Shown: positions 1-64,000 of the stretch, piece by piece
How positions within the stretch are numbered: the stretch's first letter is position 1
Layout: each line of letters begins with the position of its first letter
From: Blasia pusilla
Taxonomy: Eukaryota
Assembly (NCBI GenBank): GCA_050084515.1
Contig: CM114271.1
Coordinates: 22,072,001 to 22,136,000, forward strand
Length of the DNA: 64,000 nucleotides
Reading direction: 5' to 3'
The notes under the pieces: model-generated
The model's input: the letters and a program-made list of their open reading frames with translations, nothing else
Database searches by the model: none
Told to the model about the DNA's origin: nothing
Translations under genes and position numbers: made by a program

Positions 1-645
1 ATGTTTGCTATGGTCTGTACCAGAGCAGACTTAGCATACCCAGTTGGTGTCTTAGCCAGGTACACCAGCAAACCTACAATAGAACATTGGAAATGTCTGA
101 AGAGAGTACTCAGATATTTGCGTGGCACAACAAGAACATACTTGGAATACAGGCATCAAGAAAATGGACCAATCTTGGAAGGGTTTTCAGATGCAAGTTG
201 GGGAGATGATACTGATGAAAGAAGATCAACAAGTGGATATGTCTTCTTGTTAAGTGGAGGGGTGATCAGCTGGTGCAGTAAGAAACAAAGAACTGTTGCA
301 CTCTCTACAACTGAGGCAGAGTACATGGCGCTTTCTCTTGCTGCTCAGGAGGTGATCTGGTTAAGGAGCTTATTGAATGATCTTGGATATGAACAGATGA
401 CTCCTACATCCCTACAGGTTGACAACAAAGGAAGTATTGCATTAAGCAAAAATCCTGTTCATCATCCTAGAACAAAACACATAGACATCAAACATCACTT
501 TGTAAGAGAAATGATAGGAAGAGAAATCTCCTTGGTTTACTGTCCAACAGAGAATATGGCAGCTGATGTCCTGACCAAACCTCTGTCACAGGACAAACAT
601 AGAAAGTGTATATCTATGATGGGCATTACTCTAAACTCTCATTAA
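1..645 (+). mobile_element. Ty1/Copia pol C-terminus (RT end + RNase H), 5'-truncated by window edge
   Basis: Open ORF with Copia motifs TRADLAYPVG, GFSDASWG, RSTSGY, VALSTTEAEY, VDNKGSI, HPRTKHIDIKHHFVRE, ADVLTKPL. Confidence 0.97.
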
Positions 646-652
646 GAGGGAG

Positions 653-1419
653 TGTTGAAATTTGTTAATATCTAGTTTAGTCATGCTCTAAAAATAGTTA
701 GTCAGATACTAACTTAGTTGGATACTAATTTAGTTAGCTAGAGATAACTTAGTGTTCCTCTATCTTTTAGGGTAACCTTGAATTAGGCAATTCTCGAGTT
801 AGGGTTAGCCACCATCTGTTATTTAGGTATGGATCTGTTCAAGAAGATTTAAGGGCCAGAAGTGCTCACCCTGATGTATATAATGTCTCTGTTTAGAGAG
901 CAGAAGCCAATTCTACAGCATGCACAGTTTTGGTGAGGACTCCTGAGGCTCTTGGTCCTGCTGCAGAGTGATCAGAGAGTAGGAAGAGGAGATTGAGACT
1001 AATTGCTGTGCTTGCTAGAGCCTCACTGGAAGGCAGGTTGTTTTGTCTAGTATGCTGATGGAGATTGTTTGTGCTCAATGGTGAGCCATGTCTGATCTCT
1101 GAGCTGGTGACATGTGAGGACCTGTAGTGTGAGTGCAAGGTGTGGCTGAGTAGAATCCTTCTTAGTATCTCTTAGATAGTAAGAAGAGTCACATCATGGT
1201 AGGGCTCTGATTTGGCAATAGAGATAGGAACTGATTTGCTGATTGTGTACAAGCTGAAATCATGGATGGTCTAGCTGATGCTAGCTCTGACTTTGTACAA
1301 GGAGATACTTCTGCTGGTCAATCATATTCTCAGGTTATGGGCCCACCCCAAACCTTTCTCCTTAGTGATTTCAGTTTACTAAAGGTCCTCTGGACTGGAA
1401 TTCATAGAGTTTTTTGACA
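653..1419 (+). repeat. Copia 3' LTR (about 767 bp) preceded by a polypurine tract
   Basis: PPT AAGAGGGAG at 644-652 overlaps the pol stop. LTR starts TGTTGAAA at 653. Best matching end is TTTTGACA at 1412-1419 (imperfect terminal inverted repeat). The right boundary is inferred because the 5' LTR is outside the window. Confidence 0.75.
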
Positions 1420-1555
1420 TGGTGCTGCCCTTACTGTGATTTGCAGAGTCGGTAGGATGTAGTTAAAGACCTGCTGGAGTCTGTGTGCACAGTCTTTTAT
1501 TGGCAGATTCCTATGCTCCTGGTGCTTCCTACTAATTTTTTCTTTTGGTTTGTAG

Positions 1556-4500
1556 GCCCTTGATACGCTGGGTTCGATTCGGTGGCGAGTGAATACTAGA
1601 GTTTTGGATGTGATGGAGCAAATATGGCAAGAAGGAGGACGACTGGCTAAGATGGTGGATGCTGAAAACGTTGGTAACAGCTACCTATTTCTTCAGAAAA
1701 ACTTTGTTTTTGCAAGTAAAGTAACAATGTTAGTCTCTTTCTTGCCTTGATTGTAATGAAGAATGTAAAGTACATTAAGTATTGAAGATGGCTGTAATCA
1801 GCCCAGTGTCTCAGGTACAATTTGTGGCACTCTGTACCTTATTATCCTTTCATTTTCGGGGAAGACTTATGCTATGTCAACTCTCAGGCTGGTTACTAAT
1901 TGATGGATAAAAGATGAGACTTTGTGGTTCATGAGACTTTGCGACCTTCGGGAAATTCTATTACTTGGCTTATGCTGATGGATGCAAATTGTGGATATTC
2001 CTAGGTCTTACCTTTGATGTTATTCTGAAGAGTCCCAGGACTTTTGATATGTAGGTCCCGATACCTAGCAGACCAGATACAGAGGATGAAGCTCAGATCC
2101 GAACCTGGAGGCGGGAAATAGGAAAGGCAAAACGCATTAATAGTGAGAGATATTCTCTCCGTTGTGACACTGAACTTAAACTCACTGTGAGTATCTAGGG
2201 CTATTGGCAGTTGTGTCGTAGAACAGAAATGTAGAGAACCCTGATGGTGTTTCATGGAATTCAAATTCTTGTAGGGACTTTGGTGGGGTCAATTTGAATG
2301 AGTCTTTATCCAAAGGTATCCTTAACATCATCTCAAGTCAGTCTTATCAGAGTGCTCGAGGAGGGGAGGCACTATCATCTCAATTATACTTAATATCAAT
2401 GTAATGGAGTAAGCAGTGCCCAATGTAGGATGTAATTAGAGGTGTTTTGGAATTCAGCTGAACCTTATTATGCTCTCTGCAACAGGTTGCTAGGAAGTTG
2501 CGGGATGAGGAGGCATTTTACTATCCACACAATTTGGACTTTCGTGGGCGTGCCTACCCTTTGCATCCTCATCTGAATCACTTGGGTTCAGACATGTGTA
2601 GAGGAGTGCTTGAGTTCGCAGAGGGTCACCGACTTGGGCCTACAGGATTACGCTGGTTGAAGATACATCTAGCAAATGTGTTCGCTTGTGGTGTTGATAA
2701 GTTGTCTTTTGATGGACGAGTTGCCTTTGCAGATGAGAAGATGGATGACATCTTTGATTCTGCAGAGAGGCCATTGGAGGGGAGGCGATGGTGGCTTAAA
2801 GCTGAGGATCCTTTTCAATGTCTTGCCACATGCATCAGTATAAGAGACGCCCTCCAATCAGAAAATGTTGAAGCTTTTGTTTCTTACTTGCCTGTCCATC
2901 AGGTTGATATCTTTTCGTTTGTGTTATTGCCCATCTCTGTCAAGGTCAATGAATTGATTTGTTTTAGTGGGGAGTTTGGGCAGAGCACATAAGGGGGAAA
3001 CTATTAGCTGTCAATCAAAAGATGTTTTTGTTTTTTGGAGAGCTAAGGTGGATAATGAGTCTGACCCTCAGATCTCACTGCTGTCCTCCGAAGTGAGACT
3101 CACTGTTAGTTTTGGGCTGTCAGCCGGGTCAATAGGTGTAAAAGTAGGCACTAAATGAATGTGAACACAATTTGAATGCAGGATGGATCATGCAATGGCT
3201 TGCAACACTACGCTGCGCTGGGTCGAGATCAGGTTAGAGATAGACGTCTTCTGTTATTGGATACTTGCTGGTGAATTTGATGCTGAAACCCATAAGCTCT
3301 TCTTCCTTACTGTCTATGAACGTAAGATTAGTCTTCGTAGAGTCCAAATGCAGAATGAGTTGCCGTTTTGGCTACAATCTTGCTTGGATACCAGATTATA
3401 AATGTGGGGTAGTTAAATTGTGAGTATCCAAGACCAGTAATGTTGAAATGGTCATGGGTATAGGTTTCTGACTCTCACAGTCTGAGTTATGTTCATTTTG
3501 CATCACGGATATAAATGTCACAGGTTGGAGCTGAGGCAGTGAACTTGATAGCTGGAGATGCCCCTGCAGATGTTTACTCAGGAATCGCAACCAGGTATTC
3601 AGCAATTTCTCTTCGATTTTTTCATGTCTGTGTGAACATGGTGAGGGCCTAAAATTAGTATATCTGAGGCAGGTGAGATATAGATACTAGTATTTAGTAT
3701 TAAGTGCTGTCATTTTTCTTTGTGAGGGCTCTGGATATCACATGAAAATTACCCATCAAGAATCCTCTACTTGAGCTCTACCAAATGGATTTTCCTAGTC
3801 CATTTCTGCAGCTGGCATGGCTCATGCAATTTGGTGTTGTAGAAGAAGAGATGTTTCCAGTATTGTCACCCTCTATTTCAAAAGGAACAAGTGAATGGGA
3901 GTAGATGCTGTCGGTGTGTCTCTGTGGACAACAAGAACAAACCTTAAAATCTACCGAGTTTTAGTAAGCATCTATCCCATCACGATGTGCAGAAAACCTT
4001 AAGCGGGGTTTGCAGCGTAGCTTTACTACCTGTCAAGTCTGCTTCTTTCTGATGCAGTTTGCTGTTTTGTGGTTGGTCCAGAGTACGTGCGATAGTTGAA
4101 AAAGATGCCAAAGATGATCCGAGCTCCAATCCCAATGTTGAGAAGGCCAAACTTCTGCTGGATCAGGTATGGAATCAGACCTTAGTAGCTAGGGGGAAGT
4201 CACTCTCGTGTCTCTCTTGAGTTCGTCCTTTTTGGTCTTGACAGTGTACAGTTTGTAGCTGTGAAGTTAAGGTAGAATCTCGATGGTGTAGTTCGAAAAA
4301 CTTCTATTACCCCAGTGGGGCTCTGCTACTCTGCCATTCACTTCCAAGTATGCATGACAATTTTGCAGATTGATAGGAAACTGGTGAAGCAAACAGTCAT
4401 GACGTCAGTTTATGGTGTGACCTTCATTGGTGCTCGGAATCAAATTTTGAGCCGGCTCAAAGAGAGACATTTGGATGATGAGTCTGCCTTGTACCGGGCT

Positions 4501-6543
4501 TCATGCTATGCTGCCAAAGTAATTGCCAGACTTTTCTCGCTTACAGGCTTTTCCTTTTGATATCTTTTTCTGCTTCTTCAATGCTTTGATTAAATTAAAA
4601 GCTCTGGACTAGATTGATTATATGAAATCCATTATTCATTGCTGGTTTGAGGTGTTATCATGTATCCCACACACCACACACAGCTTTCTAGGTTTCCTGA
4701 CCTTTTACTCTTTACAGGTGACTATTGATGCACTTGGGCAAATGTTTAAAGAGGCCAGATGTATCATGAGTTGGCTTGGCGAATGTGCAAAGGTGAGCCC
4801 AGTAGCTCAGCTTATCTGATGGAAAACGAAAGGTTTGGGAGCCACTAGTTCTTGTTTCCTGTATTGATCCCGAGTTCTCTACACACTCAAGGAGTAAAAT
4901 ACCAAAGCAGGTGTAGGGAAATGAGTTCTCAGAAGAAAGGCGAGGCAATACTATTTTAATTGTTAAGCTTAACTGTTCAATGTTATGAAGATATCCAATG
5001 ATCTGAAAGTTTGCCAGGGGAGTTTTTGTTTCTGGGAGATCAGGGCTTCTCTGGAGAACAGGGATTCAAAACCTAGACTTAAAATGAGTGTAGATCACAA
5101 GTAGATAATAGAGTAGTTGGATTTCAAGTGGCTCACATGTTCCTGTCTGTGATTGCAGATAATCGCTATGGAGGGTGAACCAGTTCGATGGACGACTCCT
5201 TTTGGTTTGCCTGTTGTTCAACCTTATCGGAAACCAGGACGAAAAATGGTTTGTTCACTAAATTCTAAGAAGAAAGTTGATCATCCTTTAAGATGACCTG
5301 ATGTCAATAGCTCTGTGATCTCTATCTGTGCCTGAGCAGTTTTGAACAGGAGGATATTGGACCGCTGCCCTTGTTTGCCCTGGATGGAATGTAGTGATAT
5401 AGTTCTACTCAAGAATAAGCTCTTTTTTTGGCTGTGTGGGGTCTTCATAACTCAAATTTGCAGCTCACATCACATTGGACGTAATTGTATTGTGTATATA
5501 GGTTAAAACATCTCTGCAAGTTCTCGCTTTTAGAGAGGATGGGAACCAACCGGTATGCTTCTCTTGTTTCACAACTGTCCGGATTAAACTGGATTTGGTT
5601 CACCCAGCTTCTTTAGGGATGTTCTGTTGTTTTGGCTTTATTGAAGGCGATGTTTCAGATAGACTTGACATTGGGGTCTGCAGCATGTAGATGTCAATGT
5701 TCAAGACTATTGCATTTTTTCTTTATGTAGGTATCTATCTGCTTGAACCTGGGAGTTTTTTTTTTGGTGTGGAAGTTATGATGATGGTTTGGTTTCATGG
5801 TAGTCATGTTTTGATACTGACGTTCCACTTACGAGGATGATGATGTATGCAGGTGGCAGTTGCGAGACAAAGAAGTGCATTTCCCCCGAATTTTGTCCAT
5901 TCACTGGATGGGTCTCACATGATGATGACCGCCATTGCTTGCAAAAAGGCAGGCCTGAATTTTGCAGGTTGTTGAATTAATTTGAATGACTTGAGATAAT
6001 CCATTCTTTGGTGGTAGAAATTTGTGTTTAGACCAGATTGCTGAAGATCTTCACATTATATTATGAATGTTGTCGACGGTGTAGATGTTTGAGATATTTT
6101 GTCGTGAACCTTCGTATTCTTCATTCATATTCTGGTTGGTTTCTTTGTCGGGTTGATGGTTGCAGGAGTCCATGACTCGTTTTGGACCCATGCGGGAACT
6201 GTTGACCGGATGAATCACATACTTAGAATGAAATTTGTGCAATTGTACAGTCAACCAATTTTGGAAAACGTAAGTTTGATTCCTTGGATTGGTCGTAGAT
6301 GCCAATTGATTTATGAAACTCACAAATGAAGTAAGTCGAAGTGAAAGCTAAATGAGAGGAAGTGCGCTGTTGGACTCGTGTTAGCGTAACCAAGCTCCAA
6401 GCCGACATACTTACGGACGTTTGGGTGTGCAGTTACTAAACGACTTTAAGCAGCAGTTTCCTCATCTGGAGTTCCCAGATGTACCTGTACGAGGTGATCT
6501 AGACCTTCAAGAGGTCATGAGGGCTCCTTATTTTTTCAACTGA
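1556..6543 (+). CDS. RPOT: Nuclear-encoded phage-type (T3/T7-like) organellar RNA polymerase, 13 3' exons; 5' exons lie upstream of the window
   Basis: GT-AG exons in continuous frame: 1556-1669, 2055-2186, 2486-2902, 3182-3232, 3524-3594, 4082-4166, 4369-4518, 4718-4792, 5159-5248, 5502-5552, 5853-5967, 6166-6269, 6433-6543. Motifs [20 protein letters not shown] (A), [14 protein letters not shown] (B), [14 protein letters not shown] (C), C-terminal YFFN*. Confidence 0.98.
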
Positions 6544-8634
6544 GGGTCGTCGCTCACTTTGCCCCCTTAAATCCCACATTCCATTCATGATAAGGATCCT
6601 AGTGTTGATAGCCGGCGAATTTTGGTTATGGCAGAGGCAATTCATAGCTAGTTCTACACTTGGTAGTCCTAGTCCCTTAAAAGGCTGTATTAGTTGGCAA
6701 GGCTCCCGGGCTCCAATATTTGGAGATGGAGTAATGCCGGTGACGTAGAGAGCGAAAGAGGAGAAGAGCTCTCGAGGAAAATCAAAGGTTGGTGTAGACG
6801 AGAGTCAAAGTTTTTTTACCTCAGTAATACCTGTACCCGGAGAGCACCCTCGGTCTGTTGTACATATATTCTAAATCTACGGATTGAGACTTCGTCTGGT
6901 CTTCTCCCCAGACCTAGCGCTTGTCCTGGACGCTGATGGTATGGGACCTCGGATTGTGATTCATTCTTCTCTCCTATCGTCTGCTGCTGATGAATGCCCT
7001 CCTGGATCTAGTCATGGTATTGCATATCTAGCATGTCCTGTACTGTTGGTCCGCTCTTCGATGCCGTCGCCGTTCGCTTCGGATTCCTTGTGTTCATACA
7101 GGTCCCCGTGCTCCTGGACGTTTTGGTGAAGACCTTGGCGGGTATCTCGTCTGCGCTGGCTTCCAAACCACTTTTTTTCTCCTGCGGTTGCTTTCGTAAG
7201 GTGGCATCGTGGGGAGCTGGTTGATGACAAGTAAGGACTACATGCATGTGTTTACGACAGAGCTCCGGTTTCTTCGTCTCCAAGGCACTCGTCGTGCACG
7301 CTACCTACATGTAGACCACGTTAGCCTATACCGCAGGGACCGTGGTTTGTTCTTCGGATTCAATCCGCGAAGTGGGATTATCCACGAAAGGGGAGATTAC
7401 CTCGAGCACAAACTGCCTCGGGCAGAGCCAGACCAGTTTCGCCTCTTGCCACCGCAGGGTACACCAGAACCACGTCACTCACTCACTCGCACTAGCACCT
7501 GTCGAAGTTTAATCCCTCTTGCGCTGGCGTGGAGATTTTTAGAACACATGTGGACAGGGAGGAGTGTCATGGAGACGGGCGTGAAACGCCACCTATGAAA
7601 CGGCCGGTCACGATCTTTTCTCCAGAGATGCGTCGCGCTCTACCTTCTCAAACTGTAACCCTCCTCCGACCTGTTCCAGGCTGGGGACACTGTCCGTTCA
7701 CGATGGCTGGCTGGTCACGAACTTTTCCCAATATCTCCTGTTGTGTCTACACACGCCAAAGAGTAATAGAAAACCTCCAGAACTTTTACCTATATATGCT
7801 TTCTGTCCTAAGGTGTACCCTAAACGAAGGCATACTCCCGGGAATTAGATGATCTTCACCACCGTATGGCTGGTCGCAAGAATCCTCTTCCAAACGATCA
7901 TCCAATCAGGGTCCGGGGAGTTTTTTCGTGACAACTGGTACATTTCCGGTCTCTACAAAAACGAGGGGCAATTTTCGAAGTTTTCGTCATTCCAATCGGC
8001 TAAGTAGACACGAATACAATGGACATCCTCCCTGAACCCTCGGTTTTTGGCCGGTATGTGACGAACTGAATCGGAAATTCTCAAATTCTTCTGGCCAGCT
8101 CAACACGTAACCCCGGTTCTCCTCGGACATTGCATCCAATTATGTGTACATAACAATTATTTTACAGAAATGCAAAAGTTTATTGTACGGATTTGTTGAT
8201 ATTGTGTACTAGTAAGTTTTCGTTATTAAAATGTTCAAGTGAAACAAGAGAAGAGTCCTCAAAAGACAGGTGTCAACCTCGCCAGGAGGGATTTTGTAAA
8301 CCCATACTTTCTCAATAATAAAGATTCTAGGGGATAGAATACTTGCCGAGTTTCAAGATCCTAACCCTATGATTCCTCACTTATTACTAGCCCTTGGGCT
8401 TCATGGAAGAGCTCTTCTTCGAATCCCTACCTAGAAAAAGCGGACTTGATAAAACATGCGTAACGAAAAACCCATCTGGAATATAGAAAAGGGAGGACTC
8501 GAAGAGTCGAGTACATGAAGGCCACAACCCGCCCGGGAAAAGTAAAGGAGGCATCCCCCTATCGGCTAAACTCACCAATGACAAAGACAATATCAACAAC
8601 ACCTAGAGAGACGTGACTACCACTAAGTGGGCCT

Positions 8635-9480
8635 CTAGCATTGGCGTCTCCCACGAGCCCGCCGCAAAAGCCTGTTGGCTTGGGCACGTTGCAAAGCTAT
8701 GGAGACCCGTTGCATACAATAGAGAATTGAAGTAGCTAATGACGACCCATTTCTCGACCGGAGATGATGGGTGCAATCCGTAAAGAACGAGTCAAACCTC
8801 TCCCCCATAGCCCCATGCATTTCTATGGCTTGGGGGACAAATTGATGTCCATTGTGAAGTCGACTGGAGAGATGGGTCTTCTTCACCATCGCTCCTTACA
8901 ACAATCTCCATTGTGCTACCACTTGGGCTCACATAGCCTCCCACGGAGGATCCGTCACTACAACGTTTGCCACCACCACCTCAGCCTCTCGTGTCATATC
9001 AAGATCAGCACGGATAAGGGAATCCCACTTGGAGTAGTGCCTCTCTCTGTGCACGTGGAAGCCACTATCTCGAGCAATACTGAGCATGATATCCGGCATA
9101 GGATCGTGGATGGAAATCCTCTCACCCCCAACAAGACAACGTGCTAAATGCACATCAAGTGGACCCAGACTCGGACGATACTCATAGTGTGTCGTACCAA
9201 CCACTGATGGTTGGGGGAGGCCTAATTGGAACCGCATCGCTGGGTGTAGGTAAGTGGTGCGATATGGAAAGCCGAGATGAGGAGACGAGTCCCTACCCAT
9301 GTGCTTGCCCCCTTTCTAGAGCAAGAGCGAATACGGGCCCGAACCTTTAACATATTGACTCTTGAAACTTCCTCAAAGTGGGCTTCAATCAAAGAAGATT
9401 GGAGCTCAAACTGACTTGAGGTAACTAAGGAGGAGAAACTAGGGAGAATAGCTCTAGCCTCACCTAGAAGGGAAACTTCT
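8635..9480 (-). mobile_element. 5'-truncated, degenerate RLE-type (CRE/R2-like) non-LTR retrotransposon 3' fragment
   Basis: Translations LGLPQP...HLARCLVGGERISIHD...RADL...VVVTDP and FVPQAIEMHG...VSIALQRAQA match the C-terminus of the element at 35.5-39.2 kb. Confidence 0.85.
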
Positions 9481-9538
9481 TTCACGGTTTTAGATGTCGT
9501 CCACCGATTTTTTCAAAATTGAAAATGTTAAGGATATG

Positions 9539-9962
9539 CAACGTTGCACGGAAACAAACAAGTCCATTCATGAGATGGACATGCCCAACCCGCACCTGAG
9601 TCTGCATCCGAGCCCATACGGAGCCCGCCGTGTAGACCCGGGATGACAAAGCCCACACTCGTTGCGTGGCCCCCAACCAGGCCCACGGAGGGCCCGCATG
9701 GCAGGCTGGGGGCGGGCTATGGGTGGGCAAGGGGCCCGCATATGGCCCCACACGGGCCCAACGCAAGCCCCGAGCCCACCCCCAGCCCGACATGCGGGCC
9801 ATGTGCGGTCTGCAGCCCGCCTTGCAGGCTTGGTAGCGGGTCACACAACAGGTGCGGGCTAGGTTAGCACATGTCTATGCGGCGGGCTCGGGTGCGGGCC
9901 ATGGGTACTCGGGCCTGCACGGACATGTCCGCGGACACAGACTTTGTAAGTGTGCAACGTTG
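9539..9962. mobile_element. hAT-type MITE, 424 bp
   Basis: Perfect 11-bp TIR CAACGTTGCAC...GTGCAACGTTG. Perfect 8-bp TSD AGGATATG (9531-9538, 9963-9970). GC-rich GGGCC/GCCC interior, no ORF. Confidence 0.93.
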
Positions 9963-12339
9963 AGGATATGTGTGTCAAAGGAAATATTTTTCTTTTTATT
10001 CAAAATTTTTAAATAAGGTTGATGTCTTTCTTGCTACATGTAGAAAATCACTACTTTGTAATTTACAAACTAGTGATTGAAAACCAAAATCATCAATTAT
10101 CTATGTATAAATTTCTAAATTGGAGGATAACATTATCTTATCAACAATTTATTGTTATAAGATATAAGGATTCAAAAGTAAGGGTTCTCTTATACCCTCA
10201 ACTTATGTTTAAAGAAATGAAGCATGTGTCCACAAGGAAATATTATGTCCCATCTTATCTCTTTTTCCATTCATTCCAATCTATGAGTGTGAATCTAGGA
10301 TTTATGAAGTTACTATTAATTTTTGGTGTAAACTTACATGAGTATCCTTACATTAACATTGTGTCCCAAATGTGAAAACATAATCAGCCACGGATGGGGT
10401 GTTCACCCTTATAATCAACTGTAATTTGTTTTCTACATTTAAATGCATTTAACGATTCAAAATTTGGGTAGACTTGGAACATTTGTGTTTTAAGAGCTTC
10501 CAAGGGGCCATGATGGCACGCTTAGAATGAAGGAGGAATAAGTCTTATTAAATGTGAGAGATGGAAAGTGAAGCATTTGCTATTCAATAAGACCGAATGA
10601 ATCACAAACGTCCCAAGATTAGTTTTTGGGTTGAGGTAATAGGGCATCTTATAAATAAGATAAATACAAATTTTTTTAAGGGAGTACTAATAATGCATAT
10701 GGAGAAGTAAAGTCATAGATGGACTCCACTTGTGAAAACACATATGAGAGAATAAGTGAATTTTTGTAGATTAATCGTATACAAGTGTGCACTTATATAC
10801 AATGTACCAAGACTAAGTTTAAAGTGCATACAATCTAAATTATTTATAAGTGAAGTAATTTTGGTAAGAATTTGAAAAAAAAGGAACACATTCATGAAGT
10901 AGAAATAATCAAATTTTAGGCTAGGATCTTTTAGGTCCTGGGTCTACGATATTTAGTATTTAAATAACTAAGAAAAATATGAGGAGATTTTTATACATAA
11001 ATCCAAAAAGTCAAGAACAATCATACTTTCTCTAGTGGAATAGAAGAATACTTTAAGATCTGAAATATTTGACTCACTTGTACAAGGGAGAGGAATAATT
11101 ACACAAGAGCCTTGTTATGTACTAAGTTTGTTGGCCAAGGAGCTATACATATTACTAGTTCATTGCAAAGTATAATTAAATTCTTCGTATATTTTGGTGG
11201 TGATTCGTGTTCCTGGATGATGGGTTTTGGGATGTTGATCCTTTCTTGCCACATTTGGAAAGCCGTACTTCTTCACTAGGAAGTTGGGCTCTAAGGGTAT
11301 TTATTGTTTTCACCAGAGTAGCCATTACAGATATCCCACTCTTCTTAGAGTATACTTCCCACATAGATAAGGATTCCTTTCCTTGAAAGTATTTTTGACA
11401 GCTAATAAAATCTTCTCTCTTGATAGAGTCTCATGCAGCGTATGGAGAAATCTAGACAGAGTGGGTAGGGAAATCGTTATCCTAGTTCTTCATGGGTTTT
11501 TAATCCATGTGAGGATCTTGAGATAGGTTTCAGAAAGGTATGTCTTAGAGGGTGATTTAGGTTCTTTGAACTGAATTAGATTTCTATGACACCTCATTTA
11601 TGGTACTAGCAACCTAGTTGGCCAAATAATATCATGTAGTAGAAAGTGCATACGTATATATCAACTCAAAATCCGAAACTTGCTAAGTTAAATGTTTGTG
11701 GAGCTAATTTGAAGGACATTGCACAATTTTGTGCACAATATGCTTCTAACCAAAACGCAGATGCTACAACTATGCATAAGTATGATTAACCTACGTATAT
11801 TAGAGGGAGACAACTTTGCTTATAACTATCAATTCAACTTAGGATTAGAAACCAAGATACAAAAAGCATAAAATAGTGAAACCTGATGGGCGAGCCAGTT
11901 GTATACCTATAACACCAACTACACAAACTCCATTTGTAGGGATTCACAATTGCAATAGGGAGAGGAAGAGTTCCAGGGAACGGAAAAACCAAGCGTTGAT
12001 TTTTCCTATGTTGCCAAAGAGGACAACAAGTAATTCATGTTTTGAGATAAGTAGAGCAAGAAAGACAATTGGGAACGATGAGGAAAGAATAAGCTTACAC
12101 TGGAAGAAATCCTTGGTTTTATGAGTCATATATCACCATCAATGACTAGAAGTGACGAGATAATTGTTGAGATACAAAATCCAATATATATCTTCCACAC
12201 AATTTGAATAACTATGGTTTGCAGACATGGCATGAAAAGGTGAGTGATATTATCATGACTGCCATATTATGTAGATGATGTGGCAAGTGATTTGATGGCA
12301 TGCTTTCAATGACAAAAATTCAACCAACCATGCGCCTCA

Positions 12340-12670
12340 TCCTCCATCCATCATGTTCGTCCATTTGCCTTATCCTCCATCTAAATCGCTCTCACCTTCC
12401 ATTTTCCATCCATCAATTTTTCCATTTTTCCATTCTTACTCCGTCTATTTATATGTCCCATCCTCCATACGTCCATCAACTCCTTCTCCATCCACACTCC
12501 ATCCATAAATCCCATTCGTCAATTCCATCCGTCTATGCTTCTCCATCAATTAACATTATTTTTCAACTCCAATTGTCCATGCGTTTCGTTCCCCCATCTG
12601 TCCATAGGCTTTGTCTCCATCCATCCATCCATCCTTTCATCCATACGCCCCACATAGCATCCATCATCTG
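12340..12670. repeat. Degenerate (TCCA)n low-complexity tract
   Basis: Dense imperfect TCCA/CCAT units; strongly pyrimidine-biased strand. Confidence 0.6.
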
Positions 12671-13609
12671 GCTATAAAAACATACATTCAAATGTGCACC
12701 ATGAGGCCCATAGTGGAGTCTTCTACCACTAGCCCACACATTATTATATTACATGTGTTGCAAGTTTAAGTAGATATATAAATATCAGTTTCTCTTTTTG
12801 GATACTTCTATTTTTTTTAGCTCATTTATTTCATTTATTTTAAATTGATTCATGTATTCATCTTCTTTTATTTTTGATTCCATAGGAAGTTAGAACTTGA
12901 TACATAGAATAATAAAGAGGTTGTTTTTTATTAGTTTTAATAATATTGGATAGTATATGATAATAATTAAACCGTTCCCATAATCCAATAGAATATTTTA
13001 ATGGATCATATAAAGCATAATCCAATGGTTATAACAGTTGATGGGAAATTTTATTTTTTTAAACCATATTATACCAAAGAAGAAGAATGGATTCAATTAG
13101 AAATGTGAGAGTTGGTGGACTTCTTGTTTAAAAATGTGAAATTTCAAAGATAAATAAGGATTCATATAGATTAAATACGTGGATTTTCCTCTTTTATGAT
13201 ATTAGAAAACATCAAATACTCCTATTTTCCTTAAATAAGAATGTATGATTTTTTTAAATATTATAGAAGTTATGGTAATATATCCGATATTGAAACTATT
13301 CACATAACTTTTTTATAGAATCAAAACGTTTGAAATCCATCTACTTGTTAAAATAAAATTTTTAATGAAATTAATTTAAATAAGTATATATTAGATTAAG
13401 TGGATAGTAAAGTTTCACTTATAGTAGTTTTTCTGGATATTTATTATTTCTAAAATTAAAAATCATGTAAGTAAGACTAGTCGATATGAATGGATTAAGA
13501 ATAGGTGTATTTTTAAAGAAAATAAATCTCAATTGAAAAAAAAAAGGAAAAAAGATTTTTTTTTATCTAACTATGATAGTCTTGATTTCAAGTTTGCTTT
13601 TCAATTCCA

Positions 13610-15128
13610 CAAGGTTGAATGTGGACAAAGTCCGTGTCCACGGACATGTTCATGTCCGTGGACTTATGTTCGTCTTGTGGAAGCATGGTTGCACAAAAAT
13701 GGACAAGTCTGTCCTAATGACAAACATGGACGGAAAAATTTAAACATGGATTGTAAAATGTAAGGCCCACACTTTATAGTTCATGGTGGAAGGCAAGACA
13801 AGGGTGGGTAGGGAAATAAGGGAGAAGAGACTAGAGGTAGGAGGAGAAAGAAATAAGGAAGTGTGGATCATGAAGGCAAGTAGGGGGATGAGAAAGAAGT
13901 GGGAGATGGGACCCATATGGATTAGTCCTTCTATAGGATGGACGTAAATCCACAAATATGGACATGGACTTTGTCCTTATGCAACCTTCTATGGAAGAAA
14001 TTGTCCATATGGGCCCCACCTTCCCCTTCTTTCTCATTCTTCCCACTTGCCTTAGTGTTTTGCACTTTCCCATTTCTATCTCCCCCCTGGATCCCCCGCT
14101 TTCACTCCCTCTCCTATTATTACACCACTTGTCCTTGCCTTGCCTTCCACCATGAGATATAAGTGTGGTCCCCATCTCTTTCAAGTCATGTTCGTGGACG
14201 TGTTCTGACTTGTCCGTTGATATCCGTTCGGATATCAATAAAGTCTGTATTTGTCCCTAGGACGTGGATGTCTGTACGACAAGGTTGCACAAAAACGGAC
14301 AAGTCTAAACATGTCCACACACGTGCTGCTCGGGTAGCTGTGGCGCGCATCTAAGCCCGCCCTTGGAGCTTGCCGAGCCCGTAGCTCGCACTTGGGCTGG
14401 CCGAGCCCGCACCGGTTTTTTGGCCCACAACCACGCCCGCGCGAACTCACACATGGTGGAGTGGGCACCCATTGGGCGGGCTCAGGGCCCACGTTTGGGC
14501 GCCATGTGCGGGTCCAACGTGGGCCTAGCTGCAGGCCATAAAATTGGTGCGGGCTTGGCCAACCTTTGGGCCCGCTATGGCCTAGCCAGGCTATGGGGGT
14601 GGGCCGCAGGTACCTGAGCCCGCATGGACATTTGCATGTCCGCGGACACGGACTTTGTCCATGTTCAACCTTGTCGTACGGACTCAAGTACCTGTGTTGC
14701 GCACCCAAGCCCATCGAGCCCGTAACGTAGACTTGGGCTCGTCCACTCTACATCCATTTTGTAGCCCGGCATGAAGCGGACACGAGGCCCACAAGGCTGG
14801 ATGGCCCCCCATTGGGTAGACTTAGGCTTGCGTCTCAAGCCACACAAGGCCCGGAAGGTTGGCCGAAGCCCGCACAGGCTTGCCCTGTGCGATTAGCCCG
14901 CCATACGAGCATAAGCCCGCCCAATGGAGGCCCAACCCACCTTGTGGGCTTGTTGTGGGCCGAGGGCAGGCTACAAAATTGGTGCGGGCTGGACGAGCCT
15001 GGATCTACGTTATGGGCTCGGCAGGCGGGTTTGGGTGGGAGTAGGCCCTTTAGGGGACCCGTTGGTCATGTCCGTTTCCATGCATCCTTGGTCCTAAGAA
15101 CAGACTTGTCCATTTGTTTGCAACGATG
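13610..15128. mobile_element. Nested cluster of hAT-type MITEs
   Basis: Outer ends CAAGGTTGAA (13610) and TGCAACGATG (15128). Inner copy 13684-13989 has TSD TGTGGAAG/TATGGAAG. Inner copy 14280-14673 (CAAGGTTGCAC...TTCAACCTTG) has decayed TSD CTGTACGA/TCGTACGG. Confidence 0.85.
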
Positions 15129-18100
15129 TTCAACCATAACGAGAAATAGAATGGTCATAAAATTATTCATAATTTTTTTTTTATGGCCATATATGCTTTT
15201 GAGAAAGTTTAATGATTTGAAGATAGGCAAAGGTCATGTGTGATCCAATCTTCAGATAAGCCCTCCCAATATTCTTATATGTATATACAGATATATGTAC
15301 TCTAAGAAGGGAGGAATTTTAAACCACTCACATCATCTTATTGAAATCTTGAAATTCAAATATAATTCAACTTTCAAAATTACATTTTCTAATTAGGAAC
15401 ATGTTCCAACTCTGAAATAAATCAATAAAAACCATAATCATCCCATGCCCATATATGCCCTAGTTAAAAGAATTGGATATGATCAAGGGTGAGCATACAA
15501 TTTCCTATCATGATGTGGTATTATTTATTGTATTTTGGCCATGCTTATAACTCAATCATGGAATCTTTGTCAAACGTTGTAGGAGTGAAAAGAAACTTAG
15601 TTACAAGGTCTTTCATGGTTTAGATTTTTTTGCAATAAGAAATTAAAATAAACTTAGAGTCAAAATTCCAAGTTTAATTTTTAATTTCAGGCAAATAAAT
15701 TGAAATGGAATAACACCAGAAATATCCGTGTTTCCTCTAACCAAAAGCAGACACACCATCACAAAATTTCAAGACTAGAAGATAGTTATGGTTTGTGCCA
15801 CAATAGATCACTTGATATGAACAATTTTATCATGTTATTTCAAAAAGTAGAAATTTTCACCATTGGATGGCCTTTTATTTTAAAAAAGATAACTAAGTAA
15901 ATATTTATATATTATAAATATTTGGATTATGATATTGGAATCGATTATAATTACTTTAACTTCAATAATCCTATTTTCTAATTATAACTCAACTTGCAAA
16001 CATGATCTAGATTAAAATATTAATATTCATCATAGGACCACACATTCTATGGAAAATTTTGATAATTTTAGAGGAATTTTAGTAATGTAAGATTTATAAG
16101 ATATTGAACTTCATATTGACAAACGGGTATGCGGCCTGGTTTTGAGTTTTACAACGTTTTGGTTTTGAGTTCCTAAATACGAATACAGTAAGAGATACAT
16201 GGCGCATCGTATGTTTGGAGATTAGTATCAAGAACTAATACAATCGGATCGGAATAACACGGCCAGAGGGAGTGAAACTAATAAGAGCAATCATCGACCA
16301 TTAAAATTCATATCGATGGTAAAAAACGTCTAGAGTATCTTGCATTTTGTAAGCTTTGCTGTCGGAGTCGCCTTATTGTTGGGGTCGTAAAGAATCAAGT
16401 CTTAATTCTAGATTATGGCGTTATCTTCTTATTTTATGATAAGAATTATATAGGATATGAAAGAAAATATTTTTTACTACCGCCTCATTAGTTAGTCTAA
16501 GTTAGTCAAGTATGACTAAGCCAACCAAGTAAGTCATCACTAATGACTACTATATGACTATATGACTACCATAAATATATAATTAAAATATGAGTTTTTC
16601 TGATCGTAAAAGAATGAATAGAAAAACAATCATAGTTTTAGTGAATTTTTTTGAGTCATTCGTTTCCTAATCATAATTTTTTCTAATGTTAATAGTAAGC
16701 TCAACCTAAAACATAGCAGATCATGGTGAAATGGTCTCAACCTTGATAATCAAAGCAACAAATTGCATCGACTATGTGTAGACTATTGCTAAGAATTTTG
16801 TATGTTGAATCTATATGAATTGTTGGTAAGGATTCTCTATCCTCAATCCCAAGTAGGCATGCGAGAGATACTCGTGTGAATTAAATTAGGTTTTGAGAAG
16901 TATATTTGTTTCCTGCCAGAAGTTTCTCTTGAGCCAAGTAGTGGGCAATTAAAAAATTACCTAGTAGACCCAACAAGTAGAATTTCACTCACTGATTCAG
17001 AAATTAGGACCATCATGTTGAGGGCTCTTGTTGCAATGCTTATACATGTGCAATAGTCGATAGATGCAACGCGTCAAGAAAATAAAACACACTCGATCAA
17101 GTAATCATCGCACTTTAAGTGCGCAAGTATATTCTAAACTTGAAAGGGCAATGAACATTCAAACCACAAGTAACTTAGTTTGATCATCTAAATTGAGACT
17201 TAGAGCCTCAGAAGTCTAAGCTAGAAGATCTAGTAAGGGAAGTCATAGTAAAACCCGACCGAAAGTTCATATAATACTACGAGGAAATTATGTGTTAGCC
17301 AAGAAGAAGTATGAAGGCTACATTTCTAGAAAGTAAAAAGAAGACTTCTGAAGTTAAGAAGGAAAGAAGATAGAAGATGGAAGTAAATCACGGGGAGGCG
17401 TCGTCCAGAAAGTACCGTTGCTGTTAGAATCTTTTCGACGCCCAAAGAATCTTGGTAAATACTTGGTCAAGAGAAAATATCAAGGAAAGAGGATATAACA
17501 TCTTGAGTTAAATTGACAAGGTAGTAAGTTGGACCAAGCATGAATGGAAAAGTCTCTACCATTTAAAGCCCCTTAGAAGTGATTTGGAAAGATAAGTTAA
17601 GGGAAAGTAAAACACGTTTTGGAGGAGCAAATTGGAATCATTCTGAGAGATCAAGGACACGTTGGAAAGCCAAGAAGGAGACTCTTTAAGGACGAAAGAT
17701 TTCAGAGCGCGATCAGAAATAGAAAGCACAAGAGAAACTATGAAGTAAAGAAGGGTGTAAGAATTCTACTGCAGAAAGTTGGAGATGATTTTTTAGAGTT
17801 TTTTGGGCGTTTTATTTATGAGCGCGAGGAGATTGAGGCAAAATTGGAAAGCTGGGAAGACGTGCGTTCTTTCAAAAGTTGAATCACATTAAGATCATTT
17901 CTAAACCTATGAGAAACTGAGGTTAAGTGCGCATGGGTGCTCTAGAGTGGTTGATTAAAGTTGTTTCCAATCATAAGTTTAAAGGAGAAATTACCCACAT
18001 TTGGGAGAATTTGAGAAAATAAGATCTCAATTTTTAAAATGATTAATGTTGAGAATTGGAAGAGGAGAGAGAGAAAGCAGTTTTTGAAGGGGTTTGATTA

Positions 18101-19438
18101 TTAAATTCGAAGTTTGGGACTTGAATTTTGATGATTTGACTGGAATGGTCTTATAATTAAGGAGAATTGAGCCCAGAGTTGAGCTGAAAGTGATCTGAAT
18201 GGTAAAAAGTTCAAAAGTTTCAATTTTGTCACCCGTGAGCATCTTGTTTTGGCGTTCAGAGTAGTATTTTTCCGCATCAACTATGCCCATGGAGAACCAA
18301 AAGCTACGCCCCAAGGGATCCCATCGACCAATCGCAATCATTAAACAAACAAACCATTAATAGATTCATGTCCATTTCTGAATATATAACGAAACTAGAT
18401 GAGAAATATATCCCATGATAGAATGGCAGGTGTCGAGTTTGCTTTCAGTTATGTCACACTTCACACACAGGATTTTGCTAAACAATTTTCAGACTTGGAC
18501 GCCATTCTCTTACTATTTTTAGGTTGGGAGCTTTGGCATCCGTGGACGACGGCGCCACCAAGGCTCTTGTCGGCGAACACCATCCACCAGGTCACTTTTG
18601 AAGTGTTTTCGAGAGACGATCATGACAGGTGTGTCTGCAAAGCACTGCGGGTGTTCATGCTGCTTCGCCGAGCTTTGACGGAGGGGTTTTGAAATCCTGT
18701 TGGCGTTGAGTCCAAACTTAGATGGACCACGTGTTACCGGGAAAAAGAAAGGCCTAATAATGCATGACTTCAGGAAGTGAGGTGGATTGTTTCTACATGG
18801 CGAGAAAGGCGGCGGCTAGCCCCACAATTGTTGGATTGAGGCCGAAGATTCGAATGGAAAAAGGTGCCTGTGACAAACGGTAAGAGCCACGACATGCAAC
18901 AGGAAACTCAAAGGAGATCTCGCACGCCCCCGGGCCATTTAACATCATCCCAGGATTTATGATCGAACAGAAGGAATGATAAATCTCCTTAAATTACATG
19001 GACTGTACAAAATTACATCCTTCTCCTCCAATCAGGCGGAGCGTTCTTCTCTGTTTTAGTTAAGTCGACCAATCCGTACTGAGAGCCGAAATACTCCTAA
19101 TAACTTTCGATTTCAGAACCTTAATTGGCCGAGTTGGCTATTGCAATCTGATCATCCTCAGGAGCCAGGCTGCATAAATCGAATCAATTTCCTCCAATAA
19201 CTGAAGTCCAGAATAAGCTATGCCTCACATTCTCCCATTTTATCCGTGCCGTCACGGACAAAGAGTGCTCTCTGCGCATGACGGTTTGGCTAAAGCTATG
19301 CGCCTGCGATCGATACATATATACAGTCTACTGTACATATTAGACAAAGGCTCGTCGCCTGTGGTAGTACGAAGCATTGGCATAACGACTCTGCTCGTTA
19401 GGCGCAAATGTCCACCCAGCCCGAGGATGATAGGCGGC

Positions 19439-22400
19439 CTACGCGCTGAAACCCTCGGTCAGGGGCTGCCAAGTGCCGTAAGAACTTGGGCGAGCGCAAG
19501 CTTCCGCCGCAGCTGCGGTCATCTGGGCGACGCTTACGCCGGCGTTGCAAATATTGGCAAACGCTCGATTGTGCTTCATGCCGTACTGAGTGAGGAATCC
19601 GCATTTGCTCTCAAATGCGCGCACCTGTTATCACACGGATGCACCAGATCACAGATTCAGTATCGAATCGCAGAGAGCTTCAACAACCCCAAGATCTCGT
19701 CGACAGCGAATCAATTCTAACTCTAACTTGCATGGTCGAGGAGCATAGGGTTCAGGGCAAATCCAGTTCAGAAATGAGGAGAGAAATTAAATTCTCACAA
19801 ACAACTTGGATAACGTGCTCTTCCCAAATGCTACTTCAACACGAATTCTATGGCAACGAAGGCGAGAGCGTGGTGTAGGACAACTACTGATAATCGACGG
19901 AGATGCGACTAGGCGTAAGAGAATAGAGGAAATTTTAAGATTGGTGGCAGAAGAAACGTATGGATGTCAGCGGCATGTTCTAATTCTAGAGATTCTAACA
20001 GCTTGTGAGGAGACCGTGGCCAGCAGGAAAGACAATCAATCGCCAGCCATGCATTTTCCTTCTGTTATCTGCTCTGAAACGAAAGAATCTGCAGGCGATC
20101 ACATCGGGAGTTCCAAAACTGGCGGGCGTTCCAAGCCAAGACCTAAGCTAAAAGATGGAAGATAAGTAAGTACCATGTCCTTGAGGCAGTCCCAATCGTT
20201 CACCAACGCCTGTCCAGGGGACACCACGTGCTCGAGAGTGGTAGACCCCGCATCCGCTCCAAAAAGAAGCTCCCCTATCATGCGAACACTAGTATCTATC
20301 TCCATGCGCCGGGATATGGTATCCAATAGCTCTTTTCCAGCGCTCGCCTTGCGGTTGGACCCCTCCGCCGCATTGCTAAACTGTCATTAGCAAGATAAGT
20401 TTGTAGTGAGGCCGTGCAAATTGAGGCTTGACATAACGAGAGAGTAGCCGTACATTCCCACGGGGCAGGAGCGCTTACAGGAGAGCCTCGGGTATGTAAC
20501 GACAAGGGAAGAGAAAAAGTAAAAAAGTAAATGCTGGAGTTTACTCAAAACTCGATCCCAAGTTGATTCCAAAAAACCGACTTGCTAGCAGCAGGGTGTA
20601 AGTCAAAAAGCGAGTCAACAGAGTCAACCCTAGTAGTACGACCTTCCCACTCAGGATAACCATGAATTCGGGAAAGTGAACTTGTATGAACGCACACGTT
20701 TGGCTGGCAATTGCTTACCTTGTGCCAGAGGTGAAGGACCTCTGCGTCTCGCTGGTTGACACCAACATTTCCGAGAATAGCGTTCTGAGTGTCGTCGGGT
20801 ATGGCGGGATAGCTCACGTTCTCGTTAGCTGGGTTGTATCCTAGGTACAGAGCAAGCTGATCAACGTGTACCTCCTGAACATCGCCGTATTCCATGACGT
20901 GGGATCCTGTACGATATGTGTTGTGGTTCGAAGTTCTCTTCTTCACCTGAGACACGAAACGTCAGGAACACTCTCAGTATCGGATCTCGGAAAAAGCCGC
21001 AAGTTTGGCTACAGCCATGTCGAATCATCTTAATCGCAGACCACGCACATCGTTATCAACATCCGAGGTACATCCAACGTCACAGGGTTGAAACTCACGA
21101 TTTCATACTGATCCTTCAAAGTTTCTTTCCTCAGGTTTTGTACTTCACTGCAGAGAACAAGAAGAAAAATCATGTGAGCGCGCGCATTCAAACCTTCTTT
21201 CTTGTTCGGCATAGACAGCACGAGAACTTCCAGTAAAATGACCTGTCTATGGATTCTAAAGACGGATTAAAAACAACAGATTGGGAAATCATTTATGAAG
21301 CCTCCTGCACACTGACCTGTCCTCCATCCAGGCCACGCTGTAGAGATCACCAAGACAGGTATCGAATCCTTCAGGAGGAGAAGGATCCATTCCTGGACAG
21401 TAACATCCCCAACTGCTTTCATCAGCGTTGGAAGCGGTTGTCACGTAGATGTTCAATCCTTCTGGCAATATCCCTTCAAAAATACTACCACTCTCACACG
21501 CTTCCAAGTAGATCACCTGCACAGTTCAACAGACCAGAGTCAATTGGGTGAACAGTGAAGAAACACGCCAAGAACGAACTTCTATCTTCTAGAAATTACT
21601 TCTAAATTACTCTTCATCGTCCTGAAAAGAGATGGAAACACTTGATTCCCACTCCGGATAGAACTCGACCAAGACTAGAGGCAAATAATTGGAACTCGTT
21701 ACTCACCAGCTTTCGGTAGGTGCCTGCCTCATACTTCTTCTTGAGTGTGGAGATCAAGTCAGGGGCGTACAAGTTGGGAGAGGTGGGCATACCTGCAAGG
21801 ACATTGACTTGTTAGGAATCCCCTTACTAATCCAGGCAGTTAAGTAAGTCCGCACGACAAGCCAAGATTGAAAGCGAGCCGTAGAGCTGCAGATGCGGAA
21901 GCGACAAAAAAGTGCGACGTATTCCACGAACAGGACATGGACAACATAGGAAAGGATGAATCATACTTTCAAAGATTCAGAATCACGCAAGTACGACCTC
22001 GAGAGGCCGGTTCATATGTTTGCGATGACGTGACTAAAGCTACTACAGGAGTTCTTATGTCGTGCATTCCAACCGTCCACAAGGTGGGCCCCAACTCCCC
22101 AGTTAGTACGAATTTGGTTGCCTGGAATTTACTACTGATAGACTGTTGATGAGCAAGAACTCTGGAGTCTGGCTCACAAACGAGACTGTACAGACATTCA
22201 TGGCTAGCGATGGTGGACCTACTGCAATGATGCAGACTGCTGACTGTCACGCCGTCCTGTTGTGAGGTATTCGATACATGGGAACAGAACAGCTACTGCA
22301 GGTGAAGTGAGCGCGCATCCTTGGACACGGAACTTGTGCGCAAAGACGATGCCTACCGACTCAAGTATAAGAATCAGGATTGTTTGCTTGGGCGGGGAGA

Positions 22401-23772
22401 AAGAAATTCACCGAGAACACCGGGACCTCCATGATCGGAGTAGTAGATGAAAATGTGATCCTCGGGCCCACTGTTTACCACTTTTCCACTGCCGCCTTTG
22501 ATGGCATCCTTGTCTCCGAGAATTGCAGCAAAGAAATTTTTCACGTTTACGTCTCTTCCCGTGTAATCCTGCGCGACACATACGTACAAGAAACAATCGA
22601 GTTAGCGACTGTTGCCCTCCATTGCACAAGTGGCCCAACTCCCTCATTTGTCACGTTAAGACACTACTTCTTGTCACGACGCGATTCAAGTTGGATCTGA
22701 AATCAATACTCAATTCCAGAGAATGCATCACCGCATAGGCATATTGTCCCAAAACAAGAAACGAGTTGATTCCTTGCATGAAACAAAAACGCTCAATTAC
22801 ATCCCTGTGCTGCTCACAAGAGCAGCGGATCAGACTGGGCTTGCTAACCTTGGGCACTCCATGATAAACGTCATTGCCAGTAGGCGAATTGATGATTTGA
22901 CCGGGACGAGGATTCTCTTCGTTGTCGGCGATATCATCGTACATGAACACCACAATGTTCTCCTCCGCGACGCCGTTCGTCCTCAGGATCTGGTAAGCGT
23001 GGCAAATGTCCGCCTGTACGGAGTAGAAGCATCAACCGAGTGTGAGGAAAGAGCTCAGCGACTGGGGAGTGTTCTATTGTGACTCAAGTAATTCTACGTG
23101 TCAATGTTCGGAACAGGAGGCGACACAGAAAGAAAGCCTCGACTTAAAGCAGCGTGTCGCACTTGGACGTGCGCACTACCTGAGCACGAGTACTACATAG
23201 AAGGTACGTGAAAGCATTTCGCTTGTAGGACTAAGGAAAAGAAACTTCTACAATTGTGAAAACCACGAGGTCCATTAGCATAATTTGCGAGGTCGGGGCT
23301 TCCAAGCGCAACTTGCGACACCTCGCGGCAGAAAAGACTGCAGATAGTCCTTGAAACTAGAGTTTTACAACGATTTCCCAAGTTCCCTCCGAGCGCCACG
23401 AGTGTTACTTGGTACACTGGAGACTTTAGTTTACAATAAACGACTGACAGCTATTAACAGTCCAGACCTACAGCAGTTCATGAGACTGAACGAATCAAGC
23501 AAACGAAGAAATTGAACCAAGGTCTTCGGTCACGGATGTGGGCGGGAAAGACCCACCTGGTGACGGTAATTTCCATATCCTCTCGAACCAGCGATGAGAA
23601 CCGCCCAGCGCGTTCCCCTTTCAGCCTCCTCCGTTCGCATCACCCCTTCGGTTGGCAGTTGAATTCTCGCCTCATCTTCCCAAACATTCTTTCCGAGTCG
23701 CGCACCTTCAACCACCGCACAGAATACCGCCAGTGTAACCACCAGCGAAACGGCCAATCCCCGCCCATCCAT
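19439..23772 (-). CDS. VPE: Vacuolar processing enzyme / legumain (asparaginyl endopeptidase, peptidase C13), 9 exons, 497 aa
   Basis: Exons (-): 23772-23557, 23013-22849, 22568-22412, 21792-21707, 21516-21317, 21147-21099, 20946-20719, 20380-20174, 19624-19439; all GT-AG and in frame. Signal peptide, [21 protein letters not shown], catalytic SDHGG and EACESGS, C-terminal DWDCLK...YGMKH...GFSA*. Confidence 0.98.
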
Positions 23773-24047
23773 GGTCGATCCCTTCCTCTTCTCTCCTAGA
23801 CTCCGAGCGGGATTTCCAGTCTTCTGAAAGTGTCGCACAACGGGACTCAATCTCCACCCCTCTCCGGAGAGCGAGAGACAGCTCTGCGGAGGTCTGCGCT
23901 GTGTGAACTTACAGAGAGAAGAGACCTGAAGAACTGAGATCGGCTTCGCAGGCGCTCCTTCTTGAAGTAAACATGTTCATTTCCCAGCTGCCCGAACTCA
24001 TCCCGAAAAGGCGGGCCCTTGTCCACGTTGGATGTCACTTTGATTTT

Positions 24048-24106
24048 ACGTGTCTCTCTCCCACGCTTTCCGATCGAGAAGGACCGCTCAGATGCTCCCA
24101 CGTGGC
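24048..24106. promoter_or_regulatory. Pair of ABRE/G-box motifs upstream of VPE
   Basis: ACGTGTC at 24048-24054 and CCACGTGGC at 24098-24106, about 280-330 bp 5' of the VPE ATG. Confidence 0.4.
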
Positions 24107-26246
24107 CCGGCATCGTTGGCCCGATTGGTGAGGGAACACGGACGGCGAGGGGGTCCTGTTACCGGCTGATTTCCCCTAAATTTGGGGCAGTATTTCAGAC
24201 GGGATCCAATCCCTGGAAACGTTCCCCGTTCGGGAAGTTATTCATCACTCTTGGTTCTGGAACAGGACAGCAGCCCCCCTCTAAGAGTCGGACGAATGTC
24301 GACTTCCTCAAACCTCTTTTCCGTTAGCTTTTGTCTCTTTGTCCCACCGTCTCGGCACAGCTATCCTGAGGCGGGACAATTGGTGTGCCCGCGCTGCCCA
24401 ATCCAAAGACGTAGTCATGCAGATTACCCCTCTTCTTCTTCCTCAACATCGGATAACTTTATTACCGAGAATCATCCATCCGCCACAATAGACAGACTTC
24501 TCTATTTTCTCTTCGTGTTACTCCTGCTCTTAAGTTCACTGTACCATGAGAGGGTTTCTCATGCCATAAGAGAAACATGAAATCAAAAGAAAAATTTAGT
24601 GTCCGGGTTTATGCACATGTGAAATTTTGAGGTCTACCAAAATAGAACTGCTAGAATTTGAGGAATGGAGGTTTTCTAAAGGGAAAAGACTACGGGACGG
24701 GGTTATTCGCAAATCCATCCCGGTACATGGCACAAGCGGGCAATGTAATACTAGTATCTCACATCTGTCCAAGAAAAATGAGATCACTTAAGGGATTCAC
24801 GAGCACTGGGAAAAGTACCTAAGACTCACGTGGAGTACGTAACTCCGTGCTTGACCTCCCCTACTAATGTCGATGTTTTAGTAGTTATTACTCCAACTAT
24901 GAGGGGTGCCACTGGATGGAGAGGATGATATTCTAATCTACAAATTAGGATGTTTACTTTATATGTTGATATTTCCCTTCATATGAATTATAACTTTCAG
25001 GAAGTAAATACCTCTCAATTGTAAAAAAAAGCTGAAAATTCTTGCAAAAAAATAGATATATTTATAATTATATGTAACTAATTTAGGGACTTGCAGAATA
25101 GGCTAATTTCTCTCCATATGTACCAATATAAAGAGCAAATAAGATTTCTTATGTGAGGAGAGTGTTTTCTAAATAAGATCAAACTTTAGAAGGGGAAAAT
25201 CATATTAAGGGTTTCCAAAAGAAAATAAAGTAAATCTGTAAATTCAAAGGGACTCTCTACAAAAGAAGCACTTCTAGTTTATAGATTATAATTGAAAAAA
25301 GGGGAAATCATATTGAATGAAAGAATATCATAAAATCAAGAAAAAATCATAATGAATCCATAAAGTGTATTTTACCCTTTCTAGAATTGGAATATTTAAA
25401 AATAAATTATGAATACTAAACTTACTTTTCTAAAAGTGTTTATCACTTTGAAATATCAACATGGGTTAACGGGAAGGATTGATGATGCATGTGCATAGCA
25501 ATCATTCTCAATTGTAAGGGTAAATACAATATCACTCTTTTCCTCTTATAAAACTAGCTTGACCTAAATTAGGATAGGACTTTCCTCATGGAGTGACCCC
25601 TTTTCTTGAAATAATACTTTAGTGCCAAAGATGAAATAAAACAAAAGAGAAGAAAAATTCAGGTAGCAACTCATGCAACTTTGAATTAAAATCTAAATTT
25701 TAACTATTTTCTCTGGAAATTTTAAAGGAAATAAAAGTTATAATTACTACTATGGATTATTACCCTAAATTTCTATAAATTGATTGTCTTTGAGGAAATC
25801 CATCCCAACTACTTCTTCAATTGTCTCGAAATTTTCCCCAAAAGATATATTTTTAAAAAGATGCGAATCCATGGCACTTTGAGGCTTCATGTTATCTTAG
25901 TTGGTAAGAGGTACTTTAGTAAGAACATCTCTTAGGAACATTAGGATTATGTAGAATCCAAGGAATCATAAAAATTCTTATCTCTTTGAATTTCTTCTAC
26001 AACATATAATATCCTTTTTCCTAGAGAATAAGGTGGCACACAAGGTTTATCACAATATTTCGGACTCAATATTTAATATGGATTTTCTTTAAATAAAAAT
26101 TATTCAGGTTTTTAATCTCATCATAGGAAAAAAAATTCATGTTGCGTCAATAATAAGATGTCCACGAATAATTCAAGGCAAAAATTGGGGAATTTTCCGA
26201 AAAAAATAAATGAATATTTAATTTATGCAAAAATCTTGATGACACA

Positions 26247-26541
26247 CATGGTTGCACAAAAACGGACATGGATGGAAAAATCTGGACATAGATTGCAAAA
26301 GATGGTGTCCACACTTGTAGTTCATGGTGGAAGGCAAGGCAAGGGAGGGCGGGGAAATAAGGGGGAAGGTAGTGAAGGTGGGATTGTGAGAGGAGGAAGA
26401 AACAAGAAAGTTCAGATCACAAAGGCAAGCATGGGGCGCGGGGGGATTAAGAAAGAAGGGGGAGATGGGGCCCATATGAATAAGTCCTTCTATAAGACAA
26501 CGTAAGTCCACGGACATGAATTTTGTCCATATGCGACCGTG
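26247..26541. mobile_element. hAT-type MITE, same subfamily as 13684-13989
   Basis: TIR CATGGTTGCA...TGCGACCGTG; 8-bp TSD ATGACACA/AGGACACA (7/8). Confidence 0.85.
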
Positions 26542-26569
26542 AGGACACATGGTTGAGTAAATCTATAAT

Positions 26570-27980
26570 ATTATTGAAATTGAGCTATAATCAAGTTTAT
26601 GGAACATCTGAATTGCTATATTTGGTATGCATATAAAATATATCGGCTTAATCAAAGTTCATCACTTAATCACTCTTACTTTAATTAGAGATTATATTTG
26701 GGCTTTCTTATTCATACTCTACATAATTGAGAAGGGGATCAAATTCGATCAATCATTATTCGTTCTCTCATTTCAAAATTTCGTTCTTTGTGGTGATGGT
26801 GGTGTGTGTAAAAATTACATTCCATTAATTATGCTTCTCTAGTAATTTATTTTGACGATATCAGAGCAATAGGAGATTTTTAGTTTAGGGAAAAATCATA
26901 TTTGACTTAAAGTTCAAATACTGGAAATTTTATGTTTTATTCATGAAAGTGAAGAAATTTTGAAGGCGATCTTGATGTTCATTTTAGCAATTTGAGTGAC
27001 TAAAGGTGAGAATGACATAGAAAGCGAGATTTTGATTTTCTATAGATCTTTTTTAGATCTTTCCATTGCATCTTGAATCACGTAATTTTAACACTAGGAT
27101 CTACCTAAATTGTAATTTTAATTTAGGACGGTACAATGAGTAAACAAAAGTTATACAATTTTCCAATTTTGACGAGTTTCTTCATACTTTTGGTGATTTT
27201 TTTGCCAAATACAGCTCAATTTATTTGCAAGAGTCATATATGCTTTAAAGGAATAGTATAGAGCCTAAAATTACAAATTTTGAGTAGAATCAATCCCTGA
27301 TGGACTATCCCTTAACAATAATTATATACGGGAAGTTGGATAATTAAAATAGTCAGTTTTAAAGTTCTAGATTATAAAATTTTGGATAGGGAAAGAACTG
27401 TGGGAGCTCATTACAAGTGATAAGGCAAAGGGGATAAGCCATACAACGGATTCATATATTTTTGTGTGAAAAAAAATGACAAAGAGACACTACATCTCAA
27501 TAATGACGATGAGTGATCACATTCAAGATATTGTTACTAAGTTACCTGGAAGGACAGTAAGGATTCATTGGACAAGCTATTCCTAATATCCAGAAAAGCG
27601 AAAAATCTTCAATTGAAATAATGATTACATGAAATGAGGAAAAGATCATTAAACATCAATGATTATATTTTAAATATAAGACATACTATTGATGAATTAA
27701 GCAACATTGAAGTGATTGTAGAAGATAATGATTTTATTTTATTTACTCTTCAAGATCTTCTAAAAGATTATAAATCTATTTAGATCTCTATCTCTAGGAG
27801 AAAATTATCTTGACTTTTTGACCAATAAAGATATGAGTTTAGTTGAGTGATAGCTCATCTAGTATGCAAGAGATTGATTGCTCGATTTGCAAGTGTTGGA
27901 TTAAGTCAATGTAGGGATCGTTGTAGAGGCTTCTATAGTCATGGTGCATACCAAGGATAAAGAATAAGAGACAATTAACC
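26570..27980 (+). mobile_element. Highly degenerate Copia remnant (LTR end, PBS relic, gag)
   Basis: TTTGACGATATCAGAGC at 26851-26867 resembles an LTR end plus tRNA-iMet PBS (TGGTATCAGAGC). About 27610-27800 translates with stops to QLK..LHEMRKRSLNINDYILNIRHTIDELSNIEVIVEDNDFILFTLQDL, typical of Copia gag. Confidence 0.6.
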
Positions 27981-28125
27981 TTATTTTATGTTTTCTATTA
28001 TGAATTAGTTGGAAACTTAATCCATCATAATTACAAGGTAATAACAGTGGAAATTGTTAGGATTGAGACCAATAGAATTATAATAAGGTCCTTGGATCTT
28101 CTTATTACCGGCAAATAAAGGATTA

Positions 28126-28470
28126 CAAAGATTGCATGTGGAAAAATTCAATGGTCGCGGACTTATGTCTTCCCTAAGATGGACGTGTCTATGTGAGCCC
28201 AGATTTCCACAGCCCGTAATCCACCTACATCTGCCCTACCTACAACATAGACATGAGCTCGGCCAGCTCGCACATAGTCCATCGATCCTTCGCCCATTCT
28301 TACGACGTGTTTTGTAGCCCACACGAAGGCCGCGCCTTTCTCGTAGAGGCTTGCATCAAGCCTATGTGTGGCCCACATCCAGTCTGTCGATTGTGGGTTG
28401 TCCCAAGCTAGACGAGCTCAAAGCATGCGGGGGTTATAGTTCGCACATCCATTTGATCCTTGCATACCTT
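28126..28470. mobile_element. Degenerate hAT-type MITE copy
   Basis: Begins CAAAGATTGCATGTGGA and has a GGCC/GCCC-rich interior like the other copies; TSD not resolved. Confidence 0.55.
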
Positions 28471-28726
28471 CCTTAATTCAAGCTCAAGCGGATGAGCAAG
28501 GTACCAAGAAAACTAAGGAGGACACCCTTTGGGCTTATGTGTCCCATGGACCCACAAGTCCATTTCCTTGTAACCTTGAGGGTCACTATGCAAATTTTTG
28601 CTTCAAGAAGAAGGAAAGTATGAGAGTTGGGATCTTTCAACAAAAAAAGTATGTGGAGCAAAAATATCAAGTGCAATGTTAAGAACAACAACATTCATAC
28701 ATGAAGTATCTCTTGTTTATGACTCA

Positions 28727-28880
28727 TGTCATGTCTTTTAGGATAGATCGGCGAGATGTAGTTGAGATCCATTGGGAGTAGTGGAAGATAACCTCGCGAA
28801 TTTAAAGATGACCGACTGAGACCAGGATAACTTGAAAGAACAAATTTTTCCTTCGTTTCAACTCATTTAGAATCTTAAAA
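28727..28880 (+). repeat. Isolated 5' fragment of the Gypsy-DNMT family LTR (A repeat)
   Basis: TGTCATGTCTTTTAGGATAGATCGG matches the LTR starts at 60986, about 40845 and (reverse) 49596. Confidence 0.75.
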
Positions 28881-30619
28881 AAAACCATATTATTTCATAT
28901 AATTGACTTATTATGTAAATTTTCATATTGTTGCGGTCGCCTATGTATCACGGACATGACACTTGCCACATTGTAACGGCTCAACCTTCCATCCGAAATG
29001 GTGATCGGGTGGGTCGAACAGGACCGGATGATTGACACCTTCCCAAACGCCAACTGGCTGGTGCAAGTTTTGGGGGCGCTCTTTAATGGAGTTCGGTTCT
29101 TTGGAGGCACCGTTAAGTCGATTGACGTGCCGTTGGAGAGTCGGAGACCATGGGATCACCAGCTCGCAAGTTTCAGCGAGACCGTACTTTGCGGCGCCAA
29201 GAAGAGGTCGGCCCCATTGCCTTATAGGCTTATACCCGCGTTTCAAAGCTCAAAGGGTGTAATAATAACAATTGGGTTCGCTGTCGCGACCCCACCTTCC
29301 GTGTGTCAAGCACGGACGTTGTCGGGCACAAATTGAAACGTTTCGATAGACTATGGGAACTGAAAAACGGAAAAACGGTTTGTGCTTCAATTTTGAAAAC
29401 ATTTCACTGCCCACGGGCCCGAGTACGGTACTTTAATTCTTACTGAAGCAATCATCTTACGGAGTCCGGACGGCAGGCCCAAAAGTTTCGTCGAAATTCG
29501 AAAGCCTCCTCACTCTGTTGACGGAAGTAGCAAACTTTTGTCTCTTCCTGGACTCGTTGTAGTACAGTCCGCATCCTTCAATGGCGGTCGTACGCCTGAA
29601 TCATCCTCCTTCCGGCGCCCTAGCAACCAGCGATTGATTCCTTAAGTGCGGAGCTTCGGCGCGACGGCGGCCCTTGGGGTGAGAATCTGAGATTCTGAGA
29701 GGGAGAGTGACACTCCAACTGCTCGTTCTTAACTTCTCACACACCGGGGGTCCGGGGGACCGGGACAGATATTTATGTGCGAAGTGGCCAGGTCCCGGAC
29801 TCCCCGGTAGGCTTCCCGGTGGATTGCTCATGTTCCAACGTTGTGGGATGTCCCGTGACTTGGGGACCGGGCGTCAGAAGTCACAGAAGTCCCTCCTGTT
29901 GGACACTGTGGGTGCATTTAACTGAACACGACTCGGTCACTGACTACGAATCCCCACATGTTTCCTCGCGTAGTGAGTGGACCGTCCGACGGGAAGTTGG
30001 ATGGTCTAGCGTTCCAAGGTTCCTGGAGGCTATGTGAGTTGGTGCTGTGCTGGGTCCCACTACAGCCCGCCCAAGCGACTGGAGTGACTGGACTATCTTA
30101 CAGTTGTGCTCGCTGCTTAACGGCTTCGTGCCGTCGGGCCCAGTCGTCTCGCGCACGTTAGGAACTTAGGACCGTCTTTTGACTGTCGATTGTTTAATAT
30201 CAGGGTGCACTTTCAATATCAGGTGGGAATTTTAGGGAAATCGTTTGAACAATCTAAGACTACAACCCAAAACTTGATTCATGTAGTTAAACGATGGAGA
30301 TGTATTGTTCAAGAAGAAAAAAATCTCTTTTGGATTATTGGTGGGGAGTAAGTAGAATGTTGTGCTTCAGTGTACATTCCGTGAAATACACTGGTTTGAA
30401 AAGTTTCATCGAAAGTGTCTCTTAAACAAGACCCCAATCCATTTAAAAATCAACTCTTATTTCCAAAATGGGAATATGTAAGATATTCCTAATTTTCCAA
30501 ATATTGGCAATCAATTATAGATGTATGTTAGAATTGGTTCTTTAAAAATAGAGTTTTTTCACTTGGAAAATTGTATGCAAAAGAAATTGTCACGAACAAG
30601 CTCCATCGACGTTGCTATC

Positions 30620-31800
30620 TTCCCGGTGGGCTTGGCGGGCTCAGAGGTGGGCTTGGGTGCGGGCCGCGGATACCCGGGCTCGCACAGACATGTTCGCCTC
30701 TAGGATGGATATAAGTCCGTGGATACGGACTTTTTTTGTGTGCAACCTTATGTGTAGGGCCAATGCGGGCTTAGCAAGGTTGCACGGAAACAGACTTGTC
30801 CATCCATGGGATAGATAAGCCCAAGCTGCCCATCGGGTACCCCATTCAGATTTTTTCAATATCCCGATCGTTTGCGCGGGCATGGGGTGCATGAACAGGT
30901 GTGCGAGCTACAAGACGGCACGAGCCCACAGCAAGCCCGTACAACACGAACTTGAGTACCGTAGGCGCGGCCGCACGGGCCTATCGTGGGCCATGCAACA
31001 TTGTTGGGAGTCAGACGGACTTAGTGCGAGCCTCTATGAGTCTATGGGCTTACTATGGGCTACAAAACATGTGGCGTAAAGGGACAACCGATCAGTGGAT
31101 TGGGTGCAGGCTAGTCAAGCCCGGGTCTATGTTGTGGTCCAACCAGCCAAGGTGTGGGCCGTGGGAACCCAAGCCTGCATGGACATGTCCGTCCCTAGGA
31201 TAGACATAGGTCCTAGGACACAAACTAGGCAGGCCAATAGGGGCCACACGAGATCGATGTGGGTCTGTACGCACGAAGAGCCGGTTCCATGCATGCTACA
31301 AAATGGGTGGCAAGAATGGGCAACATGTTGCTAGACTAGTTGCGTGCAGGCTAAGCCCAAGTCTACGTTGCGGGCGAGGTGGGCTCGAATGCAGACCGTT
31401 GGAATCCGCGTCCACACAAACATGTTTTTCCTAAGGACAGACATAAGGCTACATACACATACTTTGTCCGTGTGCAATCTTGCCCGTGTGATGGTTGCAC
31501 AAAAATTGACAAGTCAATCCCTTGGACGAACATGGACGGACAAGAATGGACATGTCCACTGACATGGATTGCAAGAGGTGGAACCCACACTTTATAGTTC
31601 ATGATGAAAGGTTGGGCAAGGGCAAGTGGGGGAATAAGGGAGGGAGTGGAGGTGAAGGGATGAAGAAACCGGAGAGTATGGAATACGAAGGGAAGTAGGG
31701 GGAATGAGAAAGAAGGGGAAGCTGGGGCCCATATGGACAATTCTTTCCATAAGACAGACGTAAGGCCACGGATACAAACTTTGTCCATATGCAATCTTTT
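30620..31800. mobile_element. Second cluster of hAT-type MITEs
   Basis: Multiple family termini: GTGTGCAACCTT about 30750, CAAGGTTGCACGG about 30775, GTGTGCAATCTTG about 31480, GATGGTTGCAC about 31490, ATGCAATCTT about 31797. Confidence 0.75.
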
Positions 31801-34800
31801 GCATACGTAATAATGGGTTATTCAAATTATCCATCATTATTGTAAAATGTGTCAGACTTGATAACTTGAACAACCCTAATAACCGACTCTTAAGATATGA
31901 GGGATAGGTGGCAAGCTAGCATTGGTGAAAATTTTCAAGATGTTGACGTCTTCGGCAAGCATTGCGAGACACTCTACACAAATAATATTCAAACTCACCG
32001 ACACACTTCAAATTCATCTAGTTTGGCTTGGAATTTTTTTTAAAAATGATAGAAAAGTTGGAATTGTTTATTAGCATGTGCACTTTCCTAGTTGCTCCAA
32101 ACAACTAGTAAAGTGCACATGATCAAATAAAAGAAAAACCCCACCACATCCCCTCTTCTTAATTTAGAAAGTTTTGAACCCCACCCACCTCTTTTAAATA
32201 AAAAAAAAAAATCGTTCCCCAAGGAATTTTTTTTTCCCATCACCGTGAAATTTTTCTACTCACCCCCTTATTTAAAGAAAAAGAAAATTTCATAGTCCTT
32301 ACTTGCCTTATCCACGTTCCAAATAAATGTTCGATGATAACTTTCATTTCATGTCTCCCTTCTGGCGAGCGTGCCTGCAAGCGGGATACAAACGGGGAGA
32401 CGACACGCCCACATATAGTTCTTCCCTTCGCAGGTAAGCCACGAACATAGAGATTCTGAGCAGGTGGCGAACGAGGTATCGTTGAAGGGGGGTAAGAAAC
32501 AGAGGAGGGAGCAAGTTCAAGACACTTTTTGATACGTCAAACTCTGAGTCTCCGGCGATTCCTACTCAAAGTCGCAGATCCCTACCCTCCCCTACACTAC
32601 GCCACTCTTTTCGTCCATCACGTTTTGACAGTGGTAACTGAGCTGTTGTGCCTCATCGGCGCTTCTTCTTCTCCAGTGAAAATGCGTGCAAATGCAGAGT
32701 GACGTCTACGCCGCCGAATCGCCGCTTACAAGATCATTGGTCCTCGGCGCTTGCTACTTGGCTGCCACAGAAAGTCGCTTGCTACCGTCGCGTTTTAATG
32801 TGCGAAGTTGCGAACTGCTCGACCGGCGCCTGTGGGCAGTTGCCAAAGCGCCTCCTGATCGTCGACCCTACCACTCCCTCCCATCCGTGTTTAAGAATAA
32901 TGCGGTGTTTCTTGGCCGTCATTTTTTAGCCATAACCTCGTCCTCTAGGATCACCTTCTCTACTGAATCTATTCTCGTTACTCTCTCTTCCTCGACGTGA
33001 TCCCCAGTATGCAATCTCCTAAACCGCCAAATCCGTTGTCTAATCTACTACTGCCATATGCCATTTATGTGATTCAGTGACTCAGTAATCAAAATCTTAT
33101 CCGCTCGCGAGTCAGTGTTTTAAATGGAAGGTATCTAACTTAGCAGTTCGTTCTCTGAGCAAAATCCCTGATTCTGCTCCCGTTTGCGAGATTCTGCTTT
33201 GAAGTATGACATGATGACAGGACTATCTTATTCCGAAATTCGTCTTATTAGCCGGTTAGGCTTAAATGCGATAGACATATGGTAATTAGCACGGAATGTC
33301 GTCTCCAATGTTCTTAGCAGAACCCAGAAAGTATTTGCTTACTCCCACCACACACTGTTTGTGTGATTGAAGGAGTAAGCATTATCTTATCCATATGTGA
33401 GGGAGGGCCTTGAATTATTGCGCAATACGGTAGTAAGTTTTTATGTCTCCATTGTTCTTAGCGACTTAGTCTACACTCGCCCCTTGTTTGCGATCGTGAT
33501 TCTGGCAGTAAGCACTATCTTATCCACAGGGTCAGGGCCTTAAATGATCGTGAGATATCTAACTTAGCACTCATGTCACCGATATTCTTAGCCAACACAA
33601 TAACCCTAAACCTGAATTTGTTCCTGGTAGTCACGGAAACCATAAACAAGAATACGACAAGTTCCCTCTAAATAGAACCACATTTCCTCCGGAAGACGTC
33701 CATCCAATTCTGGGTGTGGCCAGAAAAGTCGTTTGTCTTCTTAGCAGTGAGGAGTCATGTGCCCCTAATATTGTGCTGCTGCACATGAGAAGAAACTCAT
33801 TGGGACACTCTTGCACTTGAAGATTTGGCACTTGTCGTCCTCTAACTCTCCGTTCCCAAAATAGACGACATCATCTGGCTTGTTTCGGTTTTGACGCGTC
33901 TACTTATTTTGCTGCGTGTCAATAATAGCTGGGGAATTTTCCCGGGCCCGACGTTGGTTTAAGATTCAATCCTCTCCTCAAAGATCCAGTCTGAGCGTTA
34001 TCTTGAACGTTTTGTAGATTCTCGGAACACAAATGGATGAAGGCAGAGCGGACACATGGGCTCCTGGGCACGGACCTCTGAGACAGTGCATTGCCCTGAA
34101 AAAGTTAGATTAAAGTTTAAACTTGTAAGGATTGCATGTCGTCGCAGCGAAGCCCTCTGTAAACAACAAAGATGCAACAGCGAAGCCCTCTGTATGGCTA
34201 TGTCGTACTGACTCTTACACTTCCGCTACCGAAACTATTGTAAGGCACTGGATCACTTATGGATCGCTGGGCATTGATATCATTGATTGATTCTATTTTC
34301 CTTTGAACTCCTACCTTCATTTGTACTCATTGTATTCTCCTCCGCTCCGTCACTTTTTATTTTTCTTTCCATGTACATGTCGGACTACCTTTTTCTATTT
34401 AATGATTTTTTCGGCCTTGGCCTTTCGTTGTGGGTGTTTATGTGTATGCTATCAAGAAGGTGCAACTCATTATCGTAGCATTTATAAACATGCAATGATA
34501 ATAGAAATGTGAAGGCCTGGCAATTATTTAGTGTCCTTTTCCTGCGAGACAAATCCGCTTAAAGCTAAGGTTGGCTCGTTATTCGTGGAAACAAAACAAA
34601 CTATCTTTGTTTTCAACCCTCGAGTACATAAGCATTCGATTGCACGCCATTCCACCATAGAGGAAAACCAATCGCCCTAGAGAAAGGTGTGGGAAAAGAC
34701 CCTTAAAAAAGCTGAAGGGGGTTTGAAGACGAGAAGAAAAGTAAGGGGTGAGGGTTGGGAGCGCAAAGCTACATCGAGGAGAGAACTCATCCATTTCATT

Positions 34801-35499
34801 CACACATGAGTGAAGCGAAAATAACTCGTGTGAGCGTGGTGTTTCCTATTTTCCGCCATAGCTCACGCCACTCCTCCACCCTCTTTCATCCATGCATTCT
34901 TCCTCTCAAAAAAAGCAAACGAGACAAAGTTTGAGCATCTATGAGTTTCAGATTCCAATCACGGAATTTTTCCCGGCGAGGATTCGAGCTCAACACGGCA
35001 GCTAACGAGAATTTAAATCCGGAAAGGGTTGAGTTGTCACGAGTTTCGGATAAGCACATAGCGTCAGTGTGACGACTAGGAGCCCTACTACTGCCCCCAC
35101 AGAGAGCCTTCGCTAAAGTCGCACCGGTGGAGTATATGCATAGTACACCTTACAGGAAGGAATATTCACCTTCACGACATTTGGCCTCACCCTACGGACG
35201 CGATGCGATTCGACACAGGAGATTCAAAGGGTAGATATTGCTCCCATATTCCTGGAGATGATGAGACCATGTGGGATGATCTAAGGGGTGAGCCACTAAT
35301 TTGTCCAACCTCATGATTTGTCCGTGAGGACTAGACGTCACCACATTGACCACATCACTCTCTTTCGTACACGCTTTCAATTGGGAAAAATAGGGTTTTC
35401 ACATCCACTTGGAATAATAATCACGAAAAGCTTTTCCAAATTCTTATAACAGGAAACATGTGTATTTTTTATTTAACAAAATTTCCAGAAAATTTCTAA

Positions 35500-38400
35500 A
35501 CCACTTTATTATAAAATAAACCTCAAAAGAGGACAAAGAAAGGTAATAACAACTCAAAAGAGGAGTAAAAAAATGCATAAAAGAATGCAAAAAGAAAACG
35601 ACAACAAGCCCACGTAAACACCGGCTCAACGAGCAACACGATTGATTGCTTGAAACAAATCTGACAAGAACACGAGTGGTTGGTCAGACGTGAATGGACG
35701 ACGAGGCGAGCGACCTTCCACCAAGCACGACGTATTAATGCCAAGGCTTGTGCACGTTGTAAGGCCACTGAGATGCATTGCCTAAAATAAGTAGTAACAA
35801 CCGAGAGAGAAGGACTACGGGAAGGGGCAAGGTGATGATTCTCGAGGGAGTGGTGAGCACATGTTTTCAGGAAAGTATCAAAAGACACATGTAAATGACC
35901 GAATACTTCCACTGCAAACGGAATAAATCCGTCAGTCGCATGTCTCACAACATAACTTAACTTCTTGATTCTTGCTGCAGCTTCGGCCGCCAAACCTTTG
36001 GTATGTGCGGCTTTACACACCAAGTCAGAACGTGTTGGATCAGCAACCACCACATCACCTAGTGTCCGGAATCCACCTCGAGACATAACAAGATCCACTC
36101 TCCGACGAGAGGTTGCTTGTGTGGTTGAAGGTAGGACATGGAGTTGCTCTTGCCCAACGGTATATCCTGCCGTACGAGCCACCGATGCTACCGCCTCTCT
36201 AATGACATCATGTGTGGCCGTTCATTCTCCACCATGTGCACATCGGAGAATATAGATACCCCTGGCATCAATAGGATCTCCGCATACACAATTTGGCACA
36301 CCTAAGAGAGAAGGATGGGGAAGTCCAAGACGTAACCGCAAAGCTGTCAAGAATATACTTTGAGGAAGACGAAATGGAAGAATAAGAGGATTTGCAGTAA
36401 GCCACGCCCCCGCTCCGGTACCAGCACATGAACGTAGACGAGCTTGATTAGCGTCGGAGGATGCCTCTGAGATAATGCTGGAAAAGTTGATTTGATGCAG
36501 ATTCTCGGAGATATGCTATTGAAGTCGATAAAGCCCTTCTGTAATTAGTTGACTAAAAGGGGGTAGAATTGCTTGTGTAGCAAGAGGAAGAAGAGCTCGT
36601 GCAGATCTTAGTTGTTGTTGAAATAACAAGTCCCCCTCCTCGACATGGGCGATATGATCCATCAAGATAGGTGTATCTCCTTGGAGAAACCTTGAAGCCA
36701 TAATCGATGCTACCAACGCCCAACTCCCCAAAAAGGCTGCGGGAGCAGATGTGACTGTGGAGGATAGTCCCACCCCTCCAAAAGAAATAGGCAAGATAGC
36801 TTGTCGTGAAGCAAAGACACCATCCTCTCCCTCAAAGGTATTCGGGCCAAGAAGTTGACCAAAAGTTGGCAAGATAGAAGCATCAAAAGAGGCCAGCCGA
36901 TGTAAGAAGCTTGAAGTGGGAGGACAAGTGCGAAGAAGGTAGGAAGGACGTCGAAGAAAACATTGGGAGAGAATCCCATAAGCCACTTGGGGATCCCCAA
37001 GATGAGGTAATAAATGAAGCCATTCCACGTCTTTCAAAAGGGCCTCATCCAAGAACTTTGAGACATAGTCGATGAAGCCAATTGGGACCCCAAGAACTCT
37101 AACCCCTTCAATGTAAATGGGAAAATCAGGAGTAGGTGGGGTGAATGTTGAGGGAAGGCATGAAGGAGACCATACTCCACATTTACTAGGTTGGACTTTA
37201 AGGTTTAAGAAAGAGAGTTGCTCCACGAAATGGGTATAAGCAAGAACCACTTTAGAAGGAGGACCTAAAATGTGAGTGTCATCAGCAATAGAAGGGAAAA
37301 GACAAGATGGAAATGCTTGCGATGATGCTCGAAGGGCACGAAAATGGGCAATGGCAAAGAGTGGGCCTCCCATGGGATCACCTTGACGTGTGCCACAAGC
37401 CGATTGTAGAATACTATATTCCCCAGAAGTAGCATGATGGGAATAGATAATGGGCGTATCATAGGCATAGAAGGAGCGAACAAATGGAATGAGGCTCACG
37501 AGTTGTCCTCCTACACAACGTAATTCCTCAAAGATGGCCGCACGAGAAACTGAATTGAATGCGTTAGCCACATCGACTTGAATTGCTACCTAATCTGGAT
37601 GAATATCAAGAGTGGAGCGAATCCCATGCACCACAGCCTCACAACCTCCAGGAGTTGCCACTCCAAATTGATGAGGAAATAAGTGGGCACTAAAGTGAGG
37701 ACGAAATTGCAAGCATAGGGATCGTGACCAAGCGGTATAAAACCTCTCCAATAGCCAAAGGCGCACACTGAAGGAGGCTTATCCATAGCCAACAAACGAC
37801 AAGCCCCTAAGAGCCTAGAGATAGAGAATGGGAGACGACCTGCCGCCATATGTGCACACACCTTATATAGAGAGACAAAGCCACTTTCTAAATCTGTTGG
37901 GATAAAGCAATCGCGGAGATGCTCAAAAACCATCCCTGATAGCCCGCTTGCTGATAAGCGAGGAGTATGCAGAAAAGCCCTAGTGAAAACCTCCAAGTCA
38001 AGCTCCAAGTCAAGGTCTGTTGTATAGTCTTCCACAAAAGATGGAGCATCGCCACTTGAAGGAGGATGAAGAGCTTCTAAGAGAGCCACTGTTTCCGCAC
38101 TTGGAACCGCCGAAGAAAGAGGACCTAATGCTCGAGCTGCACGTGAAAACTCACCAACCTGCCCCAATAGTAGACTTCGTCGAAGACGTTGTTGTATTGA
38201 AGGCCTCCCATGATTGGCATGTTGAGTGGCATGAGCCGCAGCTAAGGCCTCAGCTCGAAGTACATGCTCATTTTGAAGATTCTCCCAATCCCTTGACATA
38301 AAGCGTTGAATACGTGTGGAGTTTCACGATGACCCATTGCACCCCCCCTTGGAGGGAGGACTAAAACCCATTGTGGGAAGAGTAATAGGAGATACCAAGC

Positions 38401-39250
38401 ATTTATATCTGTGGGGTCACGCGCTAACCTTTCTAATGGGAATAGCAAAGCTTGTTGGGTGATGGGGCGAAGAGCAATAGGAATGTGAGTGTAGAGTCTA
38501 GGACGAGGAAGACCTGGATGGAAAGAGCGAAGGAGATCAATTTGGCTTAACCAGGTCCAAGAAGTTGTTGTGGGGAGTGCAGTAGGAGTTGGTATCGGGT
38601 TAGGGATTGAAGGCCCATGCATGGATCGACAGTACCGCTGATGTCTTTTGATCCTATTAGGAGCAAAGTCCTTACCACAAGGTATGCAACGAACCTTTGG
38701 TATAAATGGAGAAGTAGAAGGGTTACAAGGAGAGGAGGAGGGAGGTGCAAGAGGTGGTGATGGCCGACGATGAGGGGGTAAATAGGTTGGGGAAGGAGGA
38801 AGAGGAAGAGGGGAGATTCAGGTAGAATAGATGGGAGTTGGAAGCAAGGGCATAGATGAGATATGTGGGGATGGCAAAGTAGAAGGATTTGGTAATAATG
38901 GATCAGGATTAGGCTCAATAGGACAAGGCAAAGAAGGGAGAAGAGGAGAATCCGGAAGAAATGTAGCGAGTGTAATGGGTGTATTAGCATCTGGAGGAAA
39001 ATGGCGAGATCGACGATGGGGAGGTGAGCCAGGGGGAGAGGTTACGGCTGTAGGAGGGCGTGTAAAACCAAATAAGCGAGTAGATGGAGAATCCAACTCC
39101 ATCTCTGATGACATAGAAGTAAAGGTAGGCAAGTCTCCAAAGACAAGAAAAGACATACGGAACGTGGTTTGGAAAAAGCATGAGGATAACGAACAAAGCA
39201 AAAGTAGTGGAGAGATGAAGATTAGGCAATACCGAATTTATGATTGAAAG
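35500..39250 (-). mobile_element. Near full-length RLE-type (CRE/R2-like) non-LTR retrotransposon, frameshifted
   Basis: Pro-rich N-terminus. RT motifs D.ANAFNSVSR, GTRQGDPMGG, SIADDT, VRVLGVPIG, GGVGL. Zn knuckle region (LRLGLPHP..CVCG..RCAHGGE..HD). Restriction-like endonuclease RRVDLV..LGDVVVADP..KK.SY..FIPFAVEVFG..SVALQRAQA. UTR limits uncertain. Confidence 0.92.
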
Positions 39251-40841
39251 TTACTATAAGAAAAATATAAAAAGTAATTGAAAAGGAAAAGTGATGGATA
39301 TAGTATCGGAAGAGGTGGCTCAAGAATATGAATTTCTAATGTTCTAAACGTATGTAGGGGCGAAACAATAAGGTAAGGAGTTGAAAGAGCAAGGAAGACT
39401 TTTGGGAGGAATTGACCTAAAACAAACCCGTACACAAAAATAGGCGCCTACAAAGAAGGAAAAAAAAGTAGAAAACCTACTTGATATCAAAAGAACGAGC
39501 TCGTCAAGACGATCGAAACAGGCCCAAACACGCCCAAAACCGACATTCGAGAAGAAAGTTATGAAAGAAATTGGAAACACCGAAAAAGAGGATGTGGGGG
39601 AGGAAGTGAGCCACCCACCAATGACCGCTATGAGGGAATGAGTTCGGTATCAAAAGATCCAGAAAAGATCAAAAGATCTTTGATCTTTGATCTTTGAGGC
39701 TTTTCCGTATCAAAAGATCCAGAAAAACAAGAGGAATCCCTTGAACCGATGGTAAGCCGGTATCACTCTATAAGGAGAGCGCTATGTTTGAAATTGCGTA
39801 TAGGAATCTATGAGCACATTTAGGAGAGAAGGAGGTCCAAAGATCCCAAGAACTTTGGAAATCTCAATCTTAAGTGGAAAAAAGAAGAACCCAAAGTTCA
39901 AGCTTGAGAAGATGAACACATTGGGCCTTAAATTGAAAAGATTGGATCACCATGGGAATAGTTACAAACAAAATTCTAAACGTCCGCCATAGTCTTCCTC
40001 CATAGTCTTCCTCCTCCTCCTTCCTTCATTTACCTTTACCAGTACAGAAAATTGGTATAATTATTTAATTTGTTTGGATATTTTAAAAATAACATCTCCA
40101 TCTACCTAAAAAGTAAAATACATATATTTAAGGTTTTTTTTGTTTAAAATAATCTACATTATATTACTAATCCTATGAAGAATTTGACTTTCTCGTCACT
40201 ATATCTCTAACACCCTACTTAAAATAGTGTTTTATGTCATATTAAGTTTCTTGCACCATCAAATCTAATGTGCTTGTTGGGCTACCCACTCCTATCATTT
40301 TAACCCTATGTTAGGAGGGGCCACACAAGTTATTAAACTAGTAAGGGTGCTATGTTTTGCCAACTATAAACTTGATCATAGCTCGTGCCCATCTTTTTGC
40401 CTTGCCCGTATAAGAGGTTCTTTAAAAGTCATGGGCATACCCTAAGAAACTGCCACATCATTGAATAAAGGAGATGATGGGCTTTATTCCACTATAAGTA
40501 TCACTATATCATAAGTTCTAAAGAGTGGAAGTTAACCATGGAGAAATTTGGATGTGGATATTCTTAAAAGGGTGACTAGAACAAGTGTTCTACAGCCAAC
40601 ATCACAGGTCACAAAGAATTTTTCGGTCATTGTTAAACTGGTTTTCCTTAATCTCTCTTCATTTTGCTACCTACAAGAGTTATCGGTGGATTACCCCAAT
40701 GTGTGAGGAATATGGAGGTCCTTGTCTGCTCCGAAGCATGGCCTTCATGGAGTTCTTGTGTGCACTATCACAAGGACTACGTACAGATATACCAAACAAG
40801 CTATTTACTATTTGCATTATAGAAATAGTAAATATTTAGCC

Positions 40842-43800
40842 TAGCACGTATGTTAGGATAGATCGACGAGATCTAGTAGAGCGCCTTCGGAGATATTGGA
40901 GGAAAACATCTGGAGGTCGAGGATGACCTACGTAGGTTATGTGGCCTCAATAGGTCATTCTCGACCTCTTGAGGCCATAGATAACCTGTAAGACCAGGTT
41001 TCCCCTTTGTTTCGGCTCATTTGGAGCCATATTGAGAAACTTACTATTTTGGGTAAGATACTATTTATGGCATAGCTGACTTTCCACTTTGAGAAGTGGC
41101 CCTTGACCCGCTACAGCAGGTCAAGAGCCAAGGAGGTGACCTGCGAGCATAGGGTACCAAGGAGAGGGCTTGGGAGAGGGAAGGGGGCATAACTCCAAGT
41201 GAGAGAGCTCTCAAGCTCATTCTCTCTTTGTTGAATCTCTTCGCATGAGGCGGCGGAGCTATGGTCCTCCTTGACTTTTGTATATAACCCAAGCCTCTCA
41301 TTAGGAGAGTGGGTTTGGTTTGACATAAGAGAGAGTGCACACCATAGAGAACTTGGTGTGAGATGTTGATAGAGATTTGTTCAATTTACAAAGAGAGAAT
41401 GCGAGAGTGAGAGAGCTTCAATGGAGGAGTTTGCTAGTCACTTACTTTTGGTGGAGGTTGGGAATCGTTCCCTATTCAGCAGCTCATGGGAGTGCTCACC
41501 GGAGCTAGAGCCGCTTGATTTTGCTATTTTCTTTGACAATTTTCGTATGGGAGAGTGCCACGCGGAAGCGTTGCCAAATTTTCATTACAAATTGAGTATG
41601 GGGACGGATTTCCCCTTACCACTGCTCTTGGTAGCACCATGTACCTCTTCAATTTCTGATTTTACACGTTTGAAGTTTTCATTGGGAGAAATCAGCGCGG
41701 AAGCGTTGGCAATTTTTTCGTAGGAGTGCAGATTGAAGGGCTGTATGACAAGCCCTGTCAGTTTTTATTGGAAGGTCGAATGAAGAAAACAATTTGAGAA
41801 GATCATACATCAAGAAGCTATGTACGCCATGGAAGAAGCGGTGCGCAATTTCATCCTCTCTGCGTGAAGTTACAACAACTTTCGTTGTGCTGCCATAGCC
41901 ACCGTTTGAAGGTATGAGTGAAATTTCCAATTTCCTTTGGTAAATATCCTTATTGGAGAGGTAGAAAAGTTAAACTGTTGGGGAGAGTGGATAGGACAAG
42001 GGCTATATGGAAGTAGGAGTGAGTGAAACAATTTTTTGGGATGTTGACCCTCAATTTTAGGGGGAATTGGTGGAGAAGCATTCCAATTGCTAATCTATCA
42101 AAAGAGGGGTAGTCAACTCACAAGCAAAAAATAGTCGAAATCCGTATTTATAGGGATGTTTTTAGTAAAGAATCAAAAAAATTGAGAGGATACGTTGTTG
42201 GGTATGCCGTACTCAATCCTACCAACGGCTTAGTGCCGACCCCCGCTACACCCGATTTCCGTCGCGTGCGCCATGCGTCCTATCTGCGTCTTCGCTCCGA
42301 GCCGTTCACCGGCTTCGCGTGAGGGCCAAGTCCCTCAAGCTACCATGTCTCCCTATTGTTGCCATTGGAATCGAGGTTTCTTGAAACTGGCAGGGAAGGA
42401 TCATTGTACCCAGTTCATCGCCGACCACAAGCTTTCGGCCGCGTGTGTTTCGATGTTGTCCATCGACCTCAGGTCCCTGCCTGCCGCTACAGCCGTGTCA
42501 AAACGTAGGCACTCGCTTTGGGCTCCGACTGGACTTTATGAGCCGACCCTACAATCTAACAGCGCTTCTGGCCTGACTGCGTGGCCGTCGCCGCGCTCTC
42601 TTTCCTGGCTTGCTACTTCGGGGTTACAGTTGTTGTCGTCCCCACGTCTTTTGTGTTTTGCCATCCCTACTACTACTTCACCACGTCCCGGTGTTTCTCC
42701 GTGACCGCTGACCCTTGGTCCTCCGTGGCCTTGTTGCTGTGGTCGCCCGCATTACTGTCAATTACTGGGGATGCGCCTGCCGCCGACTACACGGCCTAAC
42801 TGCCTGTAATTTTGTGCTTTCGTCTTTTGGTCCTCACAGCCGACCTTGCCATGTCGCCCGGCTTCTTCTTGCTGAGCCGTTCCTAGTCCACCATTAGCTA
42901 CTACGCCTGTTGCATCACCGTGGTCCGCCTAAGCTGCCGACTTGCCGTTGCTGTTGCTAGTCCGATTGCTTGGAGGTCGCCACCTTGCAACCGCGACTCA
43001 CGGACGTGGCACTATCCGATTGCCGTCAGTGGGCCCGTCCACCCGTCATCTTTTCCATCAACCTATCGCTGTTCATCACCGTTCGTGCCGTCGGCTTACT
43101 ACCATTTCTTTTTCAATGGTTGTAGGAATCCGGATGCAACCACCATTGATTGGGTGATTTAATGCCGCCATGACGCAGTTTGTTCTAGCCGTCCTTGTCA
43201 TAGTAGTTTCATCATCTAGCAAATGAGGACCGGCCATTCAACGACCATGAGTAACATTTTTGGATTGATGGGGGTCGCTATTTTCCATGTTTAGTGATTG
43301 GTAGCTGCTCGAGGACGATCGAGTACCGTGCCGTGACGCCCGTAGTTGCAACACACCGCCGATTACTGCGTCGTGCCGCTTGTGGCCGTACCTCACCGTC
43401 TCGATCGCGGAGCTGTACCATGACTTAGAGCAGAGCATATTTTGGTGTTGAGTAGGATATGTCGCATTTCATTCTTGAGTGTCGTGCCATTTGTAGCCGC
43501 AGGACCCGCATCGCACATCGAGGAGATTTGAGAATTTCAGTACCACAGAAGTACGACTTGATGATTGGAGGAGTTTGTCTTTACGACCAAGTTGGGATCA
43601 AGATTTGCAATTGCTGAGGAGCGACATCGATATTTGTTGTCAAGTTACCCAGTCTTGTCTTTTGCCCTGCATGTGTTAGGGATTTCCGAGTATTGGGTAG
43701 TTATTTGGGATATTGGGTTTTGTGCGGATGTTGAGAATATCGTTGATATATGGGTTTAGGGGATATAGACCTGTGTGGGATGTGCAGAGTTGGGGTTATG

Positions 43801-46800
43801 TTCTGTCGATGAGATGATAGGACACTAGTTGATTTGCCGCACCACGTCGCTTGTTGTAGCACAGTACACCTCTCAATGAGAGAGTATAGATTGAGTGCCG
43901 CATGTTTAGTTTGAGTGATTGAGTGACAACTTGCGAGATGATAGTAATCGCGTGAGAGGGGCACGAGGGTCATCATGGCATCCTTTAGGGAGTTTGAGAG
44001 GCAAGGTGGTGAACCTGAAAGTAGCTCTAGAGGTTTTATTTACGCTGATTGGCGCAAGGTTTCAAGGATCTCCACGTGAGGGACCACCTCGACCTCCTTA
44101 TGTGTTGTGTGCACACGAGGGGAGAGTGTAGAGGAGTTTGTTAGTGCATCACTGCACACATTGAGTGGTCCTATTAGTTGGGCGTACAAGATGGACAATC
44201 GGGGTAGAGGACCCCGTAGGTTTTTGGGTGCTTTAGGCACTATAGAGTTACACGACTTTATTGTGGAGTTTAGGGGTTGGTGTGACTCGCAACGGGGCTA
44301 GGAACTCTAGAGAGTTCAACCCGTTCACAACATGGAACGATATGTTCCAACATTTAGAGGGGGCGCCCAAGGACGATTATCATGAGTTCTCCCAGAGATA
44401 TTGTTGCGACCCTCATAACCAAACAACACCAAATAGGTGCCAAGCAGAACATCAGAACTCAAGTGGACTCACGCTGCGATGTGCTTGCTATGGAGAGGCG
44501 TTTGGAAAGGTCTCTTGGAAAAGACCAAGAGACGAAATGCGGAATAGAGTTGTGCGTTTCATGCGTTAGTGGTCGCGACTAGGAAACCTAGAACAAATGT
44601 GAGCGAAGACTTGAGATGAGTTGGGTTTTGGAAGGTTGGTTGCCAAAGAGATGAGAACCAGTTTTGGAACACGACTAGTGTTTGGGAAATTTGATTGTGT
44701 TTTCGACCATTAAGTTTGGTTCCAAGATGCGTTTGGAACAACTAAGGGCGTGTTGGAAAGCTTATCTTGAGACGCTTCCAACGCACCAAAGTTCTTTGAA
44801 AAGCATGAGTATAGACTGAGATATTGGCCGAAAACGACTGTGAGAGCAATCGGGTTGAGGGCCAATTGGAGAGGCCCGGGTGTCTTTCCCTAAATGTAGG
44901 GAACCCCGGAGATCCCCAGAATTACTAGTAAGGGAGGAGTCTCTCCAAGATATCTTGGAACACGAATCCCCACTTTGAGCACCAAACGGCATCTCAAAGG
45001 CACGGGATGGAACGGGAGTTTGGCGTTGGAACTCGAAACCCAAACCTGATCCAAGGGAGTGGACTTTGTACGCCACACTTGGATTCCAACCCAAGATTCA
45101 CTTTGTGCGAGTCTCGGTTAGGGACTCATTGGATGTCCATTGGAAATTTGGAACCGCCAGGCACAAAATGCCGTTTGAGGTTCCTAAACGGACCAGAAAG
45201 TCTGTCCCAAGTCTTGCAAGACTTGCCCGCGTTGTAAACCGTGAAACTAGGAAGGTTGAGGTTGATGAGAGACCAAGATGATAACTCGGAAAGTTAGCCG
45301 GATGATTGACCCAAGACCCGACTAACCAGAGTGCGTGTTTGGATGCAGCTTAGCGTTGAGAGTGTGACCTACTGAATGCATGCTTGCGCATGACAGATAT
45401 GCCCAAGAGATTAAGGCATGGAGACTCTACTATGACCCACATTATGTGTCATGGACTAAGCCATTTCCAGATGAGGAGGGAGAGTCAAGAGAGGCTACTT
45501 CCTCTTCCACCAGTGATGTTTTAGGAGGGATGACTCGAATTGGAGCAGTTGTATCGTCCAGTCGGGTTCGTCCTAGGTTCAACCCCATGGCTAAGTTCTT
45601 TGGAGAGTTGCAGACAAGCTACCAAGGGATACAGACGGAGAAGTTGCAGAGCATCCACGACTTCGAGAGGTGCACGGGTGAGAGTTAGCATGAGGCCTAC
45701 ACTCGCTTGCGCCAGTTGATTAGCATCACTCAGGGGTGACAGAGTCCCACGCTATCCAATCATGGTACGCGATGCTGGATCGAAACCTGCGGACACGGGA
45801 GAGGGATGGGGTGCTTCTAATGCACACCTCACCTATGTTGAGAGATGTTTTAATCACCGGTGAGAACATTGAGGGCAACATGGCGAAGGAGAGCATAGCC
45901 ACCATGGGTTCTGGGCGAGAGCAGTCACGATTGCCTATACCACCAATGGAACAACGTGGATTTTGAGAGAGGCTTGTGGCACCACGAGAGAGGATATCGG
46001 GAGGTCGTGCCACAGAGACCTCTTCTTTCATATGCGGCAGTTGTCGGTCCGTGTGGGCCTAGAGGTCGTGCACCAAGTGGTCCTATTGGAGGACAAGGAG
46101 TTAGATTTTCCCGTGGAGAAGGTAGAGTTGCGCCACCTAGACGCATGGAGGGAGATGCCGGGCGTGAGGCTGGGTAGGCTGCTCAAATACAATAGCAGAT
46201 TTCCGCTATGGCATTGAGGTTATCTGATGCTGAATCCGTGGCATCGACGTCTTTTGGAGCAACCGGAGATATGGAGGCTCTTGGCTCGATGTGCGCGACT
46301 GTCTAGTAGGAGGGAGCCACTGTTGCTACACGTGGAACGTCCGTAGAGTTGGATCCATAAAGAGGGGAAGCCAGGAAATAGACCAGGCTTCCTCAGTCTT
46401 TCACCTTGTCCGAGGAGATGAGGACCCCATCGATGGGTCCTGATTAGAGTTCCCTTAGAGTTGATGTTGTTGGCACGGAGGGAGATGGGAGAAGCGAGTA
46501 CGAAAACTCCTATTGCTGATGCTCTAGAGGAGCATGTGTTGAGTATGATGTTGAGGGCGGCCATGATGGTGTATCATGATCCGCTCTTTTCTGCTTCTGA
46601 TGTTATGACGTTGGGAGGTACACCCGCAGAGACTTTTCGGCTGGCTGCTATGCTATGTGAGTGTGGAGATGGTGTTCTTGCATCACATTCAAAGGTGATT
46701 GCAGAGGAGGTGATGGACCTGCCCTTGGAGCCAATGCTCGGGCCGTCCACGTCAAATTCATGGCAGGTTGCGGCTGCTAGGATGGCGGAGATGCCCGCTA

Positions 46801-48280
46801 GATCCGCTATAGAATGTGCCATGGTTGCTGCAGGTGTTGTGTTGCTGGATAACCGAGGAGAGATCTTAGAGTTGGTGAGTCAAGGAGGTAGATTTTTTTC
46901 TCCACAACGTGTCTTGTTAGATTCAGGAGCGCAACCTTAGCCGCATTAGGCATCGCCATCATATAGCCTTATGACTTGATTGAGGGGCATGTCCATGCAA
47001 AGAACATCTCCTCGCGTGACACTTGTAGGGAGAGGAGTGTTATGGTAGCCGCATCATTCCGTGGAGGAGAGGTATCATTGTGGGGCTCAAGTGAGTAGCT
47101 CCAACGCTTGGTAGATGAGCACGTGCAGATGGCGTGGAGTCACGCGTTTGCACCAGAGCGTGACAAAGGTGCAAACACGTGAATCCTGGCTACCTCGGAG
47201 AGGAACCCGAGGTAGCCGGGGAGTGCTACTATGACCCCTTTGGACACCACCGTACCCTGATCCTGTGGCGCATCCTAGAGGAGGGTATTTGCGTGTTGGA
47301 TCTCTTAAGAAGTATCAGCATTGGCTTAGCTGCTGTTTTGCAGGGACAAGTGCGTGTGCAAGAGGACTTGTATGTTGAGATTGATGATGTTGCGAGGCGC
47401 ATTTCACTTCACCATGTGGTGCAATTACGCCTCTGATTTCCCAAATTTTTGTGTGCGTCCGTCGTCTAGGGATTCCAGAGTTTCCTACCAAGGGACATTT
47501 CATTGTTGGGGGCGCAGGACTTGGAGCGGGCAGGGACCATAGATTTGGTCATTGCTAGTTGGTGGAGCCCAATGCCGATGAGTGAGAGCGAGCGATGGGA
47601 TTCTCCACAAGAGTGATGGCAGTACCATCAATATCAAAGGCATCACGACATCATATCTTGGGTCAGGCAAAGGACTTGAACTACTTCACATGGATTTTCA
47701 GCTTAAGAGTAGCTCAACAACATTGTTTGAGGAACTGTTGCGTTGGTGAGCCCCATGCCTATTGAGATATTCGAGGCATTGGTTGGAGGTGAGACTCGAG
47801 GAGATCGACACACTAGGAGTGATTGGTAGAGACACCCTTGAACTTGGGATGTTTTGAAGGTACGTCGGGAGATTATAGCTATAGCATCAAGCGTGGTTCC
47901 GGATACTGCACGTGGAGAAGATGAGATGAGAAGTTGCAATTGGTTGTAGGAGAGCATTCAAGTTCTACTGTCTGAGATAGAGTTGCACCATAGCAATCAT
48001 CAACACCCGCGCTGGAGAGTTCTACCGTAGTCACGATGGAGACTTGGGAGCCAGATATGGGCCTTAAGTTGACAAAAGGAGAGCAGCGGCGGATACATCA
48101 GTTCCTTAGGAGTTTTAGGATTTTCTTTGCATTTAGCATGCATGATCTGGGTATGCTAAAGGGTATAGGGATCCGCATTGAGTTCTTAAGCGACACGCCG
48201 ATCTTTCGACGACCCTACAGGTATAGTGACATGGAGAGGGCTTTGATTGAGAGTAGGAGCCAGGACTTGGTTGGAGCAGT
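40842..48280 (+). mobile_element. Gypsy-DNMT element D (5' part: LTR, leader, gag, protease, DNMT remnant, start of RT), interrupted at 48281
   Basis: LTR about 40842-41390 ending TTTACA. Gag about 44180-46200. Protease VLLDSGAQ about 46910. DNMT motifs at 47280-47620. RT start PIFRRPYRYSDMER about 48200. Colinear with elements at 50022 and 60986. Confidence 0.88.
44402..45395. mobile_element. Solo LTR (994 bp) inserted in the gag of element D
   Basis: TGTTGCG...CATGACA ends; perfect 5-bp TSD GATAT (44397-44401, 45396-45400). Removing it restores gag as seen uninterrupted at about 63500. Confidence 0.9.
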
Positions 48281-50021
48281 TGTTGTGCACATACAGATCG
48301 CTACACAACATACATTGCTTTCACCAAACATACACACAAACACGCATGATCCCAAGCTAACTCATGGCATCCAAACAATAAGACAAGAAGTACTAAAATA
48401 TCTCAAATCAATCGAGTCGATCTCTAATCAACATCTCACACCAAGCTCTCCATGGTATGCACTCTCTCTCTCATGTCAAACCAAACCCTTTCTCCTAATG
48501 AGAGGTTTGGGTTACATACACAAGGCAAGGAGGACCATAGCTAAAAAGTTACCACGAATTTCAAATTTAGCTCCTTCCTCACGCAGTGGCTATGGCAACT
48601 CCACAAAAATGATCATAATTTCTTGCTCCCATGTTCAAATTGTGCACTATTTCTTCCACAACGTGCATAGCTTCCCGATCTACAATAGCGTTAAATCAAC
48701 TTCTTCATACAACCTTCCAAAAAAAAAAACTGACAGGGATTGTCGTGCAACCCTTCAATCTGCACTCCCACAAAAAATTCAGCAAGGCTTCCGCGCTGAT
48801 TTCTCCCAACAAAAATTGCAAACCTATAAACACAACAACCAACAAGCTACAAGGTACTCTTGAGAGCACCAACATGGGGAAAATAGCCCCCATACTCAAT
48901 TTGTAACAAAATTTTGGCAACGCTTCCGCGTGTCACCCTCTTGTACGAAAAATCAGCAAAGGAATCAACAAAATTGAGCGGCTCTTGCTCGGGTGAGCAG
49001 TGCCATGAACCGCTGAACAGGGAATATGATCCCCAACCTGCAACAAGAGCGAGTGACCAGCAAGCTCCCCCATTGAAAATCTCTTTGTAAATCAAGTAGA
49101 TCTCTCATCAACATCTCACACCAAGCTCTCCATGGTATGCACTCTCTCTCATGTCAAACCAAACCCACTTTCCTAATGAGAGGCTTAGGTTACACACAAA
49201 AGGCAAGGAGGACCATAGCTTTGCCGCCTCATGCCAAGAGGTTCAACAAAGTGAGAATGAGGTCTAAAGCTCTCTCTTGGAGGTATACTCCCTTCCCTCT
49301 CTCAAGTTCTCTCCTCAGTAACCTATGCTTGCAGGTCACCTCCTTGGCTCTTGACCTGTTATAGCGGGTCAAGGGCCACTTCCCAAACAAGAAAGTCAAC
49401 TATACTCCAAATAGAAACTTACCCGAAATAGTGAGTTTCTCTATATGGCTCCAAATGAGCAGAAACAAAGGAAAAACCTTCTCTATGAGGTTACCCATGG
49501 CCTCAGGAGGTCATCCTCAACCTCCTGAGGGTTGTCTTGTAGTATCTTCGAAGGCGCTCTACTAGATCTTGCCGATCTATCCTAAAAGTTGTGACAAGTG
49601 TCCTACGCATACACATCGCTACACAACATACATCGCTGTCACCAAACATACACTCAAACACACACGATCCCATGCTAACTCATGGCATCCAAACAACGCG
49701 ACAAGAAGTCCCCCTAGATGGTGGTTAGGTCCCTCTAATTCCAGATAGCCATCTATCCCTACCTACAATGACATACATCTCTCAGACGCTAAGATAAAAA
49801 AAGTCGGGTGCCCAAGTGGCCCTATCCTTAGTCGCCTTCTTGTCACAGACAGAAGTCAAAATCTAGAACTACCTGCTCTATGTACATCTGGGACACATCC
49901 ATCATCCCTCAGGAACCCTAGTGAGAGATGGCGTCAAACATGCCATATGCAATCCTCTCGAACATCCATCACAGACTAGCATAGTGACTGCACCACGGGC
50001 CAAACCACACAACATACATCT
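48281..50021 (-). mobile_element. Gypsy-DNMT family element C, 3' end (PHD finger, PPT, B-A-...-B' repeats)
   Basis: PHD CMLCGLARGAVTMLVCDGCSRGLHMACLTPSLTRVPEG*WMCPRC at 50018-49884; PPT at 49717-49704; B 49703-49599; A 49596-49086; B' 48385-48281. Confidence 0.88.
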
Positions 50022-50389
50022 TGTCATGACCATACGGATTATGTCGTAGAGTATAGTGTGCTAGTAGAGGCCATACCTTATGTAGGGCCGTAGTGTCTAG
50101 GTAGAGATGCAGGTTCATACATAGGGTTGGGGGTTACTCCGTTGAGGGTGAATTTTCCAGTAGGGCCTGCTCTTAGGTTGGAGGATATAGTGTGGAGTGC
50201 ACTCAAAGAACAGTTAGTTCTTTGAGTTGAGCTTGTTGCGTTGGGAGTTAGCCTTGGTAGTGAGTAGAGCTCTTGGCTATGGTGGTTCCCGCAAGCTTCG
50301 ACCTCGATTCTCCCATCGTGGAGTGGGTTTGGCTCGATTGTATGTGATTCTATACGTATTTTATAACAATAGGTCTTTCATGGGTTTCA
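50022..50389 (+). repeat. A repeat (5' LTR-like), 368 bp
   Basis: TG...CA; direct repeat of 59243-59610 with about 17 mismatches counted by eye (about 95% identity). Confidence 0.95.
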
Positions 50390-53300
50390 CTCAAAGAAGT
50401 GGAATAGATCGATAGTACCTTCGATCGTGGATCAGTAGGATCTGGTTAGGGTTGATTGTGTACTCAGTAGTGGATGTTCATGGCTTTTGGCCTATGTTGG
50501 AGGTGTGAATCTAGTGCATGGTTGTTTGGGAAAGAATCGCCTTGCTAAGAGCTTTCCAACGCGCTTTAGATCCGCGGATTTTGTCAAGGGAGTTGGAAGT
50601 TATTAAGGATTGAAGATTCTGGTTCGTGTTCGACGGTTTTATGATTTAGAGAGCTTGGAGTGCGGAAGCTCTGTTGAAGTTCATCCAGATCGGGTGAGAG
50701 GTTCCTATTGCTACGTGTATTGTGATCTCATGTGAAGTTATCTGCTTGAGTGTGTGGAGCGTTGTGGATTTCTGTGTGCATGAATCTGGGCGGAAGCGAT
50801 GTTGGATTTGCAATTCTAGAGGTGTATGGACATCAAGTTTGTCTCATATTTAGCTTGGAGTATAGAGCTCGGTTGTAGCTGATTTTTTTATGGAGAGATA
50901 ACTATGGCGGCCAATTAAATTCTGGTTGAAACAGATTCAATTTTGGTTGAGGATTTATGGAGAAATTGTTGATCGAATTTTGCGGACTAGCTCAAGGTGG
51001 ACAACAGATCGGAGGGTCTGGTTGGTTTGTGACTCGTCCGTTGTTAGAGACGCCTATCTCGTTGGGAGCGCCCTGGTTGGGCATCTCTCCATAGCAAAGC
51101 ATGGCGAATGGGGCATGTCTCGAGCATCTCTTGTCGTTTGAGGCTTCGAGGCACCTCGTGGTAGCTTGGGACGAGTGGGCGTGAGAGGTGGAGTAAGGAG
51201 TAAGGAGCAAGGAGCAAGCAATCAAGCTTGCTTGCTTGGGCGTGAGGCAATTTTTGCAGGATTTGTGAGTTGAGTGTTGCATAACTGGTCACCCATCTTT
51301 GGGCTATTCTGCTTGGAAGACGCTTAACGGCTGAGTTCTTAACTATGTCAGTGTACACACTGGTGTAGCTCATTTGGTGTTGTTCAGAGATGTGTTAGGC
51401 GCTTTATGCATCTCACGTTTTTGGTTGATGTACCTCTAGCGCATAGTACGGTGTAGCCTCTCCATGCAGGTGATATTTTCACGTGCTGCGAGTGCGACTA
51501 GCACGTCATCGACCAGCGGCAGAGTAGCTATTGCGTTAGAATTTTGTGGTGGAATCTGTGGATTCAGAGGGTGCCACATTTGGTGGACTGTGTTACCTTG
51601 ATTTCCATTTGCGATCGGAGGGTTGTCGTTGGACTTCTTGTGTTCGGATCCCCTCCATCGTTGCTTCTTGCTTGCGCGCCCATTGTTAGGATTGACCTTG
51701 ATTTCCAAAGTAGTTTTACTCGTGTGTGCTACCGGTAGTGAGGCTGGAGTGATGACCAGTAGACCGTGGGAGGCTTCTTGTGGTGATGACATGTTAGGTT
51801 GCCCATAGCTAGTAGAGCTAGAATAGTACAGCGACATCAACATCACTTGGTTACTTAGTGGTGGTGATTTGGTGGTGGTGTGGCATCGACGTTGGTCATC
51901 ACGGAGCTATTTGGTGGTCTGGTTGGGGACCGTGGTACGGGCAGTGGTGGTTTTACATGGAGTGGATTGAGGTATCGGCTACCTTTTCCACTTCCGACGG
52001 TTGATGAAGAGGAGGACGAGGGTGTTCCAAACACCGAGTCTTTTACCTTGTTATCGAGTGTTGCAGCTCCATTGATTTGGGACATGGACGGGATATATGG
52101 GACCATGAAGGGCCCACCACGATACTCGAGTGCAGTGGGCACCATTGAGTTGGAGGACTTCATTCAATAGTTTGATACGTGGTGTGATATGCTAATGTTG
52201 CGGAACACCACGTTGTTTACACCCTTCTTGGCTTGGAAGGGGTTGTTCCAGCACTTGGAGGGACCACCCATGGACAATTACCATGAGTTAAGGAGGGACC
52301 ATGTTGGTGAGATTGAGGCGTGGAGACAATATTGGTCTCCAGGCTATGTGTCTATCACCCATGGTGGTATTGGTAGTAGTGCTCCTACTGTGTCAGCCAA
52401 TTTGACCTTGAGTAGTACAAGTACGAGCCGGAGTGGAGGTACCACTGGGGGTACTAGTGCTCCACCATCGTTCAGCCGGGTTGCAGAGTTCTTCAAGAGG
52501 TTGACGAAGAACTATCAGGGAGTGAAGATAGAGAAGTTGAGGAATCTTCAAGAATTTGAGCGAAAGACAGGTGAGAGACTTCGTGAGGCATACACTCATA
52601 TGACGCTTGATTTCAGTTACCTAGGGTGTGACTAAGGCTCAGGTAGTCTAGTTTTGGTATGGGATCTTGGACAAAGAGTTGCGCCGTAGGGTATGTGATG
52701 CTACTCTTATGAGTGATGATTCACCCACATTGGCCAATGTGTTTGCTCTATCTGAGAAGATTGAGCTTAACATGGTGGAGGAGAGAGTGGTGACATCCGC
52801 ATTCACTAGGGATACAACTACTACTTCTCGTGTTCAGCAGTCCACCTCACAGTCTCGTAGTGGTGATGGTGGTAGTAGTAGTGGGAGTCGTGGGGGGTAC
52901 ACACGACCTCAGTTAGGTCCTAGAGGGACACTTGCGCAGAGACCATTGCCTTCATTTGCTGCCCCGCAGCAAGGACAATCATGTTGGACATGTGGAGGTG
53001 ATCATGTCAGGAGGTTTTGTCTCCAAGAGGATGGGAGACGGACTTTGGAGGATGGGCCTCAGTCAGCCCCAACTCAGTGTGACCAAGTCATCCTCGAGAG
53101 CGTTGCTTTGATCTTCATCCAGAGTTGAGATCAGGCCGCGGACGTGGTGGAGTAGCTCCGAGAGGCCGAGGTGGTAGAGGTGGTAGGGATGGTAGAGGTG
53201 GACGAGCGGTTGGAGAGCCTATGGTGGCTATCCCTACCACTACGACAGTAGTCACTATGGTGCCGAGATTGAGCTTGATTGGAGCAGAGGTTGGCTACTA

Positions 53301-54714
53301 TGGTCGGTATCCAAAGATAGAGTAGGTTCCGGAGCGGGGCTTCCACCTCTTATGGAGGGAATGATCTCTCTTATATGGCAAGTGCAAAGACAAAGTTGAG
53401 GCATCGATTGCGATTACGAGAGGAGCCACTCGAGCGTTAGAGCCACGTGGTGCTACTGTGGAGTTGGACCCACAGAGGGGTGAGGCTGGGAGGCAGGCTA
53501 GGCTTCCCCAATCATTCTTGTTGTCTAGGGTGCTTAGGACTCCATCCATGGCTCCTACGCAGTCTATTGAGCCTACAGTGGGGACTAAGGTATCTACATC
53601 GCGTTTAGTAGACATAGATGCAGCATCCAGTGTAGTATTGCAGATGGCAACTTCAGTGTTGGGATCCCCATTATTTTCAGCCACTGAGTTGATGGCCTTA
53701 GGAGTTGACTTAGCTCGTGTATTTCAGCTAGCAGCCACGTTGTGTGAACGTGGGAGTATTACTTCTACACGTGCTGAGGTGGATGAGGGTGTTGCGGTGG
53801 AGAAACCCTCTATGTTAGGTGTAGCATTGAGTACCAGTGCTACTTGGCAGGCAACAGCGGCGAAGATGGATGCATTACCAGCCCGGCCAGCCATTGATTG
53901 TGAGAGGCTTACACTTGGTGTATGTATGTTGGACAATTGGAGTGGGTTATTCCGATTGGTGAGTCCTACAAGACAGGTGTATAGACCAGATAGAGTCTTG
54001 TTAGACTCTGGTGCCCAACCTTTGATGTTGGGAAAGGCAGCATGTATTGGTTTGGGTATTCGGAGGTCAAAGCTTGAGCCTTGCCCAATCCAGATTCAGA
54101 CATCACTTGGAGGAGCCAATGATAGGTCTGATTTCATGACATGGGAGAAGTTTTCTGTACAATTGAGACCATATCATGCGAGTGATAGCTCCTGGTTGGG
54201 AGTACCTGCAGTGGTCACATCAGCCGAGTCGCATGATGTACTAGTTGGAGGAGCAGTATTGTACTCGATGGGTTTTCAGATGGACTACTGAACTGAGACA
54301 ACGTCTTATAGACCTGGTTGGCAGTTTGGGGATGGACGTATGAGCCAGGTTCCTCTGAGATTTATTTATGGGGCTCGACCAGGAGGGTCTTCCCCAATGG
54401 TGTTAGCATCTGTGGCTGGTTTTTGTGGAGTAGTCACTTGGCCAGGAGACTTTTTGGAGGGCAACCTTTCTGCTATGGATTCTCCTATGCATGAGGAGGT
54501 AGAGGAGGTCCCTAGTTTTGCAGCAGTGGTATCCTCATCGTTGGATGTGCCACTTTGGAGTTCAGGCGGTGCCCTACGACAGGAGGTTGATTGCCTAGTG
54601 GAGGAGGCTTGGTGTGAGGCTGTTATACCTCACGAGGAAGAGGAGGCTCCGGCAGACTCCTACTTCTGGTCCTGTTGGGTTATACTACACCCATTGTATG
54701 GCAGTATCAGCTAG

Positions 54715-55570
54715 AGGGCATTTGTGTGTTAGATCTCTTTGATGGGATTAGCATTGGTTTGGCTGCAGTGTTGCAGGCCGCTATTCCTTTGCGGAGATAC
54801 GTGTATGTGGAGCGAGATGAGACGGCCCAGAGAGTCTCATCCCGACATATTGGTCAGTTGATGCGGAGATATCTTGAGTTGTTGCCGCCATCAGCTATTC
54901 GTGGGTATCAGCGTGCTTTGCCGTCACACATTGCATTGTCGTAACACCCGTAACATCTCCCAAAACAATCGAGACCTAGGTCTCGATTGTTTTGGGAGAT
55001 GTTACGGGTGTTACGACATCTTCAGGTTCATCAGGCACGTGCTCCAGCTTATATTCGAGAGAATGTTCCATTGTTGGGTGACACTCGGACCCGGATGATG
55101 GCGAGTGTTCATGAGGTTGGATTGGACCAGCCGTGTTGTTGGATGCAGTGCGAGTTGGCTCACGTGCACATCGTCCACGCTTGTGGTGGACAAACTTGTT
55201 GCCTAGGGAGGTTCTACGTTGAGCATATGATGCAGTGCAATGGGATCCTTGGCTTACAGTGGATAGTATCTTGGATACTGGGCGACTTTCTTAGGTGGTG
55301 AGGGTTATTGATCAGTCACCCATCATAGTGGTGAACTGTGTGGGCCAGCCTAGGATGGCACTACCCACATTTGTGAGTTTTCCCTCGTCACATGCCTAGA
55401 GGGAAGATGGTCCCGGGCTTGTATGGGATTCTCATGTGCGACAGTTGGTGGAGCCTAACGCTGATGAGAGAGAGCGTGCAATGGGATTTGCTACTCGTGT
55501 GACAACGATTGCTTCCATTTCTGAGGCTTCACGACGTCATGTGTTGGGTCAGGCCATGGACCTGATTTTT
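54715..55570 (+). pseudogene. Retrotransposon-encoded DNMT3-like C5 cytosine methyltransferase domain (disrupted)
   Basis: ICVLDLFDGISIG (motif I), YVYVERD (II), RSRLFWEMLRVL..ENVP (V-VI), PAVLLDAVRVGSRAHRPRLWWTNLLP (VII-VIII), ERERAMGF...RRHVLGQAM (IX-X). Motif IV is missing; frameshifts and stops present. Confidence 0.9.
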
Positions 55571-55869
55571 TTACCTCGATTTTGAGTCTTGGTATGGCCG
55601 AGCAGCGTCGACTTCGGACTATGTCTATGGGTCTTCCACCCCTTGTGATGAGCTCGATGGCTACCGGGCCGGTAGAGACATCGGCTGGGGTCGAGGAGAA
55701 CAGTATTTTGCATCCTTGGAGTAAATGGGATGTTATGGCTGGGCATGTGGAGTTGGTTGCTCATGCTGGTGGAGGAGTTACTTGCTCAGATGATGGTGTA
55801 GCTAAGTGTGTACCATCTTGTAAGGGAGTTGCATAGCAGCCAATGGTGTCTTCCTCTCCCTCTAGTGTG

Positions 55870-58800
55870 CTAGTGGAGGAGACTTGGGAGCCATTACTTG
55901 GGCCCAAGCTTACGGAAGGTGAGAAACGACGCTTGACATAGTTCCTACGTGCTTATAGCAGTTGTTTTGCCTTTAGCATGAAGGAGTTGGGTGCTTTGGT
56001 TGGACCCGATATACGGATTGATTTGGCTAGTGATACACCAATCTTTTGTCGTCCCTACCGATATAGTGATATGGAGAGGGACCTGATTCAGAGTAGGACG
56101 TTGGACCTTTTAGAGGCAGGATTAGTGGAGTTGTTGCATGGAGAGTATGCATCAGCCACTGTCATGCCTGCTAAAAAGGATGTGCATGGCAACTACACAG
56201 ATAGGCGGATGTGTGGAGATTACCGTCCTATCAATCCGTAGACCAAGGTCGATAGGTATGCCATGCCTACACTTGAGGAGATCATTGATGTGGTGGGACC
56301 GGCAAAGATTTTCAGTACTTTGGATCTTCGAGCAGGATACCATCAGTTGCCGATTCGAGAGAGTGACAAGGCCAAGACAACATTTTGGGGTGTCAACTCT
56401 CATGGCAAGGATTGTTTGTACCAGTGGAAATTCTTACCCTTTGGGTTGAAGAATGCACCTGCCGAGTTTGAGAGAGTGATGGACAGGATCCTAGCAGGGT
56501 TGGATTTGGTTCGGTGTTACATTGATGATATCTTGGTGTTTAGTAACACAGTGGAGGAGCATCAGATACATTTGCAAATTGTGTTTGAGCGGTTGAAAGC
56601 TCATGGTCTATGTTTGCCATTCAGGAAAGTATAAGTTCTTCCTTAAGGATATTGAGTACTCGGGTCATGTGATCTATCCAGATGGTTTGGGAGTTCAGCA
56701 AGCAAAGGTGGAGGCTATTGCACTTATTCCTTGTCCGGTAGATGTGAGTAGAGTTGGGGCATTCATAGGATTGACGAACTACTATCGGAGGTATGTGAAG
56801 GGATTTAGTGCTATGGCAAAGCCTTTGAACCAATTGTTGAAATCAGATCAGGAGTGGTACTGGGAAGATGATCAGGAGAGAGCTTTTGTGGAGCTCAAGG
56901 CCCACTTGGTGGCGGCGCCTATCTTGAGGAGACCTATCAGAGGGCGCCCATTTCAATTACACACTGGTTGGAGTAGGTTGGGGCTTGGAGCGGTGTCGAC
57001 ACAACATGATGATGAGCACATGGAGTTTGTCGTGGCCTATGCAAGTCGTTCGAATAATGCAGCGGAGTCCCGCTATAGTTCATATGAGGGAGAGTGCTTG
57101 GCAATAGTGTGGGTTGTGGCACACTTTAGGTGTTACTTGTTTGGCTCATAGTTTACCCTTGTTATTGATCACCAGCCGCTCAAGTGGTTGATGGAGTCTG
57201 ACAAGCTTACAGGGAAGCTTGCACGGTGGGCTCTTATCTTACAGGAGTATAATTTCCAAGTGGTACATAGACGTGGAGTTGCCAACCTTGATGCTGATAG
57301 GTTGAGTAGGAACCCATATACTAGCCAAGAGGATGCAACTCGGGCTAGATGCCATGGCGAGGGTGATGAGGAGATTGTGCCAGGTTGGCATGCATCTGCC
57401 TTTTTATGTTGGTTACGGGTGGACTCTAGTATGGAGGACCACATGACATCTTACTCTAGTGAGAGGGTATATGGCCAGCCTTCAGATGCTAAGGTTGGAT
57501 ATGATATTCATGATGATGCGTTGGTGTTGGAGTTCCTACGGACTTGTAGGGTGCCAGACATAGTGGGTGCCAAGGAGCGAGACCGTGTTCTTCAACGTGC
57601 TAAGAGGTATCGATTGGAGGGAACACATATTCTCCGTGTGTGGGAGGATGGTAGAGTACGAGTAGTGCCACATTTGGCTCAAAGAGAGCACATTGTGCGA
57701 CATGCCCATGAGGAGTTGGGACATTTTGGGGTAAAGCGTATATATAGCTTACTCCTTGGTCAATATTGGTGGCGTGGCATGCATACTGAGGTGCAGCAAT
57801 TGGTGTCACATTGTATGGTTTGTGACCGGGTGAGGGCATCACTCAATGCCCCTTCACCACAGTTACACCCCTTGCCTATTATGGGGTTGGGTTACCGTTG
57901 GAGTGTGGACTTTGCGGGACCGTTACCGTAGTCGTTGATTGTACGACATCATCGATATGTGTTGGTGATGGGGGAGCACTTCTTCAAGTGGATTGAGTTG
58001 GTGGCATTACCTGACAAGGCAAGTGAGGGAACGGCGTATGCCTTAGAGTTCTTTCTTGATAGAGTGCTTAGTCATTTTGGTGCACTAGCTGAAGTGCTGA
58101 CCGACCAAGGTACAGAGTTTCAAGGTGAGTTTCAGGTCTTGTGTGACAAGGCGTTGATTGATCATCGGACCACGTCTCGAGATCATCCAGAGGCGGATGG
58201 TTTGGCTGAGCGTGTGTTTCAAACGATAAAGAGGGCATTGCGCATGTATGGCCTACATAAGGGGCATCTTGGAGATAAAGAATATTCAGTTGCCATGGTT
58301 AGGCATAGGATATAGGTTCAGTCGCCAAGCATCCTTGGCTTCCTTCTCACCTTATTTTTTGTTATACGGCCGAAATCCAGATTTTCTTGCGGCAATTCGT
58401 GAGGAGTCTACAAAGGTGGTGAACCTTGACGATCCACAGATATGGATGAGAGTGTATTCTCAGCGGGCAGACCTCTTTCGGAGAGTTATGCCAACAACCT
58501 TTGAGAATCTTGCCATTGCTCAACACAAGGATACGTTTCTGTATGCAACCATTCGGGGTGGAGGTTATCGACCATCGATTTTTAGGTTCCATGTGGGGGA
58601 CTATGTCTATTTGCAGCAGATTGCACCAACAATGTTGGATGTGACTGCAAGCCGCACTATTTTACGAGTGCGCGAGGTGTTAGCTTCTTGAGTTCTCATG
58701 TTGAAGGGTCGTGATGGAGTTGTTTAGAAGGACCGTGTGCGTAATTGTGCGCCATGTCATCTTCCAAATATGGATGGTAATGTTGACCCAAGCTTAGCCA

Positions 58801-58970
58801 TGATACGTGCTAGCTTGAGGTGCATGTTGTGTGGGTCTGTTGGTAACGCAGCCCGTATGTTGGTGTGTGATCGGTGTTCTAGGGGTTGACACATGATATG
58901 TTTGACTCCACGTATGGATGTTGTTCCTACTGGAAGGTGGATTTGTCCTCGATGTACTAAGGAGAGGTAG
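55870..58970 (+). pseudogene. Gypsy RT-RNaseH-integrase-PHD coding region, with stops and frameshifts
   Basis: ORF pieces 55978-56241, 56263-56634, 56603-57151, 57188-57931, 57935-58315, 58248-58691 in Gypsy domain order; PHD at 58821-58955. Confidence 0.95.
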
Positions 58971-59136
58971 ATGACATGATCTTTGCATGATATGGATTAC
59001 AGATGTGCGACTTACGATGGGGCAACCCAGCACCCGACCTTCTGATTCGTGCACCCACGAAGGTGTATAGCATGTAGTAGATGTATAGGGCTACCTGGGA
59101 GTTAGAGGGACCTAACCGCCAATTAGGGGGGCGAGT

Positions 59137-59715
59137 TGTGATACACTTGTGTTTGTGGATGCTCTCGTCTATGTTATGTATGAATGCGAGTATGGTATGT
59201 CAGCGATGTCTTTTGTATGACGATGTGGATTCGCACGACAGTTGTCATGACCATACGGATTATGTCGTAGAGTATAGTGTGCTAGTAGAGGCCATACCTT
59301 ATGTAGGGCCGTAGTGTCTAGGTAGAGACGCGCGTTCATACATAGGGTTGGGGGTTACTCCGTTGAGGGTGACTTTTCCAATAGGGCCCGCTCTTAGGTT
59401 GGAGGATATAGTATGGAGTAAACTCAAAGAACAATTAGTTCTTTGAGTTGAGCTTGTTGCGTTGGGAGTTAGCCTTGGTAGTGAGTAGAGCTCTTGGCTA
59501 TGGTGGTTCCCGCAAGCGTCGACCTGGATTCTCCCATCGTGGAGTGGGTTTGGCTCGATTGTATGTGATTCTATACGTATTTTATGATAGTAGATCTTTC
59601 ACGGGTTTCAGTTGTCGTACACTTGTGTATGTGGATGCTCTCGTCTATGTTATGTATGTATGTGAGTATGGTATGTCAGCGATGTAGTTGTATGACGATG
59701 TGGATTCGCACGACA
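59137..59715 (+). repeat. 3' terminal B-A-B' repeat block after the PPT
   Basis: PPT AGGGGGG at 59125-59131; B1 59137-59240; GT; A2 59243-59610; GT; B2 59613-59715; each unit TG...CA. Confidence 0.95.
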
Positions 59716-60985
59716 ATCGTAAGCGTGCACGAGTTACTGCTAAGCTTGGATTAACTATACCGTTAATGTTAGGAAGGTGACATGGCGCACACTTACGCAC
59801 ATGGTCCTTCCAAACCATACCATTGCGTCCACACTATATCCAATAAGGGAACACTAGATGGAAAAATCTCATGCACTCTTAAGATGGTGCGTCCTTCAAT
59901 CACATCCAACATTATGGGTGCTGTCTGTTGCAAGTAGACATAGTCTCCCTCTGAGTGAAACCTCTGGATAGGTTGATAGCCACCTCCCCAAAAAGTCGCA
60001 TACATTAACATATCCCGATGTTGCGCAATCACCAAATTCTCAAACACCATGGGCATCACTCTCCAAAACAACTCAGCCTTCTGAGAACATGCTCGCATCC
60101 ATACATCAGGATCATCAAGGTTTAACACCTCACCAATATTTCGACGAATGACCACAGGTAAATCTGGCTCTCAGCCATAAAGTAGCAAGTACGGTGAGAA
60201 AGACGCTAAGGATGCTTGCTTGCTGAATCTGTATCCCATCGCCAAACACGGCAACTGGAGGTCCCAATCTCCTAGGTGATCTCTCTGCAAGCCATACTTA
60301 CGCAATCCTCTCTTCATTGTTTGCACAACCCTCTTTGCTAGTCCATCCGCCTCAAGATGATCTTGCAAAGTGGTGTGGTGGTCCATCAATGCCTAATCAC
60401 AAAAGGTCTGAAACTCCCCGCGAAACTCCGTACCTTGGTTTGTCAACACCTCAGTTGGTGCGCCGTAATGACTCAACACTTGATCTAGGAAGGCAAACGC
60501 TACTCCCTTACTCGCTTTTTCATCCAATGCAAGCAACTCTATCCACTTCCAGAAGTGCTCGACCATCACCAACACATAACGACTATGGAGCTCCGTCAAA
60601 GGTAAAGGTTCTGCAAAATCCAAACTCCATCTATAACCTAAATCCATGATCAAAATTGGATGCAACTGTGGAGTCGGAGCATTGAATGATGCCCGGACCC
60701 AATCACACACCATGCACCTAGCAACAAACTGTTGAACGTCAGTCTGCATGCCTCGCTACCAATATTGTATCTAAAGCAAGTTGTACGTCCGCTTCACTCC
60801 AAAATGACAAAAATCCTCGTGACACACCAAACTTGCTGTCTGTGAAGGATTAGGCACTACATCTACTCTATCATCCTCCAAAACCTCCAACATATGCATC
60901 CCCTCCCACCAGAACCGTTTGGCTCGTTGTAGGATCAGATCCCGCTCTCTAGCACCCACTATCCTCTCAACGCTGCCTATATGCA
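59716..60985 (-). mobile_element. Element C integrase segment; continues into 50021 downward, interrupted at 60986 by element E
   Basis: Minus-strand ORFs CHFGVKRTY, CMVCD, WSLDFAEP, TNQGTEF, ADGLAKR, GDYVYLQQ are homologous to 57700-58800. Confidence 0.92.
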
Positions 60986-63900
60986 TGTCACGTCTTTTAG
61001 GATAGATCGGTGGGATCTAGTAAAATGCCTTTGTGAGTAGTGGAAGACATGCTCAGAAGGCCGAGGATGACTTGCTGAGCCCTGGGAAACCTGAGAGAGC
61101 AAGTTTCCCCTTCGTTGCGGCTGATTTGGAGCCATATTGAGGAACTTACTATTTTAGGTAAGTACCATTTTGAGTATATGATCGACTTTATATTTTTGGT
61201 AAGTGGCCCTTGACCTCCTACATCAGGTCAAGAGCCAAGGAGGTGACTTGGGAGCATAGGTTACCATGGAGAGAGCTTGGGAGAGGGGAGGGGTATATCT
61301 CAAGGAGAGAGAGCTTGACAACTCATTCTTTCTTTTTTTAACCTCTTGGCATGAGGCGGCGGAGCTATGGTCTTGCTTGCCTTTTGTGTGTAACCCAAGC
61401 CTCCCATTAGGAGAGTGGCTTTGGTTTGACATTGAGATACACATGTGAGAACTATAGTGTTGTGAGAAAGATTTGATCGTATTTTACAAGGAGAGAATGA
61501 GAAAGTGAGAGACCTTCATGGGGGAGCTCGCTGGTCACTCACTGGTTTTGAAGGTTGGGGATTGTATTCCCCATTCACTGGTTCATGGGAGTGCTTACTG
61601 GAGCAAGAGCCGTTTACTTGTGATGTTTCCTTTGCCGATTTTTCGTGTGAAAGAGTGGCACGCGGAAGCGTTGCCCAATTTTTGATAGGTATTGAGTATG
61701 GGGGAAGGTTGCCCCATGCTGGTACTCTCGGGAGAACCATATACCTTGCTGATTTGTGTTCTTACATGTCTTAGATTTTCGTTGGGAGAAATCAACGCGG
61801 AAGCACTGCCGAATTATGTGTAGGAGAAAGAGACATTTGGCTTTACGACAGTCCTTGTCAGTTTTTACTGGAATGTTCAATTCCAAATATTTTTTGATGC
61901 TCTTGTAGATCAAAAAGCTATGCATGTTGTGCAACAAACGGTACATAATTTGGAGTTGTAAGCAAAATTTTATGATCAATCTTGCAAAACTTCCATTGCT
62001 AGGCAATTTTTAGGGTTAAATTGTTCAAACCCTAAACCAGCCGCCACACCGGAGGCGGCCGTCGTTGTCATAGTCACCATCAATGGTCAATGGTCAATCA
62101 TCACTGTTGACGGTCAATTGTTACCATCAACGGTCTGTCGTCACCATCAACGATCAACCGTGACCGTCAACAGTCCACCGTCCAGCGTTGTTGTCCCCTA
62201 GCGCTGCTCAAAGCTGCATTCAGACGTTGTCCACCCTTTGGTTGCCATTGCCGCCATTACAAAGTGGAGGGTCTTCCACGACCACCGTTGATTCTATGAC
62301 TTGCGCCGCCTCTACCTACTTTGGTTTGGCCGCCACCGTCATCGCAATTTGGTCATCAACTAGTGATGGCCGGTGACCTCGGATTATGGTGTTTGAGTTT
62401 TCATTTCATGTTGCTATGTTGGGATTGGTAGCCGCTCGACGATAATCGAGTACCGTGCGGTGACGCCCGTAGCCGCAACGCGCCGCCAATTTCCGCGCCA
62501 TGCCGCATGTGGCCGCACCGCACCGTCTCGATCGCGGAGCTGCTCCTTCACTAAGGTGCAGAGCATGTGAATTGCTGATTCAGGAGGGTATGCCACCAAG
62601 TGCCGTGCCCTTTGTAGCCGTTCCGTGCTGCACCGCACCACTGGACCTGCACCGCACATCAAGGAGGTTTGAGCAGCGTCAGTACGAGAGGAGTAAACTT
62701 GCTGATTGGAGGAGTTGTCTTCACAACCGAGTTGGGGTGGAGATTTGCAGTTGATGAGGAGCGATATCGACATTATTGTCAAGTTACCCATTATGGTCTC
62801 TTAACTTGCAAGTGTGAGGGATTTTTGGATATTGGGAAGTTATTTGGGATATTGGGTTTCGTGTTGATCCTAGTAGCATCGATGACGTATGGTGTTTAGG
62901 GGACATAGACGTGCGTGGGATGTCCAGAGTTGAGGATGGTTTATCGATGAGACGATAGATCGGTTGATTTTCCGCACCACGCTACTTATTGCCGCACAAC
63001 ATACGTCTCAATGAGAGAGTGTAGATTGAGTGTCACATGTTTAGTTTGATTACTCACGAGATTGAGAGTGATCGTGTGAGAGGGGCACGAGGGCCATCAC
63101 GGCCTCCTTTCGGGATTTTGAGAGCCAAGGTAGTGGACCTGAGAGTAGCTATGGAGGGTTTACCCGGAGTGGTGCGAGGTTTCGAGGGTCTCCACGTGAG
63201 AGACCACTTGGATCTCCTTCTGTGTTGTCTTCTGACAAGAGTGAGCGTGTAGAGGAGTGTGTTAGTGATCCACCGTACACTTTGAGTGGTCCTACCAGTT
63301 GGGCATACGAGATGGAGGACCACGCAGATTTTTGGATGTTGTAGGCACTATAGAGCTACACGACTTGATTGTGGAGTTTAGGAGTTGGTGTGACTTACAA
63401 CGGGCTAGGAACTCTAGCGAGTTCAACCCCGTTTAGAGCATGGAACGGTATGTTCTAGAATTTAGAGGGGGCGCCCATGGACGATTACCATGAGTTCTCC
63501 CACAGATATGCCCATGAGGTTGAGGCATGGCAACTCTACTATGACCCACAATATGTGTCATAGACGGATCGGTTTCCAGATGAGGAGGAGGAGTCAGGAG
63601 AGGCTACTTCCTCTTCCACTAGTGATGTTTTAGGAGGGGTCAGTCGCACAAGAGCAGTTGGACCATCTAGTTGGGTTCGTCCCAAGTTCAACCGCGTGGT
63701 TCAGTTCCTTGTTGAGTTGAGGGCGAGCTACTAGAGGGTACGGACGGAGAAGTTACAGAGCATCCACGACTTCTAGAGGCGTGCGGGTAAGAGTTTGCGT
63801 GAGGTTTACACTCGCTTGCGCCGGTTGATCAACGTCACTCAAGGGTGACGGAGGCTTAGGCTATCCAATCATGGTACGGGATGTTGGACTGTGTGGACAC

Positions 63901-64000
63901 GGGTGCGGGAGAGGGTGCTTCTGATGAACACCTCCCCTACTTTGAGAGATGTTCTTAGGACCACCAAGAACATTGAGTGCAACATGGCGGAGGAGAGCGT
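60986..64000 (+). mobile_element. Gypsy-DNMT family element E, 5' part (LTR, leader, gag), running off the window
   Basis: LTR TGTCACG...TTTACA at 60986-61488; 62420-64000 aligns with 43290-45900 of element D (gag FLEFRGGAHG/EVEAWQLYYDP region). Confidence 0.9.

Follow-up and report, generated by a model that had tools for sequence, protein, structure and literature searches.

A Ty3/gypsy family of Blasia pusilla with split repeats and a sequence signature of joined cDNA ends

An abundant plant family of Ty3/gypsy elements is built in the order A-PBS-internal-PPT-B-NN-A-B', with TG..CA ends and 4-bp target-site duplications (TSDs). It is likely that the replicative LTR of this family is B-NN-A, that its integrase sites lie inside that LTR, and that the ends of its cDNA are joined to each other. 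Retroviruses and their relatives are not usually credited with joining their cDNA ends and then inserting from an internal cut. The segment at 48281-49717 of the window (the 64,000-bp stretch of DNA analysed here, G000:C1:22072001-22136000, in a surrounding assembly of 390 Mb and 26 contigs) is the 3' end of a nested and decayed old copy of the family, referred to below as the focal element.

The initial annotation had held the architecture to be conserved rather than a one-off duplication, and family-wide this is what is found: B-NN-A-B' is present in 21 of the 30 loci of a first search (40 of 10,922 candidates scored), which also holds the focal copy and eight 5' ends starting at A, and in 24 of 30 loci picked by PPT|B alone. 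(Within the latter sample 27 loci run into A and 24 of these into B'; of the other three, one retains little of B and two stop at B.) Exact motif matches in the assembly number 607 for B|NN|A, 313 for A|B, 454 for A|PBS and 969 for PPT|B, with 0 matches to reversed-motif controls. A second family (family 2, that of the focal element being family 1) shares the layout in 19 of 20 loci and has 535 exact B|NN|A matches, so that the exact motif matches of the two families amount to at least 969 plus 535. Ordinary LTR pairs in most copies had been named as the observation that would speak against the layout; there are none in the 68 5' ends with a visible A start (27 of 30 and 41 of 60 among the 90 A|PBS loci examined), B standing before A in 0 of 68. 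Tandem B-A-PBS junctions are absent from the same 68 5' ends (samples from contig C1).

Eighteen of the loci picked by PPT|B were examined upstream and 12 could be paired end to end. An exact 4-bp TSD flanks 10 of these 12, and a 5-bp TSD is rejected, the exact 5-bp register being found in 0 of 12. Nine further pairs comprise four with exact TSDs, three with one mismatch, the focal element with two, and one that does not match. Because 4-bp TSDs flank them, the first bases of A and the last of B' are the ends that were integrated. Metagenome loci extend the comparison (the best 80 were kept and 66 examined, of which 12 are too short; several are the same insertion in different records): 21 of the 54 usable loci have B..B' after the integrase and 33 do not, and one locus, L193, is complete, with TSD CATA/CATA. 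Of the loci lacking the repeat, 24 were inspected (two of them being among the too-short ones), and 11 stop at a complete B, A being absent.

Other arrangements also occur. Solo A-B units with 4-bp TSDs (exact or with one mismatch) are found at G000:C1:22148077-22148551 and at L053, L059, L062, L067, L071, L075, L085, L274, L277, L279, L281, L283 and L295, and a further one, L076, has no matching TSD. These units are the counterparts of solo LTRs and could have arisen by A-by-A recombination or as directly integrated mini units. Copies ending at B without A-B' are seen at L124 (G000:C1:874780; an A-internal-B copy with an exact TSD), L173, L183, L187, L194, L207, L213 and L248, and commonly in metagenome loci; they would be products either of B-by-B' recombination or of a 1-LTR circle opened at the palindrome. 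Near-identical loci that share flanks or junctions (L083 and L084 at G000:C1:41357239 and 45098241, and five matches on C13 and C24) suggest segmental duplication or redundant contigs. Further families share only the 3' 45 bp of B (L040:3163-3208, L043, and the sequence upstream of L127, namely L160).

All of the pieces that the initial annotation named in the focal element are present where it placed them, on the - strand (Table 1). A is found from 49596 onward as annotated, but its end lies near 49089, not 49086; the "PBS relic" that follows it, ACAAAGAG, is a decayed self-priming PBS. B' (48385-48281) matches B (49703-49599) at 90% over 102 bp (BLAST, E 3e-33) or 91/105 in global alignment. 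The hexamer that reappears before B' does not bear the meaning given to it as a sign of ligation: ACTTCT is what a 20-nt deletion left of B, not a spacer. In other 3' ends B is about 22 bases longer at its start and abuts the PPT; the focal B has lost 20 nt there, and the focal B' retains those 20 nt (48408-48386). B and A had been described as unlike those of the 50-kb element. This is true of A, which cannot be aligned, but the B repeats of the two elements agree at about 80% over their 3' 58 bp.

Table 1. Features of the focal element and of the elements nested around it
Feature	Position	Strand	Remark
Right TSD copy, ACTG	48277-48280	-	flanks of host pol frame
Left TSD copy, CTTG	G000:C1:22156047-22156050		outside the window
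B', terminal copy of B, full 127 bp	48281-48408	-	ends ..ACA, the right integrated end
ACTTCT within full-length B', before 48385	48391-48386	-	
Partial A (A 377-509)	48409-48542	-	91% to A 377-509; its end joins B' at the putative cDNA end-to-end junction
Copy of PBS and about 545 bp of 5' leader	48543-49088	-	
Decayed self-priming PBS	49080-49088	-	complement of 49246-49261
A repeat, about 508 bp	49089-49596	-	starts TGTCAC
Putative self-primer segment within A	49246-49261	-	putative transcript start
2-nt spacer CT	49597-49598	-	between B end (..GACA) and A start (TGTC..); putative decayed centre of GACA-GC-TGTC
B without 20 nt at its start	49599-49709	-	ACTTCT hexamer left beside PPT
ACTTCT after PPT	49709-49704	-	
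Polypurine tract remnant	49710-49715	-	G-run 49714-49710
C-terminal PHD finger of focal integrase	49884-50021	-	tblastn with P0011 residues 1469-1513
Integrase core of focal element	59721-60962	-	past the family-2 insertion; rve E 4.8e-08
Host family-1 element, 5' part	40842-48276	+	pol entered by focal element; B-A-B' end at window-equivalent 87930-88695
Inserted family-2 element ("50-kb element")	50022-59715	+	gag-PR-MTase-like-RT-RH-IN-PHD; TSD ATCT/ATCG
Repeats of the family-2 element	A 50022-50388; PBS 50389-50398; B 59134-59240; GT; A 59243-59609; B' 59610-59715	+	
Second inserted family-1 element, 5' part in window	60986-64000	+	runs to window-equivalent 70314; TSD TGCA/TGCA
Solo A-B unit splitting focal element	window-equivalent 76077-76551		

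The focal element is also not the independent element that it had been taken for; it lies nested within the pol of a sister copy, and at least three later insertions have split it. The nest was mapped over the window plus 30 kb: the host family-1 element spans 40842 to window-equivalent 88695 (+), and the focal element 84046 to 48281 (-), its 5' end lying about 20 kb past the window with the 5' A at G000:C1:22156046-22155536. The host pol frame resumes on both sides of the focal element (...DLVGA on one flank, RLVEMLHGE... on the other), and the TSD copies there differ in two of their four bases (CTTG vs ACTG). Stops and frameshifts break all copies in the nest. Loose read ends do have B ahead of the family-2 A start and host pol running on at 48279. 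The methyltransferase-like region of the family-2 element contains a perfect 82-bp palindrome at 54937-55018, probably a fold-back, its second half matching ordinary element sequence in other copies. Elsewhere in the window, broken non-LTR retrotransposon-like frames occupy 35523-39247 (-), in which RT motifs can be made out by eye and, after them, a cysteine/histidine knuckle and a stretch resembling PD..D, features reminiscent of the restriction-like-endonuclease clades of non-LTR retrotransposons; a decayed inverted-repeat (MITE-like) family is found at 13685-14217, 26262-26538, 31491-31798 and 14715-15020, its members being 65-74% alike.

The boundaries of the repeats are also those of reverse transcription. 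The PPT, at which B begins, primes the plus strand in standard reverse transcription. A ends at what in sequence matches a self-priming site of the Tf1 type (PMC6317226): the PBS 16-mer can pair with a site in the element's own A, some 160 nt upstream, with at most 3 mismatches in 22 of 30 copies as against 2 of 300 control 16-mers, and in 63 of 90 loci of a larger sample. Family 2 (10 nt) and metagenome locus L193 (16 nt) have PBS/A pairs of their own, different in sequence and identical in arrangement. For one copy the predicted fold contains exactly this helix (z -2.5; the piece was cut so as to start at the helix). Priming by tRNA is rejected, since the self-complement begins at the A end; there is no tRNA gene in the 64-kb window. 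With B starting at the PPT and A ending at the PBS, the cDNA would run from the start of B to the end of A, and A|B' would then be the join of its two ends.

The initial annotation had proposed precisely this, that at A|B' the left end of the cDNA is ligated to its right end, and two further features speak for it: remnants of the PPT and of the primer occur at the junction, and B' tracks its own B. Most A|B' junctions are clean. Among 70 counted by hand about 14 have an extra A, one has a PPT remnant and one has AC. The pattern of A end plus G-run has 23 matches, 18 of them an A end before a G-run (a PPT remnant) and five the ordinary PPT|B; among these 18 are five identical ones and a duplicated pair. 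Twelve matches to this pattern were examined, and nine are an A end with a PPT remnant, eight of the nine having B-A upstream. Junctions with a PBS remnant of 3-17 nt give 22 matches (the remnant patterns are limited to gaps of 16 and 18 nt, longer remnants being outside their reach); the 10 examined are three full 3' ends, five solo A-B units with at most one TSD mismatch, and two of unclear kind. In the sample picked on PPT|B alone, 3 of 24 junctions have remnants.

The distance between B and B' in family 1 is 0.099 within elements vs 0.129 between them (46 ends; 0 of 10,000 permutations), with B1-B1 at 0.127, B2-B2 at 0.129 and B1-B2 of different elements at 0.129; yet in only 10 of 46 cases is the nearest sequence of all the element's own B'. 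In family 2 the corresponding values are 0.036 and 0.060 (19 ends). From these sequences the A|B' join looks to be remade in each cycle.

Some junctions hold longer pieces. At L134 (G000:C1:4763197), A is followed by about 210 bp of pre-PPT sequence, the PPT and B'. This arrangement is compatible with plus-strand priming at a site before the PPT, or with conversion that overshot. In 4 of 90 loci the PBS runs on into the reverse complement of the part of A that lies upstream of the primer site; such fold-backs are seen at L119, L124, L293, L295, L322 and L343, and at L295 the fold-back is directly followed by B, with an exact TSD. This fits retention of a longer self-primer, but fold-back during DNA repair fits too.

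The end of B (..GACA) and the start of A (TGTC..) stand two bases apart. In the first 100 rows of family 2, counted by hand, these two bases (NN) are GC in 44, AC in 24, GT in 20, AT in 6 and other in 6; in the first 100 rows of family 1 they are AC in 39, GT in 23, GC in 12, AT in 12 and other in 14. Family 2 is the younger, and copies with a GC spacer have the closest B and B' (0.05, n=5, vs about 0.10). Most likely, B|NN|A descends from a palindrome, GACA-GC-TGTC, that supplies the integrated ends by its halves and decays at its centre by methyl-cytosine loss; such loss does not fully account for the excess in family 1 of AC and GT over GC and AT. An origin of NN from host flanks, or its renewal in each cycle, is rejected: the spacer lacks tree signal (25 changes against a shuffled mean of 23.7, with only 8 of 42 branches strongly supported), yet methyl-cytosine decay of GC fits better. 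A staggered cut after each CA yields the usual processed ends of an integrase, as established in retroviral chemistry. The mirror form A-B-NN-A-internal-B was looked for in 68 5' ends and 30 A|B loci and found in none. An asymmetry is needed, because a symmetric 2-LTR circle should open at the other palindrome too, which would give this mirror form. The length of B is 105-127 bp in each of the three families, that of A anywhere between about 280 and 1050 bp, suggesting that the palindrome to be cut may be selected by its distance from the left end.

A replication cycle can be proposed along these lines. Transcription would start in the 5' A, and the first ~16 nt of the transcript would fold onto the PBS and prime the minus strand, as in Tf1. 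With a PPT-primed plus strand, standard reverse transcription would generate the linear form [B-NN-A]-PBS-internal-PPT-[B-NN-A], whose ends are without TG..CA. The A of its right end would be joined to the B of its left end, usually cleanly and sometimes with leftover PPT, primer copy or filler; the junctions carry the signature of such a join, the process itself being what we infer from it. The DDE integrase would then cut the PBS-proximal GACA-GC-TGTC, leaving CA-3' ends with 2-nt overhangs and generating the 4-bp TSD, and the product would be A-internal-PPT-B-NN-A-B'. Joining might precede integration (as a circle or a dimer) or follow it (through host repair of two free ends), and insertions cannot tell these apart. 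We lean, less firmly, toward a generalization, that there is a streptophyte clade of DDE-integrase LTR retrotransposons in which end-joining of cDNA is obligatory in each cycle and the palindromic sites lie some 105-127 bp from the left end.

The A|B' junction might instead have been made once and inherited through an RNA that includes B'. The clean joins of most copies, and the enrichment of PPT remnants in one A-end subfamily, five of them identical, are what such inheritance would give, but B and B' form no separate lineages (0.127, 0.129 and 0.129, vs 0.099 within elements), remnant lengths vary, and the join sits at each family's own PBS and PPT boundaries even though A cannot be aligned between families; we regard a single inherited junction as improbable. 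More improbable still is an ordinary LTR element in which B-A-B' and the remnants arose after insertion, by local duplication or gene conversion. The remnants could indeed stem from post-insertion conversion from PPT-B or A-PBS, the solo A-B units and the A-internal-B copy with its exact TSD hint that recombination among repeats may be common, and L134 and the focal copy contain long extra pieces. This origin is nevertheless largely refuted by the position of the TSDs, outside the A start and the B' end (exact in 10 of 12), by the lack of ordinary LTR pairs in 68 5' ends, and by the recurrence of B-A-B' in 24 of 30 PPT-chosen loci, 19 of 20 family-2 loci and 21 of 54 metagenome loci.

A tyrosine-recombinase element of the PAT/Ngaro type, or a gypsy element mobilised in trans by such a recombinase, would have the same A1-B1-A2-B2 layout (PMC4157794, PMC8969392). 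This is hardly credible here: a DDE integrase core is present, the ~170 bp between PHD and PPT are too little for a recombinase there, and the ends are TG..CA with 4-bp TSDs, while elements of DIRS order are described as having no TSDs (PMC8969392).

The extra A-leader piece of the focal copy is a one-off, of little interest alone. Its leader copy is 88% identical to the element's own 5' leader, with a common short deletion after the PBS; the join from leader to partial A has a 2-bp microhomology (AG), and an exact 19-nt search of the genome for this junction gives one match, the focal copy itself. The focal duplicates are 87-96% alike (leader 88%, A 1-376 88%, B/B' 87%). The extra piece is probably about as old as the insertion, since divergence of the leader equals that of A 1-376 and is near that of B/B'. 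The retained A piece, 377-509, lies wholly within the putative strong-stop segment, and so one early jump into the leader would explain the extra piece in a single event: minus strong-stop DNA would jump early, at A377, into the leader, recopy leader and A, and then transfer normally. Such a mis-jump of reverse transcription is the most likely source within this reading, at somewhat short of even chances.

The "deleted tandem unit" of the initial annotation is still a candidate and no longer the sole reading, tandem B-A-PBS being found in 0 of 68 5' ends and the junction being unique; a mis-jump fits at least as well. A head-to-tail dimer (A-int-BA-int-BAB) that lost about 10 kb of its second unit has in its favour that leader-to-A deletions occur (L077) and that pre-integration recombinants have been proposed for rice (10.1101/452573), but it needs two events, lacks the tandem junctions that would attest it in those 5' ends, and has against it the position of the A piece wholly inside the putative strong-stop segment; it is possible, though on the unlikely side. 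Early gene conversion is rather less likely than that, and divergence dating cannot separate it from mis-jump or tandem-plus-deletion. That the focal copy is an artefact of assembly is very unlikely. Among the matches listed from three raw DNA runs and one contig set (mostly other family copies), no read or contig spans the leader|A join, and most leader bins have a depth of about 0-4 reads per strand, one bin reaching 22; against this, the duplicated pieces are 9-13% diverged, which collapse would not yield, and the nested structure is coherent, with TSDs.

The proteins are those of Ty3/gypsy. Pfam domains of the 50-kb copy follow the order RVT_1, RT_RNaseH, Integrase_H2C2, rve (7 of the 12 frames scanned are without a match, and none matches a recombinase), and tblastn finds the same PR-RT-RH-IN order in the focal copy, with a DDE integrase; the protease call rests on an LDSG motif. 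The best solved relative of protein P0011 is Ty3. Pol ends in a C-terminal PHD motif and a stop, with no chromodomain there; PF00628 is found in 119 of 120 homologs among the matches listed (of 361), no chromodomain family being among them. Focal 73068-72319 (window-equivalent) is 34% identical to the PF00145 region of P0011, and the methyltransferase-like fragment of the window has no Pfam match and only non-significant DRM/DNMT3A matches (E 0.25-0.9). Among the matches listed, the closest named pol relative is that of Coleochaete scutata (70%), and PHD-bearing homologs, some with methyltransferase, reach chlorophytes; no Klebsormidium-named protein is among the best 120 of 361 homolog matches, nor in a further four. 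Two pol relatives labelled cyanobacterial or spirochaete proteins in public sources (P0151, P0102) are probably eukaryotic contamination of metagenome bins.

Set against the usual marks of Ty3/gypsy elements, TG..CA ends and a TSD within 4-6 bp are present (10 of 12 exact; the focal copy with 2 mismatches), and two equivalent LTRs are not, the 5' repeat being without B (0 of 68) and the 3' end being B-NN-A-B'. The family has the split direct repeats of PAT/Ngaro without their tyrosine recombinase or their lack of TSDs, the self-priming PBS of Tf1/sushi-Tcn1 (by sequence complementarity) without a C-terminal chromodomain, and the A-coding-B-A-B layout with gypsy domains of a KnitGypsy-Dnmt3-like element. 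A circular intermediate has been proposed for PAT/TOC/Ngaro/VIPER elements.

The layout is already in print, in one legend line of 2018 on KnitGypsy-Dnmt3 of Klebsormidium (PMC5890265). The mechanistic signature appears to be undescribed; its support, which is good, comes from sequence and not from experiment: in the literature open to search (which leaves Repbase and most subscription titles outside), no published TSDs, self-priming, palindrome or end-joining were found for such elements, nor any paper using the name "Tandem-o-LTR". Whether 2-LTR circles are precursors of integration is a long-running question in retrovirology, with PMC1180852 arguing for a precursor role in foamy virus and PMC5314604 calling them a dead end. 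If the proposed cycle is right, each insertion fossilises a junction of the 2-LTR-circle type, and the family is a natural system, numbering thousands of copies, where joined molecules serve as productive intermediates and not as a dead end. It would make the question directly readable, every insertion keeping its joined ends, and hundreds of junctions would record primer removal and end repair. It would also provide a way for split direct repeats to evolve with no tyrosine recombinase involved. LTR-finding programs whose criteria are TG..CA LTR pairs and flanking TSDs (as in PMC6317226) would miss these elements.

KnitGypsy-Dnmt3 of Klebsormidium nitens (de Mendoza et al. 2018, PMC5890265), compared by description, is alike in combining gypsy domains with a DIRS-type layout (repeats of DIRS type with gypsy domains in the legend of Fig. 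4c; A-coding-B-A-B spelled out for SymbioDIRS in that of Fig. 1), and its pol carries a cytosine methyltransferase to which the methyltransferase-like region found here may correspond; it differs in that section 9 of the paper gives no TSD, PBS, junction or mechanism. Tf1/sushi elements and the plant Tcn1 chromoviruses share the self-priming PBS right after the 5' repeat and the Ty3/gypsy domain order, but have ordinary TG..CA LTR pairs and a chromodomain in place of the PHD finger and split repeats found here (PMC6317226). Gypsy-7a_cRei of Chlamydomonas is likewise a PHD-bearing gypsy of the green lineage, but has two LTRs, the left without its last 8 bp, and its description states no split layout (10.1101/2022.06.16.496473); the Chlamydomonas "LTR subparts" were rejected as split repeats, the term there meaning 5' and 3' LTR (PMC8969392). 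Troyka, a gypsy-like element with unusual ends, was rejected on its CG..CG termini, 3-bp TSD and occurrence in animals only (PMC12440569). PAT, TOC, Ngaro and VIPER elements have the A1-internal-B1-A2-B2 layout, but with a tyrosine recombinase and no TSD where the present family has a DDE integrase and 4-bp TSDs (PMC4157794, PMC8969392). In foamy virus, integrase cuts the palindromic att-att junction of a 2-LTR circle to yield processed ends, and that palindrome is the ligated junction; in the present family the palindrome lies inside the LTR, and the ligated junction lies elsewhere and is kept in the insertion (PMC1180852).

Follow-up and report, generated by a model that had tools for sequence, protein, structure and literature searches.

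Split terminal repeats in a DDE-integrase Gypsy element of Blasia pusilla and in related loci

In the textbook scheme, split direct repeats mark tyrosine-recombinase retroelements and identical LTRs mark integrase elements (PMC8969392, PMC8557442), a rule also used in a sequence-only reading of the locus studied here. PAT, Ngaro and TOC1, of the DIRS order, carry a tyrosine recombinase and are described as having no TSD (PMC8969392). The Blasia element, which we call K1, shares with them the arrangement A1-internal-B1-A2-B2 and a Gypsy-related reverse transcriptase (RT) and RNase H, but its clade has a DDE integrase, TG...CA termini and a 4-bp TSD. The layout has been printed before for a Gypsy element, contrary to the sequence-only reading, which knew of no such description: the legend to Fig. 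4c of de Mendoza et al. (2018) equates the repeat structure of KnitGypsy-Dnmt3 from Klebsormidium nitens with the one found in DIRS retrotransposons (PMC5890265). No termini, TSD, junction analysis or mechanism are given in section 9 or in the legend to Fig. 4 of that paper. KnitGypsy-Dnmt3 and K1 both combine a Gypsy pol, an embedded DNMT3-like domain and A...B-A-B repeats (PMC5890265), whereas the K. nitens homologues are 40–46% identical to K1 pol and represent a related clade of another family and host lineage; the best named match to K1 pol among the homologues listed is from Marchantia polymorpha (66%). K1 adds a member to a barely described layout that is not itself new. In Chlamydomonas, Gypsy-7a_cRei has an end asymmetry of 8 bp only, with no B-A-B described in the Fig. 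6A legend (PMC9940879); this asymmetry could represent the same layout in miniature.

Two retroviral integrases lend support to the route proposed below. PFV integrase cuts the palindromic LTR–LTR junction (PMC1180852), and HIV-1 integrase does so in vitro (PMC1905944). Both accounts concern a palindrome formed where two integrase ends abut, which is cleaved to give processed ends; in these viruses it coincides with the U5|U3 joint, so that cutting restores normal linear DNA.

Layout, coding content and insertion site of K1

The window is a stretch of 64,000 nucleotides of B. pusilla DNA. Repeat search, BLAST and reading of the sequence place K1 at 50022–59715, with repeats in the order A1 ... 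PPT-B1-GT-A2-GT-B2; all earlier coordinates and lengths proved correct, and the layout agreed base for base. The sole repeat unit at the 5′ end is A1 (50022–50389, forward strand; 368 bp, TGTCATG...GGTTTCA), which comprises the downstream portion of U3 together with R and U5. No B adjoins it, and by BLAST the sequence downstream of A1 has no similarity to B. At the 3′ end, on the same strand, the PPT region (59103–59134, ending ...TTAGGGGGGCGA) is followed by GT and B1 (59137–59240; 104 bp, TGTGATAC...CGACA), the start of U3. A spacer GT (59241–59242), A2 (59243–59610; 368 bp, TGTCATG...GGTTTCA), a second GT (59611–59612) and B2 (59613–59715; 103 bp) complete the element, the right integrase end ...CGACA coming from B2. 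By repeat search and BLAST, A1 and A2 are 95.4% identical over 368 bp (E 3e-170), and B1 and B2 are 92.5% identical in a 107-nt alignment (E 2e-40). K1 thus departs from the identical LTRs at both ends that define Ty3/Gypsy elements, with A alone at the 5′ end and B-A-B at the 3′ end, and its termini are TG...CA, yet taken from different repeat units.

The coding remnants all lie on the forward strand. What is left of gag (52171–53125) includes a CCHC zinc knuckle and is broken by stops; it was recognised by eye in the translation and has no Pfam match. Within pol, a DNMT3-like cytosine methyltransferase remnant (54678–55112) aligns at 35% identity (E 3e-25) with the region of ORF1 that Pfam assigns to DNA_methylase in an intact relative, L010; its catalytic motif IV region is absent, and the domain is therefore inactive in K1. 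The reverse transcriptase (56203–56628; RVT_1, E 1e-24), RNase H (56861–57250; RT_RNaseH, E 2e-32) and integrase with H2C2 zinc domain and DDE core (57677–58210; Integrase_H2C2, E 6e-15) follow in the order expected of the PR-RT-RNase H-integrase pol of Ty3/Gypsy, and a PHD finger forms the integrase C-terminus (58821–58955; PHD, E 8e-11). The DDE triad (D438, D503 and E538 of the 572-aa query) occupies invariant alignment columns. Relatives carry rve, Integrase_H2C2, RVT_1 and RNase H, and the two long L010 ORFs carry rve. These data establish, as had been proposed, that K1 is a DDE-integrase Gypsy element; it is a decayed, dead copy from a green-lineage Ty3/Gypsy clade whose pol comprises RT, RNase H and a DDE integrase with C-terminal PHD finger, often with a DNMT3-like domain.

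K1 lies within a second Gypsy element, H. Read in reverse complement, flanks 59721–60962 and 49710–50021 are related to K1 57560–59133, at about 67–71% identity, and homology to K1 pol delimits a minus-strand H pol that K1 splits (59720–60962, continuing at 50021–49743). RNA reads of uninterrupted H relatives cross the insertion site unbroken, with a loose end at 50018. The empty-site length, derived from homology to K1 pol and these reads, fits a 4-bp duplication with one mismatch, ATCT on the left (50018–50021) and ATCG on the right (59716–59719), 3/4 bases matching. The sequence-only reading had taken the limits of the insertion from an interrupted host reading frame and put the duplication at 3–4 bp: the limits hold, although the frame is the minus-strand pol of H, and the duplication is present, although comparison of TSDs across 16 elements sets its size at 4 bp. 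The H 3′ end (48281–49742, minus strand) has the same PPT-B-A-B layout as K1, reading PPT (49742–49709), CTTCT, B_H1 (49703–49599), CT, A_H (49596–48391), CTTCT and B_H2 (48385–48281), with 48290–48391 and 49608–49709 repeated at 90% identity. Two further forward-strand 5′ ends in the window, E_b (60986–61984, starting TGTCACG) and E_a (40842–41932, with the degenerate start TAGCACG), are without B.

Recurrence among related loci

The survey comprised 80 related metagenome loci, with duplicates collapsed to distinct loci for counts of ends. B-A-B follows pol at 24 distinct 3′ ends and a single B at 14. The 24 B-A-B loci fall into two LTR families, with pol 72–80% and 42–48% identical to that of K1. 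A stands alone at 21/21 5′ ends, three of them supplied by K1, E_a and E_b and the other 18 by distinct loci; B was found at 0/21, and hence so was the arrangement A-B-A...B. The termini are TGTCATG...ACA in all 16 complete elements. A 4-bp TSD is perfect in 11 of these 16 and has 3/4 bases matching in another three, compared with 0/240 perfect matches when flanks of different elements were cross-paired, and its size falls in the 4–6 bp range of Ty3/Gypsy. A...B-A-B is therefore the regular architecture of a broad green-lineage Gypsy clade.

The layout of K1 had been read as an individual event, to be abandoned if other copies carried identical LTRs at both ends or if B-A-B were an independent TRIM with its own TSD. 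The 5′ counts contain no such copies and no duplication flanks B1...B2 alone, but the individual event itself does not survive the survey. A one-off accident (a nested B-A-B TRIM or solo LTR at the 3′ end, loss of a 5′ B by deletion, or an assembly error), backed by nothing but that single-copy view, is rejected with near certainty: H has the layout too, as do 24 distinct loci spread over two LTR families, the TSD brackets A1...B2, and both DNA and RNA runs cover the K1 region.

The same data bear on a DIRS/Ngaro-like cycle, in which circular or single-stranded cDNA would be inserted by recombination and the integrase would be irrelevant. Although split direct repeats in the order A1...B1-A2-B2 conventionally identify tyrosine-recombinase elements (PMC8969392, PMC8557442), PF00589, the tyrosine recombinase family, occurs in 0/120 of the homologues listed, and Pfam found no recombinase in the scanned K1 frames or the two long L010 ORFs. 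Furthermore, the canonical TG...CA termini and conserved DDE triad speak against such a cycle, and the perfect 4-bp TSD in 11/16 elements contradicts it, DIRS elements being described as without TSD (PMC8969392). We regard it as very improbable.

Boundaries of the reverse-transcription LTR

The PPT is conserved in H and in all related loci. As in Ty3/Gypsy elements, a G-rich PPT adjoins B1 of K1 and a putative self-complementary primer-binding site adjoins A1. Tf1/sushi-type Gypsy elements self-prime, using a primer-binding site that complements not a tRNA but their own R region, at the very 5′ end. In K1 the candidate site of this type, ACTCAAAGAA (50389–50398, forward strand), spans the A1/leader boundary and has a 10-nt exact complement in A, namely the 3′ arm (50218–50227, TTCTTTGAGT) of a hairpin at 50201–50228 on the same strand. 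An exact complement of 10–16 nt at A positions ~164–208 is found in 13/17 related elements, with compensating changes. The complementarity to its own 5′ RNA region suggests self-priming as in Tf1/sushi, rather than priming by tRNA; in contrast to Tf1/sushi, the complement lies ~35 nt downstream of the sole candidate RNA start seen, and not at the very 5′ end. That start is supported by 24 RNA molecules whose 5′ ends map in A2 to the counterpart of position 162. Sense-strand reads of RNA run X21 extend through A and the leader and onward to PPT-B1-A2, the span expected of a standard R-U5...U3-R transcript. RNA reads of B1 and B2 are indistinguishable and coverage is resolved into 30 bins, so the transcript may include A2|B2, a point that weighs against the explanation favoured below.

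The putative primer-binding site, complementary to the interior of A, fixes the U5 end independently. With the PPT ahead of B and the Tf1-like self-priming site behind A, the LTR of reverse transcription is, by its predicted boundaries, B+A. The ends that the integrase would recognise are inside this LTR and not at its edges; genomic copies run from the first base of A to the last of B.

Junction sequences and the origin of the layout

Two junctions distinguish the 3′ repeats. The B|A junction (59234–59249) is a palindrome, CACGACA-GT-TGTCATG, which we propose as the integrase site (att) within the LTR; its consensus is CA(C/T)GACA-NN-TGTCATG, and the spacer is 2 nt in all junctions read (17 of the second, or M, LTR family, seven K1-like, H and L010). 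The A2|B2 junction (59606–59619, forward strand), TTTCA-GT-TGTCGTA, contains the U5 end, the GT found after the PPT and the beginning of U3, as comparison with PPT|B1 (GCGA-GT-TGTGATA) and A1|leader (TTTCA-CTCAAAG) of K1 indicates. Likewise, H has ...AGTA|CTTCT-TGTC at this joint and PPT-CTTCT-TGTC at its PPT, and the M family has ...TTCAAT|ATACATG and G-run|ATACATG. By its sequence, A2|B2 is the expected joint of U5 end and U3 start after reverse transcription. Its length is changed in 9/25 distinct copies (+1, +1, +1, +3, −2, −2 and about −7, with large deletions in the remaining two, L019 and L051), whereas alignments of 15 sequences show no gaps at the B|A palindrome or PPT|B1, G-run length aside. 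The confinement of indels to A2|B2 fits a joint formed anew in each cycle. Both −2 variants sit in an ATAT context, where later slippage could explain them.

We consider the layout best explained, with a probability of roughly 55%, by joining of the cDNA ends into an intermediate resembling a 2-LTR circle, followed by integrase opening of the internal palindrome. Ordinary reverse transcription would first yield (B-A)...(B-A), a product predicted by the sequence-only reading and borne out by the PPT before B and the primer-binding site after A. The U5 end would then be joined to the U3 start in every cycle, somewhat imprecisely. Finally, the integrase would cut both strands after CA at CA(C/T)GACA-NN-TGTCATG in the LTR beside the primer-binding site, leaving recessed CA-3′OH ends and 2-nt 5′ overhangs, and would insert A-...-B-A|B with a 4-bp stagger. 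End joining, integrase cleavage and the order of events are what we infer from the observed architecture, recurrence, termini, 4-bp TSD, enzyme content, and junction sequences with their heterogeneity. The earlier suggestion of a 2-LTR circle opened at B|A agrees with K1 being a circular permutation of (BA)...(BA), with the U5|U3 joint and with the CA-NN-TG ends, but, like the route above in its simple form, it misses a directional step: as the two palindromes of a symmetric 2-LTR circle are identical, random opening should give A-B-A...B equally often, which was seen at 0/21 5′ ends.

Directionality is the strength of a route by reverse transcriptase alone, which would yield permuted DNA with no closed circle. 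End-to-end template switching with non-templated addition is a known activity of retroviral-type RTs. Here the plus strand, once at the U5 end, would make an end-to-end switch to the left LTR, at its U3 start, and copy B as far as the palindrome; with only the left LTR double-stranded early, the integrase would act at that single palindrome. This would account for the strict polarity (0/21 5′ B), and the +1 and +3 insertions and small losses at the junction fit non-templated addition. However, it requires a defined stop at the palindrome, and the large deletions in L019 and L051 resemble resected DNA ends more than products of RT. We judge this route unlikely, though still worth weighing.

Joining of ends with integrase opening would set the clade apart from PFV and HIV-1, as its palindrome sits within U3, at a depth of 104–200 bp, and integrated copies retain the U5|U3 joint, so that the product is permuted. 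A broader claim, about which we are slightly more doubtful than confident, is that the clade obligatorily integrates from U5–U3-joined cDNA, its DDE integrase acting in a restriction-like manner at a palindrome inside the LTR. The clade breaks the link between split repeats and tyrosine recombinases. Each integrated copy keeps both the cDNA-end joint and the DNA-opening site; thus two old questions, the origin of the A1...B1-A2-B2 layout and whether end-joined (2-LTR) retro-DNA is a real integration precursor, become testable with natural sequences and simple assays. If the broader claim holds, split repeats of the DIRS type would reflect the replication intermediate rather than tyrosine recombinases, and circles would serve naturally as integration precursors instead of being dead ends. 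In practice, programs that search for LTRs as identical terminal repeats will set wrong limits for these elements, which are abundant.

The single-B form, A...B, is a second common form that the sequence-only reading had not foreseen, and it counts against the favoured route. Of the four single-B elements for which both ends are available, three have a perfect TSD. Single-B elements could be primary products, from cutting of both LTR palindromes of linear cDNA or from cutting of a 1-LTR circle, or they could derive from B1×B2 recombination. Their coding decay is similar to that of B-A-B elements, with medians of 12.3 (n = 18) and 11.2 (n = 25) defects per 1000 aa, respectively, duplicates included.

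Structure, coding content and insertion site of K1

K1, the decayed Ty3/Gypsy element at 50022-59715, carries its terminal repeats in the order A1...B1-A2-B2, exactly as the sequence-only reading had described and as repeat search, BLAST and reading of the sequence all showed. In the repeat search and BLAST, A1 (50022-50389) and A2 (59243-59610) align over 368 bp with 95.4% identity (E 3e-170), and B1 and B2 give a 107-nt alignment with 92.5% identity (E 2e-40). The 3′ end consists of the polypurine tract (PPT, ...TTAGGGGGGCGA), GT, B1 (59137-59240), GT, A2, GT and B2 (59613-59715). Every repeat unit starts with TG and ends with CA on reading of the sequence, and neither this reading nor BLAST found any B-like sequence adjoining A1.

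The "host reading frame" at the insertion site is the pol of H, a related Gypsy element on the minus strand: 59721-60962 and 49710-50021 match the reverse complement of K1 57560-59133 at about 67-71% identity. RNA reads of uninterrupted H relatives span the site unbroken (with a loose end at 50018). With pol homology on both sides and RNA reads across the site, the limits of the K1 insertion are exact. The flanks, ATCT and ATCG, form a 4-bp duplication with one mismatch; a 3-bp duplication with a retained T was rejected. A 5′ deletion of B and an assembly artefact were also rejected as sources of the layout, as was a 3′ end made of a nested TRIM or solo-LTR. Sequencing run X1 contains joints from B1 (~59164) to B2 (~59647), whose reading as a PPT-B-flank form was set aside; we take them to be contigs of other copies that switch between two similar B targets.

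K1 is dead, with many stops and frameshifts. A gag zinc knuckle was recognized by eye in the translation, Pfam matches the RT, the RNase H, the integrase zinc domain and a C-terminal PHD finger, and the integrase D, D and E residues lie in invariant alignment columns. Between protease and RT there is a DNMT3-like methyltransferase remnant (54678-55112), which had no Pfam match and was identified by its likeness to the DNA_methylase domain of the intact relative L010 (E 3e-25). The catalytic motif region is absent from the remnant, and a perfect 41+41-nt inverted repeat (palindrome 54937-55018) is found where it is missing. L010 is the sole related locus with long ORFs; terminal repeats were not found in its contig, which seems to be broken off within a GC-rich repeat that lies in A or follows it. 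The homologues of K1 belong to one green-lineage clade whose members carry rve, RVT_1, RNase H and PHD and, in many cases, also DNA_methylase. Among the 120 homologues listed, the best named match is from Marchantia polymorpha (66%), and none contains the tyrosine-recombinase family PF00589. Proteins of Klebsormidium nitens show 40-46% identity to K1.

Recurrence of the layout and comparison with known elements

Although the sequence-only reading treated the K1 layout as an individual event, it recurs in H and in 24 distinct B-A-B loci. Four related Gypsy elements are nested at 40842-64000 of the window: H (minus strand) splits E_a (plus strand) at about 48281 and is itself split by K1 (plus strand) and by E_b (plus strand, from 60986 and running off the window). 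The 3′ end of H reads PPT, CTTCT, B_H1, CT, A_H, CTTCT, B_H2 and then flank, the same layout as in K1, while E_a (about 40842) and E_b (60986) have an A-type TGTCAC start without B. The A region of H (48391-49596, minus strand) is ~1.2 kb long, and ~1040 bp of it is shared with the 5′ regions of E_a and E_b. A 133-bp piece inside it is duplicated (48410-48542 and 49090-49220, 91%), with one copy abutting B_H2; the region may be a long LTR, or else an LTR together with leader sequence, left by a tandem or recombinant form that suffered a deletion. Elsewhere in the window, a separate repeat family of ~300 bp has direct and inverted copies at 13685-14217, 26262-26538 and 31491-31798 (71-74% identity).

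The related loci comprise 80 from a metagenome scan, whose ends were mapped by BLAST and from which same-locus duplicates were removed. B-A-B is present at 24 distinct 3′ ends (including one with a truncated B2, one with a later insertion and one whose upstream part is missing), a single B at 14 distinct 3′ ends, and A only at 18 distinct 5′ ends (L013 and L014 possibly being the same locus). Since none of the 21 5′ ends (these 18 loci, K1, E_a and E_b) carries B on either side of A1, copies with identical LTRs at both ends, which the sequence-only reading had named as evidence against its account, were not found among them. The pol of the layout-bearing elements is 42-80% identical to that of K1, and across this range the A...B-A-B layout is a lineage character. 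Two of the loci, L039 and L053, have 3′ flanks that are 97.7% identical, with an insert of ~890 bp between A2 and B2 in L039; they probably represent a single insertion, present as alleles or as duplicates.

Each of the 16 elements in which both ends are present starts with TGTCATG and ends with ...ACA. The 4 bases outside the element are identical on both sides in 11 of the 16 and match at three of four positions in another three, including K1; the other two match at 0/4 and 1/4. As a null, pairing the left flank of one element with the right flank of another gave no perfect match in 240 pairs. These termini and 4-bp duplications are characteristic of a DDE integrase that acts with a 4-bp stagger, and not of a tyrosine recombinase, whose (DIRS) elements are without target duplications according to excerpts of PMC8969392. 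Compared with split-repeat DIRS elements, K1 lacks two of the three defining features tested, i.e. the recombinase and the absence of a duplication; compared with Gypsy elements, it lacks the identical LTRs.

The possible novelty of this layout in Gypsy elements did not survive a literature search, as it is already in print for KnitGypsy-Dnmt3 of K. nitens, which the legend to Fig. 4c of de Mendoza et al. 2018 (PMC5890265) presents with DIRS-like repeats and Gypsy domains. That paper was the sole match to the element name KnitGypsy. In the literature text accessible to us, no other paper on a Gypsy element with the A...B-A-B layout was found, nor any published analysis of the termini, duplications or mechanism; further information may be present in Supplementary Figs 13-14 of PMC5890265. 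K1 adds a new, decayed member from another host lineage to this KnitGypsy-Dnmt3-like kind, of which little has been described. In Gypsy-7a_cRei, an active Chlamydomonas PHD-finger element, the last 8 bp of the right LTR are absent from the left one according to the legend to Fig. 6A of PMC9940879, a difference that may represent the same end asymmetry on a small scale.

Reverse-transcription limits and the two junctions

A G-rich PPT lies directly before B1 in every copy. At the boundary between A1 and the leader there is a putative primer-binding site (50389-50398 in K1), complementary to a mid-A stretch (positions 164-208); that of K1 pairs with 50218-50227 of its own LTR. The exact complement is 10-16 nt long in 13 of 17 elements and 8 nt in two, and two have none of at least 8 nt. 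Compensating changes are seen across families, with the TCTAGA, TTTAGA and TCTAAAAA variants of the leader matched by complements in A. For the H family, no complement of at least 8 nt was found for a self-priming site at the TTTTCAAT motif. Complementarity between the primer-binding site and A of the same element presumably reflects Tf1-like self-priming.

RNA run X21, raw reads of the same species label as the window, contains 24 molecules that start at 59404 (A position 162), and its sense coverage passes from A through the leader to PPT-B1-A2. Over 49948-59561, sense reads with at least 88% likeness cover the whole K1 body at a depth of up to 136 per bin, and H relatives are covered on the opposite strand; this coverage shows that members of the K1 and H families are transcribed in this species label. 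Taken together, the PPT before B1, the primer-binding site after A1 and the X21 RNA start and coverage show that the reverse-transcription LTR is B+A, in which B, NN and the 5′ portion of A make up U3, with R and U5 lying downstream in A. The product of a standard cycle should be (B-A)...(B-A).

The A2/B2 joint is the end of U5 abutting the start of U3, including a few post-PPT bases. It reads TTTCA/GT-TGTCG in K1 (GCGA-GT-TGTGA on the PPT side), ...TTTTAGTA/CTTCT-TGTC in H (GGGGGA-CTTCT-TGTC) and ...TTCAAT/ATACATG in the M family, a second LTR family among the related loci (G-run/ATACATG). The reverse-transcription ends of the M and H families are not TG...CA. B1/A2 is a palindrome, CA(C/T)GACA-NN-TGTCATG, whose spacer is 2 nt in all junctions examined (17 M-family, seven K1-like, H and L010). 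Were both strands cut after CA, the products would have recessed CA-3′OH ends and 2-nt 5′ overhangs, like a 3′-processed retroviral end. The spacer is GT, GC, AC, AT or AA, except in H and L040, which have CT. Differences between the window and runs X1, X5, X16 and X21 over 48200-61300 are mostly window A for read G and window T for read C (at 215 and 190 sites, respectively, in X1). This bias fits C-to-T decay of the window copies, with which the spacer variants GC, GT, AC and AT agree.

Length changes lie exactly at A2/B2 in 9 of 25 distinct copies: +1 in L001, L031 and L053, +3 in L067, -2 in L060 and L073, about -7 in L080, and large deletions in L019 and L051 (L018 and L062 are ambiguous at this joint). 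In contrast, alignments of 15 M-family copies had no gaps at the palindrome or at PPT/B1, G-run length aside. The contrast is explained if the A2/B2 joint is made anew, and imprecisely, in every cycle, but not if it is templated.

A possible route, its polarity and the single-B form

The sequence-only reading had suggested integration from a 2-LTR circle opened at the internal palindrome. The permutation logic stands, as the layout is that of an end-joined and reopened (BA)...(BA), but a symmetric circle would need a directional step: A-B-A...B, the form predicted from cutting the palindrome of the other LTR, occurs in 0 of 21. In such a route, the ends of a (BA)...(BA) cDNA would be joined, and the molecule would then be opened at the palindrome of the LTR beside the primer-binding site. 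Excerpts of studies on PFV (PMC1180852) and HIV-1 (PMC1905944) indicate that palindromic LTR-LTR junctions can be cut by retroviral integrases. Because the palindrome is internal in these elements, the permuted product keeps the joint.

Neither the strict polarity nor the frequent A...B form is explained by a simple symmetric circle. The polarity might come from the primer-side LTR becoming double-stranded long before the PPT-side LTR. Alternatively, the plus strand may continue past the end of U5 into the start of U3 and halt at the palindrome; such run-on, a possible cause of the polarity, is also a rival to the end-joined circle as the route.

Single-B (A...B) loci are L002, L003, L005, L026, L027/29, L033, L035/36, L037, L043, L054/55, L056/57, L061, L072/76 and L074; of the four such elements in which both ends are present, three are flanked by a perfect 4-bp duplication. 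A...B copies are without a 3′ R and hence should be unable to replicate. They could originate from cutting of both palindromes of the linear cDNA, from cutting of a 1-LTR circle, or from recombination between B1 and B2. Coding decay (stops and frameshifts) did not differ between single-B and B-A-B elements, a weak test that does not favour slow recombination as their origin.

Follow-up and report, generated by a model that had tools for sequence, protein, structure and literature searches.

Background

To our knowledge, self-priming of reverse transcription has been proved experimentally only in fission-yeast elements, and elsewhere it has been deduced from sequence. For Tf1, Levin's papers reportedly describe a primer match of 11 nt and a cut by RNase H. 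Tf1 and Tf2 of Schizosaccharomyces pombe, Tj1 and the Tf1/sushi group are described as self-primed Ty3/gypsy elements in the accessible part of PMC4600332. Among plant elements, the corresponding part of PMC6317226 predicts self-priming for the Tcn1 chromoviruses of moss and clubmoss and for the TAR elements of the Ty1/copia type.

KnitGypsy-Dnmt3 of Klebsormidium nitens is a streptophyte Gypsy-DNMT3 element, which has gypsy domains, a DNA methylase in Pol and a DIRS-like A-coding-B-A-B repeat order (accessible parts of PMC5890265 and of a 2026 bioRxiv preprint). In the accessible text of PMC5890265, priming is not discussed and the term "primer binding" has 0 occurrences. DIRS, Ngaro and PAT elements carry split direct repeats (A1...B1-A2-B2), the internal junction of which reproduces the joined termini, and the primer of DIRS-1 is reported as unknown (PMC7192593, accessible part).

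A decayed Gypsy-DNMT3-type element in the window

The window, meaning the whole 64,000-nt stretch of DNA that was analysed, contains a decayed copy of a retrotransposon of the published streptophyte Gypsy-DNMT3 type. Its repeats and borders are as follows.

50018..50021, no strand: left flank ATCT; the right flank is ATCG at 59716-59719
50022..50389, + strand: A1, the 5' terminal repeat, TG...CA, LTR-like, containing U3-R-U5; 95.4% identity to 59243-59610
59125..59134, + strand: polypurine tract AGGGGGGCGA, immediately 5' of B1; the same arrangement occurs in element C, L010, L011 and L015
59135..59240, + strand: B1, a short repeat ending ...CGACA; 92.5% identity to B2
59243..59610, + strand: A2, the second A copy, aligned to A1, with a palindrome at 59422-59448
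59611..59715, + strand: B2, the terminal B copy; the element ends in its ...CGACA

The start of A1 falls within the PHD-coding sequence of another element, which was interrupted by the insertion and whose frame resumes at 59716, and the flanks are probably a 4-bp target duplication with one mismatch. A1 and A2 align over 369 nt with 17 differences. The order A-coding-B-A-B, which the initial annotation had overlooked, is also present in element C of the same window and in the relative L010, and on account of this identical order we rejected the idea that the extra B2 came from accidental insertion of a two-LTR circle. The leader behind the primer binding site (PBS) was not significant as a diverged B (66/500 shuffles in the window copy, 497/500 in L011).

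Coding regions were compared with those of L011, the 9.2-kb collapsed ring of an intact relative, whose integrase is 57% identical to that of the window element and which encodes PR, DNA methylase, RT, RH, IN and PHD.

52171..53125, + strand: gag-like open frames, decayed, with tblastn matches to neighbouring related elements and without a Pfam hit
53980..54288, + strand: aspartic protease region with a DSGA motif in translation, homologous to L011 1020-1847
54618..55600, + strand: putative cytosine-5 DNA methylase remnant, decayed, with 49% identity to L011 2214-2426
55930..57250, + strand: reverse transcriptase and RNase H, frameshifted (RVT_1 E 2.5e-24; RT_RNaseH_2 E 1.3e-27)
57680..58690, + strand: DDE integrase with H2C2 zinc finger and rve core (Integrase_H2C2 E 2.2e-15; rve E 2.5e-6, at 28.1 bits below Pfam's cut-off of 32.6)
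58821..58958, + strand: PHD finger at the integrase C-terminus, with one internal stop codon (PF00628 E 2.6e-11)

The Gypsy domain order PR-RT-RH-IN with a DDE integrase was present, and no phage-integrase (tyrosine recombinase) domain was found in the frames scanned. At the integrase C-terminus a PHD finger stands in place of a chromodomain; PF00628 occupies this position in two elements (E 2.6e-11 and 4.9e-12) and also in L011. The protease homolog in L011 gave a weak Asp_protease_2 match (E 0.00078), under Pfam's cut-off. The Pfam scan of the window copy returned no methylase domain. The homologous segment of L011 falls within that element's PF00145 match (E 6.8e-12), PF00145 is present in several relatives, and the remnant gave weak PDB matches to DNMT3A/DRM motif I (E 0.25-0.9; 17 of 19 chains among the matches listed).

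Complementarity between the terminal repeat and the putative primer binding site

The features that bear on priming lie within A1 or at its 3' border.

50184..50190, + strand: TATA-like GATATAG, 31 nt before the putative primer start
50201..50211, + strand: left arm of a palindrome, ACTCAAAGAAC, with the letters of the PBS
50217..50227, + strand: putative self-primer GTTCTTTGAGT, the palindrome's right arm and the predicted first 11 nt of the RNA
50306..50325, + strand: U5 block GATTCTCCCATCGTGGAGTG, also conserved in L010 and L011; it ranks second among the pairing partners of the PBS region
50389..50399, + strand: putative PBS ACTCAAAGAA(G), the G being C in other copies

The initial annotation had proposed that ACTCAAAGAA (50389-50398) pairs with TTCTTTGAGT (50218-50227) inside the LTR, about 30 bp downstream of the TATA-like motif. 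The two segments are exact reverse complements, and the motif lies at the stated distance (T50186 to G50217). Since A1 ends at 50389, the A of its terminal CA is the first base of the match. This 10-nt match is the sole reverse-complement match of at least 7 nt between 50386-50430 and the repeat, and its geometry fits priming, the base adjoining U5 being paired to the LTR segment's 3' end. The G at 50399 is private to the window copy: RNA reads carry C in 12/12, 5/5 and 11/11 cases in the three runs, as do 549 of 803 in the depth of the DNA contig. The match in the family is therefore 11 nt long, joining GTTCTTTGAGT to ACTCAAAGAAC.

Absent from the initial annotation was the 11-bp palindrome that 50201-50211 and 50217-50227 form around a 5-nt loop, 31 nt after the TATA-like motif. 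It is retained in the 3' copy (arms 59422-59432 and 59438-59448); of the 17 differences between A1 and A2, the arms contain none and the loop contains one, at 50213.

In 5000 mononucleotide shuffles of the repeat, scored for a match to a word starting at most 8 nt from the repeat end, a match of at least 10 nt arose in 23 and one of at least 11 nt in 7. A chance match in a decayed copy, for which the length of only 10 nt in the window copy and its A/T-rich composition might speak, is highly improbable in view of these counts, of the 0 of 5000 shuffles of L011 that reached 12 nt, and of the other copies, which keep and lengthen the match.

The statement in the initial annotation that no TGG-type tRNA site follows the 5' A repeat held as well. 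The first TGG is 10 nt downstream (50400-50402) and is not conserved, reading TAG in 10/12, 5/5 and 4/11 RNA reads of the three runs. Within the 64-kb window, no tRNA gene was found.

Compensatory changes in related elements

In L011, GTATAG at 7210 lies ahead of a 12-bp palindrome (CTTGACTTGACA/TGTCAAGTCAAG) at 7228-7255, and a 13-nt match joins ATCTTTGTCAAGT (7239-7251) to ACTTGACAAAGAT (7415-7427), which begins at the last base of the repeat, the end of the repeat having been located by aligning L011 to the A2|B2 border of L010. The putative primer segment of L011 consists of the palindrome loop and only 8 of the 12 right-arm bases. Compared with the window, the PBS of L011 has a 3-nt insertion and an altered end, both of which are mirrored in its LTR partner. 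The spacing from TATA-like motif to primer is 31 nt in the window and 29 nt in L011, and the distance from primer to repeat end is 173 nt and 177 nt, respectively. When the A repeats of L010 and L011 were aligned, 51 of 364 columns differed, 0 of them within 7203-7256, the part of L011 spanning TATA-like motif, palindrome and putative primer. A weaker case is L012, where the repeat end is putative; here GTTCTTATAGAA (4711-4722) and TTCTATAAGAAC (5061-5072) form a 12-nt pair, the only non-palindromic inverted match of at least 12 nt in the 2.9 kb searched.

Primer and PBS co-vary across the three families compared, the repeat end of L012 being putative: GTTCTTTGAGT with ACTCAAAGAAC in the window, ATCTTTGTCAAGT with ACTTGACAAAGAT in L011 and GTTCTTATAGAA with TTCTATAAGAAC in L012. 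Priming by a host tRNA is disfavoured because the match is kept at the same place with letters changed on both sides. The broader proposal is that a host RNA resembling GTTCTTTGAGT, either a tRNA half or another small RNA, binds the PBS and that the LTR copies are by-products. Some plant copia lineages are known to use half-tRNA primers (PMC6317226, accessible part), but a conserved host RNA would keep the PBS constant, whereas each of the three PBS sequences differs and matches its own LTR, and the 3' end of such a primer would be ...GAGT rather than CCA. We consider a host-RNA primer very improbable.

Covariation is evidence of pairing and not of priming. The pairing between the RNA 5' end and the region behind the repeat might be real and serve RNA packaging, dimerisation or translation control, with something else acting as the minus-strand primer. 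The U5 block, a second conserved segment, can also pair with the PBS region (window, -10.1 kcal/mol; L011, -14.4 kcal/mol) and would suit such a structured leader. However, in both families the site begins with the final base of the repeat, which is the very position required of a PBS, and there is no other candidate PBS, the nearest TGG not being conserved; a purpose other than priming is accordingly improbable. The self-priming that the initial annotation had proposed for this family gains support from the lack of a conserved TGG, the priming-type geometry and the matched changes in two related elements.

Further copies were sought in several places. The neighbouring elements B1, B2 and C of the window, whose repeat ends are approximate, yielded no primer/PBS pair; element B1 had no inverted match of at least 10 nt and a best duplex of -8.3 kcal/mol, and a 14-nt pair in element B2 was rejected as sitting in a repetitive stretch. 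No further copies of the L011, L012 and L013 repeats were found in their source genomes. A profile search of five such genomes gave many gypsy-like matches (114 in one), of which none of those examined belonged to the lineage with a usable 5' end. Nine loci were found in a metagenome scan with an 18-mer from A, all of them chance matches of 18-32 nt, and the viral contigs held no relative. The pattern GACAGCTGTCAC occurred at one extra place, which was rejected as a chance hit in a bacterial-looking contig.

RNA reads and predicted folding

RNA reads are in sense orientation and span the A1|PBS border with a depth of 7-18. In the bin 50214-50237 read depth rose by 8, 3 and 11 in the three runs, increments close to the depths reached immediately beyond the PBS (9, 5 and 11), and this is weak evidence for an RNA start. 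Depths near the PBS are unreliable because the reads from the 5' context carry at least 10 differences from the window copy, and no RNA start near 50217 was resolvable in the reads of the three runs. The only listed pile of read starts was at 50183 (21 molecules, run X21).

When the RNA was started at the primer, the predicted primer:PBS helix closed R-U5 with a probability of ~1 in L011 and L012. In the window copy the probability was 0.74-1.0 in the shortest context and 0.12-0.45 in longer contexts, the private G at 50399 accounting for part of this drop. The duplex, at -12.3 kcal/mol, is short and A/U-rich. The palindrome hairpin, if transcribed, folded with a probability of 0.7-1.0.

These data bear on a variant of self-priming that differs from the Tf1 form, in which the RNA would start upstream of the palindrome, the right arm would prime after the hairpin had been opened or processed, and the hairpin would act as a timing switch. 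The pile at 50183 would fit such a start, as would the preservation of the palindrome between families with its letters changed and the L011 match that spans the loop and only part of the right arm. However, the pile was absent from the other two runs, and in RNA started at 50183 or further upstream the local hairpin won fully, leaving primer:PBS pairing a probability of 0.0. The TATA-primer spacing of 29-31 nt in both families moreover suits a start at the primer itself, and we regard the timing switch as unlikely.

Proposed self-priming mechanism

Like Tf1, the element probably uses its own RNA to prime minus-strand DNA synthesis. This reading draws on the observed complementarity together with where it lies and how it is oriented, on the absence of any conserved TGG site, on the sense transcription and on the compensatory change in relatives; from these we infer the RNA start, cleavage and extension. 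Transcription would begin ~30 nt past the TATA-like motif, in the palindrome loop or right arm, with a start predicted near 50217. At its 5' end this RNA would carry the 11 nt GUUCUUUGAGU, which would fold back to pair with ACUCAAAGAAC, 11 nt that start at the last base of A1; the RNase H of the element would cut behind the duplex, and extension of the freed 3' end through U5 and R would yield a strong-stop product of ~173 nt. The left arm of the palindrome would lie in U3 and would therefore be transcribed only in the 3' copy. There the hairpin could lock the second copy of the primer, so that only the 5' copy would be free to reach the PBS.

Comparison with known systems

The layout of the window element resembles that of Tf1/sushi elements, in which the PBS adjoins the 5' LTR and can base-pair with a short LTR stretch taken as the RNA 5' end, with no tRNA site (PMC4600332, accessible part). 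In contrast to Tf1/sushi, the integrase of the window element ends in a PHD finger and not in a chromodomain, its putative primer forms the right arm of a conserved palindrome, the left arm of which has the same letters as the PBS, and its repeats follow the order A-coding-B-A-B instead of forming two plain LTRs. In length, the family's match of 11 nt resembles the one that Levin's papers reportedly give for Tf1.

Tcn1 and TAR elements are likewise plant LTR retrotransposons, and comparable complementarity underlies the self-priming predicted for them (PMC6317226, accessible part), but their lineages are distinct from that of the window element. The accessible text of this survey mentions liverworts, Klebsormidium and PHD 0 times each, and its accessible supplements, the large element tables aside, contain no mention of Marchantia or Klebsormidium. 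In the accessible parts of these sources, self-priming is known for Tf1/sushi and predicted for Tcn1 and TAR, and it appears not to have been reported for the Gypsy-DNMT3 lineage.

Within that lineage, the window element shares the gypsy domain set and the A-coding-B-A-B repeats with KnitGypsy-Dnmt3, and proteins of K. nitens are 33-45% identical to its integrase piece. The window copy differs in being decayed, and liverworts supply its closest protein relatives (73% and 66%).

With DIRS, Ngaro and PAT the likeness lies in the split direct repeats and in the B1|A2 junction, which reads CA-GT-TG in the window and GACAGCTGTC in relatives. Unlike those elements, the window element has a DDE integrase and not a tyrosine recombinase, and its TG...CA ends are flanked by a probable short target duplication. 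It further differs in having, like ordinary LTR elements, a polypurine tract ahead of B1 and a putative PBS behind A1. Ordinary reverse transcription from this PBS and polypurine tract would be expected to yield B-A...B-A, whereas integrated copies read A...B-A-B, an order that could arise if a two-LTR circle were opened at the B|A junction, which is palindromic. We raise, as a tentative and rather doubtful possibility, that the lineage pairs two devices: a self-primer with its second copy hidden in a U3-R hairpin that repeats the PBS, and a joined-ends template, with a DDE integrase that normally uses a site like a circle junction. A gypsy element would then have converged on DIRS-like logic.

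The case for self-priming here rests on compensatory change between families, in a lineage that also carries its own DNA methylase, a PHD finger and DIRS-like repeats. If confirmed, it would give a first handle on the replication of Gypsy-DNMT3 elements, the conserved palindrome at the U3-R border would gain a testable role, and self-priming would be wider in green plants than the Tcn1 and TAR lineages.

The putative primer binding site complements a segment of the element's own repeat

The initial annotation proposed self-priming for a 9.7-kb + strand retrotransposon (50022-59715), with a primer binding site (PBS) at its 5' end that matches its own LTR. The element is of the Ty3/gypsy type with a DDE integrase, and its coding frames are decayed and frameshifted.

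Features of the studied element and its neighbours
50022-50389, +: A1, the 5' repeat, TG...CA, 368 nt
between A1 and A2, +: gag-like sequence
between A1 and A2, +: protease motif
54618-55600 and 47248-47505, between protease and reverse transcriptase: probable decayed cytosine-5 DNA methylase, by homology to PF00145 of the related database locus L011
between A1 and A2, +: reverse transcriptase, RVT_1, E 2.5e-24
between A1 and A2, +: RNase H, E 1.3e-27
between A1 and A2, +: integrase H2C2 finger, E 2.2e-15
between A1 and A2, +: integrase rve core, E 2.5e-6, under Pfam's cut-off
58821-58958, +: PHD finger at the integrase C-terminus, PF00628, E 2.6e-11
59125-59134, +: polypurine tract, directly before repeat B1
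59135-59240, +: repeat B1
59243-59610, +: A2, second copy of A, 95.4% identity to A1 (369 aligned nt, 17 differences)
59611-59715, +: repeat B2
from about 40963, +: element B1, a related neighbour, its reverse transcriptase cut near 48270-48400 by element C (- strand)
-: element C, a related neighbour, its PHD region cut by the studied element and its integrase near 60986 by element B2
inserted near 60986, +: element B2, a related neighbour extending past the window end

Both 10-nt words and the GATATAG motif lie where they had been reported. The pair is the sole reverse-complement match of at least 7 nt between 50386-50430 and A1. When A1 was shuffled 5000 times, a match to a word beginning within 8 nt of the repeat end reached at least 10 nt in 23 shuffles and at least 11 nt in 7. 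Two features had been overlooked. The G at 50399 is private to the window copy: in three raw public RNA-seq runs, aligned together with one DNA contig set of the same species label to 49950-50650 at 90% likeness, this base was C in 12/12, 5/5, and 11/11 reads, and C made up 549 of 803 units of depth in the DNA contigs, so that in other copies the match grows to 11 nt. The letters of the PBS also occur a third time in A (50201-50211), which therefore forms with 50217-50227 an 11-bp palindrome with a 5-nt loop, preserved intact in A2. The complementarity was thus confirmed, and extended to 11 nt in the family and to a palindrome. Its polarity suits priming: the LTR segment has T50227 at its 3' end, which pairs with A50389, the final base of the repeat, so that extension would copy U5 and then R.

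Putative primer and PBS change together in a related element

Proteins closest to a 259-residue integrase piece of the element came from liverworts (73% and 66%), and remoter ones from Klebsormidium nitens (45%) and Closterium (37%). A PHD finger is present in many of these relatives and PF00145 in some. Searching a prokaryote genome collection with a profile built from them identified eight loci, eukaryote-like retroelement contigs that had been assigned to MAG bins. Such contigs were present in several MAG assemblies (those of L010-L016); one 7.8-Mb MAG had 114 gypsy-profile matches, suggesting that this bin is heavily contaminated with eukaryotic DNA.

The main comparison was with L011 (9285 nt), a collapsed ring of one unit, since its two ends are identical over 127 nt. 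It is intact except for one stop, and L010 is 86% identical to it. Its repeat A (7057-7415) aligns blockwise with that of the window, and the end of the repeat was fixed by alignment with L010, whose A2-B2 border is visible.

Putative priming features of L011
7210: TATA-like GTATAG
7228-7255: 12-bp palindrome, CTTGACTTGACA-TCTT-TGTCAAGTCAAG
7239-7251: primer segment ATCTTTGTCAAGT (loop and right arm), exact complement of ACTTGACAAAGAT
7415-7427: PBS ACTTGACAAAGAT, beginning at the final base of A

A match of 12 nt was reached by 0 of 5000 shuffles. Compared with the window PBS, that of L011 contains three additional bases and ends differently; its LTR partner carries the counterpart of each change. 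Spacing is similar in the window and L011, both from TATA to primer (31 and 29 nt) and from primer to repeat end (173 and 177 nt). Between L010 and L011, 51 of 364 aligned columns of repeat A differ, with none in 7203-7256. The more distant, G+C-rich L012 contains one non-palindromic inverted match of at least 12 nt in the 2.9 kb searched, between GTTCTTATAGAA (4711-4722, 94 nt into A) and TTCTATAAGAAC (5061-5072). Its letters are similar to those of the window pair, and it is a weaker case because its repeat end is putative.

A host tRNA is unlikely to be the primer. As had been noted, no TGG-type tRNA site follows the 5' repeat. The nearest TGG is not conserved, its G (50401) reading A in 10/12, 5/5, and 4/11 RNA reads. 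In addition, the PBS varies among families, each time matching its own LTR. After the primer segment, the best partner for the PBS region was a conserved U5 block, GATTCTYCC...GTGGAGTG (50306-50325 in the window, 7358-7377 in L011), at -10.1 and -14.4 kcal/mol, respectively. Tf1 has a U5-IR stem, and by analogy this block may provide an alternative structure of that kind.

Transcripts and predicted folding

The three RNA runs placed 396, 488, and 378 reads. First-mate - strand reads prevailed over A (75-205 versus 0-15), which means + strand RNA given the usual stranded library. Most of these derive from the 3' context; at 50021 and 50022, loose ends that read the end of repeat B1 were numerous. 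Depth of about 80 at 50290 had dropped to 18 by 50400. Most transcripts appear to terminate within A2, because the loose ends listed included no read-through into repeat B2. The border of A1 and the PBS was crossed at a depth of 7-18. Among the read-start piles listed, there was only one, at 50183 (one run, 21 molecules). A depth step at 50214-50237 (+8, +3, +11) agrees with an RNA start there, though it is within noise, and depth just past the PBS (9, 5, 11) approximately equals it. These 5'-context depths are underestimates, since the reads carry at least 10 differences from the window copy and approach the likeness cut-off.

In all three runs, some RNA reads joined 50339 back to 50051, a step of 289 (4, 10, and 5 reads), with 4 nt common to both sides. 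This joint was not found in the DNA contigs; a template switch or a copy in which the repeat is duplicated may account for it. The flank at 49950-50021 was covered by reads of opposite strand sense, whose loose ends at 50018 and 50019 continue into uninterrupted sequence; copies of the element C type are therefore transcribed too.

When RNA was begun at the putative primer, the primer:PBS helix was predicted to close R-U5, with a probability of about 1 in L011 and L012, 0.74-1.0 in the shortest window context, and 0.12-0.45 in longer ones, where the private G at 50399 would favor a local hairpin. For RNA begun upstream of the palindrome, the model gave a prevailing local hairpin and a helix probability of 0.0, so the RNA start position decides the matter.

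The most likely mechanism is Tf1-like self-priming. In it, the RNA would base-pair with the PBS through its first 11 nt, RNase H would cleave behind this duplex, and synthesis would proceed from the RNA 3' end that the cleavage releases. The mirrored changes in L011 lend this proposal comparative support, though not proof. Because the left arm of the palindrome falls after the TATA-like motif but ahead of the predicted start, its transcription would be confined to the 3' copy of A, where it could perhaps mask the second primer copy.

Coding content and repeat architecture

In L011, a weak protease match that falls under the cut-off shares one frame with a DNA methylase (PF00145, E 6.8e-12), and the next frame encodes reverse transcriptase, RNase H, integrase, and a PHD finger. 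The window element probably carries a decayed methylase, because 54618-54941 is 49% identical to part of this domain; Pfam gave no methylase match in the window copy, and PDB gave weak matches only (DNMT3A/DRM motif I, E 0.25-0.9). The methylase-like stretch of L015 (5830-6018) sits between RNase H and the integrase core, so the place of this domain in Pol varies among lineages. A second PHD finger is encoded by element C (49872-50021, - strand, Pfam E 4.9e-12), and in both window elements and many relatives it takes the place of a chromodomain.

Related elements are nested across 40963-63998. The studied element interrupts the PHD-coding sequence of element C (- strand), whose frame halts at 50021 and picks up again at 59716, with flanks ATCT and ATCG. 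The integrated unit is therefore A...B-A-B, with the TG at the start of A and the CA at the end of B, rather than two plain LTRs. Behind the tract the order is B1, GT, A2, GT, B2; tract-B-A-B recurs in element C (49709 down to 48270, - strand) and L010 (2300-2884). Junctions of B with A and of A with B read CA-GT-TG, and the internal B-A junction is near-palindromic (GACA-GT-TGTC in the window, GACAGCTGTC in L010, L011, L012, and L015). The positions of the PBS (after A1) and of the tract (before B1) correspond to those in an ordinary LTR element with B+A as its LTR, and A...B-A-B formally equals a two-LTR circle opened at the B-A junction.

Comparison with known systems

This A-coding-B-A-B architecture is already published. 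KnitGypsy-Dnmt3 of K. nitens combines gypsy domains with the repeat structure of DIRS elements (De Mendoza et al. 2018, PMC5890265), and the window element, element C, and L010 match its repeat structure. A streptophyte Gypsy-DNMT3 is named in a 2026 preprint. The available text of these two sources does not mention a primer binding site.

Self-priming was demonstrated for Tf1, and elements ranging from fungi to vertebrates, Tj1 among them, are inferred to share it (PMC4600332); it was also predicted for 12% of plant elements surveyed, in the Tcn1 and TAR lineages (Neumann et al. 2019, PMC6317226). The accessible portion of the latter mentions neither liverworts, Klebsormidium, nor PHD. Within the literature searched, as far as its text was available, no proposal of self-priming was found for the Gypsy-DNMT3 lineage. 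Judging from its sequence, the window element would work like Tf1, priming reverse transcription with its own RNA, but one test speaks against membership in the Tf1/sushi clade: its integrase carries a C-terminal PHD finger in place of a chromodomain.

What the first reader, a model, noticed from the sequence alone, without database searches (positions are those of the whole stretch)
54715..55570. DNMT3-like cytosine methyltransferase embedded in a land-plant Gypsy polyprotein
Seen: C5-MTase motifs in canonical I-X order between protease and RT. VLDLFDGI, PAVLLDA..GSRAHRPRLWWTNLLP and ERERAMGF..RRHVLG parallel DNMT3A (VLSLFDGI, PVMIDA..SAAHRARYFWGNLP, EMERVFGF..RQRLLG), and the order is not the permuted one of DRM. 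Known: Dnmt-carrying retrotransposons were reported in Symbiodinium and the charophyte Klebsormidium (de Mendoza et al. 2018). Inference: a retroelement that could methylate its own cDNA or target site. With the PHD, self-priming and permuted repeats, this is a distinctive system in an embryophyte.
Basis: partly seen in the sequence, partly recalled or inferred. Interest (0 to 1): 0.9.

Follow-up and report, generated by a model that had tools for sequence, protein, structure and literature searches.

The report
Dead DNMT3 domain in liverwort retrotransposon
A jumping gene in a liverwort genome carries the broken remains of a DNA-methylating enzyme of the DNMT3 type, and its better-preserved relatives in the same plant are transcribed, so this kind of element, known from an alga, also lives in land plants.

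Summary
The quoted motifs are real and lie between protease and RT of a 9.7-kb Ty3/Gypsy element (50021-59715). This copy is a pseudogene. About 35 codons including the catalytic PCQ motif are replaced by a 36-nt inverted duplication. There are also three stops and two frameshifts, and no piece reaches PF00145.

The family is real and large, with 671 cluster representatives. Named relatives are Marchantia, Calypogeia, Riccia and Sphagnum, and Closterium further out. Intact relatives hit PF00145 and match DNMT3A/B/C best by sequence profile and by fold. They keep the catalytic Cys in 91 of 94 domains. dN/dS is about 0.2.

The host is a Marchantiopsida liverwort. RNA reads from the same organism show sense transcripts from other copies that keep the deleted segment.

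The element has the A-coding-B-A-B repeats described for KnitGypsy-Dnmt3, a C-terminal PHD finger, and a conserved in-frame stop between gag-PR-DNMT and RT.

Verdict: a new land-plant member of a known kind. This locus is dead, and enzymatic function is inferred, not shown.

The parts
50021..50389 (+). Terminal repeat A1, the 5' end of the element
   Evidence: 95.4% identical over 369 nt to 59242-59610. The left flank is an older minus-strand copy that ends at 50020.
50389..50398 (+). PBS-like motif ACTCAAAGAA directly after A1, complementary to 50218-50227 inside A1
   Evidence: 13 of 20000 random 9-mers of A1 composition have a complement in A1. The same junction motif occurs in 13 places in the 80 metagenome loci, 8 of them with the exact complement within 400 nt upstream, and in six of these it lies 153-166 nt upstream. 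A role in priming is inferred.
51889..53086 (+). gag with CCHC knuckle (CWTCGGDH at 52982-53005), decayed
   Evidence: tblastn of P0432 residues 2-386 and P0160 residues 1-336, 52-64% identity, with frame changes and stops.
53368..54651 (+). Protease region (LLDSGAQP at 53998-54021) and linker
   Evidence: P0432 residues 479-906 at 67% identity. Pfam aspartyl protease hits are weak, E=0.13.
54708..54939 (+). DNMT N-terminal part, motif I (VLDLFDGI) up to just before motif IV
   Evidence: Aligns to P0156 residues 35-119. The frame is open.
54940..54975 (+). Inverted duplicate (left arm of the 82-nt perfect palindrome 54937-55018) standing where about 35 codons including GWPCQ should be
   Evidence: Searches show the palindrome. 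P0156 residues 120-154 have no counterpart. RNA reads from other copies leave the window at 54939 and rejoin it at 54975.
54975..55117 (+). DNMT middle part with motif VI (IRENVP at 55053-55070)
   Evidence: Aligns to P0156 residues 155-202. The right palindrome arm is native coding sequence (LFWEMLRVLRHLQ).
55118..55573 (+). DNMT C-terminal part (motifs VIII, IX, X), in another frame, with three stops at 55220, 55292 and 55397
   Evidence: 78% identical to P0156 over 152 tree columns; its alignment to P0156 residues 205-353 is. phmmer E=1.2e-59 to a Marchantia protein.
55837..55845 (+). In-frame stop TAG followed by CAG CCA, the end of the gag-PR-DNMT reading frame. RT follows in the same frame.
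   Evidence: P0432 (1329 aa) aligns up to 55830. A stop is kept at the homologous site in 53 of 54 aligned metagenome loci. In 5 loci the DNMT ORF, the stop and the RT ORF share one frame. The context fits CAR YYA (passage in PMC2754532). Readthrough is inferred.
55885..57151 (+). RT and RNase H (YIDDIL at 56518-56535)
   Evidence: PF00078 E=2.5e-24 and PF17919 E=1.3e-27. P0167 residues 696-1190 at 66-68% identity, with a frameshift at 56617.
57152..58700 (+). Integrase (H2C2 zinc domain and rve core)
   Evidence: PF17921 E=2.2e-15 and PF00665 E=2.5e-6.
58821..58955 (+). PHD finger at the C-terminus of integrase, with one stop inside
   Evidence: PF00628 E=9.4e-11, 42 bits against a cutoff of 24. 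73.6% identical to the C-terminus of Marchantia P0216.
59134..59240 (+). Repeat B1
   Evidence: Aligns to 59610-59715, with 6 differences in 107 columns.
59242..59610 (+). Repeat A2
   Evidence: 95.4% identical to A1.
59610..59715 (+). Repeat B2, the 3' end of the element
   Evidence: The right flank from 59716 continues the older minus-strand copy.
47254..47826 (+). Second, older DNMT remnant in a truncated upstream copy. Everything from motif IV to just before motif IX is deleted.
   Evidence: P0160 residues 870-972 map to 47254-47562 and residues 1148-1205 to 47559-47732. The translation reads ...IDLVIASW then VEPNADE.ERAMGF.
59716..60962 (-). Older minus-strand copy of the same family (integrase and PHD), split by the insertion. 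Its other half is 49592-50020.
   Evidence: 57560-58816 matches 60962-59721 at 69.5%, and 58818-59130 matches 50021-49710 at 67%. The flanks abut within a few bases at the homologue of about 58817.

Best explanation
Positions 54708-55573 are the decayed remnant of a DNMT3-type cytosine-C5 DNA methyltransferase domain. The domain is a standing part of a streptophyte Ty3/Gypsy retrotransposon family, here in a Marchantiopsida liverwort.

In intact relatives the element reads as follows: repeat A, a PBS-like motif, an ORF of about 1250-1340 aa encoding gag(CCHC)-protease-DNMT, one conserved in-frame stop (TAR CAA CCY), then RT, RNase H, integrase and a PHD finger, then repeats B-A-B. The window element (50021-59715) has this whole layout. 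It is a precise nested insertion into an older copy.

The window copy is dead. Its DNMT has lost about 35 codons with the catalytic PCQ to a fold-back rearrangement, and it carries three stops and two frameshifts.

Shown: the homology, the fold class, the layout, conservation of catalytic residues in the family, purifying selection, and transcription of other copies in this organism.

Inferred: in live copies the DNMT is made in Gag-like amounts, as the C-terminus of the primary product, with pol made by stop readthrough. The protease then releases it, and it methylates DNA de novo. The most likely substrate is the element's own cDNA or new insertion. The PHD finger on integrase would steer integration toward particular chromatin. 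I put about 0.4 on self-methylation of cDNA or the insertion as the role, with the rest spread over the rivals.
For: - Homology: E=1.2e-59 to a Marchantia polymorpha protein, and 671 cluster representatives at E<=0.001. All 27 of the 70 hits that carry an organism name are bryophytes: 17 Marchantia, 4 Calypogeia, 1 Riccia, 5 Sphagnum.
- PF00145 above its cutoff in relatives: for example 6 of 7 proteins and 7 of 8.
- DNMT3 class: the profile hits DNMT3A at 4.8e-27, ahead of DRM at 4.9e-15, HhaI at 3e-8 and DNMT2 at 1.6e-6. The AlphaFold model has pLDDT 89.3. All listed Foldseek hits to rank 49 are DNMT3A/B/C, best E=2.7e-19, and 0.80-0.85 of the target length normalised TM for the catalytic-domain chains.
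- Catalytic residues in 94 full domains: Cys 91, ENV Glu 94, ENV Asn 91, motif I Gly 92, and both Arg of motif VIII 92 each.
- dN/dS of the window remnant against three open DNMT ORFs is 0.19-0.25, against 0.13-0.20 for RT-RH.
- In-frame ORFs: P0432 is gag-PR-DNMT at 1329 aa, and P0414 is CCHC-PR-DNMT-RT-RH-INT at 2327 aa.
- The stop is kept in 53 of 54 aligned loci, and 5 loci have the DNMT ORF, the stop and the RT ORF in one frame.
- The A-coding-B-A-B layout is seen in the window and independently in L051.
- RNA: two RNA runs of the same organism cover all 30 bins, almost only in the sense direction. Reads leave the window at 54939 and 54975 into sequence that codes LGAQDLERVG and RAGRGEGLHD. 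They read CAG where the window has the stop at 55292 (20 of 21 and 32 of 35 reads).
- Host: the RpoT exon is 89%, 88% and 88% identical to Marchantia paleacea, M. polymorpha and Riccia fluitans.
Against: - No piece of the window copy reaches PF00145, and the PDB match of the window piece alone is weak (E=0.06). The identification therefore rests on relatives.
- Only 3 of 80 metagenome loci hold a full DNMT in one ORF. dN/dS among close copies is 0.37-1.02 with a median of 0.65 over 20 pairs. Most copies are decaying, and selection shows only over deeper divergence.
- The codons for PCQ were not seen in the RNA reads. Only 30 letters on each side of the gap are shown.
- No enzymatic activity has been shown for any Gypsy DNMT3. 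The Klebsormidium domain gave no methylation in yeast, which the authors called inconclusive (PMC5890265, passages read).
- Marchantia gene models may be spliced around defects.
- No tree with canonical DNMT3, DRM or Klebsormidium sequences was made.
Confidence: 0.85

Rival explanations
1. The domain at this locus is intact enough to act, so this element can methylate DNA.
For: Motifs I, VI, VIII, IX and X are readable.
Against: Motif IV with the catalytic Cys is missing. There are three stops and two frameshifts in the domain, and at least 10 stops and 5 frame changes across the gag-PR-DNMT frame. Only 9 of 2783 and 32 of 2721 RNA reads are 99% or more alike to this copy.
Confidence: 0.02
2. 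The domain is a one-off capture of a host DNMT3 gene fragment, or an insertion of the element into a host DNMT3 gene, and not a family trait.
For: Retrotransposons do transduce host sequence. That is general knowledge and was not tested here.
Against: The same domain sits at the same place in the second window copy, in 17 named Marchantia gene models, in 54 aligned metagenome loci and in Closterium. It is continuous with gag and PR in single ORFs.
Confidence: 0.02
3. Across the family the domain is a catalytically dead fold kept for binding (DNA, SAM or chromatin), as an earlier scan note reported for a diatom element.
For: No activity was seen for the Klebsormidium domain in yeast (PMC5890265). 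In 34 of 94 domains the Pro before the catalytic Cys is Glu.
Against: Cys is kept in 91 of 94 domains, ENV Glu in 94 of 94 and motif I Gly in 92 of 94. The liverwort clade keeps GWPCQ.
Confidence: 0.1
4. The family's methyltransferase acts on something other than the element's own DNA. It might act on RNA, or in trans on host chromatin, shaping the host methylome or slowing transposition.
For: All of these are raised in the discussion of PMC5890265 (section read). Placement in the abundant gag-PR product would give many molecules per particle.
Against: Nothing here separates these roles. The closest solved relatives are DNA enzymes.
Confidence: 0.3
5. The domain descends from DRM or from a prokaryotic or viral C5 methyltransferase, and not from DNMT3.
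For: The language-model look-alike search lists two phage-rich PF00145 clusters among its top three.
Against: DNMT3A scores 98 bits, against 58 for DRM and 36 for HhaI. DRM matches only profile positions 74-205, on its C-terminal part, as expected for a permuted enzyme. All listed fold hits to rank 49 are DNMT3.
Confidence: 0.05

Closest known systems
KnitGypsy-Dnmt3 of Klebsormidium nitens (de Mendoza et al. 2018, PMC5890265; abstract, passages and discussion read)
   Same: Both have Gypsy-type pol domains with a non-permuted DNMT3-like domain in the polyprotein, and key catalytic residues are kept. The repeats are arranged A-coding-B-A-B, 'as a DIRS' (Fig. 4c legend). Purifying selection is similar: their Ka/Ks is below 0.2, and here it is 0.19-0.25. 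The host is a streptophyte.
   Different: The host here is an embryophyte. Named relatives are liverworts and Sphagnum mosses and Closterium. The position of the domain in K. nitens is not given in the text I could read, so I cannot say whether PR-DNMT-stop-RT is shared. No K. nitens sequence was compared. The supplements were closed.
Green-algal Gypsy elements with RT-RNaseH-DNMT-integrase-PHD, seen here in Monoraphidium, Haematococcus and Cymbomonas proteins and in many metagenome proteins
   Same: The DNMT domain is homologous (35-40% identity to P0156), and both have a PHD finger after integrase.
   Different: In these elements the domain sits between RNase H and integrase. On the DNMT tree they form one group of 108 rows (support 99) with no PR-DNMT-RT member.
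SymbioDIRS-Dnmt3 of Symbiodinium (PMC5890265)
   Same: A DNMT3-like domain lies inside pol, with A-coding-B-A-B repeats. De novo CG methylation was shown in yeast for these elements.
   Different: They are DIRS elements with a tyrosine recombinase, in a dinoflagellate host. The authors judged the acquisition independent.
Cellular DNMT3A/3B/3C (solved structures) and plant DNMT3 (Yaari et al. 2019, PMC6453930; passages only)
   Same: These are the best sequence-profile and fold matches, with colinear motifs I, IV-VIII and IX-X.
   Different: The domain here has no PWWP or ADD domains next to it. It is 20-23% identical to the solved structures. It is part of a retrotransposon polyprotein. A PHD finger exists, but on integrase.
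DRM (domains rearranged methyltransferase) of plants
   Same: Both are DNMT3-related plant C5 methyltransferases.
   Different: DRM is circularly permuted and this family is not. DRM scores lower and matches only half the profile.

Membership tests
C5 cytosine DNA methyltransferase (PF00145) | Pfam PF00145 match above the gathering score | tested here: not met
   The window pieces give no hit, even at E<=10. Relatives do hit: for example P0432 at 40.1 bits, P0414 at 48.2 bits and P0160 at 35.6 bits, against a cutoff of 22.
C5 cytosine DNA methyltransferase (PF00145) | Motif IV with the catalytic Pro-Cys | tested here: not met
   It is deleted in the window copy (P0156 residues 120-154 are missing) and in the second window copy. 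The Cys is present in 91 of 94 family domains.
C5 cytosine DNA methyltransferase (PF00145) | Motif I (F-x-G-x-G), motif VI (ENV) and motif VIII (R-x-R) | tested here: met
   LFDGISIG, IRENVP and RAHRPRLWWTN are in the window. The motif names are recalled; the alignment to DNMT3A is.
DNMT3 class | Non-permuted motif order, and best match to DNMT3 among solved methyltransferases by sequence | tested here: met
   The profile of 25 relatives hits DNMT3A at 4.8e-27 in three colinear stretches, DRM at 4.9e-15 and HhaI at 3e-8. No DNMT1 or CMT chain appears at E<=0.01. For the window piece alone, 23 of 24 PDB hits are DNMT3, but only at E>=0.06.
DNMT3 class | Fold of the DNMT3 catalytic domain | tested here: met
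   The model is of relative P0156, which is 78% identical to the window remnant. pLDDT is 89.3. All listed Foldseek hits to rank 49 are DNMT3A/B/C, and the catalytic-domain chains among them give target-normalised TM of 0.80-0.85. The window copy itself was not folded.
DNMT3 class | Placement inside the DNMT3 clade on a tree with DNMT1, CMT, DRM, DNMT2/5/6 and prokaryotic enzymes | not tested
   No reference sequences of those classes were at hand as tool outputs. The tree holds family members only.
Gypsy-DNMT3 retrotransposons (KnitGypsy-Dnmt3) | Gypsy-type PR, RT, RNase H and integrase with a DNMT3-like domain in the same coding frame | tested here: met
   Domains in the window. One-ORF relatives: P0432 and P0414. 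In the window the frames are broken.
Gypsy-DNMT3 retrotransposons (KnitGypsy-Dnmt3) | Repeats arranged A-coding-B-A-B | tested here: met
   Window: A 50021-50389, B 59134-59240, A 59242-59610, B 59610-59715. L051: A 5619-5955, B 14253-14367, A 14372-14708, B 14708-14822.
Gypsy-DNMT3 retrotransposons (KnitGypsy-Dnmt3) | [quoted passage not shown] | tested here: inconclusive
   0.19, 0.22 and 0.25 for the window against three open ORFs. Among close copies the median is 0.65 over 20 pairs.
Gypsy-DNMT3 retrotransposons (KnitGypsy-Dnmt3) | Direct sequence kinship with the K. nitens elements | not tested
   No K. nitens protein appeared by name. The searches list only part of the hits.
Ty3/Gypsy LTR retrotransposon | Domain order PR-RT-RNaseH-INT | tested here: met
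Ty3/Gypsy LTR retrotransposon | Two identical LTRs at the ends and a tRNA-type primer binding site | tested here: not met
   The ends are A...B-A-B, not LTR...LTR. The sequence after A1 is complementary to A itself. No tRNA match was looked for.

The most novel reading that the evidence does not exclude
Liverworts, including the model Marchantia polymorpha, and Sphagnum mosses may harbour live, transcribed Gypsy elements whose primary translation product ends in a working DNMT3-type de novo methyltransferase. That product would be made in Gag-like amounts ahead of a TMV-like leaky stop. If so, a transposon-encoded DNA methyltransferase is at work in land plants, methylating its own new copies or host DNA. 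Its role could then be tested genetically in a tractable plant.
Probability: 0.3. Interest if true: 0.75.

Novelty: new member of a known kind. Interest (0 to 1): 0.58.

Why it matters
Retrotransposons that carry a cytosine methyltransferase have been described in dinoflagellates and in one charophyte alga (PMC5890265). What the enzyme does for the element is still open. [quoted passage not shown]

It has at least 17 annotated gene models in Marchantia polymorpha, and it is transcribed in the window's host. The question of function therefore moves into plants where knock-outs and methylomes are routine.

There is also a practical point for annotation. Some 'DNA (cytosine-5-)-methyltransferase' entries in bryophyte proteomes are transposon ORFs, so counts of host DNMT3 genes may be inflated.

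The locus itself is an ordinary dead copy.

Tried and rejected
- Whole-genome search of the host: no genome is held for this window.
- Pfam on the window pieces: nothing.
- Earlier scan notes: nothing by place or by sequence. A word search gave one note on a diatom element.
- ESM Atlas: it returned only generic PF00145 clusters, one streptophyte and two phage-rich, and did not help with classification.
- Run search: no listed holder is on record as RNA, and organism names are coded. The raw RNA runs were then laid.
- Palindrome check: laid DNA contigs could not confirm or refute the palindrome at this very locus. The listed pieces are short, and 1150 loose ends were not shown.
- Target-site duplication: the flanks of the window element and of L051 gave no clear duplication. 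'ATC' is possible in the window.
- Klebsormidium link: no K. nitens protein surfaced by name, and the paper's text gives no domain order.
- Literature: searches for a report of such elements in liverworts or mosses, or of the Marchantia gene identifiers, found none. Passages read in PMC12344493, PMC6453930 and PMC11982613 say nothing on it. Subscription journals and supplements were not covered.
- One-off host-gene capture, a working enzyme at this locus, and DRM or prokaryotic descent were all considered and rejected. See the rival explanations.
Full report
**What is at the coordinates.** Their positions are VLDLFDGI 54726-54749, IRENVP 55053-55070, RAHRPRLWWTN 55163-55195, ERERAMGF 55466-55489 and RRHVLGQAMD 55532-55561. 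Upstream is a protease (LLDSGAQP at 53998-54021). Downstream are RT (PF00078, E=2.5e-24), RNase H, and an integrase with its zinc domain. The observation of methyltransferase-like motifs between PR and RT therefore holds.

The claim of a complete I-X series does not hold. Against the closest intact relative (P0156), the window aligns to residues 35-119, 155-202 and 205-353. Residues 120-154, which include GWPCQ, have no counterpart. There are frameshifts near 55117 and 55564, and stops at 55220, 55292 and 55397. No piece of the region reaches PF00145.

**The lesion.** A perfect 82-nt palindrome lies at 54937-55018. Its right arm is native coding sequence (LFWEMLRVLRHLQ, as in the relatives listed). 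Its left arm (54940-54975) is an inverted duplicate that stands where the missing 35 codons should be. RNA reads from other copies leave the window exactly at 54939 and rejoin it at 54975. Whether the palindrome is a real fold-back rearrangement or an assembly artefact could not be settled with the contigs laid. Either way the segment is absent here.

A second, older remnant at 47254-47826 has a different deletion, running from motif IV to just before motif IX.

**Is it a methyltransferase?** The 155-residue C-terminal piece, with stops read as X, finds 671 cluster representatives at E<=0.001 among 1.84 billion proteins. Of these, 336 are at E<=1e-10. The best hit, at 1.2e-59, is a Marchantia polymorpha protein. 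Relatives carry PF00145 above its cutoff: 6 of 7, 7 of 8, and P0432 and P0414. In most relatives the Pfam match covers only profile positions about 49-130, which is the stretch deleted in the window. That explains the blank for this copy.

- **Sequence.** A profile of 25 relatives hits DNMT3A at 4.8e-27 in three colinear stretches. DNMT3C and 3B follow at about 1e-24. DRM comes at 4.9e-15 to 4e-12 on half the profile only. HhaI is at 3e-8 and DNMT2 at 1.6e-6. No DNMT1 or CMT chain appears at E<=0.01.
- **Fold.** An AlphaFold model of P0156 has pLDDT 89.3. All its listed Foldseek matches to rank 49 are DNMT3A/B/C.
- **Catalytic residues.** In 94 full-length family domains the catalytic Cys is kept in 91, the ENV Glu in 94 and the motif I Gly in 92. 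In 34 of them the residue before the Cys is Glu, not Pro.

The family domain is therefore DNMT3-like and not permuted. I made no tree with other methyltransferase classes, because no reference sequences were available as tool outputs.

**The element.** A1 (50021-50389) and A2 (59242-59610) are 95.4% identical. B1 (59134-59240) and B2 (59610-59715) flank A2. The layout is therefore A-coding-B-A-B. The legend of Fig. 4c in PMC5890265 gives this arrangement for KnitGypsy-Dnmt3. An independent metagenome copy, L051, has the same layout.

The element is a precise insertion into an older minus-strand copy of the same family. The two flanks abut at the homologue of about 58817, which is the start of the PHD-coding part. 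A PHD finger follows integrase (PF00628, E=9.4e-11).

Between 44 and 64 kb the window holds at least four copies of the family.

**Reading frames.** An uninterrupted 1329-aa metagenome ORF (P0432) aligns from gag to the end of the DNMT, up to 55830. Two codons later the window has TAG. Marchantia and Calypogeia models end at the same point.

In 54 metagenome loci that align here, 53 keep TAG or TAA, and 51 keep CAA as the next codon. The surrounding DNA is only 67-81% identical. The exact motif TAR CAA CCY ATG G occurs in 50 loci. In 14 of them the frame ending at the stop holds DNMT. In 14 the same frame continues into RT. In 5 both are true.

In the window, RT is in the same frame as the stop. 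The context TAG CAG CCA fits the CAR YYA signal of the tobacco mosaic virus leaky stop (passage in PMC2754532). I infer programmed readthrough. The DNMT would then be the C-terminus of the abundant product.

A more distant lineage has one fused ORF, CCHC-PR-DNMT-RT-RH-INT, of 2327 aa.

**Range of the family.** Among 292 stored relatives, 60 show PR-DNMT-(RT), 85 show RT-before-DNMT and 30 show DNMT-INT. On a FastTree of 163 full domains, the RT-before-DNMT and DNMT-INT rows form one group of 108 rows (support 99) with no PR-DNMT-RT member. The window lies in a 20-row group (support 100) with Marchantia and Calypogeia, outside the 10-row M. polymorpha cluster.

- Named PR-DNMT-RT members are Marchantia, Calypogeia, Riccia and Sphagnum and Closterium.
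- Named RT-RH-DNMT-INT-PHD members are the green algae Monoraphidium, Haematococcus and Cymbomonas.

A host gene in the window, an RpoT exon at 2462-2992, is most like Marchantia paleacea (89%). M. polymorpha and Riccia fluitans follow at 88%, then Calypogeia at 79% and angiosperms at about 73%. The host is therefore a Marchantiopsida liverwort. Its name was not given to me.

**Selection and expression.** dN/dS between the window remnant and three open DNMT ORFs is 0.19-0.25 at dS 0.73-0.83. RT-RH of the same elements gives 0.13-0.20. Among close metagenome copies it is 0.37-1.02, with a median of 0.65 over 20 pairs. One pair with dS under 0.05 was dropped. That is what post-insertion decay would give. 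Only 3 of 80 loci hold a full DNMT in one ORF.

Two raw RNA runs labelled as the same organism cover all 30 bins of 52000-59100, almost only in the direction expected for sense RNA. Few reads are 99% or more alike to this copy (9 of 2783 and 32 of 2721), so the transcripts come from other copies. These reads:
- run into sequence coding LGAQDLERVG and RAGRGEGLHD where the window has the palindrome;
- read CAG at the 55292 stop (20 of 21 and 32 of 35 reads);
- carry an extra A after 55564 (29 of 35 and 16 of 29);
- lack one base at 56617 (44 of 86 and 28 of 68).

The PCQ codons themselves lie in the unseen middle of the gap.

Against the other genomic copies, the window differs mostly by A where they have G (92 places) and T where they have C (66). 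The reverse changes number 29 and 31 (run X1). This pattern is what deamination of methylated cytosines in this copy would leave.

**How it most likely works.** In live copies, Gag-PR-DNMT is the main product and pol comes from readthrough. The protease frees the DNMT, which methylates DNA de novo. The PHD finger on integrase reads histone tails and steers insertion; the nest of copies here is in line with targeting to like chromatin. The substrate is not known. The authors of PMC5890265 discuss several options: methylation of the cDNA to escape recognition or editing, effects on chromatin at the insertion site, RNA methylation, and self-restraint (discussion read). I favour methylation of the element's own cDNA or insertion, at about 0.4. 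None of this was tested.

**Novelty.** The kind is known from Klebsormidium. I found no paper that reports it in liverworts or mosses. One paper says such transposons are absent from land plants such as tracheophytes (PMC6338049). A 2025 survey and a 2026 preprint speak of 'streptophytes' without detail. Their supplements were closed and may list bryophyte members.

I file this as a new land-plant member of a known kind. The locus itself is dead.

Noticed in passing
window 55837-55845; loci L001-L080: There is a conserved in-frame stop between DNMT and RT. It reads TAG CAG CCA in the window and TAR CAA CCY ATG G in 50 metagenome loci. This looks like a TMV-type leaky stop (CAR YYA), which would make pol a readthrough product.
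   Followed up: partly
window 50389-50398 and 50201-50227: The first bases after repeat A (ACTCAAAGAA) repeat one arm of a small hairpin inside A and are complementary to its other arm (TTCTTTGAGT). The same pair is found in 8 of 13 junctions in the metagenome loci. In six of them the complement lies 153-166 nt upstream, in two about 82 nt. This fits self-priming of the Tf1 kind. The Tf1 comparison is recalled.
   Followed up: partly
window 49592-50020 and 59716-60962: The element is inserted, in opposite orientation, at the start of the PHD-coding part of an older copy of its own family. At least four family copies lie within 44-64 kb.
   Followed up: partly
window 54937-55018: A perfect 82-nt palindrome sits inside an element whose terminal repeats have diverged by 4.6%. 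It is either a recent fold-back rearrangement or an assembly artefact.
   Followed up: partly
family alignment of 94 DNMT domains: In 34 of 94 domains the residue before the catalytic Cys is Glu (GWECQ) and not the usual Pro. All 94 keep the ENV Glu.
   Followed up: no
window 52000-59100 against DNA runs X1 and X6: Where the window differs from the other genomic copies, it mostly has A for their G (92 places) and T for their C (66). The reverse changes number 29 and 31. This is the footprint expected from deamination of methylated C in this copy.
   Followed up: no
window 57482-58489: 13 and 20 RNA reads in the two runs join 57482 to 58489, with 9 other letters between. Internally deleted copies lacking about 1 kb of integrase are therefore transcribed too. 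The ends CA..TA are not those of a standard intron.
   Followed up: no
window 2462-2992: An exon of a phage-type organellar RNA polymerase gene (RpoT; PF00940, E=3.6e-36). This host gene served to place the window in Marchantiopsida.
   Followed up: yes
window 36516-37589 (minus strand): A 357-aa open frame with a weak RT match (PF00078, E=1.9e-7). It belongs to another, unrelated retroelement remnant.
   Followed up: no
proteins P0157, P0192, P0210, P0214, P0217: Sphagnum proteins encoded on contigs of 15-25 Mb are up to 75% identical to the liverwort DNMT remnant over the aligned parts. That is about as close as Marchantia copies. It may reflect strong constraint or transfer between mosses and liverworts.
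   Followed up: no
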